Assembly: GCA_038252405.1 (NCBI GenBank)
Contig: JBBSAJ010000009.1
Location: forward strand, 3,670 to 67,669
Origin: Actinomycetes bacterium
GTDB taxonomy: Bacteria > Actinomycetota > Actinomycetes > Prado026
Length of the DNA: 64,000 nucleotides
Direction of reading: 5' to 3'
Shown: positions 1-64,000 of the stretch, piece after piece
How positions within the stretch are numbered: position 1 is the first letter of the stretch
Layout: each line of letters starts with the position of its first letter
Notes under the pieces: model-generated
Seen by the model: the letters and a program-made list of their open reading frames with translations, nothing else
What the model was told of the DNA's origin: nothing
Databases searched by the model: none
Translations under genes and position numbers: made by a program

Positions 1-140
1 GGAGTTGTGAGATGACGAAGACCGAGCTGATGGACCACTACACCGAGCGGGTCAACGCGGCGCTGGACGCCGGCCGCGAGGATCTGGTCGAGGACCTGAC
101 CCAGGCCTACCAGGCCGAGCGGTCCCGGCTGGCTGCCTGA
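1..140 (+). CDS. 3' end of an ORF entering from upstream, or a 42-aa small protein (ATG at 12: MTKTELMDHYTERVNAALDAGREDLVEDLTQAYQAERSRLAA)
   Basis: The frame is open from nt 3 to TGA 138-140, with ATG at 12-14 preceded by GGAG. It is too short for the supplied ORF track, and a MITE copy follows immediately. Confidence 0.25.
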   Translation, partial: SCEMTKTELMDHYTERVNAALDAGREDLVEDLTQAYQAERSRLAA

Positions 141-318
141 CCCCACCCCCCGGATCTGCATGAAGGGTCCCTTCTGTGCGTAAGGTCGCACCTTCTTGCC
201 TTTCACTCATGGCGAACATCGGACGCCGGCCCGGCACTGGGGCGGTCGGGACGGCGTGGGTGAAGGGTGGGTTTGTGCGACAGCGCGCACAGAAGGGGCC
301 CTTCATGCGGGTGGGGGG
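141..318. mobile_element. MITE-like inverted-repeat element, copy 1 (diverged left arm, intact right arm ...TGTGCGACAGCGCGCACAGAAGGGGCCCTTCATGCGGGTGGGGGG)
   Basis: It shares the arm consensus CCCCACCCGCATGAAGGGCACCTTCTGTGCGCACTGCCGCACAAACCCACCCTTCACGG and its reverse complement with the six other copies. It lies directly upstream of the GNAT gene at 330. Confidence 0.7.
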
Positions 319-329
319 ATGATCTTCGG

Positions 330-869
330 GTGAAGCTTCCGAGCAGTCCCGGCTTGCGCTTCGTCCCCCTCGACGAGTCGGTTTCGGACGACGTCCTGGA
401 CGGCGTGGTCGCCGTGGCGCTGTCCAACCCGGCCTTCCTGGCCAGCCACGAGGGGTCGGCCGACGGGCCGGGCCGCTTCGACCGTTCGATGCTCGAGCGC
501 GACCTCGCAGGGGCGGCGTTGGACCCTGACCGGCACTGCTACGCCATCGTGCTCACCGCCGGCGGCCCGGTGGTCGGCTGGGCCGACGTCCTCGACCGGC
601 ACCCGCGCGACGGGGTCCCCTGGATCGGGCTGCTGGAGGTCCACGGGGACCACCACCGGCGGGGCTATGGGCGGGCGGCCGCCGACGCGCTGGCCGAGCA
701 GCAGCGGTTCCGTGGCGAGACGCGGCTGCGGGTCGGCGTCGACGAGGGGAACGACTCGGCGTCCGGATTCTGGGCGTCGCTCGGCTACCGGGAGGTCGAC
801 GTCCGGGAACGGTCCAGCCCGTCCGGCCGGCTGTCGGTCTCGGTCCGCGAGCTCGACCTGGACGCCTGA
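330..869 (+). CDS. GNAT family N-acetyltransferase
   Basis: Frame of track ORF 267..869, with GTG at 330 (VKLPSSPGLRFVPLDES...) just past the MITE end. Acetyl-CoA-binding-like motif RRGYGRAA. Confidence 0.6.
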   Translation: MKLPSSPGLRFVPLDESVSDDVLDGVVAVALSNPAFLASHEGSADGPGRFDRSMLERDLAGAALDPDRHCYAIVLTAGGPVVGWADVLDRHPRDGVPWIGLLEVHGDHHRRGYGRAAADALAEQQRFRGETRLRVGVDEGNDSASGFWASLGYREVDVRERSSPSGRLSVSVRELDLDA

Positions 870-974
870 GCCGACTCGCGGTCAGGCAGTGCGCCCGACG
901 ATGTACCCACTCGGACGCGTCCGAGGCAGCCCGACGGTCGTCGAGAGCGCTCATCGCGTCACCCTGGCCCGGCC

Positions 975-1988
975 GTGGCACGATCAGAACGTTGGGACGA
1001 CGACAGGGAGGACGGCGACGTGGAGTACGTCAAGCTGGGCCGGACGGGCCTGGAGGTCTCGCGGCTGTGTGTGGGCTGCATGAGCTTCGGCGACCCGGAC
1101 CGGGGCAACCACTCCTGGACGCTGCCCGAGGCGGACAGCCGCCCGCTCATCAAGCAGGCCCTGGACCTCGGCATCACCTTCTTCGACACGGCAAACGTCT
1201 ACTCCGACGGCAGCAGTGAGGAGATCGTCGGTCGGGCGCTGGCCGACTATGCCCGGCGCGACGAGGTGGTCATCGCCACCAAGGTGCACGGCCGGATGCG
1301 GCCGGGGCCCAACGGTGCCGGGCTGTCCCGCGGCCACATCATGACGGCGATCGACGACAGCCTGCGCCGGCTGGGCACCGACTACGTGGACCTGTACCAG
1401 ATCCACCGGTTCGACCCGACGACCCCGCTCGAGGAGACCCTCGAGGCGCTGCACGACGTGGTCAAGGCGGGCAAGGCACGCTACATCGGGGCGTCGTCCA
1501 TGTGGGCCTGGCAGTTCACCAAGGCGCTGTTCCTCGCCGACCAGCACGGCTGGACCCGCTTCGTCTCCATGCAGGACCACTACAACCTGCTCAACCGCGA
1601 GGAGGAGCGGGAGATGCTCCCGCTGTGCGCGGACCAGGGGATCGGGGTGCTGCCGTGGAGCCCGCTGGCCCGCGGCCGGCTGACCAGGCCGTGGGACGAG
1701 CAGACCGAGAGGACCCGTACCGACGTGTTCGGCCAGACCCTGTACCAGCCGGGCGACCGGGTCATCGCGGACACCGTCGGACAGGTCGCCGGGGCGCGTG
1801 GCGTCCCGCTGGCCCAGGTGGCACTGGCCTGGGTGGCCCAGCAGCCGACCGTCACCGCGCCGATCATCGGCGCGACCCGGCCGCACCACCTGACCGACGC
1901 CGTCGCCGCTCTCGACCTGCGGCTGACCGACGACGAGATGGCCCGGCTCGAGCAGTCCTACGCCCCGCGTCCCGTCGCCGGGTTCTGA
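975..1988 (+). CDS. aldo/keto reductase (alternative GTG start near 1021 after GGGAGGA)
   Basis: 337-aa ORF with typical AKR motifs (GITFFDTANVY, LDLYQIHRFD, IGASSM). Confidence 0.8.
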   Translation: MARSERWDDDREDGDVEYVKLGRTGLEVSRLCVGCMSFGDPDRGNHSWTLPEADSRPLIKQALDLGITFFDTANVYSDGSSEEIVGRALADYARRDEVVIATKVHGRMRPGPNGAGLSRGHIMTAIDDSLRRLGTDYVDLYQIHRFDPTTPLEETLEALHDVVKAGKARYIGASSMWAWQFTKALFLADQHGWTRFVSMQDHYNLLNREEEREMLPLCADQGIGVLPWSPLARGRLTRPWDEQTERTRTDVFGQTLYQPGDRVIADTVGQVAGARGVPLAQVALAWVAQQPTVTAPIIGATRPHHLTDAVAALDLRLTDDEMARLEQSYAPRPVAGF

Positions 1989-2024
1989 CCCCGCCACTGA
2001 CTGCTACCGCGAAACGAGGCCACC

Positions 2025-2915
2025 ATGACCCCCTCCTCGATCCCTCTCGACGACAATTCCAAGATCGCCCAGTACGCGCACCCGGAGCGGCTGGTCACCA
2101 CCGACTGGCTGGCCGCGCACGTCGGCGACCCCGGGCTCGTGGTCGTGGAGTCCGACGAGGATGTGCTGCTCTACGACACCGGTCACATCCCCGGCGCGGT
2201 CAAGGTGGACTGGCACCTCGACCTCAACGACCCGGTCAGCCGTGACTACATCGACAGCGCCGGGTTCGCCGACCTGATGGCCCGCAAGGGGATCAGCCGG
2301 GACACCACGGTGATCGTCTACGGCGACAAGAGCAACTGGTGGGCGGCCTACGCCCTGTGGGTGTTCAGCCTGTTCGGCCACGACGACGTGCGGCTGCTGG
2401 ACGGCGGCCGGGCCAAGTGGGTCGCCGAGGGCCGGCCCATGACGACCGACCCCGTCGTGCGGGAGCGCGCGGAGTACCCGCTGGTGCAGCGGGTGGACGC
2501 CCCGATCCGAGCCTTCCGGGACGACGTGCTGGCGCACCTGGGCAAGCCGATGGTCGACGTCCGCTCGCCCGAGGAGTACACCGGCGAGCGGCTGCACATG
2601 CCGGACTACCCGCAGGAGGGCGCGCTGCGCGGCGGGCACATCCCGGGGGCGAAGAGCGTGCCGTGGGCACGGGCCGCCGCCGAGGACGGCACCTTCCGAC
2701 CGCGGCCGGAGCTCGAGGCGATCTACCGGGACGAGGTCGGGCTGGGTCCGGACGACGACATCGTCGCCTACTGCCGCATCGGGGAGCGCTCCTCGCACAC
2801 CTGGTTCGTGCTCACCCACCTGCTCGGCTACCCGCAGGTGCGCAACTACGACGGCTCCTGGACCGAGTGGGGCAACGCCGTCCGGGTGCCGGTGGCGCAG
2901 GGGAAGGGCGCATGA
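2025..2915 (+). CDS. sseA: thiosulfate sulfurtransferase (tandem rhodanese domains, CysA/SseA-like)
   Basis: 296 aa with two rhodanese domains and the active-site motif CRIGERSSH. Confidence 0.8.
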
Positions 2916-3352
2916 GCGAGTTGGCGCTGCCCGCGGCGCTCGAGGAGGTCGTCGAGGATTTCGCCGCCGTGGGGCCGCAGGACCGGGTGCAGCTGCTGCT
3001 CGAGCTGTCCCGCGACCTGCCGCCGCTGCCGCCGCGCTACGCCGACCATCCCGACCTGCTGGAGCCGGTGCCGGAGTGCCAGTCGCCGCTGTTCCTGGCG
3101 GTCGAGGTCGAGCCGGACCGCACCGTGCACCTGTTCTTCTCGGCGCCGCGGGAGGCCCCCACGACGCGGGGCTTCGCAGGGATCCTGCGTGAAGGGCTGG
3201 ACGGCCAGCCGGCCGACGCGGTGCTGGCCGTGCCGGACGACTTCTACGCCCGGCTCGGGCTGGCCGAGGCGGTGAGCGCGCTGCGGCTGCGTGGGATGGC
3301 CGCGATGCTGGCCCGGATCAAGCGCCAGGTGCGGGAGAAGACGGCCGGCTGA
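2912..3352 (+). CDS. SufE-like cysteine desulfuration accessory protein
   Basis: ATGA overlap with the rhodanese stop, and the rhodanese-SufE pairing is conserved in Actinobacteria. The start is residue 192 of track ORF 2339..3352, and the SufE-like motif PECQSPLFL is present. Confidence 0.7.
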
Positions 3353-4259
3353 TCGGCGCGGTGAGGGCCCGCAGCCGCTGCACCAGCGGGGGCAGGGTCT
3401 GCTCGAGCGCCTCGACGAGCAGCAGGTGCACGTCGACGTCCACCACCAGGAGCTCCTTGGCCGGCGCGACGATCTCGTCGAACACCTGACGGGTGTAGGC
3501 CAGCGGGAACAGCGGGTCTCCTCGGCCGGCCACGACCAGGACGGGGCAGCGGATCGACCCGTCGCGCAGGCCGGACAGGTCGGCCCCGACCAGGCTGCTC
3601 AGGAACCCGAGCGGGTAGCTGCGCAGCCCGAGCGGGTCGGTCCAGAAGAAGTCGGCGTTCATCGGGTCGCTCGTGACCCGGTCCATCGTGAGATAGGCAC
3701 CGAACGGGACCGGCAGGCGTGGCGCCACCCGGCCGCCGAGCCGGAGCGCCGCCCGGAGCGCGGGGAACGCCGGGCCCAGGCGAGGCGGGAACCGGGTGAC
3801 GAGCAGGGAGCCCCGGAGGGTGGGGTCGAGGATGTTGTGGGCCACCACGGCGGTGAGGCGCTGCTCGGTGGCGGCCACGACCATCGCCAGCACGCCGCCC
3901 TGACTGGAGCCGCACACGACCACCTGCCTGCTCACCTCGCGGCGCGCCCACGCGACGGCGTCCCTGGCGTTGGTCACGAGCGTGCCGAAGGTCAGCGGAC
4001 GCCGTACCCGCGGGCTCTTGCCGTGGCCCTGGCCGTGCAGGCCGACGACGGTGAAACCGGCCCGGGCCAGGCCGTCGCAGAACTCCTCGTACAGCAGCGG
4101 GTGGGTCATGGTGCCCGGCAGGAACACCACGGCGGGCGCGCCGGGCTCGGCCCGCCACACCGACAGCACTACTGGAGCGCCGTCCGAGGTGATCACCACC
4201 TCGTCGTAGACGTCCGGACGCTGGACGGCGTTGAGGACGCGCTGGGTGGGGGTGCGCAT
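3318..4259 (-). CDS. alpha/beta hydrolase fold protein
   Basis: Nucleophile-elbow motif GSSQGG. ATG at 4259 (M8 of the track ORF) is preceded by GAGGGAGG. Confidence 0.65.
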
Positions 4260-4354
4260 GGCCGGACCTCCCTCGTCCATCCCAAGCCTGCACCCTGGGC
4301 GGCGGAGCGGGACCTCGGCGCGCGACGGTCACCCGGTCGCGAGACGATAGGAGG

Positions 4355-5611
4355 GTGACCCCCGAGGAGACGCTGTCCTGCGACGTGCTCGTGGTCGGCG
4401 CCGGACCCTCGGGATCGGCGGCGGCCGCCTGGCTGGCGCGCGCCGGCGTCGACGTCCTGCTCGTCGACGCGGCCACCTTCCCTCGGGACAAGCCCTGCGG
4501 CGACGGGCTCACCCCCCGGGCGATCGCTGAGCTGGAGGCGCTCGGGCTGGACGGCTGGCTGGACGGCCGGGTCCGCAGCTGGGGGCTGCGGGCGGACGGC
4601 TTCGGGCAGTCGCTGTACCTGCCGTGGCCGGGGGGCAGCCTGCCCCGCTACGGTGCGGCGGCACCGCGGCTCGAGCTGGACGCGCGGGTGCTCGGCGTGG
4701 CCACCGGCAGCGGCGCCCGGCTGCTGGAGAACGCTCGGGCCGTCGACGTGTCCATGGCCGGGGGACGGGTCGAGCAGGTGATCTTCCGCGACGGCTCGGG
4801 CGCCTACCCGGTGACCTGCCGTCGGCTGGTGGTCGCCGACGGCGCCCGTTCGCAGCTGGGCCGCCTGCTCGGCCGGGAGTGGCACCAGGACACGGCGTAC
4901 GGAGTGGCGGTCCGTGCCTACGCCAGCAGCGGGCGGTCCGACGACCCGTGGATCTCCTCGCACCTGGAGCTGCGCGGCGAGCGGGACGAGGTGCTCTCCG
5001 GATACGGCTGGGTGTTCCCGTTGGGGGAGGGCCAGGTCAACATCGGGGTGGGCACGCTGGCCACCGACCGGCACCCCGCCGACGTGAACCTGCGCCGGCT
5101 GCTGAACCAGTACACGGCCGAGCGGCGCGACGACTGGCAGCTGGACGGCCCGGTGCGTGCGCCGTGGTCGGCGCTGCTGCCCATGGGCGGGGCCGTGTCG
5201 AACGTGGCCGGCCCCAACTGGGTGCTGGTCGGGGACGCCGCCGGGTGCGTGAACCCGCTCAACGGCGAGGGCATCGACTACGGGCTGGAGACCGGCCGGC
5301 TGGCGGCCGAGGTGCTGGCGTCGTCGCGCGGCGGCGACCTGACCGAGGCCTGGCCGGGGCTGCTGCGCAGCAGCTATGGGCCGGCGTTCTCGGCTGCGCG
5401 CCGGCTCGCCGGGCTGCTGACCGTGCCGGGCTTCGTGCCGATGCTGGGGCCGGTGGGCATGCGGTCGCGGGCGCTCATGAAGCTCGCGCTGCGGGTCATG
5501 GGCAACTTCGTCACCGAGGAGGACACCGACGCGCTGGCCAGGGTGTGGCGGGCGGCGGGCCGGCTGTCCATCCGGCTGGACGAGCGCCCTCCCTTCTCCC
5601 CTCCCGCATGA
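4355..5611 (+). CDS. geranylgeranyl reductase family FAD-dependent oxidoreductase
   Basis: N-terminal FAD fold VLVVGAGPSGSAAAAWLA, GTG start after AGGAGG. The stop codon and the last residues (PPFSPPA) are encoded by MITE copy 2. Confidence 0.7.
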   Translation: MTPEETLSCDVLVVGAGPSGSAAAAWLARAGVDVLLVDAATFPRDKPCGDGLTPRAIAELEALGLDGWLDGRVRSWGLRADGFGQSLYLPWPGGSLPRYGAAAPRLELDARVLGVATGSGARLLENARAVDVSMAGGRVEQVIFRDGSGAYPVTCRRLVVADGARSQLGRLLGREWHQDTAYGVAVRAYASSGRSDDPWISSHLELRGERDEVLSGYGWVFPLGEGQVNIGVGTLATDRHPADVNLRRLLNQYTAERRDDWQLDGPVRAPWSALLPMGGAVSNVAGPNWVLVGDAAGCVNPLNGEGIDYGLETGRLAAEVLASSRGGDLTEAWPGLLRSSYGPAFSAARRLAGLLTVPGFVPMLGPVGMRSRALMKLALRVMGNFVTEEDTDALARVWRAAGRLSIRLDERPPFSPPA

Positions 5612-5658
5612 AGGTGCCCTTCTGTGCGTACTGCCGCACCAACCGCACCTTCATGAGG
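5598..5658. mobile_element. MITE-like element, copy 2 (solo left arm)
   Basis: CCCCTCCCGCATGAAGGTGCCCTTCTGTGCGTACTGCCGCACCAACCGCACCTTCATGAGG, with no partner arm. It lies between two convergent genes. Confidence 0.65.
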
Positions 5659-5680
5659 ACGGTGAGACGGACCGGGGCGC

Positions 5681-6373
5681 TCAGCCGCTTTCGAGCACCG
5701 GGTGCTCGCTGAGCCCGAGGACCCGCCAGCCACGGTCGGGGAAGCCCGCCGCGTCCGCCACGCGCGCGGAGGCCACGTTGTCCGGGGCGTGCAGGTAGGT
5801 GGGCACCGCGCCGAGGTCGAGCACGTGCCGGGCGGCCTGCGCGACGAGCCGCCGGGCCAGCCCCTGGCCGCGGCCGCGCGGCTCGGTGACGACGGCCAGC
5901 TCGTGCCCGGCCGCGTCGTGCCGCTTGATCCCGACGCCAGCCAGGTAGCGGTCGTCGTCGTCGAAGGCCATCAGCACCTGGCCACCGAACGGATGCAGCC
6001 ACTCGGGCACTCGCGGGTTGTCGACGTCCACCCAGACGCCTGCGTCGGGTAGGGAGGCCGGCTCGGTCGTCCAGCGGAAGACCCCGTGGTAGACGACGTG
6101 GCCCGGCTGGTCGACCAGGTCGGGCAGCGTCCGACGCACGTCGTCCAGGCTGGTGAGGCGGCCGTCGGCGAGCGCCGCGGCCACCGGTTCGGCGAACGCG
6201 GGCGGGACGCCGATCACCGCCTGCCCCCGCGGGTCCTGCACGCCGGTGACCGGGTGCGGCTGGCCGTCCCAGCCGGGCGCACTGTTACGCGGGTTGCCGA
6301 CGATCGTGAGGGGACCGGACGGCGGCCACCGGCCGACCCAGCCGGCCAGGTGCTCGGCCAGCCGCCCCGGCAC
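5681..6373 (-). CDS. GNAT family N-acetyltransferase (C-terminal GNAT domain)
   Basis: The lower half of track ORF 5681..7438. Candidate starts are GTG 6373 and GTG 6385; ATG 6415 lies inside the MITE arm. The upper part of that long ORF is antisense to corA and is spurious. Confidence 0.55.
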   Translation of the reverse strand: MPGRLAEHLAGWVGRWPPSGPLTIVGNPRNSAPGWDGQPHPVTGVQDPRGQAVIGVPPAFAEPVAAALADGRLTSLDDVRRTLPDLVDQPGHVVYHGVFRWTTEPASLPDAGVWVDVDNPRVPEWLHPFGGQVLMAFDDDDRYLAGVGIKRHDAAGHELAVVTEPRGRGQGLARRLVAQAARHVLDLGAVPTYLHAPDNVASARVADAAGFPDRGWRVLGLSEHPVLESG

Positions 6374-6518
6374 CCCACCCCCCACCCCTGCATGAAGGGC
6401 ACCTTCTGTGCGCATAGTGGAAGTTTCCTCCCCTTCACGCCCGGACGGCGACAGGCGTGCCGTCGTCCATGAAGGTGCGGTTTGTGCGGCAGTGCGCACA
6501 GAGGTGCCCTTCATGCGG
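6374..6518. mobile_element. MITE-like element, copy 3 (full: left arm, about 30 bp core, right arm)
   Basis: Both about 60 bp arms are present as inverted repeats. It occupies the divergent promoter region between the GNAT (-) and corA (+) genes. Confidence 0.75.
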
Positions 6519-6532
6519 AATAGGGTGGCGCG

Positions 6533-7525
6533 GTGGGCGAGCCGCGGGAGCAGGGGGCGCGGACCCGGCTGTACCGGAGCGGGGTGCTGGCCGGGGAGAA
6601 CTTCGCAGTCGAGCAGATCAGCGAGTACCTGGCCGAGCCGGACACGGTGGTGTGGGTCGACCTGTGCGCGCCGGACGACGCCATCGTCGCGCTGGTGGCC
6701 GACGAGCTCAACCTGCACGACCTGGCCGTGGCCGACGCGGTGGCCCCCCTGCAGCGGCCCAAGCTCGACCGGTACGCCAACCACGCGTTCCTGAACGTCT
6801 ACGCGGTGAAGCTGGACCGGGTGACCGGGCGGCTGGCGCAGGCCGAGCTGTCGGCGTTCATCACGCCGAAGGCGCTGGTCACGGTCCGCAAGGACCCGGC
6901 GTTCGACATGGACGGCGTGGTGGAGCGATGGGACCAGTCTCCGGACCTGGCCCTCCACGGCGTCGGGTACCTGCTGCACGGGCTGCTGGACCACGTCGTC
7001 GACGGCCACTTCGAGGTCGTGCAGAGCCTGGACGAGGAGATCGAGAAGCTCGAGGACCTGCTGTTCGACGACGGGTCGCGCTCGAACGACGTGCAGCGGC
7101 GCAGTTTCGAGCTGCGCAAGAGCCTGGTCACCCTGCGCCGGGTGGTGCTGCCGATGCGCGAGGTGGTCAACTCGCTGATGCGGCGCGACCTCAAGGTGAT
7201 CAACGAGCCGATGGTCCCGTACTTCCAGGACGTCTACGACCATGTGCTGCGAGCGACCGAGTGGACCGAGTCGCTGCGGGACATGGTCACCACGATCCTG
7301 GAGACCAACCTGACCATCCAGGGGAACCGGCTCAACGTCATCACCAAGAAGGTCACCAGCTGGGCGGCGATCATCGCGGTCCCCACGGCGATCACCGGGT
7401 TCTACGGGCAGAACCTGCCTTACCCGGGGTTCGCGCACCAGAGCGGCTTCGTCGTCTCCAGCCTGCTCATCGTGGGGATGTCCGTCGGCCTGTACGTCAC
7501 CTTCCGGCGCAAGGACTGGCTGTAG
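6533..7525 (+). CDS. corA: CorA-family divalent cation transporter (GQN variant of the GMN motif)
   Basis: 330 aa with two C-terminal transmembrane helices and YGQNLPYPG at the CorA signature position. Confidence 0.75.
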   Translation: MGEPREQGARTRLYRSGVLAGENFAVEQISEYLAEPDTVVWVDLCAPDDAIVALVADELNLHDLAVADAVAPLQRPKLDRYANHAFLNVYAVKLDRVTGRLAQAELSAFITPKALVTVRKDPAFDMDGVVERWDQSPDLALHGVGYLLHGLLDHVVDGHFEVVQSLDEEIEKLEDLLFDDGSRSNDVQRRSFELRKSLVTLRRVVLPMREVVNSLMRRDLKVINEPMVPYFQDVYDHVLRATEWTESLRDMVTTILETNLTIQGNRLNVITKKVTSWAAIIAVPTAITGFYGQNLPYPGFAHQSGFVVSSLLIVGMSVGLYVTFRRKDWL

Positions 7526-7537
7526 GGACGGCGTCCG

Positions 7538-7993
7538 CTAGGAGACGGTGCCCTCGAAGAGCGCCGAGAGGTCCAGCGACGGCACGTGGCGTTGGCTGGC
7601 CAGGGACACATAGGTGCGGGCCAGGGCGTCCTTGCCGGCACCCAGCACGGTGCTGAGCAGGCCGATCGCCTCGGCCAGCTCCGCCTGCGGCACGATCTGG
7701 AGGAGGTGTCGCCACATGGCCTCCTCCAGCGCGTTGTAGGCGGTCTGCACCTCACCGATGTCGAAGCCGGCCTCGAACCGTTCGGTGGCCACCTTCTCCG
7801 AGTAGCGCACGATGCTGGCCAGCTCGCGGTCGTGGATCCCCGCGACCACCAGCTCGAACAGGTTGGCCAGGCAGCGGCGGGTGGTCTCCTCGCCGAACGC
7901 CTCGTAGTGGACCGGGTGCGAGCGCTCGAGCGCCGCGTACGACTCCGACAGGACCTGGTCCCGGGCATCCCCCAGGACGACGTCGACATCCAT
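7538..7993 (-). CDS. stand-alone RsbR-N (non-heme globin-like sensor) domain protein
   Basis: ATG at 7993 (M33 of the track ORF) follows GGGAGG. The sequence resembles the N-terminal sensor domain of the stressosome protein RsbR. Confidence 0.4.
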   Translation of the reverse strand: MDVDVVLGDARDQVLSESYAALERSHPVHYEAFGEETTRRCLANLFELVVAGIHDRELASIVRYSEKVATERFEAGFDIGEVQTAYNALEEAMWRHLLQIVPQAELAEAIGLLSTVLGAGKDALARTYVSLASQRHVPSLDLSALFEGTVS

Positions 7994-8127
7994 CAGTCCG
8001 ACCTCCCGCATCAGGTGGATCCCAGCATGCCACCTCGCGCACGGCGGGCCGGAACGCGGGGCAGGCAACAGTTGCTCTAACCTAAGCAACTTCCAACGTC
8101 ACCACTGTCACCGGAGACCCCCTGACC

Positions 8128-9882
8128 ATGACCGTGAACTCAGCCGAGCCCGCCACCGATCGCGGTCGATACGACCAGAGCCACCCGCACTACAAGTGGG
8201 TCGCGCTGTCCAACACGACGATGGCCATGCTCGCGGTCACGATCAACTCGTCGATCGTGATCATCAGTCTGCCGGCCATCTTCCGGGGCATCGGCCTGGA
8301 CCCGCTCGGGGCCGGGAACGTGAGCTACCTGCTGTGGACGCTCATGGGCTACCTGCTGGCCACGGCGGTGTTCGTCGTCACGTTCGGCCGGCTCGGGGAC
8401 ATGTACGGGCGGGTGCGGATCTACAACCTCGGGTTCGTGGTGCTCACCGTCGCCTCGATCGCGCTGTCGGTCGACCCGTTCCACGCCGGTGCCGGCGGGC
8501 TGTGGCTGATCGGCTGGCGGGTGGTCCAGGGAATCGGTGGGGCGATGCTGTTCGCCAATGCCACCGCGATACTCACCGACGCGTTCCCGGCCACCCAGCG
8601 GGGCTTCGCCCTCGGAATCAACCAGATCGCGGCCATCGCCGGTTCGTTCCTGGGGCTGGTCATCGGTGGCGTGCTGTCCGAGTGGGACTGGCGGGCGGTC
8701 TTCTGGGTCAGCGTGCCGGTCGGGCTGTTCGGCACGGTCTGGTCCTACCGGTCGCTGCACGACACCGGACGGCGCCGTCCCGGCCGGCTGGACTGGCCGG
8801 GCAACCTCACCTTCGCGGTCGGGGTGAGCGTGCTGCTGGCCGCGATCACCTACGGCATCCAGCCCTATGGCGGTCACACCATGGGCTGGACCAGCCCGGC
8901 GGTGCTGACCGGGCTGATCGGTGGCGTGGCCCTGATCGTGGCGTTCGGGATCATCGAGACCCACACCGCCGAGCCCATGTTCCACATGGGGCTGTTCCGG
9001 ATCCGGGCCTTCGGGCTGGGCAACCTGGCCGGGCTGCTGGCCAGCATGGGCCGCGGCGGCCTGCAGTTCATGCTGATCATCTGGCTGCAGGGGGCCTGGC
9101 TGCCCCTGCACGGCTACGACTACTCCAGCACCCCGCTGTGGGCCGGCATCTACCTGCTCCCACTGTCCGCGGGGTTCCTGCTCGCCGGGCCGGCGTCCGG
9201 GTGGCTGTCCGACCGCTACGGCGCGCGCCCGTTCGCCGTCCTCGGGCTGCTGGTGGTGGCCGCGTCGTTCCTAGGGCTGGCCATGCTGCCGGTGGACTTC
9301 CCCTACTGGGCCTTCGCCCTGCTCATCGCCCTGAACGGGATCGGCTCCGGGCTGTTCTCCTCGCCCAACGCCAGCGCGATCATGAGCAGCGTGCCGGCGA
9401 GCGAGCGCGGAGCCGCGTCCGGCATGCGGGGCACATTCTTCAACTCCGGGTCGGCGCTGTCGATCGGGATCTTCTTCTCGGTGATGATCGTCGGGCTGGC
9501 GTCGGTGCTGCCCGACGCGCTGCGGACCGGCCTGACCGCCCAGAGCGTCCCGTCCACCGTGGCCGACCAGGTCTCCGGGCTGTCGCCCGTGGGCAGCCTG
9601 TTCGCGGCCTTCCTCGGCTACAACCCGATGCGGACGCTGCTGCAGCCGTTCGGCGTCCTCGACACGCTGCCGCACCAGGACGTCGCCACGGTGGACGGGA
9701 CCCGGTTCTTCCCGCAGCTCATCGCCGAGCCGCTGCACCACGGACTCGTCGTGGTCTTCGCCGTGGCTGCGCTGATGATGGTCATCGCCGCGATAGCGTC
9801 ATGGTTGGCGGGTGGGCGTTTCGTGTACGAGGAGGCGCTCTCCACCGGTTCCTCTACAGCACTAGCAGGGAGCGCCTCATGA
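8128..9882 (+). CDS. MFS transporter, DHA2/EmrB-QacA family (14 transmembrane segments)
   Basis: 584-aa polytopic protein with MFS motifs. Confidence 0.8.
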   Translation: MTVNSAEPATDRGRYDQSHPHYKWVALSNTTMAMLAVTINSSIVIISLPAIFRGIGLDPLGAGNVSYLLWTLMGYLLATAVFVVTFGRLGDMYGRVRIYNLGFVVLTVASIALSVDPFHAGAGGLWLIGWRVVQGIGGAMLFANATAILTDAFPATQRGFALGINQIAAIAGSFLGLVIGGVLSEWDWRAVFWVSVPVGLFGTVWSYRSLHDTGRRRPGRLDWPGNLTFAVGVSVLLAAITYGIQPYGGHTMGWTSPAVLTGLIGGVALIVAFGIIETHTAEPMFHMGLFRIRAFGLGNLAGLLASMGRGGLQFMLIIWLQGAWLPLHGYDYSSTPLWAGIYLLPLSAGFLLAGPASGWLSDRYGARPFAVLGLLVVAASFLGLAMLPVDFPYWAFALLIALNGIGSGLFSSPNASAIMSSVPASERGAASGMRGTFFNSGSALSIGIFFSVMIVGLASVLPDALRTGLTAQSVPSTVADQVSGLSPVGSLFAAFLGYNPMRTLLQPFGVLDTLPHQDVATVDGTRFFPQLIAEPLHHGLVVVFAVAALMMVIAAIASWLAGGRFVYEEALSTGSSTALAGSAS

Positions 9883-10334
9883 GCACCTCAAGTGGCCGAC
9901 GGTTGCCGACCAGGAAGGTGGACCTGGAGACGGCGGCCCGGCTGGACACTGCCATCGGTCGCTGGGTGCGCTGGACGCGCCGCAACCAGCCGGCCCCGTT
10001 CGGACCCGGCGTGCTCTCGGCGCTTGCCTCGATCATGGACGTCGGACCGATCCGGCTCGGTGACCTGGCGGCCCGTGAGGGCGTCACGCCGGCCACGCTG
10101 TCGCGGATCGTGGCCACCCTGGAGAAGGAGAAGCTGCTCAAGCGGCGGACCGACCCCGAGGACCGCCGGTCCGCGTTCGTCGAGATCACCGAGGCCGGCC
10201 GCTCGATGGTGGTCGGGCTGCGGCAGGCCCGCGGGCAGGCGCTGATGGACCGGCTGCCCGCGCTGACCGCCGAGCAGCGGGCCCTGCTGAAGACCGTGGT
10301 CGAAGCGGTCGAGCGGATGGACATCGAGGGGTAG
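9879..10334 (+). CDS. MarR family transcriptional regulator
   Basis: ATGA overlap with the MFS stop, and a winged-HTH MarR signature (LGDLAAREGVTPATLSRIV...DPEDRRS). Confidence 0.8.
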   Translation: MSTSSGRRLPTRKVDLETAARLDTAIGRWVRWTRRNQPAPFGPGVLSALASIMDVGPIRLGDLAAREGVTPATLSRIVATLEKEKLLKRRTDPEDRRSAFVEITEAGRSMVVGLRQARGQALMDRLPALTAEQRALLKTVVEAVERMDIEG

Positions 10335-10349
10335 TCGACCCCCTCGTAG

Positions 10350-10517
10350 CGCGTGCCCGCACGGGACGAAGCGCCCCTGACCTGGGCCCAGAGCACCAAG
10401 GACCGGGTGGAGCGACTCATCGCGTCGGGCCGCCTGACCGCCGCCGGGCTGGCCGCCATCGAGCGGGCCAAGGCGGACGGCTCCTGGACGGCTCCTGGAC
10501 GGCGCTGGATCCGGTAA
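10350..10517 (+). pseudogene. C-terminal fragment of a YdeI/OmpD-associated family gene (APLTWAQSTKDRVERLIASGRLTAAGLAAIERAKADGSW...), with an 11-bp tandem duplication near the 3' end
   Basis: Only about 45 residues of a family that normally has about 190 aa. The frame is closed by TAG at 10347. The direct repeat GACGGCTCCTG x2 lies at about 10476-10497. Confidence 0.45.
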
Positions 10518-10609
10518 GCGGCGACGAGCCGCTGGTGCGCTGAGCAGACGGCTCCGGAAGGACCTTCGGCTCATCACCCGAGCCCGGCCCAGGCAGCAGG
10601 CTGGACGGC

Positions 10610-12901
10610 GTGAAGAGGCTGTGCAGCCACTTCGAAATGCTGCTGTTCGCGCTCTCGCTGCTGCTGCTGGCCGCGGGAGCGCTGGCACACGCCGTCAGGG
10701 CGGCCCGGCTGGGCGACGCGTGCTGGACGGCCGACGCCACGCTCGGACTGGTCGTCTCGACGGGGTGGATGCTGGCCAGCCTGTGGCGCCACCAGCTCGG
10801 CGTCGACCTGATCGCCGTCCTGGCGCTGGCCGGGGCGCTGGCCGTGGGGGAGCCGTTCGCCGGTGCGGTCATCACCGTGATGCTGGCGAGCGGACGGCTG
10901 CTGGAGGCCAGGGCCGAGGCCAGGGCGCGCCGGGACCTCAGCCTGCTGGTCGAGCGGGCGCCGCGCACGGCGCGGCGGCTGCGGGACGGGACCATCACCG
11001 AGGTCCCCGTCGAGGATGTCGCCAGGGGGGACCAGGTCGTCGTCGGCCCCGGCGAGGTCGTCCCGGTGGACGGCCGGCTGCAGCAGCCGGGCGTGCTCGA
11101 CGAGTCGATGCTCACCGGCGAGTCGCTCCCGGTGGAGCGCGAGCCCGGCGAGGAGGTCCGCAGCGGTGCGGTCAATGCCGGGCCACCGGTCATCCTGGTG
11201 GCGACCGCGGTGGCCGCCGACTCGACCTACGCCCACATCGTGCGCCTGGTCGAGCAGGCCCAGGCGTCCTCAGCGCCGTTCGTGCGCACGGCCGACCGGT
11301 TCGCGGTCGCCTTCGTGCCGTTCACCCTGCTGCTCGCCGGGGCCGCCTGGCTGGCCGCGGCGGACCCGGTCCGGGCGGTCGCCGTCCTCGTCGTCGCGAC
11401 GCCGTGCCCGCTGCTGCTCGCGGCCCCGATCGCGATCATGTCCGGACTGTCCCAGGCCGCCCGGGTCGGGGTCGTGGTCAAGGGCGGCGGCGCGCTCGAG
11501 CGGCTGGCCGCCGGGCGGGTGCTGCTGTTCGACAAGACCGGGACGCTGACCCGCGGGCAGCCGGTCGTCGTCGAGGTGGTGGCGCCCGACGCGGCGACCC
11601 CGGCGGCTGAGCTGCTCCGGGTGGCGGCCTCGCTCGACCAGGTGTCTCCGCACCTGCTGGCCGGGGCCATCGTCGCCGCGGCCGGCGCGCGGGAGCTGCC
11701 CCTCGTCCTGCCGGAGCAGGTGGTCGAGCGGGCCGGCTACGGCATCGAGGGCGTCGTCGAGGGCCGCCGGGTGCGGTTGGGCAAGGTGAGCTGGGTGCTG
11801 CCGGGGGAGCTGCCCGGCTGGGCCCGCCAGGTGCGGCGCCGGGCCGCGCTGGACGGCTCGCTCACGGTGTTCGCCGCGCTGGAGGGGCAGCCGGCCGGAG
11901 CGTTCGTGCTCGAGGACCCGATCCGAGGCGACGCCCCACGGATGGTCCGGGCGTTGCGGCAGGCGGGGATCACCCGCACGGTGCTCGTCACCGGCGACCG
12001 CGCGGACGTGGCCGAGTCGGTTGGCCGGATGGTGGGCGTGGACGCCGTCCAGGCCGACCGAGACCCCGCGGACAAGTTGGCCGTCGTCGTGGCGGAGCGC
12101 GTGCACGGGCCGACGATCATGGTGGGGGACGGCGTCAACGACGCTCCGGCGCTGGCCGCCGCCGACGTGGGCGTCGCGCTGGCGGCGCGGGGGGCCACGG
12201 CATCGTCCGAGGCGGCCGATGTCGTCCTCACGGTCGACCGCATCGACGGGCTGGCCGACGCGATCCTGATCGCGCGTCGCTCCCGACGGATCGCACTGGA
12301 GAGCGTGCTGCTGGGCATGGGGCTGTCCCTCGTGGCCATGATCGCGGCGGCGCTGGGCCACCTCCCGCCGGCCGCCGGGGCGCTGCTGCAGGAGGTCATC
12401 GACGTGCTGGCGATCCTCAGCGCGCTGCGCGCGGTGCTGCCGGGGCAGCGGCACACGGTACGGATGGCGGTGGCCGACGCGGAGCTGACCGCCCGGCTGC
12501 AGGCCGAGCACCTGGCCACCCGGCCGATCGTGGAGGGGCTGCGGGACGTCGCCGACTCACTCGACCGCAGGGCAGGCGACCTCGCGCCGGTGCACGCTCT
12601 GATGGCCAGGCTGGACGCCGAACTGCTGCCGCACGAGTACGCCGAGGAGGCCGAGCTGGTGCCGCTGATGGCCCGGCTGCTCGGCGGGCCGGACCCGGTG
12701 GGCTCGCTCAGTCGCACCCACGCCGAGATCGACCACCAGGTGGCGCGGCTGCGCCGGCTGCTGGACGAGCTCGGGGACGCCGAGCCCGAACCGGAGGACG
12801 TGCTGGAGCTGCGCCGGGTGCTGTACGGGCTCTATGGCGTCCTGCGGCTGCACAACGCGCAGGAGGAGGAGAGCGTCTTCAGCCTGCTCGCCGATGCCTG
12901 A
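10610..12901 (+). CDS. P1B-5-type heavy-metal P-type ATPase with a C-terminal hemerythrin-like (HHE) domain
   Basis: DKTGTLT, TGD and GDGVNDAPAL motifs, with TPCP in the TM4-equivalent helix instead of CPC. There is no N-terminal metal-binding domain. The C-terminal ~150 aa carry H...HxxxE repeats. Confidence 0.75.
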   Translation: MKRLCSHFEMLLFALSLLLLAAGALAHAVRAARLGDACWTADATLGLVVSTGWMLASLWRHQLGVDLIAVLALAGALAVGEPFAGAVITVMLASGRLLEARAEARARRDLSLLVERAPRTARRLRDGTITEVPVEDVARGDQVVVGPGEVVPVDGRLQQPGVLDESMLTGESLPVEREPGEEVRSGAVNAGPPVILVATAVAADSTYAHIVRLVEQAQASSAPFVRTADRFAVAFVPFTLLLAGAAWLAAADPVRAVAVLVVATPCPLLLAAPIAIMSGLSQAARVGVVVKGGGALERLAAGRVLLFDKTGTLTRGQPVVVEVVAPDAATPAAELLRVAASLDQVSPHLLAGAIVAAAGARELPLVLPEQVVERAGYGIEGVVEGRRVRLGKVSWVLPGELPGWARQVRRRAALDGSLTVFAALEGQPAGAFVLEDPIRGDAPRMVRALRQAGITRTVLVTGDRADVAESVGRMVGVDAVQADRDPADKLAVVVAERVHGPTIMVGDGVNDAPALAAADVGVALAARGATASSEAADVVLTVDRIDGLADAILIARRSRRIALESVLLGMGLSLVAMIAAALGHLPPAAGALLQEVIDVLAILSALRAVLPGQRHTVRMAVADAELTARLQAEHLATRPIVEGLRDVADSLDRRAGDLAPVHALMARLDAELLPHEYAEEAELVPLMARLLGGPDPVGSLSRTHAEIDHQVARLRRLLDELGDAEPEPEDVLELRRVLYGLYGVLRLHNAQEEESVFSLLADA

Positions 12902-12927
12902 GCAGGCGGTGCGCGGGGGGAGTCGGG

Positions 12928-13431
12928 TCAGGCCTGGACGGCCGGGCGCGGGCGGGCGTCCGGCACGGCGGCCGGGTCCACGTCGAACCGGTCGAGCATG
13001 GCATCGCAGGCGCGTTCGAGCTCGTCGAGCTGGGCGCCGGACAACGCGTCGACCACCAGGTGGCGCACCATGTCGACATGCCCGGGCGCGGTCTCGACGA
13101 GCTTGGCGTAACCGGCGTCCGTGAGCACGGCGACGAAGCCCCGACGATCCTCCGGGCACGGGTCACGGCGCACCCAGCCGCGCTCCTCCAGCTTGGCCAC
13201 GGCGTGCGAGATGCGCGACTGCGAAGCGCTCGCGCGGGCAGCCAGCTCACTCATCCGCAGCTTGTGGTCGGGGGCCTCCGACAGCATGGCCAGCGTCCAG
13301 TACCCGAAGTGGGTCAGCTGCGCGTCCCGCTGCAGCTGGGCGTCCAGCGCCGACGGCAGCAGCGTCATGAGCGCGGCGAGCTTGCGCCAGGCCCTCTGCT
13401 CGTCGTCGGTGAGCCACTGGGTGCGCGTCAT
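12928..13431 (-). CDS. MarR family transcriptional regulator
   Basis: ATG 13431 is M13 of the track ORF, and the motif DPCPEDRRGFVAVLTDAG is present. It is divergent from the dioxygenase gene. Confidence 0.75.
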   Translation of the reverse strand: MTRTQWLTDDEQRAWRKLAALMTLLPSALDAQLQRDAQLTHFGYWTLAMLSEAPDHKLRMSELAARASASQSRISHAVAKLEERGWVRRDPCPEDRRGFVAVLTDAGYAKLVETAPGHVDMVRHLVVDALSGAQLDELERACDAMLDRFDVDPAAVPDARPRPAVQA

Positions 13432-13452
13432 GCTGGCCAGCGTAGCGTATAT

Positions 13453-13470
13453 TACTTGATTGTTCAAGTA
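13453..13470. promoter_or_regulatory. Perfect 7-4-7 palindrome TACTTGA-TTGT-TCAAGTA in an AT-rich island; candidate MarR operator
   Basis: It sits in the 95-bp divergent spacer between the marR-like gene and the LigB-type dioxygenase gene. This is the only AT-rich stretch in the region. Confidence 0.5.
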
Positions 13471-13525
13471 TCAGTCCGTACGGTGGTCGATGTTCTGCAC
13501 GAGGAGGCGCACACTGAGCCAGCCG

Positions 13526-14293
13526 ATGCCAGCCCTGTACCTGGGGCACGGGGCTCCGCCGCTGCTGGACGACGCGCTGTGGACCGCCCAGCTGGCTGCC
13601 TGGGCTGGCGCGCTGCCGCGGCCCACCGGGATCGTCATCGTGTCGGCGCACTGGGAGTCGGCGCCGCTGACCCTGAGCGCACCAGCCGCCGGGACGCCGC
13701 TGGTCTACGACTTTGGCGGCTTCGACGCGAAGTACCACCGGATGACCTACCGGACGCCGGACGCGACGGGGCTGGCCCGGCGGGTCGCCGCGATGATGCC
13801 GGACGACGAGGCGGTGCACGCGCACCCGAGCCGCGGCCTGGACCACGGGGCCTGGGTGCCGCTGAAGGTGATGTACCCCGACGCTGACGTCCCGGTGCTG
13901 CAGGTGTCGATGCCGACGATGGACCCGGCCCGGCTGATGGAGCTCGGCCACAGGCTGCGCCCGCTGCGCGCGGAGGGGGTGCTGGTCATCGGGTCCGGCT
14001 TCCTCACCCACGGCCTGCCGTTCCTGCGTGACTTCCGGGTGGACGCCGCCGCGCCCGGCTGGTCGGCGGACTTCGACGCATGGGCCGCGGACGCGTTCGC
14101 TCGCGGTGACGTGGACGAGGTCGCGGCGTTCCGCACCCGGGCGCCGGGCATGCCGTACGCCCATCCGACGGTGGAGCACTTCGCCCCGCTGTTCGTGACC
14201 CTCGGCGCCGCCACCGACCCGGGGGCCCCGCCGGCGCAGGTGATCGACGGGTTCTTCCTGGGGCTGGCCAAGCGGTCCGTCCAGGTCGCTTGA
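13526..14293 (+). CDS. extradiol ring-cleavage dioxygenase, class III subunit B (LigB/DODA/YgiD-like)
   Basis: ATG 13526 follows GAGGAGG. A LigB-family histidine-containing motif is present (SAHWES...HG). Confidence 0.7.
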   Translation: MPALYLGHGAPPLLDDALWTAQLAAWAGALPRPTGIVIVSAHWESAPLTLSAPAAGTPLVYDFGGFDAKYHRMTYRTPDATGLARRVAAMMPDDEAVHAHPSRGLDHGAWVPLKVMYPDADVPVLQVSMPTMDPARLMELGHRLRPLRAEGVLVIGSGFLTHGLPFLRDFRVDAAAPGWSADFDAWAADAFARGDVDEVAAFRTRAPGMPYAHPTVEHFAPLFVTLGAATDPGAPPAQVIDGFFLGLAKRSVQVA

Positions 14294-14341
14294 CCTGAGC
14301 GAAACACCGGTTGCATAGGCTGCGGCCATGGGGCCGAAGGC

Positions 14342-15853
14342 ATGACGGGGACGACGTCGGGTGGCGTGGGGCTGCGCTCGGAGCGGGGGCCGGTGCTGGC
14401 CGCCCTGATGCTCTCCATCGCGTTGGTGGCGCTGGACAGCACCATCATCGCCACCGCCATCCCGTCCATCGTGCGCGACCTGGGTGGCTTCTCCCGTTTC
14501 CCGTGGCTGTTCTCGATCTACCTGCTGACCCAGGCAGTCACCGTCCCGCTGTACGGCAAGTACGCCGACGTGATCGGCCGCAAGCCGGTGCTGCTGTTCG
14601 GGATCGGCCTGTTCGTGCTGGGGTCGGTGCTGTCCGGGTTCGCGTGGAGCATGACGGCGCTCATCGTGTTCCGCGGCCTGCAGGGGCTCGGAGCCGGTGC
14701 GGTGCAGCCGATCAGCATGACGATCGTGGGTGACCTCTACTCGGTCGCCGAGCGGGCCAAGGTGCAGGGCTACATCGCCAGCGTGTGGGGAGTCGCGTCG
14801 GTGCTCGGGCCCGCCCTCGGCGGGCTGTTCGCCCAGTACGGCTCCTGGCGCTGGATCTTCTTCGTCAACGTGCCGGTGGGCGCGCTCGCCGTGTGGATGC
14901 TGGTGCGCAACTTCCACGAGAACGTCGTCCACCGGGAGCACACGATCGACTTCCTCGGCGCGGCGATGCTCACCCTCGGGTGCTCGCTGCTCATCCTCGG
15001 CCTGCTCGAGGGCGGTGTCGCCTGGGGGTGGGGGTCGCCGCAGAGCCTGCTGGTGCTCGGCGGAGGGCTGGTCGCCGTGGTGGCCTTCGTCCAGGTGGAG
15101 CGGCGCGCGGTCGAACCGGTGCTGCCGCTATGGGTGTTCCGGCACCGCACCCTGGTCAGCGGCAACCTGGCCGCGATGATGGTCGGTGCCCTGCTCATCG
15201 GGCTCAGCTCCTACGTGCCGACCTACGTGCAGGGCGTGCTGGGCACCGGCGCGTTGGTGGCCGGGTTCGCGCTGGCCGCGCTGACGGTCGGCTGGCCGAT
15301 CGCCGCTGCGTTCTCCGGGCGGATCTACCTGCGGATCGGGTTCCGGGACACCGCTGTCATCGGCGGGGTCGTGGTCATCCTGGGCGCGGTGCTCGTGGCC
15401 CTGCTGACGGCGTCGTCGGCGGTGTGGCAGGTCGGGGCCGCCTGTTTCGTCGTGGGGGTGGGGCTCGGGCTGTCCAACGCGCCCATCGTCGTGGCGGTGC
15501 AGTCGGTGGTCGGGTGGGAGAGCCGCGGTGTGGTGACCGGCACCAACATGTTCAGCCGCTCCATCGGCAGCGCCGTCGGGATCGCGGTGCTGGGTGCCAT
15601 CGCCAATGCGACGCTGGCGAACCGCCTCGAGCACGTGCCGGCAGCCCTGCACGGCCGGCTGCCGGCCAATCCGGACGCCACCAGCCTGGTACTCGGTGGG
15701 CACACCGGGGAGCCGACGGCGGTGGCCGCCTTCCTGCGCGCGGCGCTGTTCGACGCCACCCATCACGTCTTCCAGTCCCTCGTGGTGGTCGCCGTCCTGA
15801 TGATGCTCGCGGTGCTGACGATGCCCCGCCGCACCCGCGAGATCGTCACGTAG
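14342..15853 (+). CDS. MFS transporter, DHA2 family (14 transmembrane segments)
   Basis: 503-aa polytopic MFS protein. Its TAG stop lies about 10 bp before MITE copy 4. Confidence 0.8.
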   Translation: MTGTTSGGVGLRSERGPVLAALMLSIALVALDSTIIATAIPSIVRDLGGFSRFPWLFSIYLLTQAVTVPLYGKYADVIGRKPVLLFGIGLFVLGSVLSGFAWSMTALIVFRGLQGLGAGAVQPISMTIVGDLYSVAERAKVQGYIASVWGVASVLGPALGGLFAQYGSWRWIFFVNVPVGALAVWMLVRNFHENVVHREHTIDFLGAAMLTLGCSLLILGLLEGGVAWGWGSPQSLLVLGGGLVAVVAFVQVERRAVEPVLPLWVFRHRTLVSGNLAAMMVGALLIGLSSYVPTYVQGVLGTGALVAGFALAALTVGWPIAAAFSGRIYLRIGFRDTAVIGGVVVILGAVLVALLTASSAVWQVGAACFVVGVGLGLSNAPIVVAVQSVVGWESRGVVTGTNMFSRSIGSAVGIAVLGAIANATLANRLEHVPAALHGRLPANPDATSLVLGGHTGEPTAVAAFLRAALFDATHHVFQSLVVVAVLMMLAVLTMPRRTREIVT

Positions 15854-15863
15854 CCCGCCGCCG

Positions 15864-15979
15864 CCACCCCCCACCCGCATGAAGGGTCAGCCAGCGACCG
15901 GCAGGCCGTCGTCCGCCGGTAATGAGAAGGGTGGGTTGTTGCGGCAGTGCGCACAGAAGGGGCCCTTCATGCAGGGGGG
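15864..15979. mobile_element. MITE-like element, copy 4 (truncated left arm plus full right arm)
   Basis: CCCCACCCGCATGAAGGGTC...GGTGGGTTGTTGCGGCAGTGCGCACAGAAGGGGCCCTTCATGCAGGGGGG. The TGA stop of the GNAT gene 15967..16614 lies inside the right arm. Confidence 0.7.
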
Positions 15980-16614
15980 AGGCCGAAGAGGGGGCGGCAG
16001 CGGTCGAAGCCGCTGATGGTCACGTCGGGCCGGTCGCTGCGCGCCAGCCACGCCTCGCGGGTCAGCCGCAGGTGCACCATGACGTCGACGTCCGTGCCGC
16101 GGCGGTGCAGTGACTCGCCGTTGGGCAGGTACCCAAGGGACCGGGAGACGCCGAGCGAGGCCTGGTTGTCGTGCCACGCCTCGGTGATCGCTGCGTGCGC
16201 GGCCAGCGGACCGAACGCCAGGGCCAGTACTGCGGCGCGCATCTGCTTGCCGAGCCCCCGCCCCCGCGCCGACGTCACCAGGAACGACGACGTGTCCACC
16301 GTGCGCAGCGTGGGGAAGTCGTTCCCCTCCAGCTCCTGGGCTCCGATCAGCTCGCCGCCGGCCAGCACGGCGAAGTTCAGCCGCCACGCCTCAGGTCGCC
16401 AGCCCCCGTACCCGTGCCAGTACGCCTGGTGGACGACGGCGGCTCGGGTGGCACGCTCGTCCAGCCCCGGGTAGGTGGTGGCCGCCGGGTCGAGCTCGAC
16501 GTCGTCCGGCAGCAGGCGGGCCACGGTGGACTGGTCGGCCTCGGTCATCGGGCGCAGCACCAGGTCGGGTGTGGTCAGCAGCAGGTCGAACAGCGGCCAA
16601 TAGGGATGGGCCAT
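15967..16614 (-). CDS. GNAT family N-acetyltransferase (RimJ/RimL-like)
   Basis: 215 aa. It is flanked on both sides by MITE copies 4 and 5. Confidence 0.7.
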   Translation of the reverse strand: MAHPYWPLFDLLLTTPDLVLRPMTEADQSTVARLLPDDVELDPAATTYPGLDERATRAAVVHQAYWHGYGGWRPEAWRLNFAVLAGGELIGAQELEGNDFPTLRTVDTSSFLVTSARGRGLGKQMRAAVLALAFGPLAAHAAITEAWHDNQASLGVSRSLGYLPNGESLHRRGTDVDVMVHLRLTREAWLARSDRPDVTISGFDRCRPLFGLPPA

Positions 16615-16667
16615 GGGACGACGCTACGCACCGGTCGAAGTCTCACGCAGCCACTCGGCTGAGCGGA

Positions 16668-16733
16668 CCGTGAAGGGCGGGTTGTTACGGCCACACGCAC
16701 AGAAGGGTCCCTTCATGCGGGTGGGGGGTGGGG
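16668..16733. mobile_element. MITE-like element, copy 5 (solo right arm)
   Basis: CCGTGAAGGGCGGGTTGTTACGGCCACACGCACAGAAGGGTCCCTTCATGCGGGTGGGGGGTGGGG. It directly abuts the stop of the methyltransferase gene at 16734. Confidence 0.65.
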
Positions 16734-17561
16734 TCAGCGGAGGCGGGTGGCCTGCAGGGTGTAGCTGAGCGGCAGCCGCCACGGGCGGTCCAGCAGCCGG
16801 TACTCGCCGTCGTCGCCGCGCTGCATCCGGCCGGGCAGCGCGTCCCAGGGCACGCTGTCGTGCTCGACCAGCGTGGTCAGCTGTAGGCCGGCGTCCCGCA
16901 GTGCGGTGACGGTCTCGCCGAGCCCGTGGTTCCACTCGTGGGTCTCGTTGTGCTCGAAGGTCGTGTCGGTCTCGACGTAGGTGCCCGGCTCGTCGAGGAC
17001 CAGTGGCTCGGGCCGCTCGAAGTAGGGGTAGTCGACGACGAGCAGACCGTCCGGGCGGGCGTCGTCCAGGGCCCAGAGCATCGGGTGGCCCTCGCGGAGG
17101 AACAGCCGCCCGCCGGGCCGCAGCAGCGCGGCCACGACGTCAGCCCACCGCCGCACCTCGGGCAGCCAGCACAGCGCGCCGATCCCGGTGAACACCAGGT
17201 CGAACGACGACGGCTCCAGCGCCTCGGCCGCCGCGTACACGTCGGACTCCACGAAGTCGACGTCCGCACCGCAGTCCTGGGCGAGCCGGCGGGCTTGGGC
17301 CAGCGAAGCCGCGGAGAAGTCGAGCCCGGTCATCCGCGCGCCCAGCCGGGACAGCGACACGGTGTCGGTGCCGATGTGGCACTGCAGGTGCACCCCGCGC
17401 AGGCCGGTGAGGTCCCCGAGGCGCGGCAGGTCGAAGCGCACCACGTCACTGACGAACGTCGGGTCCTCGACGAAGCGCGCGAAGGCGTACTCGGGGGACG
17501 CCGCGTGGGCGGGCGCGCGCTCGTCCCAGCTGGCCCGGTTCACCGCTCGGTAGTCGCGCAT
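16734..17561 (-). CDS. class I SAM-dependent methyltransferase
   Basis: ATG 17561 is M102 of the track ORF, and the SAM-binding motif LDFSAASLAQARRLA is present. Confidence 0.65.
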   Translation of the reverse strand: MRDYRAVNRASWDERAPAHAASPEYAFARFVEDPTFVSDVVRFDLPRLGDLTGLRGVHLQCHIGTDTVSLSRLGARMTGLDFSAASLAQARRLAQDCGADVDFVESDVYAAAEALEPSSFDLVFTGIGALCWLPEVRRWADVVAALLRPGGRLFLREGHPMLWALDDARPDGLLVVDYPYFERPEPLVLDEPGTYVETDTTFEHNETHEWNHGLGETVTALRDAGLQLTTLVEHDSVPWDALPGRMQRGDDGEYRLLDRPWRLPLSYTLQATRLR

Positions 17562-17601
17562 GAGCCCACCGTGCCACTTTCGTTCCCCGAGCGGACTCCC
17601 T

Positions 17602-17640
17602 GGGAACGTTATGCCCCCCGCAGGCGCCATAACGTTCTCC
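17602..17640. promoter_or_regulatory. Inverted repeat GGGAACGTTATG-N14-CATAACGTTCTCC in the hydrogenase operon leader; candidate operator
   Basis: It lies about 200 bp upstream of the first hydrogenase gene, inside a 280-bp leader that is shared divergently with the methyltransferase gene. Confidence 0.35.
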
Positions 17641-17841
17641 CCGCGTCCACTCGCGAGCGTGCTCCTCGAGGACTGGCCGCGTATCTGTGCCCGTCGGCTC
17701 GGGGGGCCCGTCACGCTCACTGGTGCTCCATTCGAGCCGGGTGCCGCAGGGGTGACGGGGGTCTCGTCGCCGCTGGGACCATTGGCACTCCCTGCGCCCC
17801 GCAGCCCCACCGAGGATGGAGCGCAGGAGGGCGAGGAGAGA

Positions 17842-18996
17842 ATGCCGACAGCGAGCGCACGCACCGGAGACCAGGTCGTTCTCGACGTGAGTGGCCTTCA
17901 GTCGCTGATCGACATCCTGCTCGCCGACGGCCGGACCGTGGTCGGCCCCACCGTGCGCGACGGCGCCGTCACCTATGCCGCGATCGAGAGCATCGAGGCG
18001 CTGCCGCGTGGGGTCGGCGACGAGCAGGACGCCGGCCACTACCGGCTGCGCGAGCGGGGCGACGGCGCCCTGTTCGGCTACGCCAGCGGCGCCCAGTCGT
18101 TCAAGCCCTGGCTGTTCCCGGCCCGGCAGCTGCTCTGGAGCGGGCAGCGCACGGCCGACGGCTTCACCATCGAACCCGCTGACACGACGCCACCGCGGCT
18201 GGCCCTGCTCGGGGTCCGCGGCTGCGACCTGCGGGCGATCGCCGTCCACGACCGGGTGCTCGGCTCGGCCGACCGGCCGGCCGCCGACGCCCACTACACG
18301 GCGGCCCGCGCAGACCTGCTGGTCGTCGCGGTGGCCTGCGCCGAGCCCTCCGGCACCTGCTTCTGCGCGTCGATGGGCACCGGTCCGCACCCCGGCGAGG
18401 GCGCCGACCTCGTGCTCACCGAGCTGGACGTCGGAACCGACCACCGCTTCCTCGTCGAGGTGGTCACCGAGCGCGGTGCCGCCGTCCTGGCCGCCGGTGT
18501 CCCTGTGCGGGGGGCCACCGACGGCGACCGCAGTGCGGCCGCGGCCGTCGTGGCCGACGCCACCGACCGGATGGGCCGCCAGCTTGACACCGACGGCCTG
18601 CGCGACCTGCTCTACGACCAGGCCGAGTCCCGGCAATGGGACGAGGTCGCGAGCCGTTGCCTGTCCTGCACCAACTGCACGCTGGTCTGCCCGACCTGCT
18701 TCTGCACGAGCGTGCGCGACGTCTCGGACCTGTCCGGCGAGAAGGCTGAGCGGTGGCGGGTCTGGGACTCCTGCTTCACCGGGGGCTTCTCCTACATCCA
18801 CGGCGGCAGCGTGCGCGAGACGCCGCGCGCCCGGTACCGGCAGTGGATGACCCACAAGCTGGGCGCCTGGCAGGACCAGTTCGGCTCGTCCGGGTGCGTG
18901 GGCTGCGGCCGCTGCATCGCCTGGTGCCCGGCCGCCATCGACATCACTGCGGAGGCCGCGGTCCTGCGGTCGGCCGCGCAGCCACGGGAGGGCTGA
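17842..18996 (+). CDS. hyhB: group 3b [NiFe]-hydrogenase beta subunit (AsrA-like iron-sulfur protein, two 4Fe-4S clusters)
   Basis: ATG 17842 follows GGAGGGCGAGGAGAG. Cys clusters CLSCTNCTLVCPTCFC and CVGCGRCIAWCP are present. Confidence 0.75.
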   Translation: MPTASARTGDQVVLDVSGLQSLIDILLADGRTVVGPTVRDGAVTYAAIESIEALPRGVGDEQDAGHYRLRERGDGALFGYASGAQSFKPWLFPARQLLWSGQRTADGFTIEPADTTPPRLALLGVRGCDLRAIAVHDRVLGSADRPAADAHYTAARADLLVVAVACAEPSGTCFCASMGTGPHPGEGADLVLTELDVGTDHRFLVEVVTERGAAVLAAGVPVRGATDGDRSAAAAVVADATDRMGRQLDTDGLRDLLYDQAESRQWDEVASRCLSCTNCTLVCPTCFCTSVRDVSDLSGEKAERWRVWDSCFTGGFSYIHGGSVRETPRARYRQWMTHKLGAWQDQFGSSGCVGCGRCIAWCPAAIDITAEAAVLRSAAQPREG

Positions 18997-18998
18997 CC

Positions 18999-19472
18999 AT
19001 GCGCACCATCGAGCAGCTGCTGCCCGACCACCCGTTCTTCACCGGGCTGGAGGAGCCGGAGCTCCGGCTGGTCTCCGGGTGCGCGACCAACGTGCACTTT
19101 CACCCCGGCGAGTTCCTGTTCAAGCAGGGCGGGTCCGCCGAGAGGTTCTTCATCGTGCGGCACGGGTCGGTCGCCATCGAGGTGCACAGTGCCGAGCGCG
19201 GCACTGTCGTCATCGACACCGTGGGGGACGGCGAGGTCATCGGCTTCTCCTGGCTGGTACCCCCGTACCGCTACGTGTTCGACGGCCGCGCGGTGGTGGA
19301 GACGAGCGCGGTCGCGTTCGACGGCACCTGCCTGCGCGGCAAGTGCGAGGACGACCCCCGGCTCGGCTACGCGCTCATGCAGCGGGTGTCCTCGGTGATG
19401 TACGAGCGCATGCAGGCCGCCCGGGTCCGGATGCTCGACATGTACGGGTCCCCCCGTGACCGCGCCCACTGA
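18999..19472 (+). CDS. cyclic nucleotide-binding domain protein (no DNA-binding domain) embedded in the hydrogenase operon
   Basis: 158 aa with a cNMP-binding fold (GEFLFKQGGSAERFFIVRHGSVAI). ATG 18999 follows GGGAGG. Confidence 0.65.
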   Translation: MRTIEQLLPDHPFFTGLEEPELRLVSGCATNVHFHPGEFLFKQGGSAERFFIVRHGSVAIEVHSAERGTVVIDTVGDGEVIGFSWLVPPYRYVFDGRAVVETSAVAFDGTCLRGKCEDDPRLGYALMQRVSSVMYERMQAARVRMLDMYGSPRDRAH

Positions 19473-20316
19473 CACCGCCGTCCAGCGGTCGGCCGGCCCG
19501 GCGCCGGACGCGATGGTGCCGCGGCCGTTCCGGGTGGTCGGCAACCGCCAGGACACCCGCGACACGGTCACCTTGACCCTCGAGCCGGTCGGTGGACGGC
19601 GGCTGGGCCACGAGCCCGGCCAGTTCACCATGCTCTCCGCGTTCGGGGTCGGCGAGGTGCCCATCTCGATCAGCAGTCCGGTGAGCGGGCCGCTGGAACA
19701 CACCGTGCGCGACGTCGGCGGGGTCACCCACACCCTGGTCCAGGCCCGCGAGGGCAGCATGCTCGGCGTCCGCGGCCCGTTCGGCACCGGCTGGCGGGCC
19801 GGCGACGGCAGGGGTGGCGACGTCGTGTTCGTGGCCGGCGGGATCGGGCTGGCCCCGCTGCGGCCGGCCGTGCTCGAGGTGCTCGCCGACCGCGACGCCT
19901 ACGGCCGGGTGGTGCTGCTCTACGGCACCCGTACCCCGGATGAGGTGCTGTACGGCCGCGAGCTCGAGCAGTGGCAGCAGCACGGGGTCGACGTCGAGGT
20001 GATCGTCGACTACGGGCCGCCGTCCTGGCACGGTCGGGTCGGCCTGGTCACCAAGCTGGTGCCCCGCGGCGGCTTCGACCCGGAGCGCACGCTGGCGCTG
20101 GTCTGCGGGCCCGAGGTCATGATGCGGTTCGTCGCCATCGCGCTCACCGACCGCGGGGTCGCAGCCGGTCGGATCCGGCTGTCCATGGAGCGCAGCATGG
20201 TCTGCGGCATCGGGCTGTGCGGGCACTGCCAGCTGCGCGAGCTGTTCGTCTGCGCCGACGGGCCGGTCTTCGACTACGACCGGCTGGTCCCGCTGCTCGA
20301 CCTGCGGGAGGTGTGA
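19456..20316 (+). CDS. hyhG: group 3b [NiFe]-hydrogenase gamma subunit (FAD/NAD(P)-binding, AsrB-like, C-terminal 2Fe-2S)
   Basis: GTG start overlaps the previous gene. Ferredoxin-reductase-type FAD/NAD fold with C-terminal CGIGLCGHC. Confidence 0.75.
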
Positions 20317-20317
20317 C

Positions 20318-21160
20318 ATGACAACCACCGCCGGCACCGGTTACAGCGGCTACGCCGGGCCCACCGACCACCGACCCACCCTGGCGGTCTGGAAGTTCGC
20401 CTCGTGCGACGGCTGCCAGCTGTCGGTGCTGGACTGCGAGGACGAGCTGCTCGCCATCGCCGACGCCGTGCACATCGCCTACTTCCCTGAGGCCACCCGG
20501 GCGGTGGTCGCCGGGCCGTACGACCTGTCCCTCGTCGAGGGGTCGATCACCACGGTCGGGGACGCCGAGCGGATCCAGGAGATCCGCAAGGTCTCCAGGA
20601 CGCTCATCACCATCGGGGCCTGCGCCACCAGCGGCGGCATCCAGGCGCTGCGCAACTTCGCCGATGTCGAGCAGTACCGCTCGATCGTGTACGCGCACCC
20701 GTCCTACATCTCCACCCTGGAGCGGTCCACCCCGATCGTCGACCACGTCCAGGTGGACGCCGAGCTGCGCGGCTGCCCGGTCGACAAGGGCCAGCTGCTC
20801 GAGCTGCTGGCCGCCTTCCTGCAGGACCGGCCGGCCCGGCTGGTCACCGACAGCGTGTGCACCGAGTGCAAGCGCCGCGGCGCCGTCTGCGTGGCAGTGG
20901 CCCACGGCACGCCCTGCCTCGGCCCGGTCACCCACGGTGGGTGCGGGGCGCTGTGCCCGGCCTTCAACCGGGGCTGCTTCGGCTGCTTCGGTCCGGTGCG
21001 CTCGGCCAACACGGCCTCGCTCGCCGACCGGCTGGTCGACCTGGGCATGCCCCAGCGGGACGTCGTCCGGTTCTTCCGCACCTTCAACGCCGGGGCCGAG
21101 GCCTTCAAGGACGAGAGCACCAGGCACGAGCAGCGCGAGGCGGAGGGGATCAGGCCGTGA
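20318..21160 (+). CDS. hyhS: group 3b [NiFe]-hydrogenase small (delta) subunit
   Basis: Cys ligands for the proximal, medial and distal clusters. RBS GGGAGG precedes ATG 20318. Confidence 0.75.
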
Positions 21161-22464
21161 CGCACAAGCTGACCGGCGACGGCCGGGTGCTGTCCGTCGA
21201 CACGCTGGCCCGGGTCGAGGGTGAGGGCGCGATGCACGTGCAGGTGCACGGCGGTGAGGTGACCGACGTCCAGCTGCAGATCTTCGAGCCGCCGCGGTTC
21301 TTCGAGGCGTTCCTGCGCGGCCGGGCGTACACCGAGCCCCCGGACATCACCGCGCGCATCTGCGGGATCTGCCCGGTGGCCTACCAGATGTCCGCCTGCA
21401 ACGCGATCGAGCAGGCCTGCGGGGTGGTCGTCCCCGAGGAGATCCGCCAGCTGCGCCGGCTGCTGTACTGCGGTGAGTGGATCGAGAGCCACGCCCTGCA
21501 CGTGTACCTGCTGCACGCCCCCGACTTCCTCGGCTACCCGGGTGTCGTGGAGATGGCCCGCGACTACCGTGAGCTGGTCGAGCAGGGGCTGCGGCTGAAG
21601 AAGGCCGGCAACCAGCTGCTCGAGCTGATCGGCGGCCGGGCGATCCACCCGGTGAACGTGAAGATCGGGGGCTTCTACCGGCTGCCCACGCCGGCCGAGC
21701 TGCGCGACTTCCGCCCCGTCCTCGAGCAGGCGCTGGCCGACTCGATCGCGACCGTCCAGGCGGTGGCCGGGTTCGAGACACCGGACTTCGAGCAGCCGTA
21801 CACCTATCTGTCACTGCGCCGCGAGGACGGCTACCCGCTGGAGTCCGGCTCGGTCGTCACGAGCACGGGGCTCGCGTTCCCGGTCGAGCGGTTCGACGAG
21901 CACGTGGCCGAGCAGCACGTCGAGCACTCGAACGCGCTGCACGCCTGGCTGCGCGGCTCCGGCCCGTACGTCGTCGGCCCGCTGGCCCGGTACTCGCTCA
22001 ACCACGACGTGCTCACCGACGTGGCCAAGGAGGCCGCGGCGGCGGCCGGGCTCGGCGACACCTGCCGCAACCCGTTCCGGTCCATCGTGGTGCGGGCCGT
22101 CGAGCTGGTGGAGGCCTGCCAGGTCGCGCTGCAGGTCGTGGACAGCTGGCGGGGCGCGCCGGCCGCGGCGGTGCCGGTCGAGCCGCGGGCGGGGGTCGGC
22201 TACGGCGGCACCGAGGCGCCGCGCGGGCTGCTCATCCACCGCTACCGGCTGGCCGAGGACGGCACCATCGAGGACGCCGTCATCATCCCGCCGACGTCAC
22301 AGAACCAGCCGAGCATCGAGGCGGACCTGCGCGGCTTCGTGCAGGACCGGCTGGACCTGCCCGACGACGAGCTGACCCGCCAGTGCGAGCAGGCCATCCG
22401 CAACTACGACCCCTGCATCTCCTGTGCGACCCACTTCCTCGACCTGCACGTGGACCGCGCATGA
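21157..22464 (+). CDS. hyhL: group 3b [NiFe]-hydrogenase large (alpha) subunit
   Basis: N-terminal L1 motif RICGICP and C-terminal L2 motif [13 protein letters not shown] overlap with the small-subunit gene. Confidence 0.8.
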
Positions 22465-22934
22465 CCCTCGTCATCGGTGTCGGCAACCCCGACCGCGGCG
22501 ACGACGGCGTCGGCCCGGCGGTGGCGGCCCGGGTGGCTGCGCTGGGGCTGTCCGGCGTCCGGGTGGCGCCGACCGTCGACCCGGCTCGGCTGATCGACGC
22601 GTGGGACGGCGAGTCGGACGTGGTCGTCGTCGACGCCGTCCGGGTGGGCCTCGGCGACGGCCCCCGCGTGGTCTCGCTGCGGGTCGACGAGCAGCCGCTG
22701 CCGGGCTGGGCCGCCTGCGGAGGCACCCACGCGTTCAGCGTGGCCTCGGCGATCGAGCTGTCCAGGGCACTGGGCCGGCTGCCCGAGCACCTCGTGGTCG
22801 TCGGGGTGGCCGGCTGCGACTTCAGCACCGGCCACGGGCTGTCGTCGGACGTGCGGGGCCGGATGGATGCCGCCATCGAGTCCGTACGGGCCGCCGTCCA
22901 CGGGGCCCACCCGACCCAGGGCGGGCCGGGCTGA
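22461..22934 (+). CDS. hydrogenase maturation endopeptidase (HyaD/HoxW family)
   Basis: ATGA overlap, and the N-terminal motif LVIGVGNPDRGDDGVG. Confidence 0.75.
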   Translation: MTLVIGVGNPDRGDDGVGPAVAARVAALGLSGVRVAPTVDPARLIDAWDGESDVVVVDAVRVGLGDGPRVVSLRVDEQPLPGWAACGGTHAFSVASAIELSRALGRLPEHLVVVGVAGCDFSTGHGLSSDVRGRMDAAIESVRAAVHGAHPTQGGPG

Positions 22935-23164
22935 TGTGCCTGGGCCGGATGTGCCGCGTCGTCGAGGTGCCCGGCGACGGGACGGTGGTCGTCGACGACG
23001 CCGGCCGGTCGCACCGGGTCGCCGCGGTGGCGCTGGCCCAGCCGCCCGTGGTGGGGGAGTGGCTGCTGGTCTACGCCGGGATCGCCCTCGAGCGGCTCGG
23101 CGAGCAGGAGGTGCGCGACACGCTCGCGCTGCGGAACGGCGAACGAGGAGAGGGACCGACATGA
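22934..23164 (+). CDS. hypC: HypC/HupF-family hydrogenase assembly chaperone
   Basis: 76 aa starting MCLG. ATGA overlap with the protease stop. Confidence 0.6.
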   Translation: MCLGRMCRVVEVPGDGTVVVDDAGRSHRVAAVALAQPPVVGEWLLVYAGIALERLGEQEVRDTLALRNGERGEGPT

Positions 23165-24078
23165 CGCGTCGAGCCGGGGTCGTCCTGGCGCTGGTCGCCG
23201 CCGCAGTCAGCGGCGTGGCGGTGTTCATCAACGCCTACGGGGTCAAGGCCGTGGGCGATGCCACCGTCTACACCACCGCCAAGAACCTGGTGGCGGCACT
23301 GCTGCTGGGCGCGGTCTTCGCCGTGTCGGTCGGCCGGCGTGAGCCGTCGGCTCGGCGGGCGCCGCGGACACCGCTGACCCGTGCGCAGCTGGCCGGGCTG
23401 GTTGCCATGGGCATCGGCGGCAGCGTGCCGTTCGTGCTGTTCTTCGAGGGGCTGCTGCGTGCGTCGTCGGTGCACGCCGCGTTCCTGCACAAGACGCTCG
23501 TGCTGTGGGTGGCCCTGCTCGCCGTGCCGCTGCTGAGGGAGCGGCTGACCTGGGCGCACGGGGTCGCGATCGGGCTGCTGCTGGTCGGGCAGACCGTGCT
23601 CGTGGGCGGCGTCGCCGAGTCGTTCGGCCCCGGCGAGGCGATGATCCTCGCGGCGACCATGCTCTGGGCCCTGGAGACCGTGCTGGCCAAGTGGCTGCTC
23701 GGCGGGCTGTCCTCGTGGACCGTCGGCGTGACCCGGATGGGCCTGGGCTCGCTCGTCCTGCTCGCCTGGGTCGGGGTGACCGGCCGGTTGGGCGCCCTGG
23801 TCGCCCTGGACGCCGCCCAGTGGGGCTGGGTGCTGCTCACGGGGGCAGTGCTGGCCACCTACGTCGGGCTGTGGCTGGCCGCGCTGGCCCGGGCGCAGGC
23901 CGTCGACGTGACCGCCGTCCTGGTGCTGGCCGCCGTCATCACCGCCGTCCTCGCGGCGCTGGTCAACGGGACGACGTTGCAGCCGGTCGGGCTGCTGCTC
24001 GTGCTGGCCGGTGGCGCGCTGGCCGCCGCCCGGCTGCGCCCGGCCGCCGGCGTCGCGGTCGACACGGCTGGGGCCTGA
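23161..24078 (+). CDS. DMT superfamily (EamA-like) transporter, 10 transmembrane segments
   Basis: ATGA overlap with hypC. Polytopic membrane protein. Confidence 0.6.
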   Translation: MTRRAGVVLALVAAAVSGVAVFINAYGVKAVGDATVYTTAKNLVAALLLGAVFAVSVGRREPSARRAPRTPLTRAQLAGLVAMGIGGSVPFVLFFEGLLRASSVHAAFLHKTLVLWVALLAVPLLRERLTWAHGVAIGLLLVGQTVLVGGVAESFGPGEAMILAATMLWALETVLAKWLLGGLSSWTVGVTRMGLGSLVLLAWVGVTGRLGALVALDAAQWGWVLLTGAVLATYVGLWLAALARAQAVDVTAVLVLAAVITAVLAALVNGTTLQPVGLLLVLAGGALAAARLRPAAGVAVDTAGA

Positions 24079-24084
24079 GCGGCC

Positions 24085-24849
24085 ATGGAGTCCGGCCCGC
24101 TGCTGTTCGCGCGTTTCGCCTACCCGCCGAACGCACTGGGCTACTGCGGTCCGGACGGCTCCGGCGAGCTGCTCGAGCGGACGGCGTCCGCGGACGGCGG
24201 CCAGGACATGCGCCGGCTGGCCCGCGGGTTCGAGGGCGCCTGGCCGTACCTGGAGCTGATCGCGCACGAGAACGGTCTGGGCGACCCACTCGACCCGCGC
24301 GTGGTGGAGGCGTACTGGATCGGCAACGGGCTGCTGGACCGGGTCCGCGGCCCGGCCTTCCGCGGCTCGCTCGAGGACCGGTTCCGGCCACGGGTGGGGC
24401 GTGCGGTGGGCCACGTGCTGGACCCGGTGGCCGGCGGCGGCGTGCCGCACCACGCGTTCCACGTGTTCGGGGTGTTCCCCTGGGTCGGGCTGCTGCGCGG
24501 CGGTGTTGTCGACGAGCCGCTGCGGGTGCTCGACCGGTGCCGGATCCGGTGGGCCCGGGTCGACGCGGTCGTCGGTGACCGCGCGGTGGTCCGGTCCCGG
24601 CCGCTGGAGTGGCGCGACGGGCGGCTGCTGCTCGGCGCGCCCGCGGTGGAGGAGGTCACGGTGGCCGAGGCGGGCCGCTCCCTGGCCGCGGGGCTGGCGC
24701 CCGGGGACCTGGTGGCCTGCCACTGGGACTGGGTGTGCACCCGGATCACCGTGGCCCAGGCCACCCAGCTGCGCCATCGGACCGCCCAGGTTCTCGCCGC
24801 CGTCCAGCCGGTCAGGGTGACGACGGCGTATACATCGTCGTCACCCTGA
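24085..24849 (+). CDS. conserved hypothetical protein (MESGPLLFARFAYPPNALGYCGPD...), a type I recall as associated with hydrogenase clusters in Actinobacteria
   Basis: 254-aa ORF. Its last codons and TGA stop lie inside palindrome P1. Confidence 0.4.
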   Translation: MESGPLLFARFAYPPNALGYCGPDGSGELLERTASADGGQDMRRLARGFEGAWPYLELIAHENGLGDPLDPRVVEAYWIGNGLLDRVRGPAFRGSLEDRFRPRVGRAVGHVLDPVAGGGVPHHAFHVFGVFPWVGLLRGGVVDEPLRVLDRCRIRWARVDAVVGDRAVVRSRPLEWRDGRLLLGAPAVEEVTVAEAGRSLAAGLAPGDLVACHWDWVCTRITVAQATQLRHRTAQVLAAVQPVRVTTAYTSSSP

Positions 24850-24850
24850 C
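24811..24850. terminator. Palindromic hairpin P1 (GTCAGGGTGACGACG-loop10-CGTCGTCACCCTGAC); bidirectional terminator that contains the stop codons of both convergent genes
   Basis: 15-bp perfect stem. The TGA of the + gene lies at 24847-24849 and the TCA (TGA on the minus strand) of the - gene at 24841-24843, both inside the stem. Confidence 0.6.
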
Positions 24851-26052
24851 AGGCTGCTGTCGAAGAACGCGGTGACCCGCGCGGTCCACGCGTCCCGGTG
24901 CTGGGCCAGGCCCGCGGTGTGCGGGGTGTCCGGCAGCTCCCACAGGCTCACGGTCGACGGCGCCACCGCCTGCAGCGCCCGGGCCGCCGAGACCTCTCCC
25001 TCACCCGCGATCAGCAGCAGCGGCCGGGGGGCCACGGCGGCGACGGCCTCCCGCTGGGGCAGCGGGGTCGGCGCCCGGGTGAGCAGCCGGGCGGTCGCGA
25101 AGCTGATCACGTCGACGGCCCGCTCGGTGAGCCCCTCCAGCCGATGTGGCCGCTGCGAGGTGTCGGCGGGCAGCTTCGGCTGCACCCCCTCCGCGACGAC
25201 GGCGCGGATCCGGGAGTCGGTCGCGGCGGCGTTGATCGCCTGCTCGCCGCCCATGGACAGCCCCAGGACGCCGATCCGGCCGGGCTCGACGTCCGGCCTG
25301 GACTCCAGGTAGGAGACGGCCGCGGCCACGTCGAGGTCGCCCCACCAGCCGAAGTCCATGCCCGCCCCGCCGCTGCGCCCGTGCCCGCGGTCGTCGTAGA
25401 GCAGCACGCCGTAGCCGTGCCCGGCGAGCACGGCGGCCTGGTCGAGGACGCCGGAGCGGGTGGAGCCCGACCCGTGCAGCACGGCGACGGCGGCACCGTT
25501 CGTGGAGGGGATGTACCAGCCGGACAGCGGCACCCCGTCGGCGGTCGTGAAGGAGGCCTCGGCGAAGGGCAGGTCGAGATAGGCCGGGGTTCGGTTGCCT
25601 ACGTCGGTCGGTGCCGGGTTGGTCCCGGCGACCGCCGGCGTCACCGGGACGAGCACGAACTGGAACAGCAGGAACGCGACGGGTAGTGCGGCCAGCCGCC
25701 ACCAGCCGGGCAGCAGCCGGGTCAGCCGCCACCCGCCGATCCCGAGGAGCACCAGCCCGCTGGCCAGTGCCGCGAGCCCGGCCGCCGAGCTGAGGACCAG
25801 CCCGGCCTTGGCCAGGTGCACGGCCCCGATCCCGACACCGGCCACTGCGCCGAGCACGCCCAGGGCGAGGGCGACCGCTCCGACGACGGCGTCACCGGCC
25901 CGGCGGACCAGCAGGACGACGCCGAGCGTGAGCAGCCCCACCACGGCCAACCGCAGGGCCAGCCAGGCCCAGCTGCCCTGACGACCGACGAGCACGGCCA
26001 GGCTCACACCCAGCACCTCGCTGGCTCCCTGCACCCACCCGCGGACCGTCAC
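24841..26052 (-). CDS. membrane-anchored alpha/beta hydrolase (dienelactone hydrolase/peptidase S9-like)
   Basis: N-terminal transmembrane helices plus the nucleophile elbow GLSMGG. Confidence 0.65.
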   Translation of the reverse strand: MTVRGWVQGASEVLGVSLAVLVGRQGSWAWLALRLAVVGLLTLGVVLLVRRAGDAVVGAVALALGVLGAVAGVGIGAVHLAKAGLVLSSAAGLAALASGLVLLGIGGWRLTRLLPGWWRLAALPVAFLLFQFVLVPVTPAVAGTNPAPTDVGNRTPAYLDLPFAEASFTTADGVPLSGWYIPSTNGAAVAVLHGSGSTRSGVLDQAAVLAGHGYGVLLYDDRGHGRSGGAGMDFGWWGDLDVAAAVSYLESRPDVEPGRIGVLGLSMGGEQAINAAATDSRIRAVVAEGVQPKLPADTSQRPHRLEGLTERAVDVISFATARLLTRAPTPLPQREAVAAVAPRPLLLIAGEGEVSAARALQAVAPSTVSLWELPDTPHTAGLAQHRDAWTARVTAFFDSSLSG

Positions 26053-26143
26053 CCCAGGCTCGCCGTCCCTTCGCGCCCGGCGGGCCGGACGCCGCGTGCG
26101 GCCAGCCTGCCAGCCCGGACGACGTAGCGGCGAGGGTCCAAGG

Positions 26144-26686
26144 TCATGGGGCCAGCCGGCGGTACCCGATGGTCACGTCGTGCACGTGGTGGGCGGGGTC
26201 GTGCAGCAGGTACCGGGCGAACGACTCGACCGTGAAGTACGCGCCGTCGCTGCGGCGACCGGTCCGCTGCCACGCGGCTCCGGTCACCTGGGCCAGCCGG
26301 GCGGCCAGCGCCGTGGCAGCGGCGGTGAGCTCGGCGGCGACGGTGGCCGGGTCCTGGCGGGCGTAGTCGTCCTCGACGGCGGTGGCGTCCTGGTCCCAGT
26401 TGGCGAGCAGCGGGTCGCCCTCGGCCAGCATCCGGGCCAGCCGATGGTCGAACAGCCGGTACACGTCGCGCACGTGACAGGCGTACTCCAGCCCGGACCA
26501 CACGTCCGGGGCCGGCCGCCGGCGGGCCCGGTCGGTGTCGGCCAGCAGGTCCGGCCACGCCTCGGCGGTCTGCCGCAGGGCGCCGACCAGCCGCTTCCGG
26601 GGGACCGCGCCGACGTCCGCGCCACACTCGGGGCAGGGCCGGTCCAGCACCCAGGTCCAGTCCTTGGTGTCGGGAGTGACCGCCAT
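26144..26686 (-). CDS. DinB/YfiT-like (mycothiol maleylpyruvate isomerase N-terminal domain) protein
   Basis: 180 aa. CPECG motif and a DinB_2-like histidine pattern. Confidence 0.5.
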   Translation of the reverse strand: MAVTPDTKDWTWVLDRPCPECGADVGAVPRKRLVGALRQTAEAWPDLLADTDRARRRPAPDVWSGLEYACHVRDVYRLFDHRLARMLAEGDPLLANWDQDATAVEDDYARQDPATVAAELTAAATALAARLAQVTGAAWQRTGRRSDGAYFTVESFARYLLHDPAHHVHDVTIGYRRLAP

Positions 26687-26710
26687 GGCCCGCGACCCTA
26701 GCGCTGTCCG

Positions 26711-27006
26711 TTGCTCGGCCCCGCCCCGGGAGCCGGCTGGCTAGGGTGGCCCGCGGACGACGTCGACCTTGACTTCCCCGCCGTCGTGGGCTCCCGCGAG
26801 CGGCTCTGGTCGGTCTACGGGGCGGTCTGGGGCTGGCCGCCCGAGACCGTGACCCTGGAGCAGGACCGCGCGGACCTGGCCCACCATGAGGCCGAGATCG
26901 CCGCTCGGCAGTCGTCAACTACGCGCTGTTCGACGCCGCCGAGACCGTCCTGCTGGGCTGCGTGTACCTCGACCTGGTCGGCTCCGACGTCGATCTGTCA
27001 GGGTGA
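26711..27006 (+). pseudogene. GNAT-like acetyltransferase disrupted by a 1-nt deletion (frameshift near 26905-26915); the stop lies inside palindrome P2
   Basis: Frame A reads ...DLDFPAVVGSRERLW...WGWPPETVTLEQDRADLAHHEAEIAARQS. The +2 frame continues VNYALFDAAETVLLGCVYLDLVGSDVDLSG*. Inserting one T (TCGTCA to TCGTTCA) restores RQSFNYALFD. The only upstream start is TTG. Confidence 0.45.
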
Positions 27007-27037
27007 CGACGGTCCATAGGTCGTCGTCACCCTGACA
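26996..27037. repeat. Palindromic hairpin P2 (TGTCAGGGTGACGACG-loop9-TCGTCGTCACCCTGACA)
   Basis: Same stem sequence as P1. It is flanked by the short inverted sequences CGATC and GGTCGATG. Confidence 0.6.
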
Positions 27038-27214
27038 GGTCGATGGGCGTTGCGCTGGTGGCTCGGGGTCGGCGAATGAGGCACAGTAGGAACCGGACAA
27101 ATACCCCATCGCCCGCTGGGCCGCGCACGCACCAGGAGCCCCGTCATCGCCACCGCCGCCCCGGCCCGGGACAGGGTCCCCGAGCCGGGGACGGCGACGC
27201 GTGGGCTGCGCCGG

Positions 27215-29077
27215 ATGCCGGCCCTGGACGGCCTGCGGGCCCTCGCGGTGGTCGCCGTCCTGCTGTACCACGCCGACGTGTCGTTCGTGCCCGGCGGCTT
27301 CCTGGGCGTGGACGTGTTCTTCGTGCTCAGCGGGTTCCTGATCACCGCGCTGCTCCTGCGCGAGCTGGGTCGCCGGGGCCGGATCGGGTTCGGGGCGTTC
27401 TACCTGGGCCGGGCCAGGCGGCTGCTGCCCGCCCTGTCCGTGCTGCTGTTGGTGGTGGCGCTGGCGGCCGCGTTCGTGGTGCGAGACGCCGCGAGCACGG
27501 TGCGCACCGACCTGCTGGCCGCCGTCGGCTATGTCGCCAACTGGTGGTTCGTCGTCAAGGAGTCGTCGTACTTCGAGGGTCTGGGCCGGCCCCCGATGCT
27601 GCAGCACCTGTGGTCGCTGTCGGTGGAGGAGCAGTTCTACCTGCTCTGGCCGGTGGCCGCCCTGCTGGCCCACCGCTGGCGGCGGGCGCGCGGCGTGCTC
27701 ATCGTGGCCGGGGGCGGAGCGCTGGCCTCGACGCTGCTCATGGCCTGGCTGTCGGTACGCGGCGGGTACCCGGTCCCCAACGACCCGAGCCGGGTCTACT
27801 TCGGCACCGACACGCACGCCATGGGGCTGCTCGCCGGTGCCGCGCTGGCCTGCGTGTGGCAGACCTGGCAGCCGGACGGCGTGCGGCTGACCGAGCGTGG
27901 CCGGATCGCGCTGGAGGTCGCCGGACTGGTCGGCCTGAGCGGGGTGGTGGCGGCGTTCCTCGCCGTCGACGCCTACTCGACCGCGCTGTACCGGGGTGGG
28001 TTCCTGGTGCTTTCGGTGGGGACCGCGGCCCTGGTGGCGGCGATCAGCCAGCCCGAGACGCAGCTGTCCCGCCTGTTCGCCTGGGCGCCGCTGCGCTGGG
28101 TGGGGGAGCGCTCGTACGGGATCTACCTGTGGCACTGGCCGGTGTTCCTGGTCACCCGCCCCGGCCTCGACCTGCCGTGGGACGGTGGCTGGCTGCTGGC
28201 AGCGCGCATCGGGCTGGTCGTGGGGATCGCCGAGCTGTCCTACCGCTACGTCGAGATGCCGATCCGACGCGGTGCGCTGGCACGGGCGTGGCGGTCGTGG
28301 ACGCAGCGCCCGGCGGCCGAGGCCCGGCGGCGGGGGATCGGTGCGGCGCTGGGCGCGGTCACCGCTGCCGTGCTGCTGGCGGCCACCGTGAGCGGCCTGG
28401 TGCACGCGCCGTCGGCGGACAGCAGCGCCCTGGCCCGCGAGCTGCAGCGGATCGGCTCCACGCTGCCGACCGGCGACCCGACGGACGGCCCGCCGGGCAC
28501 CGCCCAGCCCACCCCGACGCCGACCAGCACCGCGCCGGCCGGGGCCGGTCCGGCGGCTCCCACCCCGGTGGCCCGCACCCTGATGGCCGCCCCTCCGGCC
28601 GTGCCGGTCGTCGTGCAGCCGGTCACCGCCGTGGGGGACTCGGTGCTGCTCGGCGCCGCACCCGCGATGCTGGCCCAGTTCCGGGCCGTGGTCATCGACG
28701 CCCACATCAGCCGCCAGCCGCGCGAGGTGTTCGACGAGGTGCGGGCCCTCAAGAAGGCGGGTCGGCTGGCGGCCGTGGTCGTCGTGCACGCCGGCACGAA
28801 CGGCCTGGTCACCACCAAGGACCTCTCGGCGCTGCTCACCGACCTCAAGGACCGAGGTCGGGTGGTCCTGGTGAACACCGCCGCCGACCGCAGCTGGCGC
28901 GCCTACAGCGACCGCAGCTTCGCCCTGGTCGTGCCGCATTTCCCGAACGTGGTGCTGGTCGACTGGAACGCCCTGTCGGCGGGGCACCGGGACTGGTTCG
29001 TCTCGGACGGCGTCCACCTCACCAAGGACGGCGCCCGCGCCTACGCCGCCGCGATCGCCGCGGCCGTCACGGGCTGA
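27215..29077 (+). CDS. acyltransferase family 3 (OatA-like, 10 transmembrane segments) with a C-terminal SGNH hydrolase domain
   Basis: N-terminal LDGLRALAV...GVDVFFVLSGFLIT, and a C-terminal domain joined through a Pro/Thr-rich linker. Confidence 0.75.
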   Translation: MPALDGLRALAVVAVLLYHADVSFVPGGFLGVDVFFVLSGFLITALLLRELGRRGRIGFGAFYLGRARRLLPALSVLLLVVALAAAFVVRDAASTVRTDLLAAVGYVANWWFVVKESSYFEGLGRPPMLQHLWSLSVEEQFYLLWPVAALLAHRWRRARGVLIVAGGGALASTLLMAWLSVRGGYPVPNDPSRVYFGTDTHAMGLLAGAALACVWQTWQPDGVRLTERGRIALEVAGLVGLSGVVAAFLAVDAYSTALYRGGFLVLSVGTAALVAAISQPETQLSRLFAWAPLRWVGERSYGIYLWHWPVFLVTRPGLDLPWDGGWLLAARIGLVVGIAELSYRYVEMPIRRGALARAWRSWTQRPAAEARRRGIGAALGAVTAAVLLAATVSGLVHAPSADSSALARELQRIGSTLPTGDPTDGPPGTAQPTPTPTSTAPAGAGPAAPTPVARTLMAAPPAVPVVVQPVTAVGDSVLLGAAPAMLAQFRAVVIDAHISRQPREVFDEVRALKKAGRLAAVVVVHAGTNGLVTTKDLSALLTDLKDRGRVVLVNTAADRSWRAYSDRSFALVVPHFPNVVLVDWNALSAGHRDWFVSDGVHLTKDGARAYAAAIAAAVTG

Positions 29078-29084
29078 CCCGGCA

Positions 29085-29125
29085 CTTGTCAGGGTGAGGA
29101 CGGACTCACCGCCGTCCGTTCCGCG
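29085..29125. repeat. Palindromic hairpin P3 (degenerate: intact left arm CTTGTCAGGGTGAGGACGG, eroded right arm)
   Basis: 18 nt are identical to the left arm of P4. It lies 8 bp after the acyltransferase stop. Confidence 0.45.
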
Positions 29126-29191
29126 ACGACGCGGCCCGGCCACAAGGGACGAGTGATCCGATTTCGGCCGGTCAGGCGGCAGGATGCCCCC

Positions 29192-30313
29192 ATGACCGCC
29201 GTGCACTGGGCCGCCGGACTGGCCGGGCTCGTCACCATCGTGGGGACGACGTCCAGCGTGCTGCGCACCCTCGTCGTCCCACGCCAGCTCCGGTCCAAGC
29301 CGTCGGTGCTGGTGGCGCGCGCCGTGTCGGCGCCGTTCCGGCTGGTCGCCGACAGCCGTGGCTACGTCACTCGCGACCGCATCCTGGCCTGGACGGCGCC
29401 GGTGACGATCATCGTCCAGCTGAGCATGTGGCTGCTGATGTTCCTGGCCGGCTTCGGGCTGCTCGTCTACGCGGTGAGCGGCCTGGGGCTTGGCACGTCG
29501 CTGCGGGAGGCAGGGTCCAGCCTGTTCACGCTGGGCTTCGCCTCGACCGACCGCAGCCGGCTCACGGTGGTCGACTTCGTCGCAGCCATGGTCGGGCCGA
29601 TCGTCATCGGCCTGCAGATCGGGTACCTGCCCTCCCTGTACGCGGCCTACAATCGGCGGGAGGCCGAGGTGACCATGCTCGACTCGCGGGCCGGCGAGCC
29701 CAACTGGGGGCCGGAGATCCTGGCCCGGCACGCCTCGATCGCCTCGTTGGCGAACCTCAACGACATGTACCGCGACTGGGAGCGCTGGGCGGCCGACGTG
29801 TCGGAGAGCCACTCCAACTACCCGGTGCTGATCTCGTTCCGGTCGCAGAAGCCGACCCGCAACTGGCTGGTCGGGCTGCTGTCGGTCATGGACTCGGCGG
29901 CCCTGCACCTGGCCTTCAACCCCTCGGTGCCGCAGGGGCAGCCGCGGCTGGCCCTGCGCATGGGTTTCGTCTGCGTCCGTGACCTGGCCCGCACCACCGG
30001 GCTCCGGTTCGACCCGGACCCGTCGCCGGACGACTCGATCGAGCTGACCTACGACCAGTTCCTGGTGGGGGTCGGCCGGCTCGAGGCCGCCGGGTACCCG
30101 ATGGAGCGCACCCCCGAGGAGGCCTGGCCACACTTTCGGGGCTGGCGGGTGAACTACGAGGCGAACGTGTACCAGCTGGCCCGGGTGATCGACGCGGTCC
30201 CCGCGCCGTGGAGCGGCCGCCGGCGCGGTGCCGTCGCCGTCCTCGAGCCGACGTCCCCGGTGGACCGCCGGCCCGGCGAACGGCGCGATCCGGCCCCCGG
30301 TCGGGGAGACTAG
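29192..30313 (+). CDS. hypothetical membrane protein (N-terminal transmembrane helices plus a cytoplasmic domain)
   Basis: ATG 29192 is M14 of the track ORF. I recognise no known domain. Confidence 0.4.
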   Translation: MTAVHWAAGLAGLVTIVGTTSSVLRTLVVPRQLRSKPSVLVARAVSAPFRLVADSRGYVTRDRILAWTAPVTIIVQLSMWLLMFLAGFGLLVYAVSGLGLGTSLREAGSSLFTLGFASTDRSRLTVVDFVAAMVGPIVIGLQIGYLPSLYAAYNRREAEVTMLDSRAGEPNWGPEILARHASIASLANLNDMYRDWERWAADVSESHSNYPVLISFRSQKPTRNWLVGLLSVMDSAALHLAFNPSVPQGQPRLALRMGFVCVRDLARTTGLRFDPDPSPDDSIELTYDQFLVGVGRLEAAGYPMERTPEEAWPHFRGWRVNYEANVYQLARVIDAVPAPWSGRRRGAVAVLEPTSPVDRRPGERRDPAPGRGD

Positions 30314-30339
30314 CCGGACCGAGCGGACAGGAGGCCGGC

Positions 30340-31086
30340 GTGCCGGACGACGAGGAGCAGGACGGCGCAGCGATCGTCGAGCTGCCGGCGCACACCCGGC
30401 AGTGGATTGCGCTGTTCGTGCCCAGCGGTAGCGCCCCCGGGTGGCTGCGGGTGACGGAGGTCGAGCAGCGCGGGGCCGCCGCGCTGTCGGTCGTGGTGGC
30501 CATCGTGCTGCAGCTCGCGCTGCCGGACACGCTGACCTTCGGGCCGCACTGGCTGCTGCCGGCGCTCGAGGCGGTGCTGCTGGTGGCCCTGGTCGGCAGC
30601 CAGCGGGTCCTCGGCCACGCGGTCGCTTCCCGCCTGCGTCCGCTGGCGCTCACCCTGGCCGGGACGGTGGCCGCGGCGAACCTGACGTCGACCGGGCTGC
30701 TCGTGGTCACCCTGGTGAGCGGCACGGCGCTGAGCGCCCAGCAGCTGCTGTCGACCGGGCTGCTGGTCTGGGTCACCAACGTCATCGCGTTCGCGCTGAT
30801 CTACTGGGAGCTGGACCGAGGCGGGCCGGTGTCCCGCGCGATGATGTCGGACAGCTACCCGGACTTCCTGTTCCCGCAGATGGCCACGCCGGGGGTGGCG
30901 GCCATGGACTGGGAGCCGCGGTACGTCGACTACGTGTACGTGTCGTTCACCAACGCTACGGCGTTCAGCCCGACCGACACGATGCCGCTGTCCCGCTGGG
31001 CGAAGGCCCTCATGCTGGTCCAGTCAGCGGTCGCGCTGGTCACCGTGGGGCTGGTCTTCGCGCGGGCGGTCAACATCCTGCACTGA
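30340..31086 (+). CDS. DUF1345-like membrane protein
   Basis: GTG 30340 follows GACAGGAGG. The sequence resembles DUF1345 (YVDYVYVSFTNATAFSPTD). Confidence 0.45.
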   Translation: MPDDEEQDGAAIVELPAHTRQWIALFVPSGSAPGWLRVTEVEQRGAAALSVVVAIVLQLALPDTLTFGPHWLLPALEAVLLVALVGSQRVLGHAVASRLRPLALTLAGTVAAANLTSTGLLVVTLVSGTALSAQQLLSTGLLVWVTNVIAFALIYWELDRGGPVSRAMMSDSYPDFLFPQMATPGVAAMDWEPRYVDYVYVSFTNATAFSPTDTMPLSRWAKALMLVQSAVALVTVGLVFARAVNILH

Positions 31087-31695
31087 CGGCGCCTGGCAGG
31101 TCGCGGCCGGCTCCTCCCGGCGGCTGAGCCGGGCCTGCAGCGAGGTCACGGCGCGGGCCAGCCGTCGCCACAGCGCCACCACGGCGACCGTGCCCGCGAC
31201 CAGCACGGCGGCTGCGACCCCTGCGGCGATCCACGGGTGCCGGGTGGCGAGCAGGACGACGACGGCGACCAGGCCGTCCTCGGTGGTGCTGGTGGCCACG
31301 GTGGTGACCGGCTCGGGGGAGGCGTTGACGGCCAGCCGGAACCCCGACTTGAGGCTGTGGCTCGCCAGCGCGGTGCCACCGCCGAGCACGGCCGCCCACC
31401 CCTGGCTGATGTCCCCAGCCTGTCCCGCGAGCAGGGCGCCCAGCCAGGCACCGACGGCCGGCCGGACGAGGGTGGAGACGCCGTCCCAGATGCTGTCCAG
31501 GTAGGGGATCTTGTCAACCACGAACTCGACGGCGAACAGCACGCCGGAGACGACCAGGACCGGGGTCGACTGCAGCGTCGCGGGGACCCCGTCGATCCCG
31601 CCGTACCGGCCGAGCAGCCCGGTGAGGAGCACGACCAGGTAGGCGTTGAGCCCGCTGGCCCAGCCGCCGGTGAAGACCAACGGGAGCGCTTCCAC
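31024..31695 (-). CDS. DUF4126-like membrane protein
   Basis: A GTG at 31695 gives the N-terminus VEALPLVFTGGWASGLNAYLVVLLTGLLGRY, typical of DUF4126. It overlaps the previous gene convergently by 63 bp. Confidence 0.45.
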   Translation of the reverse strand: MEALPLVFTGGWASGLNAYLVVLLTGLLGRYGGIDGVPATLQSTPVLVVSGVLFAVEFVVDKIPYLDSIWDGVSTLVRPAVGAWLGALLAGQAGDISQGWAAVLGGGTALASHSLKSGFRLAVNASPEPVTTVATSTTEDGLVAVVVLLATRHPWIAAGVAAAVLVAGTVAVVALWRRLARAVTSLQARLSRREEPAATCQAPSVQDVDRPREDQPHGDQRDR

Positions 31696-31759
31696 GGGCC
31701 CGACGCTATCGGCCACCGCCCGCTGCGGGTCGGCCGGACCGGTGTGGCAGGCTCGCCCG

Positions 31760-32368
31760 GTGAGCTCCATCACCAACGCGCTGAGCCACCTGCACGGCTG
31801 GCCCGCGTACCTGATCGTGGCCGCCCTGGTGTTCGTGGAGGATGCGTTGTTCGTCGGCTTCGTCGTCCCCGGGGAGACCGCGGCGGTGGTCGGCGGCTTC
31901 CTGGCCTACACCGGCCGCGTGCAGCTCGGGCCGATGATCGTGACCGTCGTCCTCGCGGCGATCGTCGGGGACAGTGTGGGGTTCGAGGTCGGCCGGCTCC
32001 TGGGACCGCGGCTGCTCGCGGTGGAGCGGCTGCAGCGGCACCAGCACCGGCTGGACAAGGCGCAGGACCTGCTGCGTCGCCGCGGCGGCCCGGCCGTCTT
32101 CCTGGGCCGCTTCGTGTCGTTCTTCCGCGCGGTGATGCCGGCGCTCGCGGGCACCTCGCGGATGCACTACCCGACCTTCCTGGCCTACAACGCGGCCGGC
32201 GGTCTGATCTGGGGCACCGGGTTCGTGCTGATCGGCTACCTGGCCGGCCACTCGTACGCGGCCGTCGCGAGCGTGGTCGGCAGGGACCTCGCGCTCGCGA
32301 TCGGCGTGCTGGCCGCGATCGCCGTCGGGGTGGTCGTGCTCAGGAGGCGTCGGGCCGCGAGCGACTGA
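31760..32368 (+). CDS. DedA/VTT-domain family membrane protein
   Basis: GTG 31760. DedA signature GFVVPGETAAVVGGFLAY ... FLGRFVSFFRAVMPALAG. Confidence 0.65.
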   Translation: MSSITNALSHLHGWPAYLIVAALVFVEDALFVGFVVPGETAAVVGGFLAYTGRVQLGPMIVTVVLAAIVGDSVGFEVGRLLGPRLLAVERLQRHQHRLDKAQDLLRRRGGPAVFLGRFVSFFRAVMPALAGTSRMHYPTFLAYNAAGGLIWGTGFVLIGYLAGHSYAAVASVVGRDLALAIGVLAAIAVGVVVLRRRRAASD

Positions 32369-33116
32369 CCCGCTCGGCAGCAATCTTGCGGTGCACCCGG
32401 ACCGACTCGGGGGCGGCCGCGATCCGCTCGGAACGCCACTGGTCCACGAGCGGGTCGGCCAGCGGTGCCATCGGACCGGCGGCCCAGGAGAGCAGCAGGT
32501 CGGCCAGCGCCGGGTTGCGGGCCAGCACCGGGCCGTGCAGGTAGGTGCCGAGGGCGTGCCCGGCCAGCACCCCCTCGGTGCCGTGGTCGTCGTTGCCGAA
32601 CCCGACCCGGACCCGGCCCAGCGGGACGGCGGAAGGGCCGAGGACGGTGCGACCGCCGTGGTTCTCGAACCCGGTGAGCACGGGCAGTCCGAGCTCGGCG
32701 GCCGGGTCGGTGACCAGCTCGCCGATGGCCCGCCAGGGGCCGGGGCTGGTCACCAGGTCGAAGACCTCGAGGCCGGCTACGGGCGCGCCGTCCGGCCCGG
32801 GGAACTCCCGGCCCAGCATCTGCATCCCCGCGCACACCGCGAGCAGGGGGGCGCCCCTGCCGACGGCGTCGGCGAGGGCGCCGTCGGCGCGCATCATGGC
32901 GGTGGCGGCGACCTGCGCGGCGTCCTCGGCGCCACCGATCAGGTAGACGTCGCCCTGCCGGGGCAGCGGCTGGCCGGGGGCCACCGACACCGTCTCGACG
33001 GCCACCCCGTGCCGTCGGGCCCGTTGCGCGAGCACCAGCAGGTTGCCGTGGTCGCCGTAGGTGCCCAGCAGCGCGGGGTACACCTCGATGATCCGCAGGG
33101 CCGAGGGGCCGCTCAC
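32340..33116 (-). CDS. gatD: lipid II isoglutaminyl synthase glutaminase subunit GatD (CobB/CobQ-like glutamine amidotransferase)
   Basis: GTGA overlap with the murT stop. Motif LLAVCAGMQMLG with the catalytic Cys. Confidence 0.7.
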   Translation of the reverse strand: MSGPSALRIIEVYPALLGTYGDHGNLLVLAQRARRHGVAVETVSVAPGQPLPRQGDVYLIGGAEDAAQVAATAMMRADGALADAVGRGAPLLAVCAGMQMLGREFPGPDGAPVAGLEVFDLVTSPGPWRAIGELVTDPAAELGLPVLTGFENHGGRTVLGPSAVPLGRVRVGFGNDDHGTEGVLAGHALGTYLHGPVLARNPALADLLLSWAAGPMAPLADPLVDQWRSERIAAAPESVRVHRKIAAERVSRSRPDAS

Positions 33117-34366
33117 CGGCGGGCCTCCTGGCTCCACGGCGGGCTGGCCAGCAGGTCCTGCAGCGCGGTGTAGCTGGCCACGACGTCCACCGGGCCGGCG
33201 GGCAGCCCGGCCAGAGCGTCGTCCAGGCTCTCGGCCAGCCGCGGCCGGGCGCCGGCGGTCTCCAGCCGGATCGCCATGTCCAGCCGGCGCTCGCCGAACA
33301 CCCGCACCTCCCGACCGGCCAGCGACTCGAACGGGACGTCGTACAGCCAGGACAGGTCCCGGCCGTCCGCGGCGCGCCCGTTGCTGGCGAAGACCAGGGG
33401 GCGCCCGCCGCCGGCGAGCATGTCCAGCACCTCCGACCAGCTGGCCGGGTTCTTGGCCAGCAGCAGCCGCACCTCGTGCTCGCCCCTGCGCACGGTGGAG
33501 AACCGCCCCTCGACGCCGCCGACCTTCGCCGCGGCGGCCAGCGCGGGCTCGGGGGCGACCCCCAGCTCGCCGGCGGCGACCACGGCCAGCGCGGCGTTGC
33601 CGAGGTTGGCCCGGCCCGGCAGCGACAGCTCGATCCGTCGCCGCACCCCGGACGGGTCGACCAGCTCGTCGCCGTCCACCCGCCAGTCCGGCTCGGGGCG
33701 GGCGAAGCCGCAGCCGGTGCACCACCAGTGGTCCCCGTCGCGGGACAGCAGCGCCCCGCAGGCCGGGCACAGCGTGGAGTCCAGGGCCCACCGGTACGGC
33801 GTGCCCACCCAGACGGCGCGCGGTGCGGCGGCCGCGGCGTAGGTGGTCAGCGGGTCGTCGCAGGTGGTGATCGCGACGGTCCCGGCCGGCGCCTGGGCGA
33901 GCATGCGCCGCCAGCTCTCGACCAGGTCGGCCACCCCTCCGTACCGGTCCAGCTGGTCCCGGCTCAGGTTGGTGAGCACCACGACCCGCGCGTCGGTCGC
34001 GGCCAGCGTCGCCGGCAGGTAGTACTCGTCGACCTCGAGCACGGCCGTGGGGGAGCGGTCGTCGAGCAGCGCCGTGGCGATGCCGGTGGTCATGTTGGAG
34101 CCGGTGGAGTTGTTGGCCACCGGCACCCTGCTGCGGACCGCATCGGTGAGGAACCTCGTGGTGGTGGTCTTGCCGTTGCTGCCGCTGACCAGGGCGCAGG
34201 TGCGCCCGGCGGCCAGCCGGCGGACGGCGTCCGGCGCCAGGCGCAGCAGCACCTGACCGCCGATCACGGTGCCGCTGCCCCGGCCCAGGGCGCGGGAGGT
34301 GACGGCCGCCGTCCGCGCAAGCGTGGCGGCCGCCCAGAAGGGCAGCACGAGGGTCGATCCTGCCAT
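33113..34366 (-). CDS. murT: lipid II isoglutaminyl synthase MurT (Mur ligase domain plus C-terminal DUF1727 with a Cys4 motif)
   Basis: ATG 34366 is M31 of the track ORF. The motifs GSNGKTTTT and CPACGALLSRDGDHWWCTGCGFARP are present. Confidence 0.75.
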   Translation of the reverse strand: MAGSTLVLPFWAAATLARTAAVTSRALGRGSGTVIGGQVLLRLAPDAVRRLAAGRTCALVSGSNGKTTTTRFLTDAVRSRVPVANNSTGSNMTTGIATALLDDRSPTAVLEVDEYYLPATLAATDARVVVLTNLSRDQLDRYGGVADLVESWRRMLAQAPAGTVAITTCDDPLTTYAAAAAPRAVWVGTPYRWALDSTLCPACGALLSRDGDHWWCTGCGFARPEPDWRVDGDELVDPSGVRRRIELSLPGRANLGNAALAVVAAGELGVAPEPALAAAAKVGGVEGRFSTVRRGEHEVRLLLAKNPASWSEVLDMLAGGGRPLVFASNGRAADGRDLSWLYDVPFESLAGREVRVFGERRLDMAIRLETAGARPRLAESLDDALAGLPAGPVDVVASYTALQDLLASPPWSQEARR

Positions 34367-34421
34367 CTCCGCGCGGCGATGCCGGCAGCCAGGGCGCCCC
34401 TTGTGCTGCCACAATCGCGGG

Positions 34422-35147
34422 ATGAGCGAACGACCGCCGCTGCCCCCGCTGGACATCGAGGTGGGCCGGGTGCTCGCCGTCGTGGCCCACCCGGACGACC
34501 TGGAGTACGGCGCCGCCGCGGCGGTGGCCGCCTGGACGGACGCCGGTCACGAGGTGGTCTACCTGCTGGCCAGCCGGGGCGAGGCCGGGATCGACGGGAT
34601 GCCCCCGCAGGAGGCGGCCCGGGTGCGCACCGCCGAGCAGGTGGCCGGTGCCGCCGTCGTCGGGGTCTCGACCGTGGAGTTCCTGGACCACCCCGACGGC
34701 GTGATCGAGTACGGGCTGCCGCTGCGGCGGGACATCGTCGACGCGATCCGCCGGCACCGTCCGGACACCCTACTGCTGTTCAACCACACCGACACGTGGG
34801 GCCCCGGACGGCTGAACTCGCCGGACCACCGCAACGTGGGGCGGGCGGCGCTGGACGCGGTCGGGGACGCCGGGAACCGGTGGGTGTTCCCCGAGGCGGG
34901 GCCGCAGCCGCACGGCGGGGTACGGCACGCCGTGGTCACCGGTACGCCCACGCCGACGCACGCGATGGACGTCTCGGCGAGCGTCGACCGGGCCGTCGCG
35001 TCGCTGGCCGAGCACCGGGCCTACCTGGACGGGCTGGGCGACCACCCGATGGCCGACCCCGAGTTCGTGCGGGCCTGGCTGGAGACGGCCGCGGAGCGGC
35101 TGCCCGGCGCGCGGGCCGCGCTCAGCGTCGAGCTGTACAGCTTCTGA
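34422..35147 (+). CDS. PIG-L/LmbE family N-acetylglucosaminyl deacetylase
   Basis: AHPDDLEYG motif near the N-terminus. It is divergent from murT. Confidence 0.7.
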   Translation: MSERPPLPPLDIEVGRVLAVVAHPDDLEYGAAAAVAAWTDAGHEVVYLLASRGEAGIDGMPPQEAARVRTAEQVAGAAVVGVSTVEFLDHPDGVIEYGLPLRRDIVDAIRRHRPDTLLLFNHTDTWGPGRLNSPDHRNVGRAALDAVGDAGNRWVFPEAGPQPHGGVRHAVVTGTPTPTHAMDVSASVDRAVASLAEHRAYLDGLGDHPMADPEFVRAWLETAAERLPGARAALSVELYSF

Positions 35148-35154
35148 GCAGCGG

Positions 35155-37218
35155 CTACGGCACGCCCATGGTCGCGGCGTGCGTGCCGAGCAGGCCGTAC
35201 GGCGCGAGCAGGTCCATGCCGTCGGGCGTGTTCAGGTAGCCGGCCCCGGAGCCGGCCACCCCGGTGTGCCCGTACTGCCACACCACCGTGTTCGTGGCCG
35301 GGTCGATCACGATGACCCGGTCGTTCCTGTCGTCGTTGACCATGACCATGCCGTTGGGCAGCGGCAGCGCGAGTGAGGGGTGCGACAGCCGCTTGGCTCC
35401 GGCGGGCTTGTACCGCCACAGCGGCCGGCCGGACCGGTCGAAGATCAGCACCTGGCCCGGCGTGGAGTAGTCGACGGTGAGGTACCGGCCCGCGCTGATC
35501 TCGTTGGTGTCGGACGGGTAGGCGACGTCGGGGACGTGCACCGACCAGCTCGACGTGCCGTCCAGGCCCAGCTCGGAGACGTACGCCCCGCCGATCTCGG
35601 TGACCAGGTAGTGGCCGTTGGCCATCGGGAAGGCACCGTTCGGGCTGCTGTAGCGGGTGGGTGGGGCGTGCCGACAGCTGCCCGGCAGGCCGTAGGACCG
35701 CTCCGCGGTGTGCGCTCCGGGGGCGACCAGCAGCACCCGGCAGTTCTTGATGTCGGCGATCAGCAGCTGCCCGTCCGGCAGCATCATCGCGTCGTCGGGG
35801 TTGTTCAGGTGGTTCGGTCCCGACCCGGGCGTGCCCGGGGTGCCGTAGCGGTAGACGATCCGGTGGGTCGCGATGTCGATGACCGAGACGACGTAGTCGT
35901 CCTCCTCGGTCGCGATGATCTCGCGGCCATCGGGGCTGAAGAACGCGTCGTCCGGGATCAGGAAGGTCTGCCCGGGGGCCAGGTCACCCGGCCGGGGGAA
36001 CTGCCAGCGGAGCCGGCCCTGCGGGTCGACGATGATCACCCGGTTGTTCGCCTTGTCGGCGATGAGGATCGGCCCGGGCAGCACCGACGGGTCGGAGCCG
36101 GCGGCCAGGTGGCCAGGGCCGGTCGCGGCCGGCAGCCAGTCGGGAGAGCCGACCGAGGCGCCGGCCGCGGAACCGGTCGTGGTACCGGTTGAGGACGACG
36201 CCACGGGAGCCGGAGCCGGCTCGACCAGCCGCAGGGTGACGACCGACGCCAGGGTGGTCGGGGTCTCCCCGCCCAGCAGGTAGCCGACGCCGTCGACGAC
36301 CGACGCGCCCGAGTCGGAGACCCCCTGCGGCAGCCGGCCGGCCGAGGTGACGGTGCGGTGCGCGGGGTCGAAGGCGAGCACGTCGGCGCTGCGCTGCTCG
36401 CCCTGGCCGGTGCGCCCACCGGCCAGGTAGATCCGGTCGCCGAGGGCCAGGGCGGAGGCGTGGGCGACCGGGTGCGGCAGGTGGGCGACCACCGTGGCGG
36501 CCCCGGTCGACACGTCGACCAGCTGGACGTCGTCCACCGTCGTGCCGTTGTGCTCACCGCCGAACACCCACAGCTGGTTGCCGCTGACCGCCACCGCGGG
36601 GTAGCGGACCGTCACGGGCAGGGTGGCCGTGACCGTGAAGTGCACGCCGTCCGTCGTGCGCAGCACGGCCGGCAGGTCGTGGCTGCCGTCGTACCCGCCG
36701 ACCACGTACGCGGCGCCGTCCACGGTGGCTGCGGCCAGGTCAGCCCGCGGCTGGGGCAGCCGGCCGACCACGCTGCCGGTGCCCCCGGCGACGACCGACT
36801 GCACGGACGCCGTGGGCCCCGAGGTCCCGCCGCCGAAGACGAACCGGTGGCTCCCCACGGTCGACCCGCCGGCGTCGTGGCCGGCCTCGGCGAGCTGGCC
36901 CGGCTCGCTGGCCCGGCCGGTCACCGGGTTGACCGCGTAGACGCTCGCGGTGGAGTGGTTGGCCGCGTCGAGGCCCCCCGCGACGAGCAGCAGGTGGCCG
37001 TCCGGCTGGACGACGGAGCGGGACACGGCCGCGGGCAGCTGCCAGTCGGCCGTGGCCACCTGCAGGACGAGCGGCCGGGCCGCCGTCGTGGCCGCCGGCC
37101 GGCTGGCTGACCGGCTTCCGGTCGTCGTCGGCGTCGAGGACCCGGCGCACGAGGTGAGCAGCAGCGCCGCGCCGACTGCGAGAGCGGGGCCGGCGGGGCG
37201 GAGGGAGGGCACGCGCAC
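35155..37218 (-). CDS. secreted lipoprotein with N-terminal Kelch/beta-propeller repeats and a C-terminal NHL/arylsulfotransferase-like beta-propeller
   Basis: A GTG at 37218 gives the signal peptide VRVPSLRPAGPALAVGAALLLTSC (lipobox LTSC). The protein shows repeated GG/YVVGG/LLGG propeller blades. Confidence 0.5.
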   Translation of the reverse strand: MRVPSLRPAGPALAVGAALLLTSCAGSSTPTTTGSRSASRPAATTAARPLVLQVATADWQLPAAVSRSVVQPDGHLLLVAGGLDAANHSTASVYAVNPVTGRASEPGQLAEAGHDAGGSTVGSHRFVFGGGTSGPTASVQSVVAGGTGSVVGRLPQPRADLAAATVDGAAYVVGGYDGSHDLPAVLRTTDGVHFTVTATLPVTVRYPAVAVSGNQLWVFGGEHNGTTVDDVQLVDVSTGAATVVAHLPHPVAHASALALGDRIYLAGGRTGQGEQRSADVLAFDPAHRTVTSAGRLPQGVSDSGASVVDGVGYLLGGETPTTLASVVTLRLVEPAPAPVASSSTGTTTGSAAGASVGSPDWLPAATGPGHLAAGSDPSVLPGPILIADKANNRVIIVDPQGRLRWQFPRPGDLAPGQTFLIPDDAFFSPDGREIIATEEDDYVVSVIDIATHRIVYRYGTPGTPGSGPNHLNNPDDAMMLPDGQLLIADIKNCRVLLVAPGAHTAERSYGLPGSCRHAPPTRYSSPNGAFPMANGHYLVTEIGGAYVSELGLDGTSSWSVHVPDVAYPSDTNEISAGRYLTVDYSTPGQVLIFDRSGRPLWRYKPAGAKRLSHPSLALPLPNGMVMVNDDRNDRVIVIDPATNTVVWQYGHTGVAGSGAGYLNTPDGMDLLAPYGLLGTHAATMGVP

Positions 37219-37320
37219 GAGCCAAGAGTGTCGCCGTCGGCGGGTCAAGGCCAGGTAAACCGGCGACCTCACCGGCGCGTCGCCCTGCAGGGCGACCGCT
37301 CCGGCGCCGATACGTCCGGC

Positions 37321-37701
37321 ATGAGCCTGTTGCGACCCGTCGGACCGGTGCTGGTCGCCGGCTGCCTGCCCCTCCTCGCCGGCTGTGGGGGGAACCCCGC
37401 CCAGCAGGTGGCGGACACCGTCGTGTCCCAGGTGTCGACGGCCCACCGGACCGAGGTCGTGGCGGCGCTGGCGGGGGATGCGCAGGCGCTGGCCGGCTAC
37501 CAGGCGACGAACGGCACGCTGCCCGCCGGCCAGGCCGAGTTCGCGGCCATCCCGGGGGTGGAGCGGCCGGGGGTGAGCGTCACCTACACGGCATCCGGCA
37601 GTGGCTGGTGCCTCGTCGGGACCTCCACCGCCCAGCCGCCGTCCACCGTGGTGTGGACCCAGAACGGGCCGCAGCCGGCCGGGGTGACGCGCTGTCCCTG
37701 A
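37321..37701 (+). CDS. small lipoprotein (126 aa)
   Basis: N-terminus MSLLRPVGPVLVAGCLPLLAGCGG with lipobox LAGC. Confidence 0.5.
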   Translation: MSLLRPVGPVLVAGCLPLLAGCGGNPAQQVADTVVSQVSTAHRTEVVAALAGDAQALAGYQATNGTLPAGQAEFAAIPGVERPGVSVTYTASGSGWCLVGTSTAQPPSTVVWTQNGPQPAGVTRCP

Positions 37702-38110
37702 GCAATTGGAAAGATCTTGGGAGAACCGCTTGCGCGGCGCCCCCAGGCCCGATAGACATCTCCCACGTCACCGGCGAAATCGGTGAGCGAGCAAGGGGAG
37801 ACCCGAGCAACCGCAACGGCTGAGGAGACTCGGCTGGCGTGGGCGAAGCGCGAGCAGGTGACGTGCCGGACGGAGACCGGGGCACCACGCCGAAGGGGCA
37901 ACCCGACGGCCTGCGGATGACGACGCAGCCGGTGCAGACGGACCGCGAGGCGCAGGCTGTGAAGCCGCGAAGCACCTGGGTGACCAGGAGCGACGCGAAC
38001 CGGACGTCATGTCGGTGCCACGCACGGCTGGGCAACCGGTCGTCTGAGGCGAAAGCGGCCGCGACAAGGCCCCGCGAACTCATACTTCGCGGGGCCTTGT
38101 TGATGTTCTA
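37702..38110 (+). ncRNA. candidate structured RNA of about 400 nt, family unknown (not RNase P RNA, tmRNA or SRP RNA by motif inspection)
   Basis: A 445-bp spacer between convergent genes with no credible ORF and locally lower GC. It shows local hairpins with GNRA-type loops (TCACCGgcgaaaTCGGTGA) and possible long-range pairing of 37733-37742 with 38050-38059. It ends in a strong terminator. Confidence 0.3.
38066..38109 (+). terminator. Intrinsic terminator hairpin AAGGCCCCGCGAA-loop7-TTCGCGGGGCCTT followed by GTTGATGTTCT
   Basis: 13-bp GC-rich perfect stem followed by a T-rich tail on the + strand. Confidence 0.6.
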
Positions 38111-38146
38111 CCGGTTCGGGTGGGCGCGGTGTGGCAGCGACACGCC

Positions 38147-39067
38147 TCACCCGTCGGTGGAGTCGCCCCGCTCGTGCCGCTCGGACAGGAACCGCTCGAG
38201 CTCGGCGCCGAGCTCGTCGGCGGTCGGCAGCCGGGTGGACGGGTCGGCCAGCAGGTCACGGTGGTCGGACGTGAAGCTGTCGTACTGCTCCTCCAGGCCC
38301 TGGACCACAGCGGCGACCTCGGGCGACTGCGCCACCTGCGCGTCGATCTCCCCGCGGACCGTGTCAGCGGCCGTGCGCAGCACGTCGGTGGGCAGGGACA
38401 GCCCGCTGACCGCGGTCACGGACTCCAGCAGGACGGCGGCGGACAGCGGGTAGTCCAGCTGGGCCACGTAGTGCGGCACGTGAGCGGCAAAGCCGACGGC
38501 GTCCAGCCCGTGCTGGCCGAGCCGATACTCCAGCAGGTGCCCCACGCTCGCCGGGACGGTCACCGTGTTGACCCACGGCTGGAACCCGGAGACGAGCTGC
38601 TTGCGGGTCGCGTGGGCGGTGACCCCGACCGGCCGGGTGTGCGGCACCGCCATCGGGATCGCGTTCAGGCCGACCGTGAGCCTGACGTTCAGCTGCGCGA
38701 CAACGCCGCGGACGGCGGCGATGAACCGCTCCCACTGGACGTCCGGCTCGGGACCGTCGAGCAGCAGGAACGGGACGCCGACCGAGTCCCACACCAGCCG
38801 GACCACCAGCTGGGGCTCCTCGTAGTGCTCCCAGTGGTCCTCTACGAACAGCATGGGCGGACGCCGGGAGCGGTAGTCGATCAGCTGGTCCACGTCGAAG
38901 GTGGCGACCACCCGGTGGTCCAGCGTCGCGAGCAGGTGCTCCCGGACCAGCCGAACCGCGCCCCCGGCGTCGATGAAGCCGCTGAGGGCCTGGACCAGGA
39001 CCGGCCGGTCCAGCTCGGGTCGGTCCGGCTCGAGTCGGTACAGCTCTGCTGGTGCCATGTCGGCCAT
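38147..39067 (-). CDS. PAC2 (proteasome assembly chaperone 2-like) family protein
   Basis: ATG 39067 (or 39058). Its neighbour is the sigma factor gene. Confidence 0.6.
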   Translation of the reverse strand: MADMAPAELYRLEPDRPELDRPVLVQALSGFIDAGGAVRLVREHLLATLDHRVVATFDVDQLIDYRSRRPPMLFVEDHWEHYEEPQLVVRLVWDSVGVPFLLLDGPEPDVQWERFIAAVRGVVAQLNVRLTVGLNAIPMAVPHTRPVGVTAHATRKQLVSGFQPWVNTVTVPASVGHLLEYRLGQHGLDAVGFAAHVPHYVAQLDYPLSAAVLLESVTAVSGLSLPTDVLRTAADTVRGEIDAQVAQSPEVAAVVQGLEEQYDSFTSDHRDLLADPSTRLPTADELGAELERFLSERHERGDSTDG

Positions 39068-39132
39068 CCAACCAGCAGCGGCGGACCGATGGCGGCGCCG
39101 GCCGAGCACCGCTCAGCCGGCCCGTGCCGGTC

Positions 39133-40110
39133 TCAGCTCGCCCAGGCGAGCAGGCCGGCGTTGAGCGCCGGGTCTCGCAGCTGGCGCATCGCCTCCCGCT
39201 CCAGCTGACGCACCCGTTCCCTGGACAGCCCGAGCACCTCGCCGATCTCGGACATGGTCCGCGCCTTGCCGTCGGTCAGCCCGTAGCGCAGCCGCACGAT
39301 GGTGGCCTCCCGCTCCGGCAGCCGCTCGATGGCGCGGGACAGCTCGGCCAGCATCTGCTGGCTCTCCAGTGCCGCAGTCGGCGGGGTGTCGTCGCCGGGG
39401 ACGACCAGGTCGGCCAGCGCGGTGTCCCCGTCGTCCCCGACCGGGGTGTCCAGGCTGACCGTCTCGCGACCGACCCGGCGCAGCTCCTCGACCCGGGTCA
39501 CCTCGTGGCCGGTGGCCTCGGCGATCTCCTCGACCGTCGGGGTGCGGCCGAGCGACTGCAGCAGCTCGCGCTCGGCCCGGCCCACCTTGGCGACCTCGGT
39601 GGCGATGTGCACGGGCAGCCGGATGGTGCGCCCGTTCTCGGGCAGCCCGCGACCGATGGCCTGCCGGACCCACCAGGTCGCGTACGTCGAGAACTTGTAG
39701 CCCTTGCGGTAGTCGAACTTCTCCACGGCGCGGATCAGACCCAGGTTGCCCTCCTGGACGATGTCCAGGAACGGCACCCCGCTGTGCCCGTACCTCTTGG
39801 CGATCGAGACCACCAGCCGGAGGTTGGCCCGGACCATGCGGTTCTTCGCGGCGTCGCCGTCGACGACCAGCAGGTCGAGCTCGGCCCGGCGCTTGGCGGT
39901 GGCCTTGATCTCGCCGGCCGCGGCCTGCCGGAGCAGCTCGGCCGCGTAGACGCCGACCTCGATCCGCTGGGCCAGCTCGACCTCCTCCTCGGCGGAGAGC
40001 AGGGGAGTGCGGCCGATGCCGTCCAGGTAGACGCGGACGAGGTCAGCGGTGGGGGCGGGTTCGTCGAGGTCGCTGGTGGAGACGGCGGTCGGGGCGTCGA
40101 GGGTCGACAT
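39133..40110 (-). CDS. sigB: principal-like (group 2) RNA polymerase sigma-70 factor, SigB/HrdD-like
   Basis: 325 aa. Regions 1.2, 2, 3 and 4 are present (YKFSTYATWWVRQAI, GRTPTVEEIA, TMSEIGEVLGLSRERVRQLE). RBS GGAGGGG. Confidence 0.8.
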   Translation of the reverse strand: MSTLDAPTAVSTSDLDEPAPTADLVRVYLDGIGRTPLLSAEEEVELAQRIEVGVYAAELLRQAAAGEIKATAKRRAELDLLVVDGDAAKNRMVRANLRLVVSIAKRYGHSGVPFLDIVQEGNLGLIRAVEKFDYRKGYKFSTYATWWVRQAIGRGLPENGRTIRLPVHIATEVAKVGRAERELLQSLGRTPTVEEIAEATGHEVTRVEELRRVGRETVSLDTPVGDDGDTALADLVVPGDDTPPTAALESQQMLAELSRAIERLPEREATIVRLRYGLTDGKARTMSEIGEVLGLSRERVRQLEREAMRQLRDPALNAGLLAWAS

Positions 40111-40220
40111 CGCGGGAAGGACCCCTCCTCACGGGGTAGTCGTGCTGTGCTCGGTGAAACGCCACGACCCCGCGAAACGTTCCGTCCGACCCCTCGCTCA
40201 GTGATCTTCTTAGCGCTCTC

Positions 40221-41057
40221 TCAGGTCCGGGTTGCTCCCGTGGTGGGGACCGACCGCCCGTGGAACTGGTCCATCGAGGCGTGCACACCCAGCGTGTGGG
40301 CGATCGCGTCGAACCAGCGGGGCGGCAGCAGCTGCGCGGCGAAGGCGGCCCGCGCGAGCGGCGGCAGGATCACCCGCGGCTGGTTGCGCTCGACCGCGCT
40401 GATCACCCGTTCGGCGACCCGCTCCTCGCTGAGGATGGGCAGCAGCCATGGCAGCCGGGTGCTGGCCCCCTCGAACATGCCGGTGTCGATGAAGAACGGC
40501 AGCACCACGGTGGTCTGCAGCTTCGGTGCGGTGCGGGCCAGCTCCACCCGCAGCGACTCGGCGAAGCCGTACGCCGCGTGCTTGCTGGCGGCGTAGTCGA
40601 CCAGCCGCGGGACTCCCATCGCGGCGGCTATCGACGCGATGGTCACGATGTGTCCGCGGGAGCGGGCCACCATGCCCGGGAGCACCGCCCGGGTGCACCA
40701 GAACGGGGCCAACGCGTTGACCGCCATGACCCGCTCGATCTGCTCGTCCGTGAGGTCGAGCAGGTCGGCCCCGGCCACCACGCCGGCGTTGTTGACCAGG
40801 ACGTCGACGCCGCCGTGCCGCCGTTCGGCCGTGGCCGCGGCCGCGGCGACCGCCCGCCGGTCCGTGACGTCGACCACCTGGACGGTCGCGGCCGGCCCGG
40901 CCCGTCCGGAGTCGTCGACCAGCCGGTCCAGTCCGGCCGGGTCGAGGTCCCAGCCCTCGACCCGGGCGCCGCGCTCGGCGGCGAGCAGCGCCATCCGGCG
41001 CCCGATCCCCGACGCGGCCCCGGTGACCAGCACGACTCGGTCTCTCAGCTCGGACAT
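40221..41057 (-). CDS. SDR family oxidoreductase
   Basis: TGAASGIGR Rossmann motif and the YAASK catalytic motif. Confidence 0.8.
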   Translation of the reverse strand: MSELRDRVVLVTGAASGIGRRMALLAAERGARVEGWDLDPAGLDRLVDDSGRAGPAATVQVVDVTDRRAVAAAAATAERRHGGVDVLVNNAGVVAGADLLDLTDEQIERVMAVNALAPFWCTRAVLPGMVARSRGHIVTIASIAAAMGVPRLVDYAASKHAAYGFAESLRVELARTAPKLQTTVVLPFFIDTGMFEGASTRLPWLLPILSEERVAERVISAVERNQPRVILPPLARAAFAAQLLPPRWFDAIAHTLGVHASMDQFHGRSVPTTGATRT

Positions 41058-41087
41058 CGGGGCTGCCTCCTGGGTGGTGGGTCCGGC

Positions 41088-41117
41088 GGGTCAGGCGGGT
41101 CAGGCGGGTCAGGCGGT
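41088..41117. repeat. Tandem decamer GGGTCAGGCG repeated three times (plus a partial copy)
   Basis: Direct repeat at the 3' end of the hypothetical gene 41109..41411. The stop codon lies in the first unit. Confidence 0.5.
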
Positions 41118-41407
41118 CGGGCCGAGCTCGTCGTCGAGCCGCTGCGGCCAGTCCGGGTGGGCCAGCTCGGCTTCGACGAGCAGCTCCCCGGGGTGGTCGT
41201 TGGCCAGCTCGACGGCCCGCACCAGCCCGGACAGCTCCCCGCCGGCGGCCAGCACGACCGCGGCGACGATGCGCTCGGGGTCGGGGTCGTCGGCCCGGAG
41301 CCGGGACAAGATGTCGTCCACCAGCTGGAACTCGCCGGGGAAGTCCTGCTGCACCCGGTGCTCCACCCGTGGGGTGAGGCCGGTCCGGTGCATCGGCTGC
41401 TCGGTGC

Positions 41408-41411
<4 letters not shown>
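41109..41411 (-). CDS. hypothetical protein (100 aa, acidic)
   Basis: Translationally coupled downstream of pgm (pgm stop TGA 41408-41410 overlaps this gene's ATG at 41411). Confidence 0.4.
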
Positions 41412-43072
<1,661 letters not shown>

Positions 43073-43110
43073 CCGGTCATCCTGGGTGGGTGCGCGCCCG
43101 GATGTCCACG

Positions 43111-43270
43111 CCCCCCTCCCGCATGAAGGTGCCCTTCTGTGCGTGTGCTCGCACAAGTACGCCCTTCATGGACGCCGGGGGTGCCGCGCTGCTCGTCGTC
43201 CCCGACGGCTTCGCCGACAGTGAAAGGCGTGTTGCTGCGACGATGCGCCCAGAAGGTGCCCTTCATGCGG
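43111..43270. mobile_element. MITE-like element, copy 6 (full)
   Basis: Left arm CCCCCCTCCCGCATGAAGGTGCCCTTCTGTGCGTGTGCTCGCACAAGTACGCCCTTCATGG and right arm ...GTGAAAGGCGTGTTGCTGCGACGATGCGCCCAGAAGGTGCCCTTCATGCGG. It sits between the pgm start and the aldolase stop. Confidence 0.75.
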
Positions 43271-44212
43271 TCAGCTGGGCCGGGTCGTGGCATGGATGTC
43301 CATGACCGCGTGCAGCAGGTCGACGGCCTCGTCGTGCGGACGCTGGAACGAGTTGCGCCCCATGATCGTCCCGAAGCCGCCGCCCAGGGCGGTCTGCCGG
43401 TTCTCCTCGAGCACCTGCTCGGTGCCCTTGGCGGCGCCGCCGGAGAAGATGACGATGCGGCGTCCGGCGAAGGCGGACTGGACGACGTGTCGGACCCGGT
43501 CGGCGAGGGTGTCGAGGGGGACGCCGGCGGCCTCCAGCGCGGTGCGCGCGGCGTCGGACTCGATGTGCGCGGCCGGCGGCTTCACCTTGATGATGTGGGC
43601 GCCGAGCTGCGCGGCGATCTGGGCGGCGTAGGCGACGACGTCGACAGCGGTCTGGCCCTCCTTGGACACACCGGAGCCGCGCGGGTAGGACCACACGACG
43701 ACGACCAGCCCGGCGGCCTTGGCCTCGGCGGCGACGGCACGCAGCTCCTCGTACATCGCGTTCCGCCCGGCCGACCCCGGGTAGATGGTGAAGCCGACCG
43801 CGCTCGCACCCAGTCTCAGCGCGTCGGCGACGCTGGCGTTCAGGGCCGGCACCGGGTCGGGGCCGGAGTACAGCGAGTCGGAGTTGTTCAGCTTGAGGAT
43901 CAGCGGCAGCTGGCCGGCGTACTCCGCGGCGGCCGCCTCGATCGACCCGAGCGGCGCCGCGTGGGCGTTGCAGCCGGCGTCCAAGGCCAGCTGGAAGTGG
44001 TAGCGCGGGTCGTAGCCGGCCGGGTTGGGCGCGAAGCTGCGACCGGGACCGTGCTCGAACCCCTGGTCGACCGGGAGGATGACCAGTTTGCCGGTGCCGC
44101 CGAGCCGGCCGTGGCTCAGGATGCGGTGCAGGTTGGCCAGGGTCCCCGGCGTGTTGCCGTCGTACCAGGACAGGATCTCGCGGACGCGGTCGGTGGTCAT
44201 GTCTCTCAGCAT
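43271..44212 (-). CDS. class I fructose-bisphosphate aldolase (FbaB/DhnA type, DeoC/LacD family)
   Basis: Motifs LVILPVDQGFEHGP and IIKVK with the Schiff-base Lys. The stop abuts the MITE right end. Confidence 0.7.
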   Translation of the reverse strand: MLRDMTTDRVREILSWYDGNTPGTLANLHRILSHGRLGGTGKLVILPVDQGFEHGPGRSFAPNPAGYDPRYHFQLALDAGCNAHAAPLGSIEAAAAEYAGQLPLILKLNNSDSLYSGPDPVPALNASVADALRLGASAVGFTIYPGSAGRNAMYEELRAVAAEAKAAGLVVVVWSYPRGSGVSKEGQTAVDVVAYAAQIAAQLGAHIIKVKPPAAHIESDAARTALEAAGVPLDTLADRVRHVVQSAFAGRRIVIFSGGAAKGTEQVLEENRQTALGGGFGTIMGRNSFQRPHDEAVDLLHAVMDIHATTRPS

Positions 44213-44321
44213 CGGCCGCCGACGCCGCCCGGGCATGAGGCCAATGTCCCTACGGCCGTGGCGAAGGACGGCCGTCGCGTGGTAGTCCGGTGGGAGTGCC
44301 CGTGCACCGACCCGATGGAGG

Positions 44322-44732
44322 ATGCCGATGAGCCCCAGCCTCCCCCCGCCGGCTCAGGGCCGTGACGACCTCGGCCACCTGATCCTGCTCGCCGCCGCCG
44401 ACGTGGCGGCGATGCCCTGGGAGCCGCTGCGCGGGCTCGCGGGGGTGCACCACAAGGTGGTGTGGCAGTCCGGGGACACCGTGCTCGGCTTCATCCGGGT
44501 GGACCCGGGGGCGGTGAAGCCCGAGCACAGCCATCACGGCGCCCACCACCACATCCTGATCACCCAGGGCTCGGCGACCATGCTGGGTCGGCCGTTCACC
44601 GCGGGGGCGTACCTGTACATCCCGCCGGGCACCCTGCACGAGGTGGCCGACGTCGGGCCCGAGGGCTGCACCTTCTTCTACACCTACCGCCCGGTGGAGA
44701 TCGCCACAGCCAAGCCCCCCCGTCCCGCATGA
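44322..44732 (+). CDS. cupin domain protein
   Basis: HSHHGAHHHILI cupin metal motif. The last residues and the stop (KPPRPA*) are encoded by MITE copy 7. Confidence 0.6.
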   Translation: MPMSPSLPPPAQGRDDLGHLILLAAADVAAMPWEPLRGLAGVHHKVVWQSGDTVLGFIRVDPGAVKPEHSHHGAHHHILITQGSATMLGRPFTAGAYLYIPPGTLHEVADVGPEGCTFFYTYRPVEIATAKPPRPA

Positions 44733-44861
44733 AGGGCACCTTCTGTGCGCACTGCCGCACAAACCCACCCTTCACGGACGCCGTCAACCCGCGACCCGCC
44801 GTCCGATGAAGGGTAGGAAGGTTCGGCCACGCGCACAGAAGGTGCCCTTCATGCGGGTGGG
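44715..44861. mobile_element. MITE-like element, copy 7 (full; closest to the consensus)
   Basis: CCCCCGTCCCGCATGAAGGGCACCTTCTGTGCGCACTGCCGCACAAACCCACCCTTCACGG...GATGAAGGGTAGGAAGGTTCGGCCACGCGCACAGAAGGTGCCCTTCATGCGGGTGGG. Confidence 0.75.
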
Positions 44862-45482
44862 TCAGGCGGGGAGGGTGGCCAGGACGAGGCAGTCCAGCGC
44901 GTGCCGCTCACCGGTGTCGCTGCTGACCGCGCGGGTCACCGTCTCGGCCCGCACCACCTCCAGCGGTCCACCGTGGAGGTCCTCGACGACGTCGTCGGCC
45001 GTGTAGAGCGCGGCCGGGTCCTGCGGACCGCCGACGCCCTCGGTGAGGTTGCGGCTGTCGTGCGCGATGACCAGCAGGTGCCCGCCGGGGGCCACCCCGC
45101 GAGCCGCCGCCCGCAGCACGGGTCGCCGCTCGTCCGCGGCCACCTGCAGGTAGACGACCAGCACCAGGTCGAACGCCTGGGCCGGCGGCTGGTAGGACAG
45201 CAGGTCGGCCTGCACCACGTGCAGCCGGTCGGCCGCCAGCTCGCCGAGCCGCTCCCCGGCGATCCGCTGGGCCCGCGCGAGGGCCACCCGGGAGAAGTCC
45301 ACCGCGGTGGACGCCCAGCCCTGCTCGGCCAGCCAGATGGCGTTGCGCCCCTCGCCGGCTGCCAGGTCGAGCGCCCGTCCCGGCGTCAGCCGCGCGGCGA
45401 CCTGCTCGACGAACACGTTCGGCCCGGCCGACCACACCAGGTCGCGCTCGGCGTAGCGGGCATCCCAGGTGGTGCTGTCCAC
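44862..45482 (-). CDS. class I SAM-dependent methyltransferase
   Basis: SAM-binding motif LDLAAGEGRNAIWLA. Confidence 0.7.
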   Translation of the reverse strand: MDSTTWDARYAERDLVWSAGPNVFVEQVAARLTPGRALDLAAGEGRNAIWLAEQGWASTAVDFSRVALARAQRIAGERLGELAADRLHVVQADLLSYQPPAQAFDLVLVVYLQVAADERRPVLRAAARGVAPGGHLLVIAHDSRNLTEGVGGPQDPAALYTADDVVEDLHGGPLEVVRAETVTRAVSSDTGERHALDCLVLATLPA

Positions 45483-45601
45483 GGTGGCTCCCTTCGCTGT
45501 CGGCCCCCGATGGCCGCGGCACGCTCGACGATATCCGCGGCGTCGGCCCCGCGGGTGGCCCGCTGCCCTAGGGTCACCTGGACGACCGCAGAGGAGCAGC
45601 C

Positions 45602-46609
45602 GTGGCCAAGCCCTCGATCCGCCCGCAGGTCTGGCGGCCCCCGCCCGCGCCCGCCATGAACGGCGCGTACGCGCCCAACCGGCTGCTGGCCGGGCTGGAG
45701 CGCCTCGAGGTGCCCGGCAGCGGACCCGAGGACGTCGCCGTCGACCACGCCGGCGCCGTCTACACGGGCACCGCGGACGGCACGATCCTGCGGCTGTCCG
45801 CGGACGGGCGCCGGATCGAGCGGGTGGCCACCACCGGGGGCCGTCCGCTTGGCATCGAGGTGGACCCGGACGGCCGGCTGGTCGTCTGCGACGCCGAGCG
45901 CGGGCTGCTGCGGCTGGACCCGCGCACCGAGGTCGTCGAGACGCTGCTCGACGCGGCCGCCGGCGTCCGGCTGGCCAACAACGCGGCCATCGGCTCCGAC
46001 GGCTCCATCTACTTCAGCGACTCGTCCCAGCGGTTCGCGCTCGAGCACTACAAGGCCGACCTGATCGAGCACAGCGGCACCGGCCGGCTGCTGCGACGCC
46101 ACCCGGACGGCGAGGTCGAGACGCTGCTCACCGGCCTGCAGTTCGCCAACGGGGTGGCCCTGGCGCCGGACGAGTCCTTCGTCCTGGTCGCCGAGACCGG
46201 CGGCTACCGGGTCCGCCGGTACTGGCTGAGCGGCCAGCGGGCAGGGACCGACGACGTTTTGGTGGACAACCTGCCGGGCCTGCCGGACAACCTGTCCACC
46301 GGCCCCAGCGGGGTGTTCTGGCTGGCCATGCCGTCGACCCGCAACGCCACGTTGGACTGGCTGCTGCCCCGGCCCGGGGTGTTGCGCAGGGCCGTGTGGG
46401 CGCTGCCGGACGCCGTCCAGCCGGACGCGGCCCGGGTCACCTTCGTCCTCGGCCTGGCCGCCGACGGCACGGTCGTGCACAACCTCCAGGACGACGGTCA
46501 GCGCTACCACTACGTGACGGGTGTCCGGGAGCACGACGGTTGGCTGTACCTCGGCAGCCTGGTCGAGGCGGCGGTCGCGAGGGTCCGGCTCCCGGGAGCC
46601 GGGGCATGA
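45602..46609 (+). CDS. SMP-30/gluconolactonase/LRE-like (strictosidine synthase-like) beta-propeller protein
   Basis: GTG start after GAGGAG. SGL-family repeats are present. Confidence 0.6.
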   Translation: MAKPSIRPQVWRPPPAPAMNGAYAPNRLLAGLERLEVPGSGPEDVAVDHAGAVYTGTADGTILRLSADGRRIERVATTGGRPLGIEVDPDGRLVVCDAERGLLRLDPRTEVVETLLDAAAGVRLANNAAIGSDGSIYFSDSSQRFALEHYKADLIEHSGTGRLLRRHPDGEVETLLTGLQFANGVALAPDESFVLVAETGGYRVRRYWLSGQRAGTDDVLVDNLPGLPDNLSTGPSGVFWLAMPSTRNATLDWLLPRPGVLRRAVWALPDAVQPDAARVTFVLGLAADGTVVHNLQDDGQRYHYVTGVREHDGWLYLGSLVEAAVARVRLPGAGA

Positions 46610-47424
46610 GGCTGCTGCTGCTGGGGGTCCGCGGCTCGGTGCCCGCCCCCGGAGCCGACTTCGTGCGGTACGGCGGGCAGACCTCCTGTGTCGCCATCAC
46701 CGCGGACGGCGCCGACGCGCCCACGCTGGTCCTGGACGCCGGGACCGGGCTGCGTGCCCTCACCGCCCGGCTCGGCGGGGCGCCCTACCGGGGGGCGATC
46801 TTGCTGAGCCACCTGCACTGGGACCACCTGTGGGGGCTGCCGTTCTTCGCCGCGGGCGACCGCGAGGGAGCCGCCGTCGACCTCTACCTGCCGGCGCAGG
46901 ACGGCGTCTCGGCCCGTGACCTGCTGGCCCGCCCGATGGGCCCGCCGATCTTCCCGATCACCCCGGAGGGGCTGCTCGGCCGGTGGGCGTTCCACGGGCT
47001 GGAACCCGGCCGGCACGAGATCGCCGGGTTCACGGTGACCGCCGCCGAGATCGAGCACAAGGGCGGCCGGGCCTATGGCTACCGGGTCGAGGACCGTTCC
47101 GGATCGGTGGCGTACCTGCCCGACCACTCGCCCTCCGCTGGGGTGTCGGCGCAGACCCGGGCCGTGCTGGACGGCGTGGACGTGCTGCTGCACGACGCGC
47201 AGTTCCTGACCCCCGAGCGGGCGGTGGCCGACCTGTACGGGCACGCCACGGTCGAGGATGCGGTCGCCCTCGCCCAGCAGGCCGCCGTAGGACGGCTGGT
47301 GCTGTTCCACCACAGCCCGACCCGCACCGACGACCAGCTGGACGCGATCGGGGCCGGGCTCGACCAGGCGGTGCCGACGTCGGTGGCCAGGGAGGGCGAC
47401 GAGATCACGGTCGGACGGCCCTAG
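46606..47424 (+). CDS. MBL-fold metallo-hydrolase
   Basis: HLHWDH zinc motif. ATGA overlap with the previous gene. Confidence 0.75.
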   Translation: MRLLLLGVRGSVPAPGADFVRYGGQTSCVAITADGADAPTLVLDAGTGLRALTARLGGAPYRGAILLSHLHWDHLWGLPFFAAGDREGAAVDLYLPAQDGVSARDLLARPMGPPIFPITPEGLLGRWAFHGLEPGRHEIAGFTVTAAEIEHKGGRAYGYRVEDRSGSVAYLPDHSPSAGVSAQTRAVLDGVDVLLHDAQFLTPERAVADLYGHATVEDAVALAQQAAVGRLVLFHHSPTRTDDQLDAIGAGLDQAVPTSVAREGDEITVGRP

Positions 47425-47455
47425 CCGCGGCCCGGCCGGCCGGAAGACTGGCGTC

Positions 47456-48142
47456 ATGACCGCAGCAACGGCGGGTGTCGTGGTGCTGCTGGTCGTCCTG
47501 AACCTGGCCACCAACGTCTGGTGGCCCAGGGCCTACCTGGCGGTGTGCATCGTGGGCGCCGCCGCGCTCCTCGCGATCGGCCGGCTCGCGGGGTTGACCT
47601 GGACCGACATGGGGCTGGGCCGGGCGGCGGTGCTGGCCGGGGTGCTGTGGGGGCTCGGCGCGGTGGCCGTGGTGGGTGTGGGGTACCTCGCCGTGGGCGC
47701 CGTGCCGGCCGGTCGCCGGCTCCTGCACGACGACCGGGCTCCCGAGGCGTGGCGCCCGCTGTTCTACCGGGCCGTGCTGCACGTCCCGCTGGGCACGGTG
47801 CTGCTCGAGGAGGTGGCTTTCCGCGGCGTCCTGCTCGGGCTGGTCGCGAAGGAGCACGGCATGGTCGTCGCGGTAGCTGTGTCCTCGGCGCTGTTCGGGC
47901 TGTGGCACGTGCTGCCGACGCTCGAGGCCGTGCGCTCGTCGACCGTCGTGGCGACGGCGATGGGTGGCCGGGGACCACTGCGTGCGGTCCTCGCCGCGGT
48001 GGCCTTCACCGCTGCCGCCGGCGTCCTGTTCAGCTCGCTGCGGGTGGTCAGCGGCAGCCTGCTGGCCCCGGCGGGGCTGCACGTGGCCACCAACTCCGGC
48101 GGGTACCTGGCCGGTTTCCTGGTGCGTCCGCGCGCCCGCTGA
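47456..48142 (+). CDS. CPBP family intramembrane metalloprotease (CAAX protease-like)
   Basis: EEVAFRG and FGLWH motifs. Confidence 0.7.
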   Translation: MTAATAGVVVLLVVLNLATNVWWPRAYLAVCIVGAAALLAIGRLAGLTWTDMGLGRAAVLAGVLWGLGAVAVVGVGYLAVGAVPAGRRLLHDDRAPEAWRPLFYRAVLHVPLGTVLLEEVAFRGVLLGLVAKEHGMVVAVAVSSALFGLWHVLPTLEAVRSSTVVATAMGGRGPLRAVLAAVAFTAAAGVLFSSLRVVSGSLLAPAGLHVATNSGGYLAGFLVRPRAR

Positions 48143-48167
48143 CGCGCCAGCCGACCACAATCGTCGG

Positions 48168-49424
48168 GTGGTCACTCTCGCGCTCACCGACGAGGACCGG
48201 CGCCGCGACCTGGTCCGGATGAAGTCCATCGCGACCGGCCTGCTGCTGCTGGCCGCTGTCGTCTACCTGGTTGCGAACTCGGCGGTCAACGCGGGCGCCC
48301 CCGGCTGGGTCGGGTACGTCCGGGCGGCCGCCGAGGCCGGGATGGTCGGCGGGCTGGCCGACTGGTTCGCGGTGACCGCACTGTTCCGCCGGCCGCTCGG
48401 GCTGCCGATCCCGCACACGGCGATCATCCCCACCCGCAAGGACGACCTCGGCCGCGGGCTGTCGGACTTCGTCGGCTCCAACTTCCTGTCCGAACAGGTC
48501 GTGCGCGACCGGATCACCGCGGTGGGTCCGGCCGGCCGGGCCGGTGGCTGGCTGGCGCAGCGGGGCAACGCCGAGCGGGTGACCGCTGAGGTGGCCGCCG
48601 TCGTCCAGGGGGCCATCGGGGTGCTCCGGGACGACGACGTGCGCGCGGTGCTCGAGCATGCCGTCGTCCGGCGGCTGGTCGCCGCGCCGGTGGGGCCGCC
48701 GCTGGGCCGGCTGCTGGCCCGGGTGGTGGCCGACGGGGCGCACGTGGGTCTGGTCGACCTGGTCGTGGACAACACCAACGTCTGGCTGGCCGCGAACCGG
48801 GCCATGGTGGTCGACGTCATCGCCAAGCAGGCGCCGCCCTGGTCGCCCCGCTTCGTCGACGAGCGGGTGGCCGAGCGGCTCTACGCCGAGCTGGTGCGGG
48901 TGGCGGCGGAGGTCCGCGACGACCACGCGCACCCGCTGCGCGGCTCGCTCGATGGATTCCTGCTGCAGTTCGCCGCGGACCTGCGGGAGGACCCCGCGGT
49001 CATGGCCAGAGCCGAGGGTCTCAAGCAGCAGCTGCTCGACCACCCCGACGTCCGCCGGGCCTTCGGCGGCCTGTGGACGACGGTCCGCACGATGATCGTG
49101 GAGGCCGTCGAGGACCCGGACAGCGAGCTGCGTCGGCGGGCCACCGCTGCGCTGGCCGAGTTCGGCCGCCGGCTGGCGGGGGAGCCCGAGCTGCGGTCGA
49201 AGGTCGACGGCTGGGTCATCGCCGCCGTCGTCCACCTGGTGACGAACTACCGCGACGAGCTCACCACGACCATTACCGACACCATCGACCGGTGGGACGG
49301 CAAGGAGACGGCCCGCAAGGTCGAGCTCGCGGTGGGGCGGGACCTGCAGTTCATCCGGCTGAACGGCGCTGTCGTGGGCGCGTTGGCCGGGCTGGCGATC
49401 TACACGGTCACCCAGCTGCTCTAG
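48168..49424 (+). CDS. DUF445 family membrane protein
   Basis: GTG 48168 (alternative ATG 48219). DUF445-like sequence. Confidence 0.5.
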   Translation: MVTLALTDEDRRRDLVRMKSIATGLLLLAAVVYLVANSAVNAGAPGWVGYVRAAAEAGMVGGLADWFAVTALFRRPLGLPIPHTAIIPTRKDDLGRGLSDFVGSNFLSEQVVRDRITAVGPAGRAGGWLAQRGNAERVTAEVAAVVQGAIGVLRDDDVRAVLEHAVVRRLVAAPVGPPLGRLLARVVADGAHVGLVDLVVDNTNVWLAANRAMVVDVIAKQAPPWSPRFVDERVAERLYAELVRVAAEVRDDHAHPLRGSLDGFLLQFAADLREDPAVMARAEGLKQQLLDHPDVRRAFGGLWTTVRTMIVEAVEDPDSELRRRATAALAEFGRRLAGEPELRSKVDGWVIAAVVHLVTNYRDELTTTITDTIDRWDGKETARKVELAVGRDLQFIRLNGAVVGALAGLAIYTVTQLL

Positions 49425-49446
49425 CCCGCTGGCTCCAGTCCGTCCT

Positions 49447-49462
49447 TGTGACGCCGTTCACA
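49447..49462. promoter_or_regulatory. Perfect CRP/GlxR-type box TGTGA-CGCCGT-TCACA inside a 9-6-9 palindrome TCCTTGTGA-N6-TCACAAGGA
   Basis: It lies about 60 bp upstream of the HTH-PocR regulator gene and the sulfur-oxidation cluster. Confidence 0.55.
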
Positions 49463-49522
49463 AGGACCAATGACCCTTTCTGCACAGGCAGCATCGGACC
49501 TAGCGTGTTCAGCGTGCAGGAG

Positions 49523-50209
49523 ATGCAGAACAGGCAGGAGCGGGCGCCGCGGGGCCTGCTCACGGCCGACGAGGTTCAGCAGCTCCTCGACATCGACCGC
49601 TCCACCATCTACCGGATGGCCGGCGACGGCCGGCTGCCGGCCGTGAAGATCGGCCGTCAGTGGCGGTTCCCGGCCGACCGGATCGCCGCGCTGCTCGAAG
49701 TCGGCACCCAAGCCCCGGCCGCGAACCCCGCGTTCGACACGACCTCGTCGCAGCCCCTGAGCCCGCCGCTGTCGGCCGAGCTCGCTGAGTCGGTGCTGGA
49801 CGTGGCCGCCGGTGCGCTGGACGTGATGATGGTCGTCACGGACATGACGGGGCGGCCGGTGACGAATGTGGTCAACCCGTGCGCCCGATTCGTCCACGAG
49901 TCCAGCGACCCCGCGACCCTGGCTGTGTGTATCGAGGAGTGGCGGCAGCTGGCTGACGACGTCCACTTCGAGTCCCGGTTCCGCCTCGGCCGCCTCGGTT
50001 TCGAGTGCGCCCGGGCGTTCATCCGGGTCGGCTCGGAGCTGGTCGGCATGGTGCTGGCCGGCGGTGTGGCCCCGGTCGGTGATGAATCCGGCGACCTGTT
50101 CCAGCTCGACCCCGGACGGCGCCAGCAGGTGCTGTCCACGCTACCCAAAGTGGCTGCGGCACTGTCTCGCGTTGCCACCCCGACGAAGGACCTAAGGAGC
50201 GCAGGATGA
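49523..50209 (+). CDS. transcriptional regulator: N-terminal excisionase/MerR-type HTH plus a C-terminal PocR-like sensor domain
   Basis: HTH LLTADEVQQLLDIDRSTIYRMAGDGRLPAVKIGRQWRFP. The C-terminal ~170 aa are PocR-like and carry 3 Cys. Alternative start GTG 49505. Confidence 0.55.
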   Translation: MQNRQERAPRGLLTADEVQQLLDIDRSTIYRMAGDGRLPAVKIGRQWRFPADRIAALLEVGTQAPAANPAFDTTSSQPLSPPLSAELAESVLDVAAGALDVMMVVTDMTGRPVTNVVNPCARFVHESSDPATLAVCIEEWRQLADDVHFESRFRLGRLGFECARAFIRVGSELVGMVLAGGVAPVGDESGDLFQLDPGRRQQVLSTLPKVAAALSRVATPTKDLRSAG

Positions 50210-51441
50210 AGCGACTGCTCGTGCTCGGCGGTGGAACCGCAGGCACGATGGCCGTGAACAAGCTGCGGCCGCGGCTGGCCCGCGACGAGTGGCAAATCAC
50301 TGTTGTCGACCCGAGTGACACGCACTACTACCAGCCCGGTTACCTGTTCGTCCCGTTCGGCATCTACCAGCCCGAGGAGATCGTGAAGCCGCGCAAGCGC
50401 TTCATCCCCGAGGGCGTCGACCTGGTCCAGGCCGAGGTCGACAAGGTCCTGCCGGAGGACAACAAGGTCCTGCTCGTCGGTGGCCAGGAGCTGCCGTACG
50501 ACTACTTGATCATCGCCAGCGGCACCACGCCGCGGCCGGACCAGACCCCCGGTATGGCCGATGACATGGGCGGCAGCGTCCACGAGTTCTTCAGCTACGA
50601 GGGCGCCAAGCGGCTGGCCGAGAAGCTGAAGACCTGGGAGGGCGGCAAGCTGGTCGTCCACCTGACCGAGATGCCGATCAAGTGCCCGGTCGCCCCGCTG
50701 GAGTTCAGCTTCCTGGCCGAGGCCTTCTTCACCGAGAAGGGCATGCGGGACCAGGTCGAGATCACCTACGTGACCCCGCTCGAGGGCGCGTTCACCAAGC
50801 CGGTGGCGTCCAAGCACCTGGGCGGCATGTTCGACGAGCGCAAGATCCAGCTCGAGGCCGACTTCATGATCGAGTCGATCGACCCCGAGGCCAAGAAGCT
50901 GGTCTCGTTCGACGAGCGTGAGGTGCCCTACGACCTGCTGGTCACCATTCCGATCAACATGGGCGCCGACTTCGTGGCCCGGTCCGGCCTCGGCGACGAC
51001 CTGAACTACGTCCCGGTGGACAAGGAGACGTTGCTCTCCAACGCCTACGACAACATCTTCGCGATTGGCGACGCGTCGAACATCCCGGCGTCCAAGGCCG
51101 GCTCGGTGGCGCACTTCTCGATGGACCTGTTCCCGGACAACTTCGTCAACCACATCAACGGCCGTCCGATGACCGAGAAGTTCGACGGGCACGCCAACTG
51201 CTTCATCGAGAGCGGGCACGGCAAGGGTCTGCTGATCGACTTCAACTATGAGACCGAGCCGCTCCCCGGCAAGTACCCGCTGCCCGGCGTCGGCCCCTTC
51301 AGCCTGCTGAAGGAGACCGAGATCAACCACTGGGGCAAGATGATGTTCCGCTGGATGTACTGGAACCTGCTGCTCCCCGGCAAGGAGCTCCCGCTGCCCG
51401 CCCTGATGTCGATGGCCGGGAAGCAGACGGAGGGCGAGTGA
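50206..51441 (+). CDS. sqr: sulfide:quinone oxidoreductase-like FAD-dependent pyridine nucleotide-disulfide oxidoreductase
   Basis: N-terminal LVLGGGTAGT FAD motif. Candidate redox cysteines lie in KCPVAPLE and HANCF. ATGA overlap with the regulator gene. Confidence 0.65.
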   Translation: MKRLLVLGGGTAGTMAVNKLRPRLARDEWQITVVDPSDTHYYQPGYLFVPFGIYQPEEIVKPRKRFIPEGVDLVQAEVDKVLPEDNKVLLVGGQELPYDYLIIASGTTPRPDQTPGMADDMGGSVHEFFSYEGAKRLAEKLKTWEGGKLVVHLTEMPIKCPVAPLEFSFLAEAFFTEKGMRDQVEITYVTPLEGAFTKPVASKHLGGMFDERKIQLEADFMIESIDPEAKKLVSFDEREVPYDLLVTIPINMGADFVARSGLGDDLNYVPVDKETLLSNAYDNIFAIGDASNIPASKAGSVAHFSMDLFPDNFVNHINGRPMTEKFDGHANCFIESGHGKGLLIDFNYETEPLPGKYPLPGVGPFSLLKETEINHWGKMMFRWMYWNLLLPGKELPLPALMSMAGKQTEGE

Positions 51442-52142
51442 TGACCGAGGTCGTCTCGGCCCCGTCGCTGGACCAGCGGCTCGACCTGCTCAGCGAGCAG
51501 GTCGGGGCCATCGCCGAAGAGCTGCGCCGGCAGCGCCAGAGCCGGGAGCAGTGGTCGGAGCTGGTCACCGACCTGACCCCGGTCACCAAGGGCGTCATGG
51601 ACGTCGCCACCCGTGAGCTGGCGGACCTGAGCGAGGACGTCAGCCTCGAGGATGCCGTTCGGTTCCTCAAGACGACGGCCCGCGAGCTGCCCCGGCTCGA
51701 GGCTCTGATGGCGCAGCTGGACTCGATGAGCCAGCTGGTCAGCGAGGTCATGCCCCTGGTCGGACCGGGGGTGGGCAAGCTCACCGACGTGATGCAGCAG
51801 CTGGACGACAAGGGCTACTTCATGTTCGCCCAGGGCGGCATGGAGATCGCCGACAAGGTCGTCACGTCCTTCGACCACGACGACGTCGTGGCGCTGGGTG
51901 ACAACGTCGTCCTGATCCTCAACACGGTCAGGGAGATGACCCAGCCTGAGGTGATGGGGATGCTCAAGCGCACCTTCGTCACCGTGCAGGAGGTCGAGGA
52001 GGCGCACGTCGAGCCCCCGTCCATGTTCGCGCTGATCAAGGAGATGCGCGACCCGCAGACTCGCCGCGGGCTGTCCCGCGTGGTGAGCATGCTCCGCACC
52101 GTCGGTGCCGAGCAGCCCGAATCGTCAACCCCAACCAGCTAG
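51438..52142 (+). CDS. DUF1641 domain protein (commonly partnered with SQR-type oxidoreductases)
   Basis: ATGA overlap with the SQR-like gene. Confidence 0.5.
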   Translation: MMTEVVSAPSLDQRLDLLSEQVGAIAEELRRQRQSREQWSELVTDLTPVTKGVMDVATRELADLSEDVSLEDAVRFLKTTARELPRLEALMAQLDSMSQLVSEVMPLVGPGVGKLTDVMQQLDDKGYFMFAQGGMEIADKVVTSFDHDDVVALGDNVVLILNTVREMTQPEVMGMLKRTFVTVQEVEEAHVEPPSMFALIKEMRDPQTRRGLSRVVSMLRTVGAEQPESSTPTS

Positions 52143-52158
52143 GAAGGTTCGAACCACC

Positions 52159-52473
52159 ATGCCCGTGACCACGATGAACGGCCGGGAGATCCACGTCGAC
52201 GACGAGGGCTTCCTCACCGCGTACGACGAGTGGGACGAGGACCTCGGCAAGGTCCTCGCCGCCAACATCGGCGTCGACATGACCGACGAGCACTGGAAGG
52301 TCATCAAGTTCCTGCGGGACGACTTCAAGGTGACCGGCGAGACCGCGACCACCCGCCGGGTGCAGTCCGTCGGCGGCTTCTCCACCAAGGACCAGTTCAC
52401 GCTGTTCCCGAAGAAGCCGGCCAAGAAGATGTCCTACATCGCCGGGCTGCCCAAGCCGCACGGCTGCGTCTGA
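52159..52473 (+). CDS. TusE/DsrC/DsvC family sulfur-relay protein
   Basis: C-terminus ...PKPHGCV matches the conserved DsrC/TusE penultimate-Cys tail. RBS AGGAAGG. Confidence 0.65.
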   Translation: MPVTTMNGREIHVDDEGFLTAYDEWDEDLGKVLAANIGVDMTDEHWKVIKFLRDDFKVTGETATTRRVQSVGGFSTKDQFTLFPKKPAKKMSYIAGLPKPHGCV

Positions 52474-52497
52474 CCACCGAGGACGGAGAAACAGACT

Positions 52498-53019
52498 ATG
52501 AGTGCACCCATCGTCCCGAGTTTCGGCGACGACGAGGAGACCGACCGCAAGTTCGTCCTCATCTGCTCCAAGGGCAACCTGGACATGGCCTACCCGGCCC
52601 TCGTCTTGGCCAACGCCGCCCTGGGTGAGGGCATCGAGACCCACCTGTTCTTCACCTTCTGGGGCTTCGACATGATCACCAAGTCCCGGATGAACGACCT
52701 GAAGTTCACGCCCACCGGCAACACCGCAATGCACCTGCCGATCGGCGGGATCCGGATGCCGCAGGCACTGGCGCCGCTCCCCGGCGTCCAGGCGGTGGCG
52801 ACGAAGATGCTCAAGGACCAGATCGCCGAGCTCGGTATCCCCGAGGTCCCGGAGTTCCTGGACCAGATCGTCGCGGCCGGTGGCCACCTGTGGGCCTGCC
52901 GGATGTCGGCGGACATGAACCACCTGACCGAGTCGGACCTGCGCGACGACGTCGAGGGCATCATCAACGCCTCGGACTTCATCGAGATGACCGACGGCGC
53001 CCAGCTGCTCTTCATCTGA
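52498..53019 (+). CDS. DsrE/DsrF-like family sulfur-carrier protein
   Basis: 174 aa with the LWACRMS conserved-cysteine motif. Confidence 0.55.
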   Translation: MSAPIVPSFGDDEETDRKFVLICSKGNLDMAYPALVLANAALGEGIETHLFFTFWGFDMITKSRMNDLKFTPTGNTAMHLPIGGIRMPQALAPLPGVQAVATKMLKDQIAELGIPEVPEFLDQIVAAGGHLWACRMSADMNHLTESDLRDDVEGIINASDFIEMTDGAQLLFI

Positions 53020-53032
53020 CCCCCGCCTGAAC

Positions 53033-53076
53033 TTGTCAGGGTGAGGACGAGCTATAGCTCGTCCTCACCCTGACAA
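53033..53076. terminator. Palindromic hairpin P4 (TTGTCAGGGTGAGGACGAGC-TATA-GCTCGTCCTCACCCTGACAA), 20-bp perfect stem
   Basis: It lies 14 bp after the dsrE-like stop and shares the TGTCAGGGTGA core with P1-P3. Confidence 0.65.
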
Positions 53077-53111
53077 CTGTGCGGGGGCGGGCGGCTGAGA
53101 TAGTGAGCGCC

Positions 53112-53432
53112 ATGCCCAACGTCCTCACTCGCTACCGGATCATGGCCTACGTCACCGGCGTCGGTCTGGTCCTGCTCGTCTGCGTCGCCATGCCGCTGAA
53201 GTACTTCGCCGACTCACCGGGCATGGTCCACGTCATCGGGATGCTGCACGGCTACCTCTACATCCTGTACATCATCGCGACGTTCGACCTCGGGTCCCGG
53301 CGGCGCTGGCCGCTGCTCAAGATGCTGCTCGTCATGCTGTCCGGCACGATCCCGTTCGCCGTCTTCTTCGTCGAGCACCGGATCGTCAAGGAGGAGCTCG
53401 CCCGGACTGGCAGCCCCGGCAGCGCCGCCTGA
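53112..53432 (+). CDS. DUF3817 family small membrane protein
   Basis: ATG 53112 is M12 of the track ORF. Three transmembrane helices; the protein is typically genome-adjacent to SURF1 in Actinobacteria. Confidence 0.55.
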   Translation: MPNVLTRYRIMAYVTGVGLVLLVCVAMPLKYFADSPGMVHVIGMLHGYLYILYIIATFDLGSRRRWPLLKMLLVMLSGTIPFAVFFVEHRIVKEELARTGSPGSAA

Positions 53433-54167
53433 GCCGGTGGCTGCCTCCTTGCGGACGGCGGCCGCCCACATCCACACCGTGGCCGCGGCGAACAGCCACC
53501 ACTGCAGCGCGTAGGTCAGGCTCTGCACCGACCAGTGGGTGGTCGTCGGCGGCAGCGGGGGAGGCACGGTGTCCAGCGCGGGTGTCGTGGGCGGCTGCTG
53601 GTCGGCGAGCAGCACCGAGCCGTCGTAGAGCCGGTACGGCCACCGGTTGACCAGGTCAGCGGTGGTGACCCGCTCCACCTGCCCGGCGGGCAGCACGCTG
53701 GTCATCCCGGCTGGCAGGGGGGTCTCCGAGGGCGCCAGGTAGCCGCGCACGGTCACCGGACCGGCCGGCGGTGCCGAGACGGTGACGTCCGGCTGTCCCT
53801 GCCCTGGCACCCAGCCGCGGACCACCGTGGCTGCCTGCCCCGCGGACGTCACGAGCGGGGTCACCACGTAGAAGCCGCCCTTGCCCTGCAGGTCGTGGCC
53901 TGGGGAGAGCAGCTGATGGGCCACGTCGTACCGGCCGGTCACGGTCACCGCGGCCCCGCGGTTGTCCGCCGTGACCAGGTTCTGCGCGCCCACCGCCACG
54001 GCCAGCGGCCGGGCCGTGCTCAGCGCTGGGGCGGTCGCCGGGGGGCCCGAGTCACGGGTGCGGGCCCGGTCCCACTGCCACCCGCCGAGCGTCACGAAGG
54101 CGGCGATAGCGAGCAGCGCCCCGACGTGGACGGCGAGCCAGCGGGGCTGCAGCAGGAACCGGTACAT
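53214..54167 (-). CDS. SURF1 family (cytochrome oxidase assembly) protein; the annotated 3' 219 bp overlap DUF3817 antisense
   Basis: ATG 54167 gives MYRFLLQPRWLAVHVGALLAIAAFVTLGGWQWDRA. The second transmembrane helix ends near 53432, yet there is no in-frame stop until 53214. Confidence 0.55.
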   Translation of the reverse strand: MYRFLLQPRWLAVHVGALLAIAAFVTLGGWQWDRARTRDSGPPATAPALSTARPLAVAVGAQNLVTADNRGAAVTVTGRYDVAHQLLSPGHDLQGKGGFYVVTPLVTSAGQAATVVRGWVPGQGQPDVTVSAPPAGPVTVRGYLAPSETPLPAGMTSVLPAGQVERVTTADLVNRWPYRLYDGSVLLADQQPPTTPALDTVPPPLPPTTTHWSVQSLTYALQWWLFAAATVWMWAAAVRKEAATGSGGAAGAASPGELLLDDPVLDEEDGERDRAGQHDEQHLEQRPAPPGPEVERRDDVQDVEVAVQHPDDVDHAR

Positions 54168-54212
54168 CGGGGACCACGGTACGTCCCACACCGCAGGTGA
54201 CTGCGCAGTAAC

Positions 54213-54887
54213 GTGCACAGCAGGACTGAGGAAGGGGCACCGTGGCCACTTCGGGGACCTCTGCGGTCGAGGTCCGCCTTTCGCGGGCCGTCGGTGGCTG
54301 TGCTGGACTCGCTGACCGGGCTCGGTGGCCAGCTCACCGCGCCGTACCCGGAGAAGCTGATCTACGACGTCGTTGGGCTTCCGGCGATCCGGGGTCAGGC
54401 GCTGGTCGACAACGTGGTCCAGCAGGCCGAGGAGCTGGAGGTCGCCAAGGACCACGTCGTGGTCCGCACCGAGCCCACGAGGGGACGGTCGCCCGGGTGC
54501 TGTCGTCCTCGGTGAAGGTGCTGACGCCGTTCGAGGTCGCCGCCATCCACGGCGCCGACCGGGCGGAGTCGGTGAACCTCTCCAACAACAAGACCGACGA
54601 GCACCAGGCGCTCGAGGTGCAGGACGTGGTCGCCGCCCTGGGCCTCACCGCAGACGTGGGCCCGTCCACCCGCTGGGGGCTCGAGCAGCGCAGTGGGCCC
54701 ATCGATGTGGACAGCGGGATGCGAACCTCGCTGCCGCGAGTGTTCTCCGCCGGTGACATCACCGAGCACGATGGAAAGGTCCAGCTGCTCTTGATCGGGC
54801 TGGGCGAGGCGGCCACCGCGGTGACCAACGCGACGGCGGTCGTGCACCCCGGCGCGAAGCTGTTCCCCGGCCACTCCTCAGAGTTCC
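54213..54887 (+). pseudogene. ferredoxin-NADP+ reductase (thioredoxin-reductase-like, YumC type) remnant with internal deletions and a frameshift
   Basis: One frame retains SVAVLDSLTGLGGQLTAPYPEKLIYDVVGLPAIRGQALVDNVVQQAEE. The C-terminal segment HEGTVARVLSSSVKVLTPFEV...VFSAGDITEHDGKVQLLLIGLGEAATAVTNATAVVHPGAKLFPGHSS sits in a different frame. The GxGxxG FAD segment and about 170 aa of the NADP domain are missing. Confidence 0.55.
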
Positions 54888-54966
54888 CCTGGCCGGGTCG
54901 CAAGCCCCCGACCCGCGTCTGTAAGACTCAGCTGCAGCAGGCGCGGCAGCTATGGAAAGGATCACC

Positions 54967-56250
<1,284 letters not shown>

Positions 56251-56270
56251 GGGACGGTCCTGGTCGTCCG

Positions 56271-57299
56271 TCAGCGGGCGAGGCGCTGCGCTAGCCAGGT
56301 GAGTGACAGCGGGTAGCGGTAGTCGATGCCGCCGTGTTTCGCGTCGAACAGCTCGAAGTGCACCCGTTCGTCGGGGACGCCGACGGCGCTGAGCTGGCCG
56401 CGGAACGCCTGGGCACCGACGTCCAGGAAGTACTCGTCCGACGTCCCTGCGTCGATCCAGATCGCGCGCATCGAGCGCAGCGCGTCGGCGTGGAGCGGGG
56501 CCATCCGGACCGGGTCGACGTCCAGCCAGCGCTGCCACAGCTCGGGGACCAGCTCGCCGGTGACCGGGTCGAACGGCAGCCGCGGGGTGCCGTCCGGGTC
56601 CGCGGAGAAGCAGGCGGCCACGCCGTAGATCCCGAGGATCGTCTGGTCGCCGGGGCTGGTGAAGGACGTGCGGGTGGTGAAGTCGGCCCACCAGCGGGCC
56701 GGGTCGCCGTCGTAGGCGCGCAGGGCGCGGACCACCTGGCCGAACTCGGGGACGTAGCACAGCTCGTACAGCGAGTCGCCCGCGTGCGTGGCCAGGGCGC
56801 CGAACAGGTCCGGCCGCAGCATGGGTGTGATCATCGCGCCGAAGCCGCCGCTCGACTTGCCGGTGATGGCGCGCGACTCGCGGTCCGGCAGGGTGCGGTA
56901 CCGGGCGTCGACGAAGGGGACCACCTCGTCGCACAGGTAGGAGTGGTAGCGCCCGGTGCCGGGCGAGTCGACGAACTGCGAGCCGCCGTACGCCGTCCAC
57001 GCGTCGACGTAGACGACGATGCACGGCGGCGCCTCGCCGCTGGCGAAGACGGCGTCCGCAGTCTCGATGAACGGCTGCCGGAACGGCATCCGGTTGCGCC
57101 ACATCTGCAGGTGCCCGGTGTAGCCCTGGATGACGTACACGGTCGGGTACCGGACCTGCGGCGCGTCGTCGTAGCCGGGCGGCAGGTAGACCCACAAGGG
57201 CCGTTCGTGCGGGTCACCGAGCGGGTTGTCGGCCAGCAGGGCCGAGTCGATGACGAGCTCGTCGAGGCGGCCGGCCAGCGGTTGGAACCAAGGCAGCAT
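56271..57299 (-). CDS. esterase family protein (enterochelin esterase/S-formylglutathione hydrolase-like alpha/beta hydrolase)
   Basis: ATG 57299 is M420 of the track ORF. Motif GKSSGGFGA. Confidence 0.65.
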   Translation of the reverse strand: MLPWFQPLAGRLDELVIDSALLADNPLGDPHERPLWVYLPPGYDDAPQVRYPTVYVIQGYTGHLQMWRNRMPFRQPFIETADAVFASGEAPPCIVVYVDAWTAYGGSQFVDSPGTGRYHSYLCDEVVPFVDARYRTLPDRESRAITGKSSGGFGAMITPMLRPDLFGALATHAGDSLYELCYVPEFGQVVRALRAYDGDPARWWADFTTRTSFTSPGDQTILGIYGVAACFSADPDGTPRLPFDPVTGELVPELWQRWLDVDPVRMAPLHADALRSMRAIWIDAGTSDEYFLDVGAQAFRGQLSAVGVPDERVHFELFDAKHGGIDYRYPLSLTWLAQRLAR

Positions 57300-57380
57300 G
57301 CCTGCGACCCTAGCCCTCGACGCTCGGCCGTCCGTAACGTCTGGTTCGTCGACGGCGGTGGCGCTCCCTACGATCAGGGC

Positions 57381-58568
57381 GTGGACGCCGACCACCCGTG
57401 GGACGAGATCACGCTCGCCGAGCTGCGGGAGCGACGCAGCGCCAAGTGGGGTCGCTACCCCGCAGATGTGCTGCCGGCCTGGGTGGCGGAGATGGACCTG
57501 CCACTGGCCGGGCCGGTGACGGCGGCCCTGGCGGACCTGGTCCGCAGGTCGGACACCGGCTACATGGACCCGTTCAGCGACCGGACGGCGCGGGCCTGGG
57601 CCGACTTTTCCACGCGCGCCTGGGGCCACCAGGTCGACCCGTCGTTGGCCCGTGTCGTGCCGGACGTCGTCCGCGGGCTGGAGACGGTGCTGGCGGTCAC
57701 GGCACCGACCGGCGCGCCGGTCGTGGTGGACTCGCCCAGCTACCCGCCGTTCGTTGATGTGCTCGCCGTCACCGGCCGGCCCATGGTGCGGGTGGCCCTG
57801 GTCCGAGGGGCCGACCAGCGGTGGGTGCCGGACCTGGAGGCCGTCGAGGCCGCCTACGCGTCCGGGGCCCGGGTGCACCTGCTCTGCAACCCGCACAACC
57901 CCACCGGCACCGTGCTGCGCGTCGACGAGCTTCTGGCCCTCGCCGACCTGGCCGATCGCTACGGCGTGCTGGTGGTCGCCGACGAGATCCACGCTCCCCT
58001 CGTGCGCGAGGGCGTGCGGTTCAGCCCGTTCGCCTCGCTGGACCACCCGGTGGCCCGTCGGGCCGTCACCTTGGCGTCGGCGTCCAAGGCCTGGAACCTG
58101 GCCGGGCTGAAGTGTGCGCTGGTGCTCGGCGGCGCGGACGGGGGAGCCGATCTGCTCGCAGCTCTCCCGACGGAGCTGACCCTGGGTGCGTCGCTGTTCG
58201 GCCAGGTGGCCACGGAGGCGGCGCTGGAGTACGGAGGCCCCTGGCTGGCCGAGCTGCGCGGCTACCTGGACGTGGGCCTGGACCGGCTCGACGAGCTTCT
58301 CAGCGAGCACCTGCCAGACGTCCGCTGGACCCGCCCGGAGGGCACCTACCTGGCCTGGCTGGACTGCCGTGCCCTCGGGCTCGAGGGGGACGAGGAGGTC
58401 GACCCGGCCACCGCGTTCCTGCAGCGGGGGCGGGTGGCCCTCGGCGTCGGCACCGACTTCGGACCGCAGGGGGCGGGGCACGTGCGGCTGACCGCGGCGG
58501 TGCCGCACCCGTTGCTCGAGGAGGTCGTGCGTCGGATGGCGTCCGCGCTGCCCCACCGTCCCCGCTAG
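57381..58568 (+). CDS. PLP-dependent aminotransferase class I/II, MalY/PatB-type C-S lyase
   Basis: PLP-lysine motif ASASKAWNLAGLKCA. GTG start (alternative 57339). Confidence 0.7.
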   Translation: MDADHPWDEITLAELRERRSAKWGRYPADVLPAWVAEMDLPLAGPVTAALADLVRRSDTGYMDPFSDRTARAWADFSTRAWGHQVDPSLARVVPDVVRGLETVLAVTAPTGAPVVVDSPSYPPFVDVLAVTGRPMVRVALVRGADQRWVPDLEAVEAAYASGARVHLLCNPHNPTGTVLRVDELLALADLADRYGVLVVADEIHAPLVREGVRFSPFASLDHPVARRAVTLASASKAWNLAGLKCALVLGGADGGADLLAALPTELTLGASLFGQVATEAALEYGGPWLAELRGYLDVGLDRLDELLSEHLPDVRWTRPEGTYLAWLDCRALGLEGDEEVDPATAFLQRGRVALGVGTDFGPQGAGHVRLTAAVPHPLLEEVVRRMASALPHRPR

Positions 58569-58993
58569 TCGGGGGCGCCGGGCCGCCGCAGCCGTTTGAC
58601 CTCGGACCGCCGCTTCTTGCCGGCCATGCGCCTTTCGACGGAGGCCTTGCTGGCCCGGGTCGGTCGCCGTGCTCGTGGGGGAGGAGCGATCGCCGCGGCC
58701 AGCTCCTCGACCAGGCGACGCTCGGCCGCCTCGCGGTTGCGCAGCTGGGAGCGGTGCTCGGACGCCGTGACCGACAGCACGCCGTCCACCAGCCGCCCGG
58801 CCAGCCGGTCGAGCGCGCGCTGACGCAGCAGTGGGCTGAGCGCCCGCGAGTGCGCGACGTCGTACAGCAGCTCGACTCGCGAGTCGGTCGTGTTGACGCC
58901 CTGGCCGCCCGGGCCTGAGGACCGGGAGAAGCGCCAGGACAGCTCGGCCTCGGGGATGACGACCGAGCCGCGGACGCGCAGGTCGCTGGGCAC
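58565..58993 (-). CDS. arfB: alternative ribosome-rescue factor ArfB (peptidyl-tRNA hydrolase, GGQ family)
   Basis: SGPGGQGVN motif and a basic C-terminal tail. Confidence 0.75.
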   Translation of the reverse strand: MPSDLRVRGSVVIPEAELSWRFSRSSGPGGQGVNTTDSRVELLYDVAHSRALSPLLRQRALDRLAGRLVDGVLSVTASEHRSQLRNREAAERRLVEELAAAIAPPPRARRPTRASKASVERRMAGKKRRSEVKRLRRPGAPD

Positions 58994-59052
58994 GCGCCCA
59001 GTCTGCCGGGCCGGCCCCGGGTCGCGCTGGAGGGTCCTGTCAGACTCGGGGG

Positions 59053-59826
59053 GTGCCGGACCGGAGCTGGGACAGCTACGTCGCGCTGGGGGACTCGTTC
59101 ACCGAGGGGCTGGACGACCCGAGCGGCGACGGCGGCTACCGGGGCTGGGCCGACCGGGTCGCCGAGTCGCTCGCGGACCAGCAGCCCGGGTTCCGGTACG
59201 CCAACCTGGCCGTGCGTGGGCGGCTGCTGGGCGACGTCCTCCGTGACCAGGTACCCGCGGCGGTCGAGATGCGGCCCGCGCTGGTCAGCCTGGTCGGCGG
59301 AGTCAACGACATCCTGCGGCCCCGGGTGGACCTGGCCCTGGTGGGCCTGCAGCTCGAGGACGCCGTCCGCCGGCTGCGCGAGTCGGGGGCGGAGGTGCTG
59401 CTGTTCGTCGGGGTGGACCCCTCCCGGCGATCCCGACTCATGCAGCGGCTGATGCCGCGCATCCACGCGCTGAACGAGATCGTCGAGACGACGGCATCGG
59501 TCTACGGGTGCCGGGTCGCCTCGCTGTGGCAGGCGGAGGTGTTCGACGACGAGCGGCTGTGGAGCCCGGACCGGCTGCATCTTTCGATCGAGGGTCACCG
59601 CCGGGTGGCTGGCGCCGTCCTGGAGTCGCTCGGCTACGGGGACGACGCGTGGCGCGCACCGCTGCCGGTGACCGGTGCGAACGGTCCGCCGTCGCGCGCC
59701 CAAGCGCTGCGCGAGGACGCCCGGTGGGTGCGCCAGCACTTCGGGCCGTGGCTGGCCCGGCGCGTCCAGGGCAAGTCGTCCGGTGACGGCATCAGCGCCA
59801 AGCGCCCCGACCTGACCCCGCTGTGA
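59053..59826 (+). CDS. SGNH/GDSL hydrolase family protein
   Basis: GDSFTEG block I near the N-terminus. Confidence 0.7.
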   Translation: MPDRSWDSYVALGDSFTEGLDDPSGDGGYRGWADRVAESLADQQPGFRYANLAVRGRLLGDVLRDQVPAAVEMRPALVSLVGGVNDILRPRVDLALVGLQLEDAVRRLRESGAEVLLFVGVDPSRRSRLMQRLMPRIHALNEIVETTASVYGCRVASLWQAEVFDDERLWSPDRLHLSIEGHRRVAGAVLESLGYGDDAWRAPLPVTGANGPPSRAQALREDARWVRQHFGPWLARRVQGKSSGDGISAKRPDLTPL

Positions 59827-59837
59827 CCCCAGCCCGG

Positions 59838-60476
59838 TCAGTCGATGCGGACGACGCCGTGGGGGGTGCTGAAGTGGACGGCGACCAGGCCGGGCTCCTC
59901 GTCGTCCACCCACTCGATCTGCTGGTCGTCCACGACCGAGCTGGTCGGACCACCGAGCCACAGCTCGACGGCGTCCTCGTCCCCGCACAGGTCCAGCCGG
60001 TCGATGGCGATGTCACGGTTGGCCCCGGCCGACGGGTGGTGCTCGGCGTCGGTGAGCCACTGGATGAAGAACGGCAGCTGCGGGTCGGCCAGCAGGCCCT
60101 TCACCCCGATCTGCCGCCAGCGCAGGTCGAAGCCGTCCGGCCGGTGCCGGTTGCCCTCGACCGCCGGCCGGCCGAGCCGCTGCTCCAGCAGGCTCAGGTC
60201 GTCGACCGCGACCACCCAGCCGAGCCAGCCGCCGCCGAGCTCGGCCCGCTTTCGCACGGCCTGCCCGAACGGGGCCCGGTCGGCCGCCGGGTGGTCGAGC
60301 GCGGCGACGACCTCGAGGTACGTCCCGTGGGCCAGCGGAAGCACGAAGTTGCGGGTGCCGAAGCGGGGGTGCAGGCCACCGTCGGTGAGCGGCGCCCCCA
60401 GCAGTGCCCCGATGCGCTGTACGACGTCCGCGAGGTGCTCGGGGCTGGTGGCGTACGAGACGTGATCGAGGCGCAT
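59838..60476 (-). CDS. VOC family (glyoxalase/bleomycin resistance-like) protein
   Basis: ATG 60476 is M79 of the track ORF. Confidence 0.5.
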   Translation of the reverse strand: MRLDHVSYATSPEHLADVVQRIGALLGAPLTDGGLHPRFGTRNFVLPLAHGTYLEVVAALDHPAADRAPFGQAVRKRAELGGGWLGWVVAVDDLSLLEQRLGRPAVEGNRHRPDGFDLRWRQIGVKGLLADPQLPFFIQWLTDAEHHPSAGANRDIAIDRLDLCGDEDAVELWLGGPTSSVVDDQQIEWVDDEEPGLVAVHFSTPHGVVRID

Positions 60477-60523
60477 ACCCCGATCCTTCACCACCTTCCT
60501 GGAGCCGGTGCCCCCGGGGGTGC

Positions 60524-61158
60524 TCAGTGCACGGCCCGGACGGGGTACCGGCTGGACGACTGCACGCCGTCGAAGGCGACCTCCACGACCAGCTCGGGCT
60601 GAACCCGCACCAGGGACCGGTCCTGGTCGACCGCCCGGGCGGTGCCCTCCGGGTCGGGTGCGCCCAGGTGCAGGTTGGACAGCACCCCCGTGCGCCGGCC
60701 GTGTCCCCACTCGGCCGCGAGCACGACCAGGTCGAGCGTGTGCACCGGCTTCACCTTCACCCAGCCGGCGCCTCGCGGCCCAGCGCGTACGGCATGCTCA
60801 GCGACTTCGCCACCACGCCCTCGTGGCCGCGTGCCACCGCTGTCGCCAAGAACCGCTCGGCCTCCTCGGCCACCAGGTCGTCGCCGTCGACGTGCAGCGC
60901 GTCGGACGCCGACCCGGCGGACTGCGCGAGCATGGGTCGCAGCGGCTGCCCGGGACGCAGCCGGAACCGGGCCAGCCCGGCGCGGCCCTCGGCGAGCACG
61001 GCCGCGCACCCCGCTGCGCCGCTGAGGTAGGCCACCAGGACGGGCACGTCGCCAGGGCTGGCCCGGCGCAGCAGGTCGGCCACCAGCCCGACCTTGGCTG
61101 ACCTCGACGCCGTGCCAGCGACCAGCTCTGACGTCTCGGCGACCGCTGCGAGCAGCAT
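60524..61158 (-). pseudogene. ATP-dependent DNA ligase (LigB-like) remnant lacking the adenylation domain, with a frameshift and an OB-domain deletion
   Basis: N-terminus [47 protein letters not shown] and the PMLAQS segment are retained. The KxDG adenylation core is absent (DALHVDGDD joins directly to [24 protein letters not shown]). Then comes a frameshift near 60775-60790 before [39 protein letters not shown]...[19 protein letters not shown]. The remnant has about 211 codons against about 510 for intact LigB. Confidence 0.55.
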
Positions 61159-61299
61159 GCGCCGATTGTGTCGGGCGCCGGTGACAGCCAAGGTCCGGCG
61201 CCGGTCACCCAGGGCGATTACTCCATTCGGGTGATACGGGACCCGTGCGAACCGGTCGAACCGGACAGGAGCCTGTCCCTCGACCGAACGGATCCCACC

Positions 61300-62175
61300 G
61301 TGCGCCGCTCCCGACTCGGCACAGTCGTACTGGCCCTGGCGATCGCCCTGCTCGGATCTTTGGTGGTGGTCCCGTCCGCGCAGGCGGCACCCGGGGACAC
61401 GATGGTCGCCTCGGTCAACGCCTCCCGCCGGGCCGCCGGGCTGGCGCCGTACGCCGTCCGGGCCGACCTGGTCGCGGTCGCGCTGGGACAGGCGCAGCGG
61501 ATGGCCGCCTCGAACCGCCTCTACCACAACCCGAACCTGGCCACAGATGTGAAGGACTACGCGTGGGCCGGCGAGAACGTGGGCTACGGGCCGGACCTGG
61601 TGACCCTTCACCAGGCCTTCATGAACAGCCCCGCGCACCGGGCCAACATCCTGTCGGCCCGGTTCACCGAGATCGGCATTGCCGTGGTCGCCAAGGACGG
61701 CGTGCTGTGGGTGGCCGAGGTGTTCCGGCGTCCGTGGTCGGTCGGCAGCACCGCGAGCACCGCGGCCAAGACGACGACCAAGACGACGACCACGACGACC
61801 GCGCCCCGACCGGCCGCGACCAAGACGGCCGCCAGCAAGGCGGCCGCCACCCCGGTCAGGAGCGCCACGCCGAGCCCCAAGCCGGTCGCGGCGAAGCCGA
61901 CCCAGCCGCCGGTCGTGCCGGTGGCCGCGTCAACGGCCCCGAAGCCGACCGCCGCGCCGCCGGCGCCGACTCCGACCCCGGCCCCGGACGTCACCTGCGC
62001 GGCCACCCCTCAGGTGGCCATCAGCATCCAGCAGCTGGTCGACGAGGAGCACACCGTGCGTCAGGTCGAGCAGCTGCAGCGGCTGGTGACCGGCTTCCAG
62101 TGCGGCTCGGGACTGGCGCCCAGCGGGGTCCTCGACCAGGACACGCTCACCGCGCTCGCGCAGTCAGCGGCCTGA
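61300..62175 (+). CDS. secreted CAP (SCP/PR-1-like) domain protein with a Thr/Pro-rich linker and a C-terminal peptidoglycan-binding-like domain
   Basis: A GTG at 61300 gives a signal peptide (...ALAIALLGSLVVVPSAQAAPG). CAP motif GENVGYG...HRANIL, and C-terminal ...GFQCGSGLAPSGVLDQDTLTALAQ. Confidence 0.6.
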   Translation: MRRSRLGTVVLALAIALLGSLVVVPSAQAAPGDTMVASVNASRRAAGLAPYAVRADLVAVALGQAQRMAASNRLYHNPNLATDVKDYAWAGENVGYGPDLVTLHQAFMNSPAHRANILSARFTEIGIAVVAKDGVLWVAEVFRRPWSVGSTASTAAKTTTKTTTTTTAPRPAATKTAASKAAATPVRSATPSPKPVAAKPTQPPVVPVAASTAPKPTAAPPAPTPTPAPDVTCAATPQVAISIQQLVDEEHTVRQVEQLQRLVTGFQCGSGLAPSGVLDQDTLTALAQSAA

Positions 62176-62224
62176 CTCCCACCGGCTGAGACCCTCCTGA
62201 CACACTGCGGGTATGCAGGAGGAG

Positions 62225-62494
62225 ATGGCGGAGCGTGTGGTGGAGCTGCTGCGGGAGCGTGACGTGTTCGCCCACGTGGCGCGCCCGACGGCCTTCCGGT
62301 TCGGCGTCCGGATCGTCCTGCCGGACGGCCGGGAGGCACTCTGGGACACCGACGGCGCGGCCGGCCTGGAGGCCCAGGTGATGCTCGACGGCGTGCTGGT
62401 CGGCTTCGTCCCCACCATCCCCGGCTCGGAGGACTTCGACGAGGACGCCGTCGTCGACGCAATCGCCGGAGCCGACTACGGAAACGGCGGCTGA
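62225..62494 (+). CDS. hypothetical small acidic protein (89 aa)
   Basis: ATG 62225 follows CAGGAGGAG. Confidence 0.4.
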   Translation: MAERVVELLRERDVFAHVARPTAFRFGVRIVLPDGREALWDTDGAAGLEAQVMLDGVLVGFVPTIPGSEDFDEDAVVDAIAGADYGNGG

Positions 62495-62515
62495 ACCAGT
62501 CGTAGGGTGAGGGCC

Positions 62516-63718
62516 ATGGACCGCACTGCGCAGATCATCGCGTCGGAGGAGGCGCACGGCGCCCACAACTACCACCCGCTGGGTGTGGTCGTGTCCGAGG
62601 CGGAGGGCGCCTGGGTCACCGACGTCAACGGCAAGCGCTACCTGGACATGCTCTCGGCGTACAGCGCGCTGAACTTCGGGCACGGGCACCCCCGCGTCGT
62701 CGCCGCGCTGGAGGCGCAGCTGCACCGGGTGGCCCTCACCTCGCGGGCGTTCCACCACGACCAGCTCGGCCCGTTCTGCGAGGAGCTGGCGGACCTGTCC
62801 GGCCTCGACATGGTGCTGCCCATGAACACCGGCGCCGAGGCGGTCGAGACCGCCATCAAGATCGCCCGTGCCTGGGGGTACCGGGTCAAGGGCGTCCCGA
62901 GGGACCGGGCCCGGATCATCACGTGTGCGGGCAACTTCCACGGCCGGACGACGACCATCGTGTCCTTCTCCACCGACCCGACCGCCCGGGACGACTTCGG
63001 GCCGTACACGCCCGGGTTCGACACCGTGCCGTACGGCGACCTGGAGGCGCTGCGGGCGGCGCTGACCGACGACGACGTGGTGGCCTTCCTGGTCGAGCCG
63101 GTGCAGGGCGAGGCCGGCGTGATCGTGCCGCCGGCGGGGTACCTCACGGCCGCCCGTCAGCTGTGCGACGAGCGCGGCGTGCTGCTCGTGGCCGACGAGG
63201 TCCAGTCCGGGCTCGGCCGCACCGGCAAGACCTTCGCCTGCGAGCACGAGGGCGTGCAGCCCGACCTCTACGTGCTCGGCAAGGCGCTCGGGGGCGGGGT
63301 GCTCCCGGTGTCGGCCGTGGTCGGACGCCGTGAGGTCGTCGGGGTGATCCGCCCCGGTGAGCACGGCTCCACGTTCGGCGGCAACCCGCTGGCCGCCGCG
63401 GTAGGACGTGAGGTGATCGCGATGCTGCGGACGGGGGAGTTCCAGCAACGTTCCGCCGAGCTGGGGGAGCACATGCTTTCCCGGCTGCGCGACGAGGCCC
63501 CGGACACGGTCAAGGAGGTTCGCGGCGTGGGGCTGTGGGCCGGTATCGAGCTGCTCCCGGGCGCCGGGGAGGCCCGGGCCCGGTGCGAGCAGCTCCTCCA
63601 GGCGGGGGTGTTGGTCAAGGACACCCACCACACGACGCTGCGGCTGGCTCCGCCACTCGTCATCGGCGAGGCAGACCTGGACTGGGGCATCGACCAGGTG
63701 CTGACCGCGCTGCGCTGA
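62516..63718 (+). CDS. rocD: ornithine--oxo-acid aminotransferase (class III PLP aminotransferase)
   Basis: Motifs AHNYHPL, LVADEVQSGLGRTGK, and GKALGGG with the PLP Lys. Confidence 0.8.
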   Translation: MDRTAQIIASEEAHGAHNYHPLGVVVSEAEGAWVTDVNGKRYLDMLSAYSALNFGHGHPRVVAALEAQLHRVALTSRAFHHDQLGPFCEELADLSGLDMVLPMNTGAEAVETAIKIARAWGYRVKGVPRDRARIITCAGNFHGRTTTIVSFSTDPTARDDFGPYTPGFDTVPYGDLEALRAALTDDDVVAFLVEPVQGEAGVIVPPAGYLTAARQLCDERGVLLVADEVQSGLGRTGKTFACEHEGVQPDLYVLGKALGGGVLPVSAVVGRREVVGVIRPGEHGSTFGGNPLAAAVGREVIAMLRTGEFQQRSAELGEHMLSRLRDEAPDTVKEVRGVGLWAGIELLPGAGEARARCEQLLQAGVLVKDTHHTTLRLAPPLVIGEADLDWGIDQVLTALR

Positions 63719-63802
63719 GACTCGCCGTCCACAGCCCCGGTTCGTCCACAGCGCGGATCGGGGGCCGGCGCACCGGGCGGTACCGCCCGCAGGCTCGTCG
63801 GC

Positions 63803-64000
63803 ATGACTTCCGACATGCAGTCTCCTGACGGTTCCAGCGCTGTCCGGCTGGCACCCGAACGGGTGCGGATCAGCAGCCCGGGCGAGCTCATCGCCGCGGT
63901 GCCCTACCTGCTCGGCTTCGTCCCGGCCGACAGCCTCGTCGTCGTGGTCCTGGCCGGCGCCCGCCACGAGGTGGTGCTCGTCCAGCGGGGCGACCTGGGT
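63803..64000 (+). CDS. DUF4192 family protein, 5' partial (runs off the window end)
   Basis: N-terminus ...PGELIAAVPYLLGFVPADSLVVVVL is typical of DUF4192. Confidence 0.45.
   Translation, partial: MTSDMQSPDGSSAVRLAPERVRISSPGELIAAVPYLLGFVPADSLVVVVLAGARHEVVLVQRGDLG

Follow-up and report, generated by a model that had tools for sequence, protein, structure and literature searches.

Gene content and extent of the locus

The window, by which we mean the whole 64-kb stretch of DNA analysed, carries nine consecutive plus-strand genes at 17842-24849 that, when all the evidence is read jointly, very probably form a single operon for a cytosolic bidirectional group 3b [NiFe]-hydrogenase together with its accessory and maturation genes. 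The hydrogenase core is of a well-known type and in itself ordinary; the part of interest is a set of three conserved accessory genes. The initial annotation had described a complete operon at 17842-23164, in which plus-strand genes for beta, a cyclic-nucleotide-binding-fold (cNMP-fold, or CNB-like) protein, gamma, delta, alpha, an endopeptidase and a HypC-like protein follow one another. This seven-gene order and its coordinates are exact, and the six junctions described as overlapping or translationally coupled (+2, -17, +1, -4, -4, and -1 nt) each overlap or leave at most 2 nt. The end point, however, does not hold. Because the HypC-like/EamA junction (a 4-nt overlap, ATGA) and the EamA/DUF6390 junction (a 6-nt gap) keep the same tight coupling, the EamA and DUF6390 genes extend the operon to 24849, and all eight junctions are overlapping or no wider than 6 nt. 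A hydrolase gene on the minus strand, convergent with DUF6390, ends at 24841. All nine open reading frames are intact, with a strong coding GC3 bias and their ligands kept, and the starts chosen for alpha and beta yield proteins identical to the public gene calls.

The nine-gene block recurs with identical layout in three independent contigs from Actinomycetota (L082-L084), whose DUF6390 proteins show 53-57% identity. The beta-CNB-gamma-delta-alpha order is kept in 67 of 74 related loci, from phyla that include Actinomycetota, Acidobacteriota, Chloroflexota, Ignavibacteriota, Bacteroidota, Planctomycetota, Nitrospinota, Pseudomonadota, and others. The nearest relative by alpha identity (85%), locus L001, is without the HypC/EamA/DUF6390 tail.

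Upstream, a divergent intergenic region of 279 bp (17563-17841) separates the operon from a methyltransferase gene that starts at 17562 on the minus strand. This region harbors an imperfect inverted repeat with 31-nt arms (17588-17653), whose core, AACGTTATG, occurs once per strand, is confined to these coordinates within the window, and is absent ahead of related operons. A search for a sigma-70-like promoter between 17563 and 17841 gave none; a GGAGG-type ribosome-binding site precedes the beta start codon.

The hydrogenase core and its predicted function

The four core subunits are encoded on the plus strand and are each best matched, among known structures, by the corresponding subunit of the Pyrococcus furiosus sulfhydrogenase I (SHI; 9nez A-D). 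The beta subunit (17842-18996; 384 aa; HyhB/HydB-like and AsrA-like) is an Fe-S electron-transfer protein recognized by PF17179 Fer4_22 (5e-33) and by the NCBIfam ShyB/AsrA/HydB models (~1e-34), and aligns with SHI beta (9nez_B, 5.5e-31) through both of its CxxCxxCxxxCP motifs. The gamma subunit (19456-20316; 286 aa; HyhG/HydG-like and AsrB-like) combines PF00175 NAD_binding_1 with PF10418 DHODB_Fe-S_bind, to which FAD, an NAD(P)-binding site, and a [2Fe-2S] cluster are assigned, and its C-terminal CGxGxCGxC...C motif aligns with that of SHI gamma (9nez_C, 2.3e-39). In the delta, or small, subunit (20318-21160; 280 aa; PF01058 Oxidored_q6; NCBIfam ShyD/HydD), the proximal-cluster cysteines and the eight distal and medial cysteines all align with those of SHI delta (1e-37). 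The catalytic large subunit, alpha (21157-22464; 435 aa; PF00374 NiFeSe_Hases), contains both CxxC pairs of Ni-Fe ligands, Cys69/72 in the L1 motif RICGICP and Cys420/423 in the L2 motif DPCISCATH; His426 follows the L2 cysteines and precedes a nine-residue C-terminal tail, FLDLHVDRA.

The initial assignment to group 3b is borne out by these comparisons. Alpha matches SHI alpha at 7e-76, compared with 2.5e-53 for the group 3c Mvh, 2.7e-41 for a group 3d SH, and no better than about 1e-40 for the group 3a Frh, and its top NCBIfam models are ShyA/HydA (288/276 bits vs. ~149 for FrhA/VhuA). With SHI as the best structural match of all four subunits, group 3b is a supported reading of the sequence; for the coupling to NADP, we infer it from homology. 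Homology and the conserved ligands place the cleavage or formation of H2 at the Ni-Fe site of alpha, from which electrons pass first through three [4Fe-4S] clusters in delta, then through the Fe-S clusters that beta carries, to gamma, whose [2Fe-2S]/FAD module exchanges them with NAD(P)(H).

The four-subunit architecture proposed at the outset is correct for the core but too narrow as a label, given a conserved fifth gene and two further genes downstream. P. furiosus SHI (HydBGDA; 9nez, 9e15) and the Thermococcus kodakarensis cytosolic [NiFe]-hydrogenase (5yxy) share all four core subunits, and their full-length alignments conserve the Ni-Fe and Fe-S cysteines of alpha, delta, beta, and gamma. 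The archaeal enzymes nevertheless lack the cNMP-fold protein (9nez has four subunits) and leave residues 1-116 of the window beta unaligned, and the HypC paralogue, EamA, and DUF6390 are extras of the window. Closer to home, the actinobacterial group 3b enzyme Hyd3/Hyh of Mycobacterium smegmatis (MSMEG_3931-3927) shares the order beta, gamma, delta, alpha, and protease, but no cNMP-fold gene separates beta from gamma there, and a HypC-EamA-DUF6390 tail is not listed for its cluster. The full order of the window, from beta through the cNMP-domain gene, gamma, delta, and alpha to the protease, is found in Frankia synton-4 (Francci3_4500-4495; PMC11879354), in the group 3b cluster of Rhodococcus equi 103S (PMC13332983), and in that of 'Methylosinus acidophilus' 29 (PMC12319191), for all three of which the protease alone is reported as a maturation gene (PMC11879354; PMC13332983; PMC12319191).

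The physiological role could instead be that of a sulfhydrogenase or (poly)sulfide reductase, with the AsrA-like beta subunit as the site where sulfur compounds would be reduced by electrons drawn from H2 or NAD(P)H; we consider this role improbable in comparison with an NAD(P)-linked H2 valve. Homology links beta and gamma to the anaerobic sulfite reductase subunits AsrA and AsrB, yet the siroheme subunit (AsrC) is absent. The archaeal prototype, named 'sulfhydrogenase' in PDB 9nez, does reduce S0 in vitro, whereas the bacterial model enzyme, M. smegmatis Hyd3/Hyh, is induced under oxygen limitation (PMC2799521) and group 3b enzymes are described as oxidizing NAD(P)H and coupling this to the production of H2 (PMC13332983). 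Sulfur-trafficking genes (Pyr_redox_2, DUF1641, DsrE_2) lie at 50.2-53.0 kb of the window, and in L082 a single gene separates the end of the corresponding operon from DsrE_2/DsrC/Pyr_redox_2 genes downstream, but those of the window are 26 kb away and none adjoins the operon in L083 or L084.

A conserved fifth gene between beta and gamma

The gene at 18999-19472 (plus strand) encodes a stand-alone cyclic-nucleotide-binding-fold protein of 157 aa (PF00027, 47 bits). Of 74 related loci spread over many phyla, 67 have this gene in the slot that separates beta from gamma, and most bacterial group 3b operons carry it as a conserved fifth gene. The gene has already been noted in the Frankia, R. equi, and methanotroph papers. 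Its AlphaFold2 (AF2) model (pLDDT 89) comprises a beta-roll and a long C-helix at residues 120-149, for which 3mdp is the best fold match (TM 0.91), followed by CRP/GlxR. The earlier cNMP-binding label therefore holds for the fold and not for the ligand, because the canonical Glu and Arg contacts to cyclic nucleotides are missing: Trp or Phe stands in place of CRP Glu72 and Phe in place of Ser83, and Arg82 is not conserved. Three family cysteines are kept, namely, Cys28 (59/69 sequences), Cys111 (56/69), and Cys116 (64/69).

It is unlikely that the protein is a true cAMP/cGMP-responsive transcriptional regulator of the operon. An above-threshold PF00027 match, the presence of CRP/GlxR among the nearest folds, the JGI gene name 'CRP/FNR family transcriptional regulator', and the description as a 'small transcriptional regulator' in the Frankia paper (PMC11879354) would suit such a role. 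A Pfam scan of its 157 residues, however, finds no DNA-binding or HTH domain, the best 120 homologues are all equally short (153-160 aa) and stand-alone, and CRP Glu72, Arg82, and Ser83 are not kept. Moreover, the gene is embedded between two structural genes and translationally coupled to them, in a position kept in 67 of 74 loci and atypical for a regulator.

We favor instead a protein that is no transcription factor but a partner that assists or regulates the beta-gamma diaphorase half and may sense a ligand other than cAMP or cGMP, or redox state through its three conserved cysteines. The putative partnership would resemble that of HoxI, a loosely bound subunit (PMC3189943; PMC12319191) of the group 3d NAD+-reducing soluble hydrogenase of Cupriavidus necator (HoxFUYHI2), which is likewise a stand-alone CNB-fold protein of ~160 aa. 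The two are only 21% identical over 94 residues, and hoxI follows hoxW in an operon of another hydrogenase group whereas the window gene sits between those for beta and gamma; the PBC Glu is retained in HoxI and the three conserved cysteines are missing from it, the opposite of the window family on both counts. Neither literature label for the cNMP-fold protein, 'transcriptional regulator' or HoxI, is supported here. Among the best 120 homologues, no fusion to beta or gamma was found, so contact with either subunit draws no evidence of the fusion type. Since M. smegmatis Hyd3 and the archaeal enzymes operate without a CNB-like gene, the protein is dispensable for catalysis.

Predicted maturation genes and the operon tail

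The last four genes probably constitute a dedicated maturation set. The first (22461-22934, plus strand) encodes a 157-aa large-subunit C-terminal maturation endopeptidase (PF01750 HycI; TIGR00072, 86 bits against a cutoff of 47), which would cut the nine-residue tail off alpha. The second (22934-23164, plus strand) encodes a 76-aa HypC-family chaperone starting with MCLG (HupF_HypC; PF01455, 46 bits against a cutoff of 28.5). In the alignment, it carries Tyr for the usual His (LLVYAGIAL vs. VLVHxGFAL in relatives), and the subfamily to which it belongs is divergent and accompanies operons of this type.

The third gene (23161-24078, plus strand) specifies an EamA/DMT-family permease of 305 aa with two PF00892 domains, kept at the same position in 13 related loci and in L082-L084; its family alignment contains no invariant His or Cys. 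The fourth and last (24085-24849, plus strand) encodes a 254-aa DUF6390 protein (PF19927, 3.8e-91). Its AF2 model (pLDDT 88) consists of an all-alpha N-terminal domain, a HypC-like beta-barrel, and a C-terminal helix, and its top PDB fold match, albeit a weak one (E-value 0.03), is HypC (2z1c_B). An hhalign alignment to HypC (probability 84.5%, not above 95%; E 7e-6) pairs Cys152 and His213, two of six invariant residues (C21, H123, H126, C152, H213, and C218), with HypC Cys2 and His51. The beta-barrel-plus-helix fold is thus common to the C-terminal domain and the HypC/HupF/HybG family, but in DUF6390 the cysteine lies inside the chain, preceded by a 150-residue all-alpha domain with further invariant Cys and His residues, and DUF6390 accompanies a separate HypC gene and never replaces it. 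A HypC gene precedes DUF6390 in 23 of 23 loci examined, and a transporter gene adjoins it in every locus examined. In a distant clade the module reads HypC-DUF6390-SBP_bac_5-permeases, with transporters whose best NCBIfam models are NikA and nickel ABC permease, at scores below the cutoffs (154-159 vs. 393 bits).

The HypC-like domain with equivalent Cys and His residues, the preceding HypC gene, and the adjoining transporter make DUF6390 a candidate new maturation factor. For both this protein and the HypC paralogue, the predicted task is the handling of the large subunit or of its metal cofactor, and the EamA permease sits in the slot held by a Nik-like ABC importer in other lineages.

As initially noted, hypABDEF are missing from the window: tblastn with C. 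necator HypA/B/D/E/F gives no match at E <= 0.01, nor did Pfam scans of 40 flanking genes find any. The general HypABDEF machinery is probably encoded elsewhere in the genome. The absence of these genes from 64 kb, the Tyr for conserved His in the HypC paralogue, and the pseudogenes in some Frankia 3b clusters (PMC11879354) might suggest a silent or decaying hydrogenase cluster, beyond maturation in an organism that lacks HypABDEF. This is very unlikely: nine intact, GC3-biased reading frames with conserved ligands speak against decay, the 89.9-kb source contig is part of a larger genome, hyp genes lie within 10 kb in only 22 of 80 related loci, and Frankia 3b clusters are normally served by the hyp genes of other clusters (PMC11879354).

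The operon and its group 3b core

Group 3b hydrogenases, widespread in the bacteria of soils and sediments, are presumed to serve as redox valves in hypoxia. The seven genes that the initial annotation had assigned to one such operon, at 17842-23164 on the forward strand, are borne out in their order by open reading frames and Pfam domains: beta (17842-18996; Fer4_22, AsrA/ShyB-like), a 157-residue cNMP-fold protein (18999-19472; a single PF00027 domain), gamma (19456-20316; NAD_binding_1 and DHODB_Fe-S_bind), delta (20318-21160; Oxidored_q6), alpha (21157-22464; NiFeSe_Hases), an endopeptidase (22461-22934; HycI/TIGR00072), and a HypC-family protein (22934-23164; PF01455). The six junctions between them are indeed overlapping or tight, with spacings of +2, -17, +1, -4, -4, and -1 nt, and the start codons set here for alpha and beta match the public gene calls exactly. 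GC content in the window is about 0.72-0.76, and GC3 exceeds 0.9 in real genes.

By best-match comparison, the alpha subunit lies nearer to 3b references than to those of groups 3a, 3c, 3d, 1, 2, or 4, which supports the class first proposed. Its best match among solved structures in the PDB is the alpha subunit of Pyrococcus furiosus sulfhydrogenase I (SHI; 7e-76), far ahead of Mvh (3c; 2.5e-53), the Hydrogenophilus SH (3d; 2.7e-41), Frh (3a; ~1e-40 or weaker), and group 1 enzymes (1e-33 or weaker); Cupriavidus necator HoxH shares 27% identity with it. The NCBIfam models rank ShyA/HydA first, at 288/276 bits, with FrhA and VhuA at about 149, and the ShyA/HydA scores fall under the cutoffs of equivalog models that are taken to be tuned to archaeal enzymes. 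The two motifs reported initially, RICGICP (Cys69/Cys72) and DPCISCATH (Cys420/Cys423), are both real, the sequence then ending in a nine-residue tail, and their L1 and L2 CxxC pairs align to the motifs of SHI alpha.

The remaining core subunits likewise find their best PDB matches in SHI (delta, 1e-37; beta, 5.5e-31; gamma, 2.3e-39), in full-length alignments that keep all Fe-S and Ni-Fe cysteine motifs, including every cysteine position of SHI delta and thus the cysteines for three [4Fe-4S] clusters. Pfam and PDB searches identify a diaphorase module in which beta is the AsrA-like Fe-S subunit and gamma the AsrB-like subunit for FAD, NAD(P), and [2Fe-2S], a pairing that is the hallmark of group 3b. 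The predicted enzyme is accepted, by best-match approximation, as a group 3b [NiFe]-hydrogenase, for which we infer NADP specificity and H2:NAD(P)+ oxidoreductase activity; its core is an ordinary member of the group. Both the observation and the interpretation of the initial annotation therefore hold, on the evidence of open reading frames, motifs, junctions, and best matches to SHI.

The reported absence of hypABDEF from the window was likewise upheld: tblastn with C. necator HypA, HypB, HypD, HypE, and HypF returned no match in the window, and Pfam scans of 40 other genes detected no hyp genes. Such an absence is normal for this operon type: hyp genes occur within 10 kb in only 22 of 80 related loci, and the 3b clusters of Frankia depend on the hyp genes of other clusters (PMC11879354).

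Extent and conservation of the operon

While the seven genes stand, the proposed end of the operon at 23164 does not, since two further forward-strand genes belong to it. An EamA permease gene (23161-24078; PF00892) overlaps the HypC stop codon in an ATGA, and a gene encoding a 254-residue DUF6390 protein (24085-24849) begins 6 nt after it. The operon is closed on its 3' side because a convergent gene ends at 24841. The same nine-gene order recurs on three independent contigs, reached through DUF6390 homologues of 53-57% identity, whose surroundings are otherwise unrelated. Among 80 loci collected by alpha, 13 carry both the EamA and DUF6390 genes downstream.

The closest species-representative locus, from an Actinomycetota metagenome-assembled genome (L001; alpha 85% identical), has an operon (11346-15500) that ends with the endopeptidase and has no HypC, EamA, or DUF6390 gene; none of the window's flanking genes were found near it. 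Across the related loci, the P1B-5 ATPase, CorA, MarR, MFS, methyltransferase, and hydrolase genes are not conserved as companions of the operon, save for one P1B-5 homologue. With flanks that are not conserved and L001 lacking the tail, the tail is therefore regarded as an accessory module belonging to a single actinobacterial sub-lineage; even close relatives differ in whether they carry it and in where the operon sits on the chromosome. The nine-gene actinobacterial operon is absent from the literature searched, while the five-gene core architecture has already been published. Among cultivable bacteria, R. equi 103S, Frankia casuarinae CcI3, and Burkholderia thailandensis carry the five-gene core, and Nocardioides and Intrasporangium are examples of carriers of all nine genes. 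Owing to its accessory genes, the locus represents a moderately interesting lead, above routine annotation.

The cNMP-fold protein between beta and gamma

Of the 74 loci that hold both beta and gamma, 67 have a cNMP-fold gene between them, in a set spanning Actinomycetota, Acidobacteriota, Chloroflexota, Ignavibacteriota, Bacteroidota, Planctomycetota, Nitrospinota, Pseudomonadota, and others; the gene is also found in plasmid records of Burkholderia and Paraburkholderia. Its products have been variously labelled a "small transcriptional regulator" in Frankia (PMC11879354), a cNMP-domain protein in R. equi (PMC13332983), and "HoxI" in a methanotroph (PMC12319191). In contrast to the window operon, that of Mycobacterium smegmatis Hyd3 has no such gene (PMC2799521), and Hyd3 is the only bacterial 3b enzyme with physiological data found in the literature searched. 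Hydrogenases without the protein are active.

The protein adopts the CNB fold, an eight-stranded beta-roll, as judged by PF00027, its AF2 model, and Foldseek matches to 3mdp, CRP, GlxR, and PKG. It consists of a bare CNB domain and a long C-helix, after which the sequence ends, and its best 120 homologues are of 153-160 residues or slightly longer. The family carries the signature GWSWLxPPYRWxFDARA together with CLRxKCExD, and Cys28, Cys111, and Cys116 are kept in 59, 56, and 64 of 69 sequences, respectively. Its nearest structure, at a TM-score of 0.91, is 3mdp (Gmet_1532), an uncharacterised structural-genomics entry from Geobacter metallireducens. Like the cNMP-fold protein, 3mdp has a PY(H/R)Y segment (also given as PYxY) in place of the phosphate-binding cassette; it is without the two C-terminal cysteines conserved in the family.

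Among possible identities, that of a HoxI orthologue, implied by the methanotroph label, was rejected, as the pairwise likeness (21% identity over 94 residues, E 1e-7) is at the level of the domain only. A canonical cyclic-nucleotide receptor of the CRP/PKA type would retain the residues of the phosphate-binding cassette, where CRP Glu72 and Arg82 contact the ribose and the cyclic phosphate. Read from a family alignment with Escherichia coli CRP (MG1655 record), Gly71 (CRP numbering) is kept in 69 of 69 sequences; the Glu72 position is occupied by Trp in 59 of the 69 and by Phe in the window, the Arg82 position is variable in the family and Val in the window, and Ser83 is replaced by Phe. With the cassette Glu and Arg missing, the protein falls outside this class. 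A CRP/FNR transcription factor was dismissed on the protein's 157 residues, its equally short homologues, and the lack of any Pfam match to an HTH DNA-binding domain.

By analogy, we favor a protein that partners the diaphorase half in an accessory role and may be a functional analogue of HoxI, itself a loosely bound extra subunit in C. necator (PMC3189943). Gene position alone supports a putative HoxI-like association with the diaphorase module and NADPH-dependent activation, and because no fusion with beta or gamma was found among the best 120 homologues, gene fusions give no evidence of physical contact. As such a partner, the cNMP-fold protein would sense redox state or a ligand other than a cyclic nucleotide. 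Should it prove to be a subunit or to work as an allosteric switch, present models for the control of 3b enzymes are incomplete. The breadth of its conservation and its missing cyclic-nucleotide contacts are new relative to the literature searched.

DUF6390 and its HypC-like domain

No mention of DUF6390, a large family of more than 3,500 homologues, was found in the literature searched; one JGI record already names a member "hydrogenase maturation factor". No solved structure was matched by sequence. The AF2 model of the window protein (pLDDT 88) shows a domain that is all-alpha over residues 1-152 and a beta-barrel over 154-220, after which comes a helix; its top PDB fold match by Foldseek is Thermococcus kodakarensis HypC (2z1c_B; probability 1.0, E 0.03, TM(target) 0.67). 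Compared with a HypC alignment in hhalign, residues 155-229 align to HypC 5-64 (probability 84.5%, E 7e-6), in a register where two invariant residues, Cys152 and His213, coincide with HypC Cys2 and the conserved HypC His, respectively. Six residues (C21, H123, H126, C152, H213, and C218) are invariant across two DUF6390 clades that are 36-60% identical. On these predicted similarities, the C-terminal domain is described as HypC-like and is not filed as a member of the HypC family.

The genomic neighborhood points in the same direction, with a HypC gene preceding DUF6390 in 23 of 23 loci inspected. In a distant clade from Armatimonadota, Firmicutes, and unclassified bacteria, DUF6390 lies directly 3' of the HypC gene, and after it come genes for an SBP_bac_5 protein and two permeases; in NCBIfam these are best matched by NikA and a nickel ABC permease, with scores under cutoff in each case. 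This module occurs in group-1-like hydrogenase clusters of Armatimonadota and Firmicutes (L086-L088), which encode a 625-residue large subunit and a NifU-Rieske fusion protein; in a group 3b cluster (L034), where hypA is also present; and in one locus (L089, 8760-13186) that lacks hydrogenase structural genes out to 9 kb.

The HypC paralogue of the window begins with MCLG and scores 46 bits against PF01455, above cutoff, and 38.6 against TIGR00074, under the cutoff of 48. Its conserved His (about residue 48) is replaced by Tyr, reading LLVYAGIAL versus VLVHxGFAL in nearly all relatives. Gln or Glu occupies this position in two other loci.

DUF6390 is thus very probably related to maturation, and it probably binds metal. 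In the proposed mechanism, its HypC-like docking domain, with the equivalent Cys and His, would act together with the all-alpha domain and its further invariant Cys and His residues, and the protein, in concert with a dedicated HypC paralogue and an adjoining transporter, would supply metal to the large subunit or insert it. The transporter would be EamA here and a Nik-like ABC system elsewhere, and DUF6390 would act on hydrogenases of at least two groups, namely, 3b and a group-1-like enzyme. The joint proposal, which casts DUF6390 as a previously undescribed maturation factor for [NiFe]-hydrogenases and the cNMP-fold protein as a true fifth subunit in most 3b enzymes of bacteria, is tentative and carries somewhat less than an even chance. 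The HypC-like nature of DUF6390 and its constant HypC and transporter neighbors are new relative to the literature searched. Its link to HypC and metal-transport genes provides a directly testable lead on the maturation of some hydrogenases, and may also aid the heterologous expression of NAD(P)H-regenerating hydrogenases.

Metal-transport genes in the window

EamA is a candidate nickel or metal-chelate permease because it occupies the slot that Nik-like importer genes hold in the other clade. We rate this idea low, since no His or Cys is invariant among 18 orthologues; with PF00892 as its sole Pfam assignment, EamA does not belong among the NiCoT, Nik, HupE, or Cbi nickel transporters. No canonical nickel transporter (NiCoT, Nik, or HupE) was seen in the window.

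Five kilobases upstream of the operon, a P-type ATPase (10610-12901, forward strand) exhibits P1B-5 features, namely, TPCP in a predicted metal-binding helix, DKTGT, and a C-terminal hemerythrin domain. Of the related loci, only L065 has a homologue (67% identity) close to the operon, at a distance of about 2.4 kb. A CorA-family divalent-cation channel is encoded at 6533-7525 on the forward strand (PF01544, 1e-59); CorA proteins can also transport Co2+ and Ni2+. P1B-5 ATPases have been tied to Ni2+/Fe2+ transport in a review (PMC13460109).

Upstream region and sulfur-related genes

The divergent promoter region between the methyltransferase gene and the operon harbors an imperfect inverted repeat (17588-17653), unique in the window, with 31-nt arms that are 74% complementary and the core AACGTTATG once per strand. 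As a conserved operator, this twofold occurrence was rejected, being absent upstream of all related loci; it could be a lineage-specific operator. A promoter scan returned nothing, the single terminator-like match (17558-17574), upstream of the operon start, is within chance expectation, and Rfam and tRNA scans of the window gave no matches.

Farther downstream, genes resembling those of sulfur trafficking (50206-53432, forward strand; Pyr_redox_2, DUF1641, DsrE_2, and DUF3817) form a stretch with a GC content of 0.66-0.68, versus 0.72-0.76 elsewhere in the window. In another locus with the same nine-gene operon (L082), a single gene separates the operon from DsrE_2, DsrC, and Pyr_redox_2 genes on its downstream side.

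Follow-up and report, generated by a model that had tools for sequence, protein, structure and literature searches.

The window analysed here, a stretch of 64,000 nucleotides from an Actinomycetes bacterium, carries a hydrogenase operon in which a gene for a small protein with a cyclic-nucleotide-binding (CNB) domain stands among the structural genes (Table 1). The order is beta, CNB, gamma, delta, alpha and maturation endopeptidase, followed by hypC. By its best NCBIfam and PDB matches, the operon is classed as that of a group 3b-type [NiFe]-hydrogenase. The structural subunits find their best NCBIfam matches in ShyA/HydA, ShyB, HydG/ShyC and ShyD, and the alpha translation has the nickel-binding motifs RICGIC and DPCISCATH, in agreement with the patterns RxCGxC and DPCxxCxxH. 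All of these NCBIfam matches fall below the equivalog cut-offs, and this bacterial operon is therefore a relative of the archaeal ones and not their orthologue. The best PDB match of alpha is the alpha subunit of P. furiosus sulfhydrogenase I (9nez_D, E=7.5e-76), and beta matches sulfhydrogenase 1 beta (9nez_B, E=7.9e-31). The Pfam and NCBIfam assignments of the flanking genes confirm the original prediction that the CNB gene lies between the beta and gamma genes. In sibling contigs beta is likewise called as a gene of 384 aa, in agreement with a start at ATG 17842, and the endopeptidase slot is annotated as "hydrogenase maturation protease" in Burkholderia and Rhodococcus.

Table 1. Features of the hydrogenase operon, in window coordinates.
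Feature	Position	Strand	Details
Beta subunit gene, 384 aa, 4Fe-4S dicluster, AsrA/HydB/ShyB-like	17842-18996	+	First operon gene; Pfam Fer4_22 E=7.7e-33; NCBIfam ShyB/AsrA/HydB
Shine-Dalgarno-like GGGAGGG	18986-18992	+	6 nt before CNB ATG, within beta 3' end; read from the sequence
CNB gene	18999-19472	+	ATG 18999-19001, TGA 19470-19472; 157 codons plus stop
Gamma subunit gene, FAD/NAD(P)-binding and [2Fe-2S], AsrB/HydG-like	19456-20316	+	Pfam NAD_binding_1, DHODB_Fe-S_bind; NCBIfam hydrogenase gamma/AsrB
Delta (small) subunit gene	20318-21160	+	ATG 1 nt past gamma stop; Pfam Oxidored_q6 E=1.2e-22; NCBIfam ShyD/HydD
Alpha (large, [NiFe]) subunit gene	21157-22464	+	GTG overlaps delta stop (GTGA); Pfam NiFeSe_Hases; NCBIfam ShyA/HydA E=1.5e-85
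Hydrogenase maturation endopeptidase gene	22461-22934	+	ATG overlaps alpha stop (ATGA); sibling-contig gene with weak HycI Pfam match

The genes of this operon are tightly packed. The beta stop codon (TGA, 18994-18996) is followed by the CNB start codon 2 nt further on, and the later junctions are a 17-nt overlap or a 40-nt gap, 1 nt, GTGA and ATGA. The ambiguity at the CNB-gamma junction arises from two alternative gamma starts, GTG 19456 (286 aa, overlapping the CNB gene by 17 nt) and ATG 19513 (267 aa, leaving the 40-nt gap). Gene callers pick either of them in sibling contigs, and homology to other gamma subunits begins mostly near residue 15-20 of the long form. The overlap between the CNB and gamma genes that had been predicted thus holds if GTG 19456 is the start and is lost if ATG 19513 is used instead. 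A search for a promoter- or terminator-like site inside the operon that could uncouple the CNB gene found none. The CNB gene shares its operon with the structural subunits, and the junctions fit translational coupling.

The CNB product was predicted to have 158 residues; read from the sequence, 157 codons and a stop give a protein of 157 aa. Pfam places a single cNMP_binding domain (PF00027) at residues 32-117 (E=2.5e-12; score 47 bits, threshold 27.5), spanning profile positions 2-87 of 89, and the Pfam search of the protein found neither a second domain nor an HTH. When the family profile is aligned to E. coli CRP, the alignment ends at CRP residue 144, ahead of the HTH domain, and the end of the CNB protein corresponds to the start of the CRP hinge. 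The protein stops at residue 157 without the C-terminal HTH of a CRP/FNR transcription factor, and its description as a stand-alone cNMP-binding (CAP effector) domain is borne out.

Conservation of the CNB gene and its place in the operon

A word-indexed search with the CNB protein returned 498 close homologues. The 120 listed among these are 57-99% identical to it, and nearly all are proteins of 150-205 aa consisting of a CNB domain only. A profile search of 1.84 billion cluster representatives gave 656 clusters (50% identity) at E<=1e-30. In addition, a scan of species-representative genomes (one per species), for which an alignment of closer relatives served as the query, found at least 588 confirmed stretches of the CNB family. 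When the five proteins of the window were located in the 80 closest loci, a set biased toward relatives with at least 49% identity, 71 of these loci proved to have the order beta-CNB-gamma-delta-alpha on one strand; being anchored on the CNB gene, this count gauges how regularly that gene resides in the operon (about 89%) and not the share of 3b operons that carry it. The 80 loci represent about nine phyla, and their titles name Actinomycetota, Terriglobia/Acidobacteriaceae (Acidobacteriota), Anaerolineae (Chloroflexota), Binatia, Ignavibacteria, Gemmatimonadaceae (Gemmatimonadota), Zixiibacteriota (Zixibacteria), Chthonomonadaceae (Armatimonadota) and Nitrospirota. The same order is present on annotated Burkholderia and Rhodococcus plasmids and, by a tblastn map, in an unannotated S. 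rimosus record. The Rhodococcus CNB protein is only about 31% identical to that of the window, yet it occupies the same slot in the operon. These results reveal that the CNB subfamily is a regular fifth component of many bacterial group 3b-type [NiFe]-hydrogenase operons. To describe the gene as an unusual insert, as was done originally, overstates the case, since this is the standard layout in a very large bacterial clade of such operons, and the open reading frame is conserved in orthologous operons.

The spacing and the divergence of the genes are equally regular. The distance from the beta stop to the CNB start lies between -29 and +28 nt in all measurable loci but three, and these three are outliers because their beta hits are broken. 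In 59 complete loci, identity to the window averages 56% for CNB, 57% for beta and 60% for gamma. Spearman's rho is 0.71 between CNB and alpha and 0.65 between gamma and alpha, in a set where the range of CNB identities is compressed because the loci were chosen by CNB similarity. The CNB gene co-diverges with the structural subunits of the hydrogenase. With 498 close homologues, conserved synteny and a conservation equal to that of beta, the open reading frame is confirmed as real, far beyond chance.

The remaining nine of the 80 closest loci are orphan members of the family with unrelated neighbours. Comparison of their neighbours revealed no conserved partner common to the nine, except between two near-identical genomes. 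These orphan copies indicate that the CNB protein can exist apart from the operon. A family member is present within 20 kb on all 15 of the PLSDB plasmids with a 3b-type alpha subunit, a set that is small and taxonomically narrow. On 12 of these it lies in or beside the operon, as established from the gene order for five and solely from hit coordinates for seven, and on the other three it is 10-18 kb off.

The enzymes of this group that have been characterised are described without a CNB component. P. furiosus HydBGDA (PDB 9nez/9nf0) and M. smegmatis Hyd3/Hyh share with the window the order of the four structural subunits and the presence of an endopeptidase. In the 9nez and 9nf0 entries for P. 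furiosus SHI, the alpha and beta chains are named as sulfhydrogenase subunits. By these chain names and the established literature, the P. furiosus SHI operon and enzyme comprise four subunits, with no CNB between beta and gamma. For M. smegmatis, a published table lists Hyd3 under the consecutive locus tags MSMEG_3931-3927, with nothing between beta and gamma and thus no CNB gene (PMC2799521). Since the characterised 3b enzymes are described as having four subunits, the CNB protein is not required for basic catalysis.

Natural fusions and relocation of the CNB gene

Two natural fusions join the CNB domain to the subunits encoded on either side of it. P0247, a 468-aa protein found by the representative search, has CNB fused to the N-terminus of a complete gamma subunit. 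Its cluster has 11 members, ten of which are full-length variants from separate JGI/ENA assemblies, one of them on a 96-kb contig. In P0177 (542 aa), which is full-length in two assemblies, the CNB domain is attached to the C-terminus of a complete beta subunit. Recurrence in separate assemblies indicates that both are real fusions. Two further candidates, P0161 (773 aa, apparently "beta-CNB-gamma") and P0082 (239 aa), were rejected as frameshift read-through, given their out-of-frame low-complexity stretches.

The possibility that the CNB reading frame in the window is itself a mis-called N-terminal extension or domain of gamma, which the original prediction had named as a way in which it might fail, was also rejected. 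The two lie in different frames, the CNB gene has a Shine-Dalgarno-like sequence and an ATG of its own, and hundreds of genomes encode it separately. The gene can also leave its slot. On the Streptomyces NBC_01562 plasmid (NZ_CP109357), beta and gamma are adjacent with no insert, and a CNB family member lies 12 kb away. This relocated copy and the one embedded in the S. rimosus operon share 64% identity, while the alpha subunits share 71%. The CNB gene of this strain has moved out of the operon, yet it has been retained.

Gene order and fusions bear on two readings of the protein, namely a lasting partner of the beta-gamma module, which we favour and discuss below, and an assembly or maturation factor. 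The latter would be made stoichiometrically for FeS/FAD insertion into beta-gamma or for their docking and would be absent from the mature enzyme. An operon that also holds maturation genes (endopeptidase, HypC) and characterised 3b enzymes that have four subunits are both in keeping with such a factor. HoxI, a CNB protein of another soluble hydrogenase, is itself easily lost in purification at high salt or alkaline pH (PMC3189943), which shows that a loosely bound partner may look absent. Against an assembly factor, the CNB gene stands among the structural genes, apart from the maturation genes at the 3' end, a factor that must leave would not be expected in stable covalent fusions to gamma and beta, and CNB domains are not known to act as chaperones. 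On balance, we regard an assembly factor as rather improbable.

Fold and remodelled phosphate cassette of the CNB protein

The AF2 model of the CNB protein (pLDDT 89.4, pTM 0.82) shows the element order of the CNB fold, with an N-terminal helix, an eight-stranded beta-barrel, a short helix in the phosphate cassette (PBC) and B/C helices, and a C-terminal helix of 30 residues (120-149) closes the chain. Foldseek matches the model with probability 1.00 to 3MDP and to GlxR, CRP, PKG and CNG domains, of which 3MDP and GlxR/CRP are the best. The structural genomics entry 3MDP (Gmet_1532 of Geobacter metallireducens) is the best match among solved structures in both sequence and fold (E=1.1e-16; TM 0.77/0.91, rmsd 2.0 A, 28% identity). 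It is also a stand-alone CNB domain and has a partly altered PBC in common with the window protein (G-V-S-S-L-I-K-P-Y-H-Y..ARA), but it lacks both signature Trp residues and the Cys residues of the CNB family. E. coli CRP, M. tuberculosis CRP and C. glutamicum GlxR have the effector-domain fold in common with the CNB protein, from the beta-barrel and PBC helix to the long C-helix that serves in dimerisation. In contrast to the CRP/FNR factors, the CNB protein has no HTH, and the cAMP-contact residues E72, R82 and S83 are not conserved.

In CRP, Glu72 contacts the ribose 2'-OH of the cyclic nucleotide, and Arg82-Ser83 clamps the cyclic phosphate. From an alignment of E. coli CRP with the family profile, we counted the residues at these positions in 89 diverse family representatives. 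The equivalent segment of the window protein reads G82-F-S-W-L-V-P-P-Y-R-Y-V-F-D-G-R-A98, and the family consensus is G-x-S-W-L-x-P-P-Y-R-W-x-F-D-A-R-A, with the signature GxSW..PP..W. The glycine that opens the cassette (G82) is kept in 88 of the 89 representatives, and Arg97-Ala98, the equivalent of CRP R87-A88, is conserved. At the position of CRP Glu72, 70 of the 89 have Trp and the others Leu, Val, Phe, Thr or Ala, with Phe in the window; these six residues account for all 89, and Glu is not among them. The column of CRP Arg82 holds H/Q/R/A/L/V in the family, and the position of Ser83 is deleted. Arg91, near the clamp position, is Arg in 61% and is replaced by K/T/H/M/I even in close homologues. 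Compared with the canonical cAMP/cGMP receptor cassette G-E-[LIV]..R-[ST]-A, the family has kept the glycine, has lost the Glu and has an R-[ST] that is absent or variable. HMMER alignments of the CNB protein to PKG end within the first half of the PBC. Besides Trp, Tyr and Pro, the family conserves Arg97, Arg113 and Arg137. Both fusions and the divergent copies of Rhodococcus and Streptomyces keep the core of the signature (S84, W85, P89 and W92), which is absent from CRP and HoxI.

The CNB protein had been proposed to respond to cAMP or cGMP. A genuine receptor with the usual pocket, switching the hydrogenase on and off with the level of a second messenger, would be consistent with a Pfam cNMP_binding match above threshold, with a fold like that of cAMP-bound CRP/GlxR and PKG domains, and with the conserved G82 and Arg97-Ala98. 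However, with Glu72 replaced by Trp or Phe and the Arg82-Ser83 clamp without an equivalent, canonical binding of either nucleotide appears unlikely, and both the variability of Arg91 and the early end of the PKG alignment point the same way. We therefore consider ordinary cAMP/cGMP sensing unlikely, and the proposed responsiveness is not borne out by the cassette. The rebuilt cassette naturally suggests a different ligand or the use of the PBC surface as a protein interface. The trypanosome PKA regulatory subunit 6FTF is also among the fold matches and may serve as a parallel. It is cAMP-independent, a case in which a CNB fold with an altered cassette binds a ligand other than cAMP. It differs in its eukaryotic origin, its tandem domains and its kinase partner, and no specific sequence relation ties it to the CNB family.

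A thiol- or metal-based sensor of redox state or O2, similar to FNR, that protects or inactivates the hydrogenase through Cys28, Cys111, Cys116 and His63 is another reading, which could be combined with the one that we favour. All four residues are invariant in 30 close homologues, and Cys28, Cys111 and Cys116 are present in 85%, 71% and 64% of the 89 representatives, respectively. Furthermore, the operon occurs in hypoxia-type neighbourhoods with a hemerythrin-fused P-type ATPase, USP and CBS proteins. However, all three Cys occur together in only 41 of the 89 representatives, and the Cys and His are missing from the operon-embedded copies of Rhodococcus and Streptomyces and from both natural fusions. 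Their absence from the Rhodococcus and Streptomyces copies suggests that a role as a redox switch is at most lineage-specific, and we give this reading little credence. Finally, a CRP/FNR paralogue that has lost its DNA-binding domain and acts indirectly on transcription, by heterodimer formation with or titration of full-length CRP/FNR or by buffering of a ligand, with feedback on expression, is very unlikely: the nearest folds after 3MDP are effector domains of CRP/GlxR/DNR including the dimerisation helix, orphan copies exist and the gene can work from an unlinked position, but it is rare for a regulator to be lodged, through nine phyla, between two genes for structural subunits with codons that overlap, the fusions join redox subunits and not DNA-binding domains, and CRP/FNR proteins do not share GxSW..PP..W.

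Discussion

Group 3b hydrogenases are found widely among the bacteria of soils and sediments, where they are thought to vent excess reductant as H2 in hypoxia, and they have attracted interest as a means of regenerating NAD(P)H. To our knowledge, all mechanistic and structural knowledge of this group comes from four-subunit enzymes, those of Pyrococcus, Thermococcus and M. smegmatis. HoxI of the group 3d hydrogenase of Cupriavidus necator H16 (HoxFUYHI2; pHG1 84835-85338; L001:8836-9339) is a stand-alone CNB domain without an HTH, like the window protein. It has been known since 2005, from work by Burgdorf. HoxI has 167 aa against 157 aa for the window protein, and both are encoded in operons of soluble NAD(P)-linked [NiFe]-hydrogenases. 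A homodimer of HoxI bound to the HoxFU diaphorase is described as the site of NADPH activation (PMC3702609; PMC3189943). The CNB gene of group 3b clusters is itself visible in public annotation and has been listed in passing, in the cluster of R. equi (PMC13332983) and in that of a methanotroph, where one paper names it "HoxI" (PMC12319191). We found no functional study of a CNB protein from a 3b operon in the literature searched. Thus, the gene and its functional analogue HoxI are already known. New relative to HoxI, judging from the sequences, is a different and very widespread CNB family with a rebuilt cassette, linked to a different electron-input module.

Despite the shared fold and setting, the relation to HoxI is not one of orthology. 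The two proteins share 21% identity over 94 residues, and the hhalign probability of 95% speaks for a common fold. When pHG1 was searched by tblastn with the window protein, the best match was a Crp/Fnr regulator and not HoxI. The PBC signatures also differ, as HoxI retains G-E and lacks GxSW..PP..W, whereas the reverse is true of the window family. For these three reasons, we rejected the CNB protein as a HoxI orthologue. The partners differ as well, HoxI acting with the NuoEF-like HoxFU (a Complex-I-type, FMN diaphorase) and the window gene neighbouring an AsrA-like beta and an AsrB-like gamma. So does the location, since hoxI follows hoxW at the operon end and the window gene lies between two structural genes. 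The two proteins are analogues, which probably arose by independent recruitments of the CNB fold.

We hold with modest confidence that the CNB protein is an accessory or regulatory partner of the beta-gamma electron-input module, an analogue of HoxI that answers to a non-canonical cue. This reading fits because the gene order is kept across phyla, translational coupling is tight, fusions to gamma and beta recur and HoxI provides a precedent. The suggested role at the diaphorase (beta-gamma) module, be it that of an accessory subunit or that of a regulator, is therefore supported by the comparative evidence, without the responsiveness to cyclic nucleotides that had been part of it. A partnership with beta-gamma in particular is suggested by gene order, by the fusions and by analogy. 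Mechanistically, the protein, probably dimerised through its long C-helix as in CRP and HoxI, would bind the beta-gamma module (FeS/FAD/NAD(P)H). In this position, it may modulate the activity or the activation state of the hydrogenase on a small-molecule or redox cue. With the PBC remodelled from G-E to G-W/F and the R-S/T clamp gone, this cue is unlikely to be cAMP or cGMP in the canonical mode. Another nucleotide-type ligand (such as NAD(P)H, which has been proposed for HoxI) or a protein-protein interface would be more likely. It should be considered that gamma itself takes NAD(P)H as a substrate, which makes the need for an NADPH activation site like that of HoxI less evident.

What such a partner implies for the group as a whole is more speculative. 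We put forward tentatively, as a possibility on the doubtful side, that bacterial group 3b hydrogenases are five-component enzymes in which a dimeric CNB sensor on the beta-gamma module, no longer able to bind cyclic nucleotides and with a Trp-rich pocket for another effector (NAD(P)H, another nucleotide or a redox signal), allosterically gates the flow of electrons between NAD(P)H and the [NiFe] site. The family in any case offers a clean case of a rebuilt phosphate cassette (GxSW..PP..W). If most bacterial 3b enzymes carry a sensor-like partner, their in vivo control, their cofactor preference or activation and their heterologous expression have perhaps been misjudged from four-subunit models, and the HoxI precedent shows with what ease such a subunit is lost in purification. 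If the five-component reading is true, soluble hydrogenases would have recruited the CNB fold twice and independently, here and in HoxI, and the four-subunit archaeal and mycobacterial models would miss a regulatory layer that operates in hundreds of soil and sediment bacteria.

Conserved residues and relatives of the CNB protein

Four residues of the window CNB protein, Cys28, His63, Cys111 and Cys116, are invariant among 30 close homologues, and the CLRGKC motif on the B-helix belongs to the same set of residues invariant in these close homologues. Conservation of the four falls to 64-85% in the wider family, and neither the fusions nor the family members of Rhodococcus and Streptomyces have equivalents of them. 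From the pattern in these alignments, the Cys/His set is possibly a lineage-specific redox or metal site.

Of 80 close family members, nine are orphan copies with 52-59% identity. No hydrogenase genes were found within 7 kb of these nine copies, and a comparison of neighbours between the loci revealed none in common, apart from two near-identical genomes. Among the public protein-cluster representatives, some proteins are made up of 2, 3 or 5 tandem copies of the same subfamily domain, such as P0121 (840 aa), P0122-P0126 (about 300-350 aa) and P0137 (532 aa), and GWSWLFPP is present in both copies of P0122. Two further public proteins, P0161 and P0082, were considered as multi-subunit fusions and rejected, because reading of their sequences showed that they read through frameshifts where the beta, CNB and gamma genes overlap. 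Caution is thus warranted against counting fusions in public protein collections without reading the sequences.

Operon and genomic neighbourhood

Four sibling metagenome contigs encode a CNB protein identical to that of the window. The delta subunit is 280 aa long in the window and 277 aa on all four, and the 9-nt length difference between them falls inside this gene. Also conserved on the four contigs are three genes that follow the endopeptidase gene: hypC, the EamA-family transporter gene and the DUF6390 gene. Neither hypA, hypB, hypD, hypE nor hypF was seen among the window ORFs covered by a non-exhaustive scan; therefore, maturation genes other than those beside the operon appear to be located elsewhere. 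The window also encodes a 762-aa Kelch-repeat protein with a weak PQQ_2/BamB-like match, which has no relation to the CNB finding.

Coordinates of the features discussed (L-handles are fetched genomic loci; L089 is Streptomyces NBC_01562)
Feature	Position	Strand	Remark
P-type ATPase with C-terminal hemerythrin domain	window 10610-12901	+	about 5 kb upstream of hydrogenase operon
CNB gene	window 18999-19472	+	
Delta subunit	window 20318-21160		
hypC, EamA-family transporter, DUF6390 gene	window 22934-24849	+	downstream of endopeptidase
DUF6390 gene	window 24085-24849	+	
Kelch-repeat protein	window 35155-37446	-	
P-type ATPase with C-terminal hemerythrin domain	L089:2186-4522		directly upstream of relocated CNB-family gene
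Relocated CNB-family gene	L089:4821-5297		stop overlaps CBS-BON gene
CBS-BON gene	L089:5294-5971		
Orphan CNB-family copies	L018, L028, L040, L057, L061, L064, L067, L075, L082		every match spans roughly 7001-7460 of its locus

A P-type ATPase with a C-terminal hemerythrin domain is common to the window, where it lies near the hydrogenase operon, and to Streptomyces NBC_01562, where it stands beside the relocated CNB-family gene. Such surroundings may represent a recurrent hypoxia- or redox-type neighbourhood.

Follow-up and report, generated by a model that had tools for sequence, protein, structure and literature searches.

Repeat copies in the window

A palindromic repeat lies between the convergent cupin and methyltransferase genes (copy 7 in Table 1). 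It is one of seven loci that carry repeats of the same family in the window, that is, in the whole stretch of 64 kb of DNA that was analysed, which comes from an uncultured, high-G+C actinomycete. An nhmmer profile of the repeat arms found 11 arms in the window, with 0 expected by chance, and all of them are confined to the seven loci listed in the original prediction. Short patterns are similarly enriched. The 23-mer GCATGAAGGGNNCCTTCTGTGCG, with at most three mismatches allowed, has 10 matches in the window against 0.00 expected. The patterns GAAGGNNNCCTTC (10 matches, 0.03 expected) and CCCTTCATG (11 matches, 0.19 expected) occur in the window exclusively within the seven loci.

The description of copy 2 as a left arm only, of copy 5 as a right arm only, and of copy 4 as having a truncated left arm was borne out, as were the G/C-rich termini, with C prevailing on the left and G on the right. 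Two features of the original prediction had to be corrected. Contrary to the claim, the reverse complementarity of the two arms is imperfect rather than exact, and the middle of the arms pairs poorly. Furthermore, the full copies in the window are 159-183 bp long rather than 110-180 bp; these lengths are counted from profile position 1 and take in about 17 nt of the C or G tract at each end. The suggestion that the family is a major genome feature is a statement about local density, namely seven loci in 64 kb of the window and the same seven sites in the 42 kb read of a 311-kb contig of a relative.

Table 1. Repeat copies, their nhmmer arms, and flanking duplications in the window
Feature	Coordinates (strand)	Form or sequence	nhmmer arms (strand)	Setting or remark
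Copy 1	141..324	full doublet	T-type 143-215 (+), A-type 318-252 (-)	between the stop of the upstream + strand gene (TGA 138-140) and GNAT gene 330-869
Copy 1 direct repeat, left	115..133 (+)	CCGAGCGGTCCCGGCTGGC		in the 3' end of the upstream gene
Copy 1 direct repeat, right	339..357 (+)	CCGAGCAGTCCCGGCTTGC		in the 5' end of the downstream GNAT gene
Copy 2	5594..5662 (+)	solo A-type arm	5594-5662 (+)	FAD-binding gene 4355-5611 stops at the TGA of GCATGAAGG
Copy 3	6374..6532	full doublet	T-type 6376-6444 (+), A-type 6528-6461 (-)	between divergent genes GNAT 5681-6373 (-) and CorA 6533-7525 (+)
Copy 4	15864..15988	internally deleted doublet; left terminus reaches only GCATGAAGG	right arm 15982-15919 (-), complete	GNAT gene 15967-16614 (-) stops at the TGA of the right arm
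Copy 5	16659..16734 (-)	solo A-type arm	16731-16664 (-)	right after the stop of methyltransferase gene 16734-17864 (-), upstream of GNAT gene 15967-16614 (-)
Copy 6	43105..43284	full doublet	43106-43178 (+), 43281-43211 (-)	junction of class I aldolase (DeoC family) gene 43271-44236 (-) and phosphoglucomutase gene 41408-43156 (-)
Copy 6 target duplication, phosphoglucomutase-start side	43069..43109 (+)			matches empty alleles at 35-36 of 41 positions
Copy 6 target duplication, aldolase 3' end side	43263..43303 (+)			matches empty alleles at 32-33 of 41 positions
Copy 7 (reported locus)	44711..44870	full doublet, 160 bp	A-type 44715-44784 (+), T-type 44866-44802 (-)	between convergent cupin 44322-44732 (+) and methyltransferase 44862-45482 (-) genes; the cupin stop is the TGA of GCATGAAGG

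Architecture and folding

The element is a non-coding imperfect palindrome of 136-183 bp, formed by two inverted arms of approximately 50-55 bp each and a spacer of 10-35 nt between them. The arms are bordered by CATGAAGG...CCTTCATG, and the outer part of each arm is the 22-mer GCATGAAGG-NNN-CCTTCTGTGCG. Across the family, the doublet lengths cluster at 136-139 and 158-162 bp, and 20 of the 28 doublets combine an A-type arm with a T-type arm. Conservation is highest at the terminus. A hypervariable C tract adjoins the element at one end and a G tract at the opposite end; the two tracts are inverted, not direct, relative to each other and have no sharp outer boundary in base composition.

The doublet folds into a hairpin of about 70 bp with an energy of -109.8 kcal/mol on one strand and -119.4 kcal/mol on the other (z about -12). 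The outer 26 bp or so and the inner CCCTTCA/TGAAGGG pair well, and the middle of the arms pairs poorly: 14 of 22 positions pair there in copy 7 by a hand count, and only two consensus pairs are retained there by RNAalifold in an alignment of ten doublets. The outer 22-24 nt of an arm (CGCATGAAGG-NNN-CCTTC-T-GTGCG) may also fold as a small hairpin, and the DNA fold of this part consists of two short helices, of 5 and 4 bp, with unpaired bases between them. The three-base "loop" is mostly identical in the two arms of an element, and the corresponding pairs appear as both-sided changes in the consensus fold. The motif CGTCC is frequent at the inner border of the arms, where it pairs with GGACG of the partner arm; read on the opposite strand, the inner border of many arms is CGTCCATGAAGG.

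The consensus A-type arm folds by itself (z = -4.6). On the other hand, a solo arm in its genomic context folds no better than shuffled sequence (z = -1.25), and covariation within a single arm is not significant (Fisher p = 0.09); both count against a REP-like reading. The GTAG tag of RAYT-associated REPs is absent from the arms. Arms of doublets and solo arms are equally conserved, in a comparison that is biased because the loci were retrieved by the exact 22-mer.

Gene context

The genes adjoining the copies are mutually unrelated, both in the window and at the other loci. In 33 of 66 arms the stop codon of a gene falls in the interval from 35 nt before to 4 nt after GCATG, and 11 of the 66 arms (about one in six) themselves supply the stop codon of the neighbouring gene. 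We do not consider the stop codon to be a part of the element, because the distance from GCATG to the nearest upstream stop triplet varies between 5 and 42 nt and the upstream stops follow ordinary usage (TGA:TAG:TAA = 26:9:4).

Three GNAT genes adjoin copies in the window. The idea that the repeats delimit gene cassettes was rejected, as no GNAT neighbour was found at the other loci. Integron attC sites with their cassettes were rejected as well: the copies are dispersed among housekeeping genes, and neither an array nor an integrase accompanies them. The setting varies, copy 3 being located between divergent gene starts and other copies inside operon junctions. Approached from either side, the element shows a C-rich tract and then a hairpin of great stability. 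Because there is no T run, it does not qualify as a canonical intrinsic terminator, and a scan of the regions around copies 6 and 7 for canonical promoters and terminators found none.

Distribution

Confinement of the family to the window would have spoken against a mobile element; it is not so confined, being present in 48 metagenome contigs and two MAG contigs. Several metagenome contigs start or finish inside an element.

A known structured RNA with conserved gene context, the other reading considered at the outset, is at odds with the unrelated neighbours and with the Rfam searches. The whole window has no matches at the gathering threshold, and a permissive scan of copy 7 produced only chance-level microRNA-type hairpins (best E = 0.28). 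There are no tRNA or tmRNA genes in the window. Phage or plasmid origin was rejected, as there was no match in viral contigs or PLSDB plasmids. The literature on MITEs or REPINs in Streptomyces and Actinobacteria does not describe this family, and its sequence strings are absent from the papers searched by string. Judged by its sequence, the family has no match in the databases and literature searched.

Strain comparison

Copy 6 is present in the window and in locus L051 and cleanly absent from L021, L052, L053 and L054 (strains 94-96% identical). In the empty allele, the aldolase and phosphoglucomutase genes are 4 nt apart. The third-position distance to the window is 6.1% for L051, 8.8% for L052 and 13.6% for L021; these distances place the gain of copy 6 in an ancestor shared by the window and L051. 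At least one copy has been gained after the divergence of strains that are about 95% identical. This is the only clean empty site found. Copy 7 is present in L021 and L051 and missing from L052, L053 and L054, where only the C and G tracts are left; this "empty" allele is probably a deletion footprint.

Copies decay by internal deletion, which produces solo arms and short palindromic remnants. At the site of copy 2, L056, L057 and L058 contain a full 160-bp doublet, L059 contains a remnant of about 60 nt, and the window has the solo arm. At the site of copy 4, there are relatives with a complete left arm and an interior of 190-290 bp, and L059 retains only a 37-nt remnant. Similarly, a doublet in L037 corresponds to a solo arm in L010 at one site, and a doublet in L002 to an 83-bp remnant made of two terminal hairpins in L005. 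Copy 5 is present in L056, L057 and L058, and L059 has about 214 nt of unrelated sequence in its place. Orthologous filled copies of copy 1 were found in L027, L056, L057 and L058.

Orthologous copies diverge at about the rate of third codon positions. Most of them differ by 4-11%, compared with 6-18% at third codon positions in the same strain pairs; the exception is copy 1 in L056, which differs by 20% and has large indels. In orthologous copy 3, the three-base loop has changed jointly in both arms and the centre is identical, which points to gene conversion between copies.

Thus the insertion-site polymorphism by which the original prediction separated a mobile element from a conserved cis element is observed, in the form of both presence or absence and deletion variants between strains 94-96% identical. 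The presence and absence of copies at the same sites in close strains indicate a small mobile repeat of the REP, REPIN or MITE kind.

Flanking duplications

Target-site duplications, also anticipated, were not found in the usual form. There is no fixed short duplication among the 28 doublets: the flank comparisons are at background for 25 of them and borderline for L019, and copies 1 and 6 have long repeats, of 19 and 41 bp respectively. The 19-bp repeats of copy 1 match in 17 of 19 positions, and their alignment score of 14 exceeds those of all 756 control flank pairs (maximum 12). In the case of copy 6, forty bases of the empty allele align on both flanks of the element. The resulting 41-bp duplication is imperfect, with 9 mismatches in 41 positions against about 3.6 expected from neutral divergence, and the last 8 nt (TCATGCGG) on the aldolase side double as the element's terminus. 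The sequence at the clean empty site of copy 6 is CCCACCCAGGATGACCGCATGA; it resembles the terminus, and the junction lies within the shared CCGCATGA. In the flank of L037, CCCGCATG is repeated beside the terminus. Comparison of the filled and missing alleles of copy 7 showed no duplication.

Neither HUH nor DDE transposition predicts the 41-bp imperfect duplication at copy 6, and this is a further point against a REP-like reading.

Search for a mobilising enzyme

No transposase of any kind was found in the 64-kb window, among 35 neighbouring genes scanned against Pfam, or in the Pfam annotations computed beforehand for about 110 kb of related contigs. Pfam scans of 30 window genes and of 20 genes adjoining elements at other loci likewise revealed none. 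Clustering of the open reading frames from the window and the first 50 loci revealed no recurrent neighbour and no candidate for an autonomous partner. Neither the 59 loci nor the window contained a longer, transposase-carrying element with these ends, which a MITE-like family might be expected to have. The gene located between two inverted arms in L031 is an ordinary DUF72-type gene, judged by eye from its sequence motifs. Since no transposase was found, a mobilising enzyme can only be inferred.

Comparison with known repeat families

We favour, with moderate confidence, the reading of these palindromic repeats as a lineage-specific family, non-coding and non-autonomous, that resembles REP doublets (BIME/REPIN). 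The original prediction of a MITE or a structured REP-like element outside the named families is supported by the spread of the copies, their unrelated neighbours, the absence of Rfam matches and the polymorphism between strains. Of its two parts, the REP/REPIN-like one fits better than a classical MITE, because there is neither a short fixed target duplication nor a transposase-bearing parent.

REP units are defined as sequences of 20-40 bp that carry, at one end, a conserved GTAG (or CGTC) tag left unpaired (PMC3733652). In REP doublets heterodimers are preferred, and they are located downstream of ORFs, between co-directional and convergent genes (PMC3733652). REP singlets are decayed doublets, and long palindromic remnants are left after excision (PMC3337134). 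The present elements are similar to BIMEs and REPINs (RAYT, Y1/HUH) in being head-to-head imperfect palindromes with a variable spacer that form one long hairpin. They are likewise mostly heterodimeric, extragenic, situated mostly downstream of genes (convergent or co-directional) and lineage-specific, with singlets and "long palindromic" remnants as decay products and with no short target duplication. However, the unit is larger (about 50 bp with a nested inner hairpin, compared with 20-40 bp), and so is the doublet (136-183 bp compared with about 70-110 bp). There is no unpaired GTAG tag, and the ends carry variable C/G tracts. In REPIN-RAYT systems a single-copy RAYT is flanked by the repeats, whereas no RAYT was observed in the window or in the neighbours examined. 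REPIN-RAYT systems have more than about 100 copies per genome; the local figure here is seven loci in 64 kb. Finally, the host is an actinomycete, and two copies have flanking duplications of 19-41 bp.

CGTC-tagged REPs (Di Nocera et al. 2013) have stems of 8-9 bp, loops of 4-5 nt and CCA tails, lack a dedicated transposase, and were reported in five phyla, Actinobacteria not among them (PMC3733652). They too form palindromic head-to-head heterodimers, and CGTCCATGAAGG at the inner border of many arms is reminiscent of their tag. However, their tag is unpaired, whereas the CGTCC motif here pairs with GGACG of the partner, and the sequences are not similar.

Imperfect palindromes of 100-170 bp, namely Correia elements of Neisseria and ERIC and YPAL of enterobacteria, reside in transcribed intergenic regions, are polymorphic between strains and form long RNA hairpins. 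The present family shares the hairpin-forming imperfect palindrome, the intergenic location and the polymorphism between strains. Its nested arms, its C/G tracts and its sequence are shared by none of these families. The inverted termini of Correia elements are 26 bp long and their target duplication is TA, whereas the present family showed no duplication of fixed length. PATEs are non-autonomous derivatives of IS200/IS605 and resemble the present family in being non-coding, with hairpin-forming subterminal ends and no target duplication. They differ in that they retain the two different ends, left and right, of an identifiable parent IS and lack palindromic symmetry; the present element has no known parent IS.

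Mode of spread and alternative explanations

Entire doublets have been copied into numerous intergenic sites that are unrelated to one another. On the REP-like reading, the enzyme that copies them would act in trans from a gene located elsewhere in the genome. A route via single-stranded DNA (HUH/Y1, RAYT or IS200/IS605-like) would be favoured over DDE cut-and-paste, given that the ends can form hairpins, that no short target duplication is seen, that arms are organised as heterodimers and that deletion derivatives occur. By analogy with REP and Correia elements, transcripts entering the element would probably end there, or be stabilised or processed. This effect is predicted because half of the arms lie at most 35 nt from a stop codon and because a C-rich tract and a stable hairpin are met from either side. 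Any such effect may be a by-product of a largely selfish repeat.

One possibility, which we regard as doubtful, is that this is a REPIN-like replicator of Actinomycetes that spreads by an unrecognised route, using either a hairpin-specific enzyme of a new kind or no dedicated transposase. The likeness of the target to the terminus of the element (the C tract plus CCGCATGA) would then guide insertion, tens of base pairs of the target could be duplicated, and the arms would be kept complementary by conversion, of which the joint loop changes in orthologous copy 3 would be an instance. Such a duplication would allow entry into overlapping or abutting operon junctions with neither gene destroyed.

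A classical MITE would be an internally deleted derivative of a DDE insertion sequence, with the outer stems of 22-26 bp as its terminal inverted repeats, mobilised by cut-and-paste or copy-paste by the parent IS. Long inverted termini, small size, the lack of coding capacity, the number of copies and the insertion polymorphism (copy 6) are all MITE features, and the most conserved part is the terminus, as expected of an inverted repeat bound by a transposase. Nevertheless, we consider this explanation unlikely. No fixed short direct repeat accompanies the 28 doublets (copies 1 and 6, with 19-41 bp, and the borderline L019 being the exceptions), the flanking C/G tracts are inverted and without a sharp outer boundary, and none of the 59 loci has a longer element with these ends that carries a transposase.

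Spread could also have proceeded with no dedicated transposase, by template switching or break repair on another copy, primed by microhomology between the terminus (the C tract plus CCGCATGA) and similar targets. The terminus-like empty site of copy 6 with its junction in the shared motif, the excess of mismatches in its duplication, the repeat beside the terminus in L037 and the coordinated loop change in copy 3 are all consistent with this mechanism, and CGTC-type REPs are also found without a dedicated transposase (PMC3733652). However, the basis is one clean empty site and one suggestive flank, the discrete lengths and the inherited A/T asymmetry of the arms are equally expected of enzymatic copying, and dispersal to many sites by repair accidents alone would be unusual. 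We find it improbable.

It is very unlikely that the repeats are neither selfish nor mobile and are maintained by selection on the host as bidirectional terminators, stabilisers of mRNA 3' ends or modulators of translation. REPs of E. coli that are situated near stop codons affect mRNA stability, Rho-dependent termination and translation, and by analogy the nearby stop codons and the C-rich tract with a very stable hairpin from either side could suggest such a role. However, most orthologous copies diverge about as third codon positions do and are freely deleted between strains, copy 3 lies between divergent starts and others in operon junctions, and four related contigs (L021, L052, L053, L054) lack copy 6, with the genes 4 nt apart. 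The lack of a T run argues against a canonical intrinsic terminator, and function alone leaves near-identical sequences of 160 bp at unrelated loci unexplained.

Lastly, a small protein encoded by the arms (ATG AAG GGN CCC TTC TGT GCG..., MKG(P/T)FCA...) can be dismissed: although the conserved 22-mer starts with ATG and all four glycine codons (GGN) occur, with variation at the third position, this reading is rejected because the variable positions do not fit codons, being positions 2 and 3 of codon 3 and position 1 of codon 4, which is the loop of GAAGG-NNN-CCTTC; moreover, there are 1- and 2-nt indels within the conserved part, the sequence before the ATG is C-rich and not a ribosome-binding site, and the downstream part of the arm varies in length.

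Implications

In Proteobacteria, the interspersed palindromic repeats known as REP/BIME/REPIN, ERIC and Correia have been studied well, and in the REP/RAYT literature searched REPs are not reported in Actinobacteria. The family described here reshapes gene ends, because at about one arm in six the upstream gene takes its stop codon from the repeat, and because operon genes are set apart by copies; gene callers and annotators of MAGs should therefore mask it. The long hairpins are a plausible cause of contig breaks. The states of presence, absence and decay vary between strains that are about 95% identical, and provide a ready marker for strain-resolved metagenomics. If long target duplications and terminus-like targets prove to be general, the insertion route of the family would lie outside the current models of REPIN and MITE mobility.

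Structure of the repeat

All seven loci of the original prediction carry copies of one palindromic repeat (Table), as seen on reading each of them. The arm profile, built with nhmmer from an alignment of arms (units of about 50-55 bp), identified 11 arms in the window, all within these loci. The pattern GCATGAAGGGNNCCTTCTGTGCG with at most three mismatches has 10 matches in the window (0.00 expected by chance), GAAGGNNNCCTTC has 10 (0.03 expected) and CCCTTCATG has 11 (0.19 expected); none of the three matches beyond the seven loci. The G+C content of the window is 70-76% throughout, except 66-70% at 50-56 kb. Solo and truncated arms occur as originally described.

Coordinates of the element copies and associated features (window unless another contig is named; L0xx, loci or contigs from related strains or carrying the element)
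Feature	Position	Remarks
Copy 1	~141-324
Copy 2	~5594-5662
Copy 3	~6374-6532
Copy 4	~15864-15988
Copy 5	~16659-16734
Copy 6	~43105-43284
Copy 7	~44711-44870
Direct repeats at copy 1	115-133, 339-357	19 bp, 17/19 matching
Duplication at copy 6	43069-43109, 43263-43303	41 bp, imperfect
GNAT genes	330-869, 5681-6373 (-), 15967-16614 (-)	each adjoins one or two copies
CorA start	6516-6535; L056 9992-10001	few nt from G-rich end of copy 3
Copy 4 orthologues	L056 19466-19817, L057 19462-19812, L058 19709-20124	arms 190-290 bp apart
Flank of arm L043_1990- (- strand)	L043 ~1990-2020	TGACCCCTGACCCCTGACCCCCC
Hydrogenase-type cluster	17560-22464	no copies
Low-G+C region	50000-56000	G+C 0.66-0.70 vs 0.72-0.76 elsewhere; no copies

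The consensus of 84 distinct arms from the window and other loci runs from a C-rich tract through C(C/T)GCATGAAGG-NNN-CCTTCTGTGCG and YRYKG-CCGCA to a variable segment followed by CCCTTCA(T/C)GGACG. The outer 22-mer is the best-conserved portion; with the preceding C it could form a small hairpin CGCATGAAGG-NNN-CCTTC-T-GTGCG, whose computed DNA fold has helices of 5 and 4 bp with unpaired bases between them. The arm borders form an 8-9 bp inverted repeat CATGAAGG(G)...(C)CCTTCATG enclosing TGTGCG...CGCACA. The outer C tract has no sharp boundary, the frequency of C climbing gradually from ~0.5 to 0.8. It is hypervariable, with indel differences even between orthologous copies, and may be partly target-derived.

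Doublets, that is, two inverted arms, cluster at lengths of 136-139 and 158-162 bp. The computed fold of the doublet is a single imperfect hairpin of ~70 bp on both strands (-109.8 and -119.4 kcal/mol, z ~ -12), and the A-type arm consensus also folds on itself (z = -4.6). Contrary to the original description, the right arm does not mirror the left exactly as its reverse complement: the arms pair well in the outer ~26 bp and in the inner CCCTTCA/TGAAGGG, and poorly in their middles. Since an A-type arm (CGCACAAAC...) is combined with a T-type arm (CGCA-N-Y-TTCC...) in 20 of 28 doublets, the element is asymmetric with conserved internal loops. The three-base NNN is GCA, TGC or GTC in most arms and usually identical between both arms of one element, so that the long hairpin remains paired there; the both-sided changes in the consensus fold are at these positions. 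A coding reading of the arms was rejected, as the variable positions correspond to the hairpin loop rather than to third codon positions, and some indels would shift the frame.

Insertion junctions

Copy 6 is flanked by a duplication of the gene junction, one copy of which holds the aldolase 3' end and the other the phosphoglucomutase start with its ribosome-binding region. Forty bases of each empty allele align on both sides of the element, with 78-90% identity between the duplication copies and the empty alleles. The target ends in CCCACCC...CCGCATGA, similar to the element terminus, and the junction lies inside the common CCGCATGA. Both the duplication and the terminus-like target hint that the element may spread without a transposase, via template switching or break repair.

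Copy 1 lies at a co-directional junction. Its direct repeats score higher than all 756 controls and are kept, though decayed, in L056, L058 and L027. A similar repeat, of CCCGCATG, was observed at one end of the element in L037. No short target duplication of constant length was found in the search for target-site duplications; copies 1 and 6 have the longer repeats instead. Because of these junctions a classical DDE-type MITE is the less likely reading; a MITE was one of the two options of the original proposal. As there is just one clean empty site, the junction features are leads.

Gain, loss and decay between strains

Strain contigs 94-96% identical to the window were retrieved via the aldolase and CorA proteins. 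Their third-position distances to the window are 6.1% (L051), 8.8% (L052), 8.9% (L056), 10.3% (L058), 13.6% (L021) and 15% (L059). Empty-site alleles in related strains, which the original prediction proposed to look for, exist for copy 6: only the window and L051 have it, and in L021, L052, L053 and L054 the aldolase-phosphoglucomutase gap is 4 nt (TGACCGCATGAGT). This places a clean gain of copy 6 in the common ancestor of L051 and the window. The window, L051 and L021 all have copy 7; L052, L053 and L054 lack it but keep tracts of C and of G at the site (TGA-GCCCCACCACCC-TGGCGA-GGGGCTAG). Since L021 is farther from the window and still has copy 7, these tracts are better read as the footprint of a deletion than as a never-occupied site.

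At the site of copy 2, where the window has a solo arm, L056, L057 and L058 have an entire doublet of 160 bp and L059 retains a short remnant. Each lineage has its own internal deletion in copy 4. L056, L057 and L058 have, between the arms of this copy, a variable stretch of non-repeat sequence that the window lacks; the called MFS gene upstream has 252, 362 and 481 aa, respectively, versus 503 aa in the window. Elsewhere, one site carries a doublet in L037 and a solo arm in L010 and L047, and another a doublet in L002 and an 83-bp palindrome of two terminal hairpins in L005. These decay derivatives agree with those described for REPINs (PMC3337134).

Orthologous copies differ mostly by 4-11%, similar to the 6-18% at third codon positions in the same strain pairs; in one comparison, copy 1 in L056, the divergence reaches 20% and large indels occur. 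Taken as a whole, the element is little constrained. Its near-neutral divergence and the free loss of copies make a regulatory element kept purely by host selection unlikely. In copy 3 the loop of both arms is GCA in the window, TGC in L056, L057 and L058, and GTC in L059, and the central ~50 bp is near-identical across all five. Conversion from other copies might explain this coordinated change, as might selection to keep the terminal stem perfectly paired. In copy 7 of L051 the loop has changed in one arm only.

Gene context

The window genes flanking the copies encode three GNAT acetyltransferases, an FAD-binding oxidoreductase, CorA, an MFS transporter, two methyltransferases, phosphoglucomutase, a class I aldolase and a cupin. 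At other loci the neighbours are likewise unrelated, including DUF2267, aldo-keto reductase, MazF, an RpfB-like protein, TatD, PPK2 and aldehyde dehydrogenase. The other window genes are those of an ordinary chromosome, such as hydrogenase, citrate synthase and aminotransferases, and include no transposase. Two of the three GNAT genes are bracketed by the element on both sides, a cassette-like layout. Since no GNAT neighbours were found at other loci, this adjacency is probably a coincidence.

The hydrogenase-type cluster encodes a 4Fe-4S dicluster protein, a cNMP-binding protein, an NAD-binding/Fe-S oxidoreductase, an NADH-quinone-oxidoreductase 20-kDa-type subunit and the [NiFe]-hydrogenase large subunit. 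The low-G+C region contains, by the annotation of L051, SURF1-, DsrC- and pyridine-nucleotide-oxidoreductase-type genes.

For 33 of 66 evaluable arms, a gene that reads toward the arm has its stop codon in the interval from 35 nt upstream to 4 nt downstream of GCATG, and in 11 of these 33 (in the window, copies 2, 4 and 7) this stop is the TGA of GCATGAAGG itself. At copy 2 the element-supplied stop is secondary, as comparison with relatives shows that a 19-nt deletion took the original TAA. The stop codon as part of the element was considered and rejected: the nearest upstream stop triplet lies 5 to 42 nt from GCATG and codon usage is ordinary. In L043 three TGA triplets 7 nt apart provide a stop in all reading frames right before the arm. 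The CorA start is so near copy 3 that the element fills the whole gap between two divergent gene starts; copy 3 must contain or adjoin the promoters and ribosome-binding sites of both genes.

Host and distribution

The nearest named relatives of the window proteins are from MAGs labelled 'Actinomycetes bacterium' (97%), followed by Nanopelagicales and Jiangellales MAGs for the aldolase (~85%) and Frankiaceae and Propionibacteriaceae MAGs for CorA (~75%). The copies are not unique to the window. The exact 23-mer occurs in only 2 of 185,579 species-representative genomes, an Actinomycetes MAG and a high-G+C contig binned as Bacteroidales, and the 22-mer in 48 contigs from the JGI metagenome collection, concentrated in a few samples; viral contigs and plasmids gave no matches. 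The Bacteroidales label is probably a binning error. The contig concerned (L002, CAWALO010000026.1, 122 kb, in a MAG labelled 'uncultured Bacteroidales bacterium') has high G+C in the 8 kb examined and shares ~3.3 kb, at 85% identity, with L005, a metagenome contig that carries the element. The locus or contig start or end falls within the element in L007, L011, L028, L031, L033 and L002, the last being an 8-kb excerpt whose end is no contig end. This pattern suggests, for the metagenome contigs, that short-read assemblies break at the element because of its long hairpin or its repetition.

The element had been recognised as no named family, and the searches bear this out. Rfam gave no matches at the gathering threshold; when copy 7 was scanned permissively for a known structured RNA family, all matches were at chance level (best E = 0.28). 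No paper containing its sequence strings was found in the literature search. The element is a real repeat family of a lineage of uncultured actinomycetes, without a match in the databases and literature searched.

Nature of the element

A selfish, non-autonomous palindromic repeat, copied as a whole doublet and decaying afterwards, fits the data. The REP-like half of the original proposal stands, REP doublets (BIME/REPIN) being the closest known kind. Common to both are head-to-head heterodimers with hairpin-forming ends, the lack of a short duplication, location downstream of genes, and singlets and palindromic remnants as decay products. Unlike REPs, the element lacks the defining GTAG tag, and its unit is larger. 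Neither a RAYT, the REP transposase, nor any other transposase was found in the ~300 kb examined, and the search for a transposase-bearing relative was likewise negative there; since this is a small fraction of a genome, we can only infer a mobilising enzyme. The element is not a canonical intrinsic terminator. From its geometry and its likeness to REP and Correia repeats, it might plausibly affect transcripts through termination, 3'-end protection or processing.

The element is a new member of the known interspersed palindromic (REP/REPIN/MITE-like) repeats. Its junction features merit follow-up, and it would be of greater interest if the long target duplications and the missing transposase prove general.
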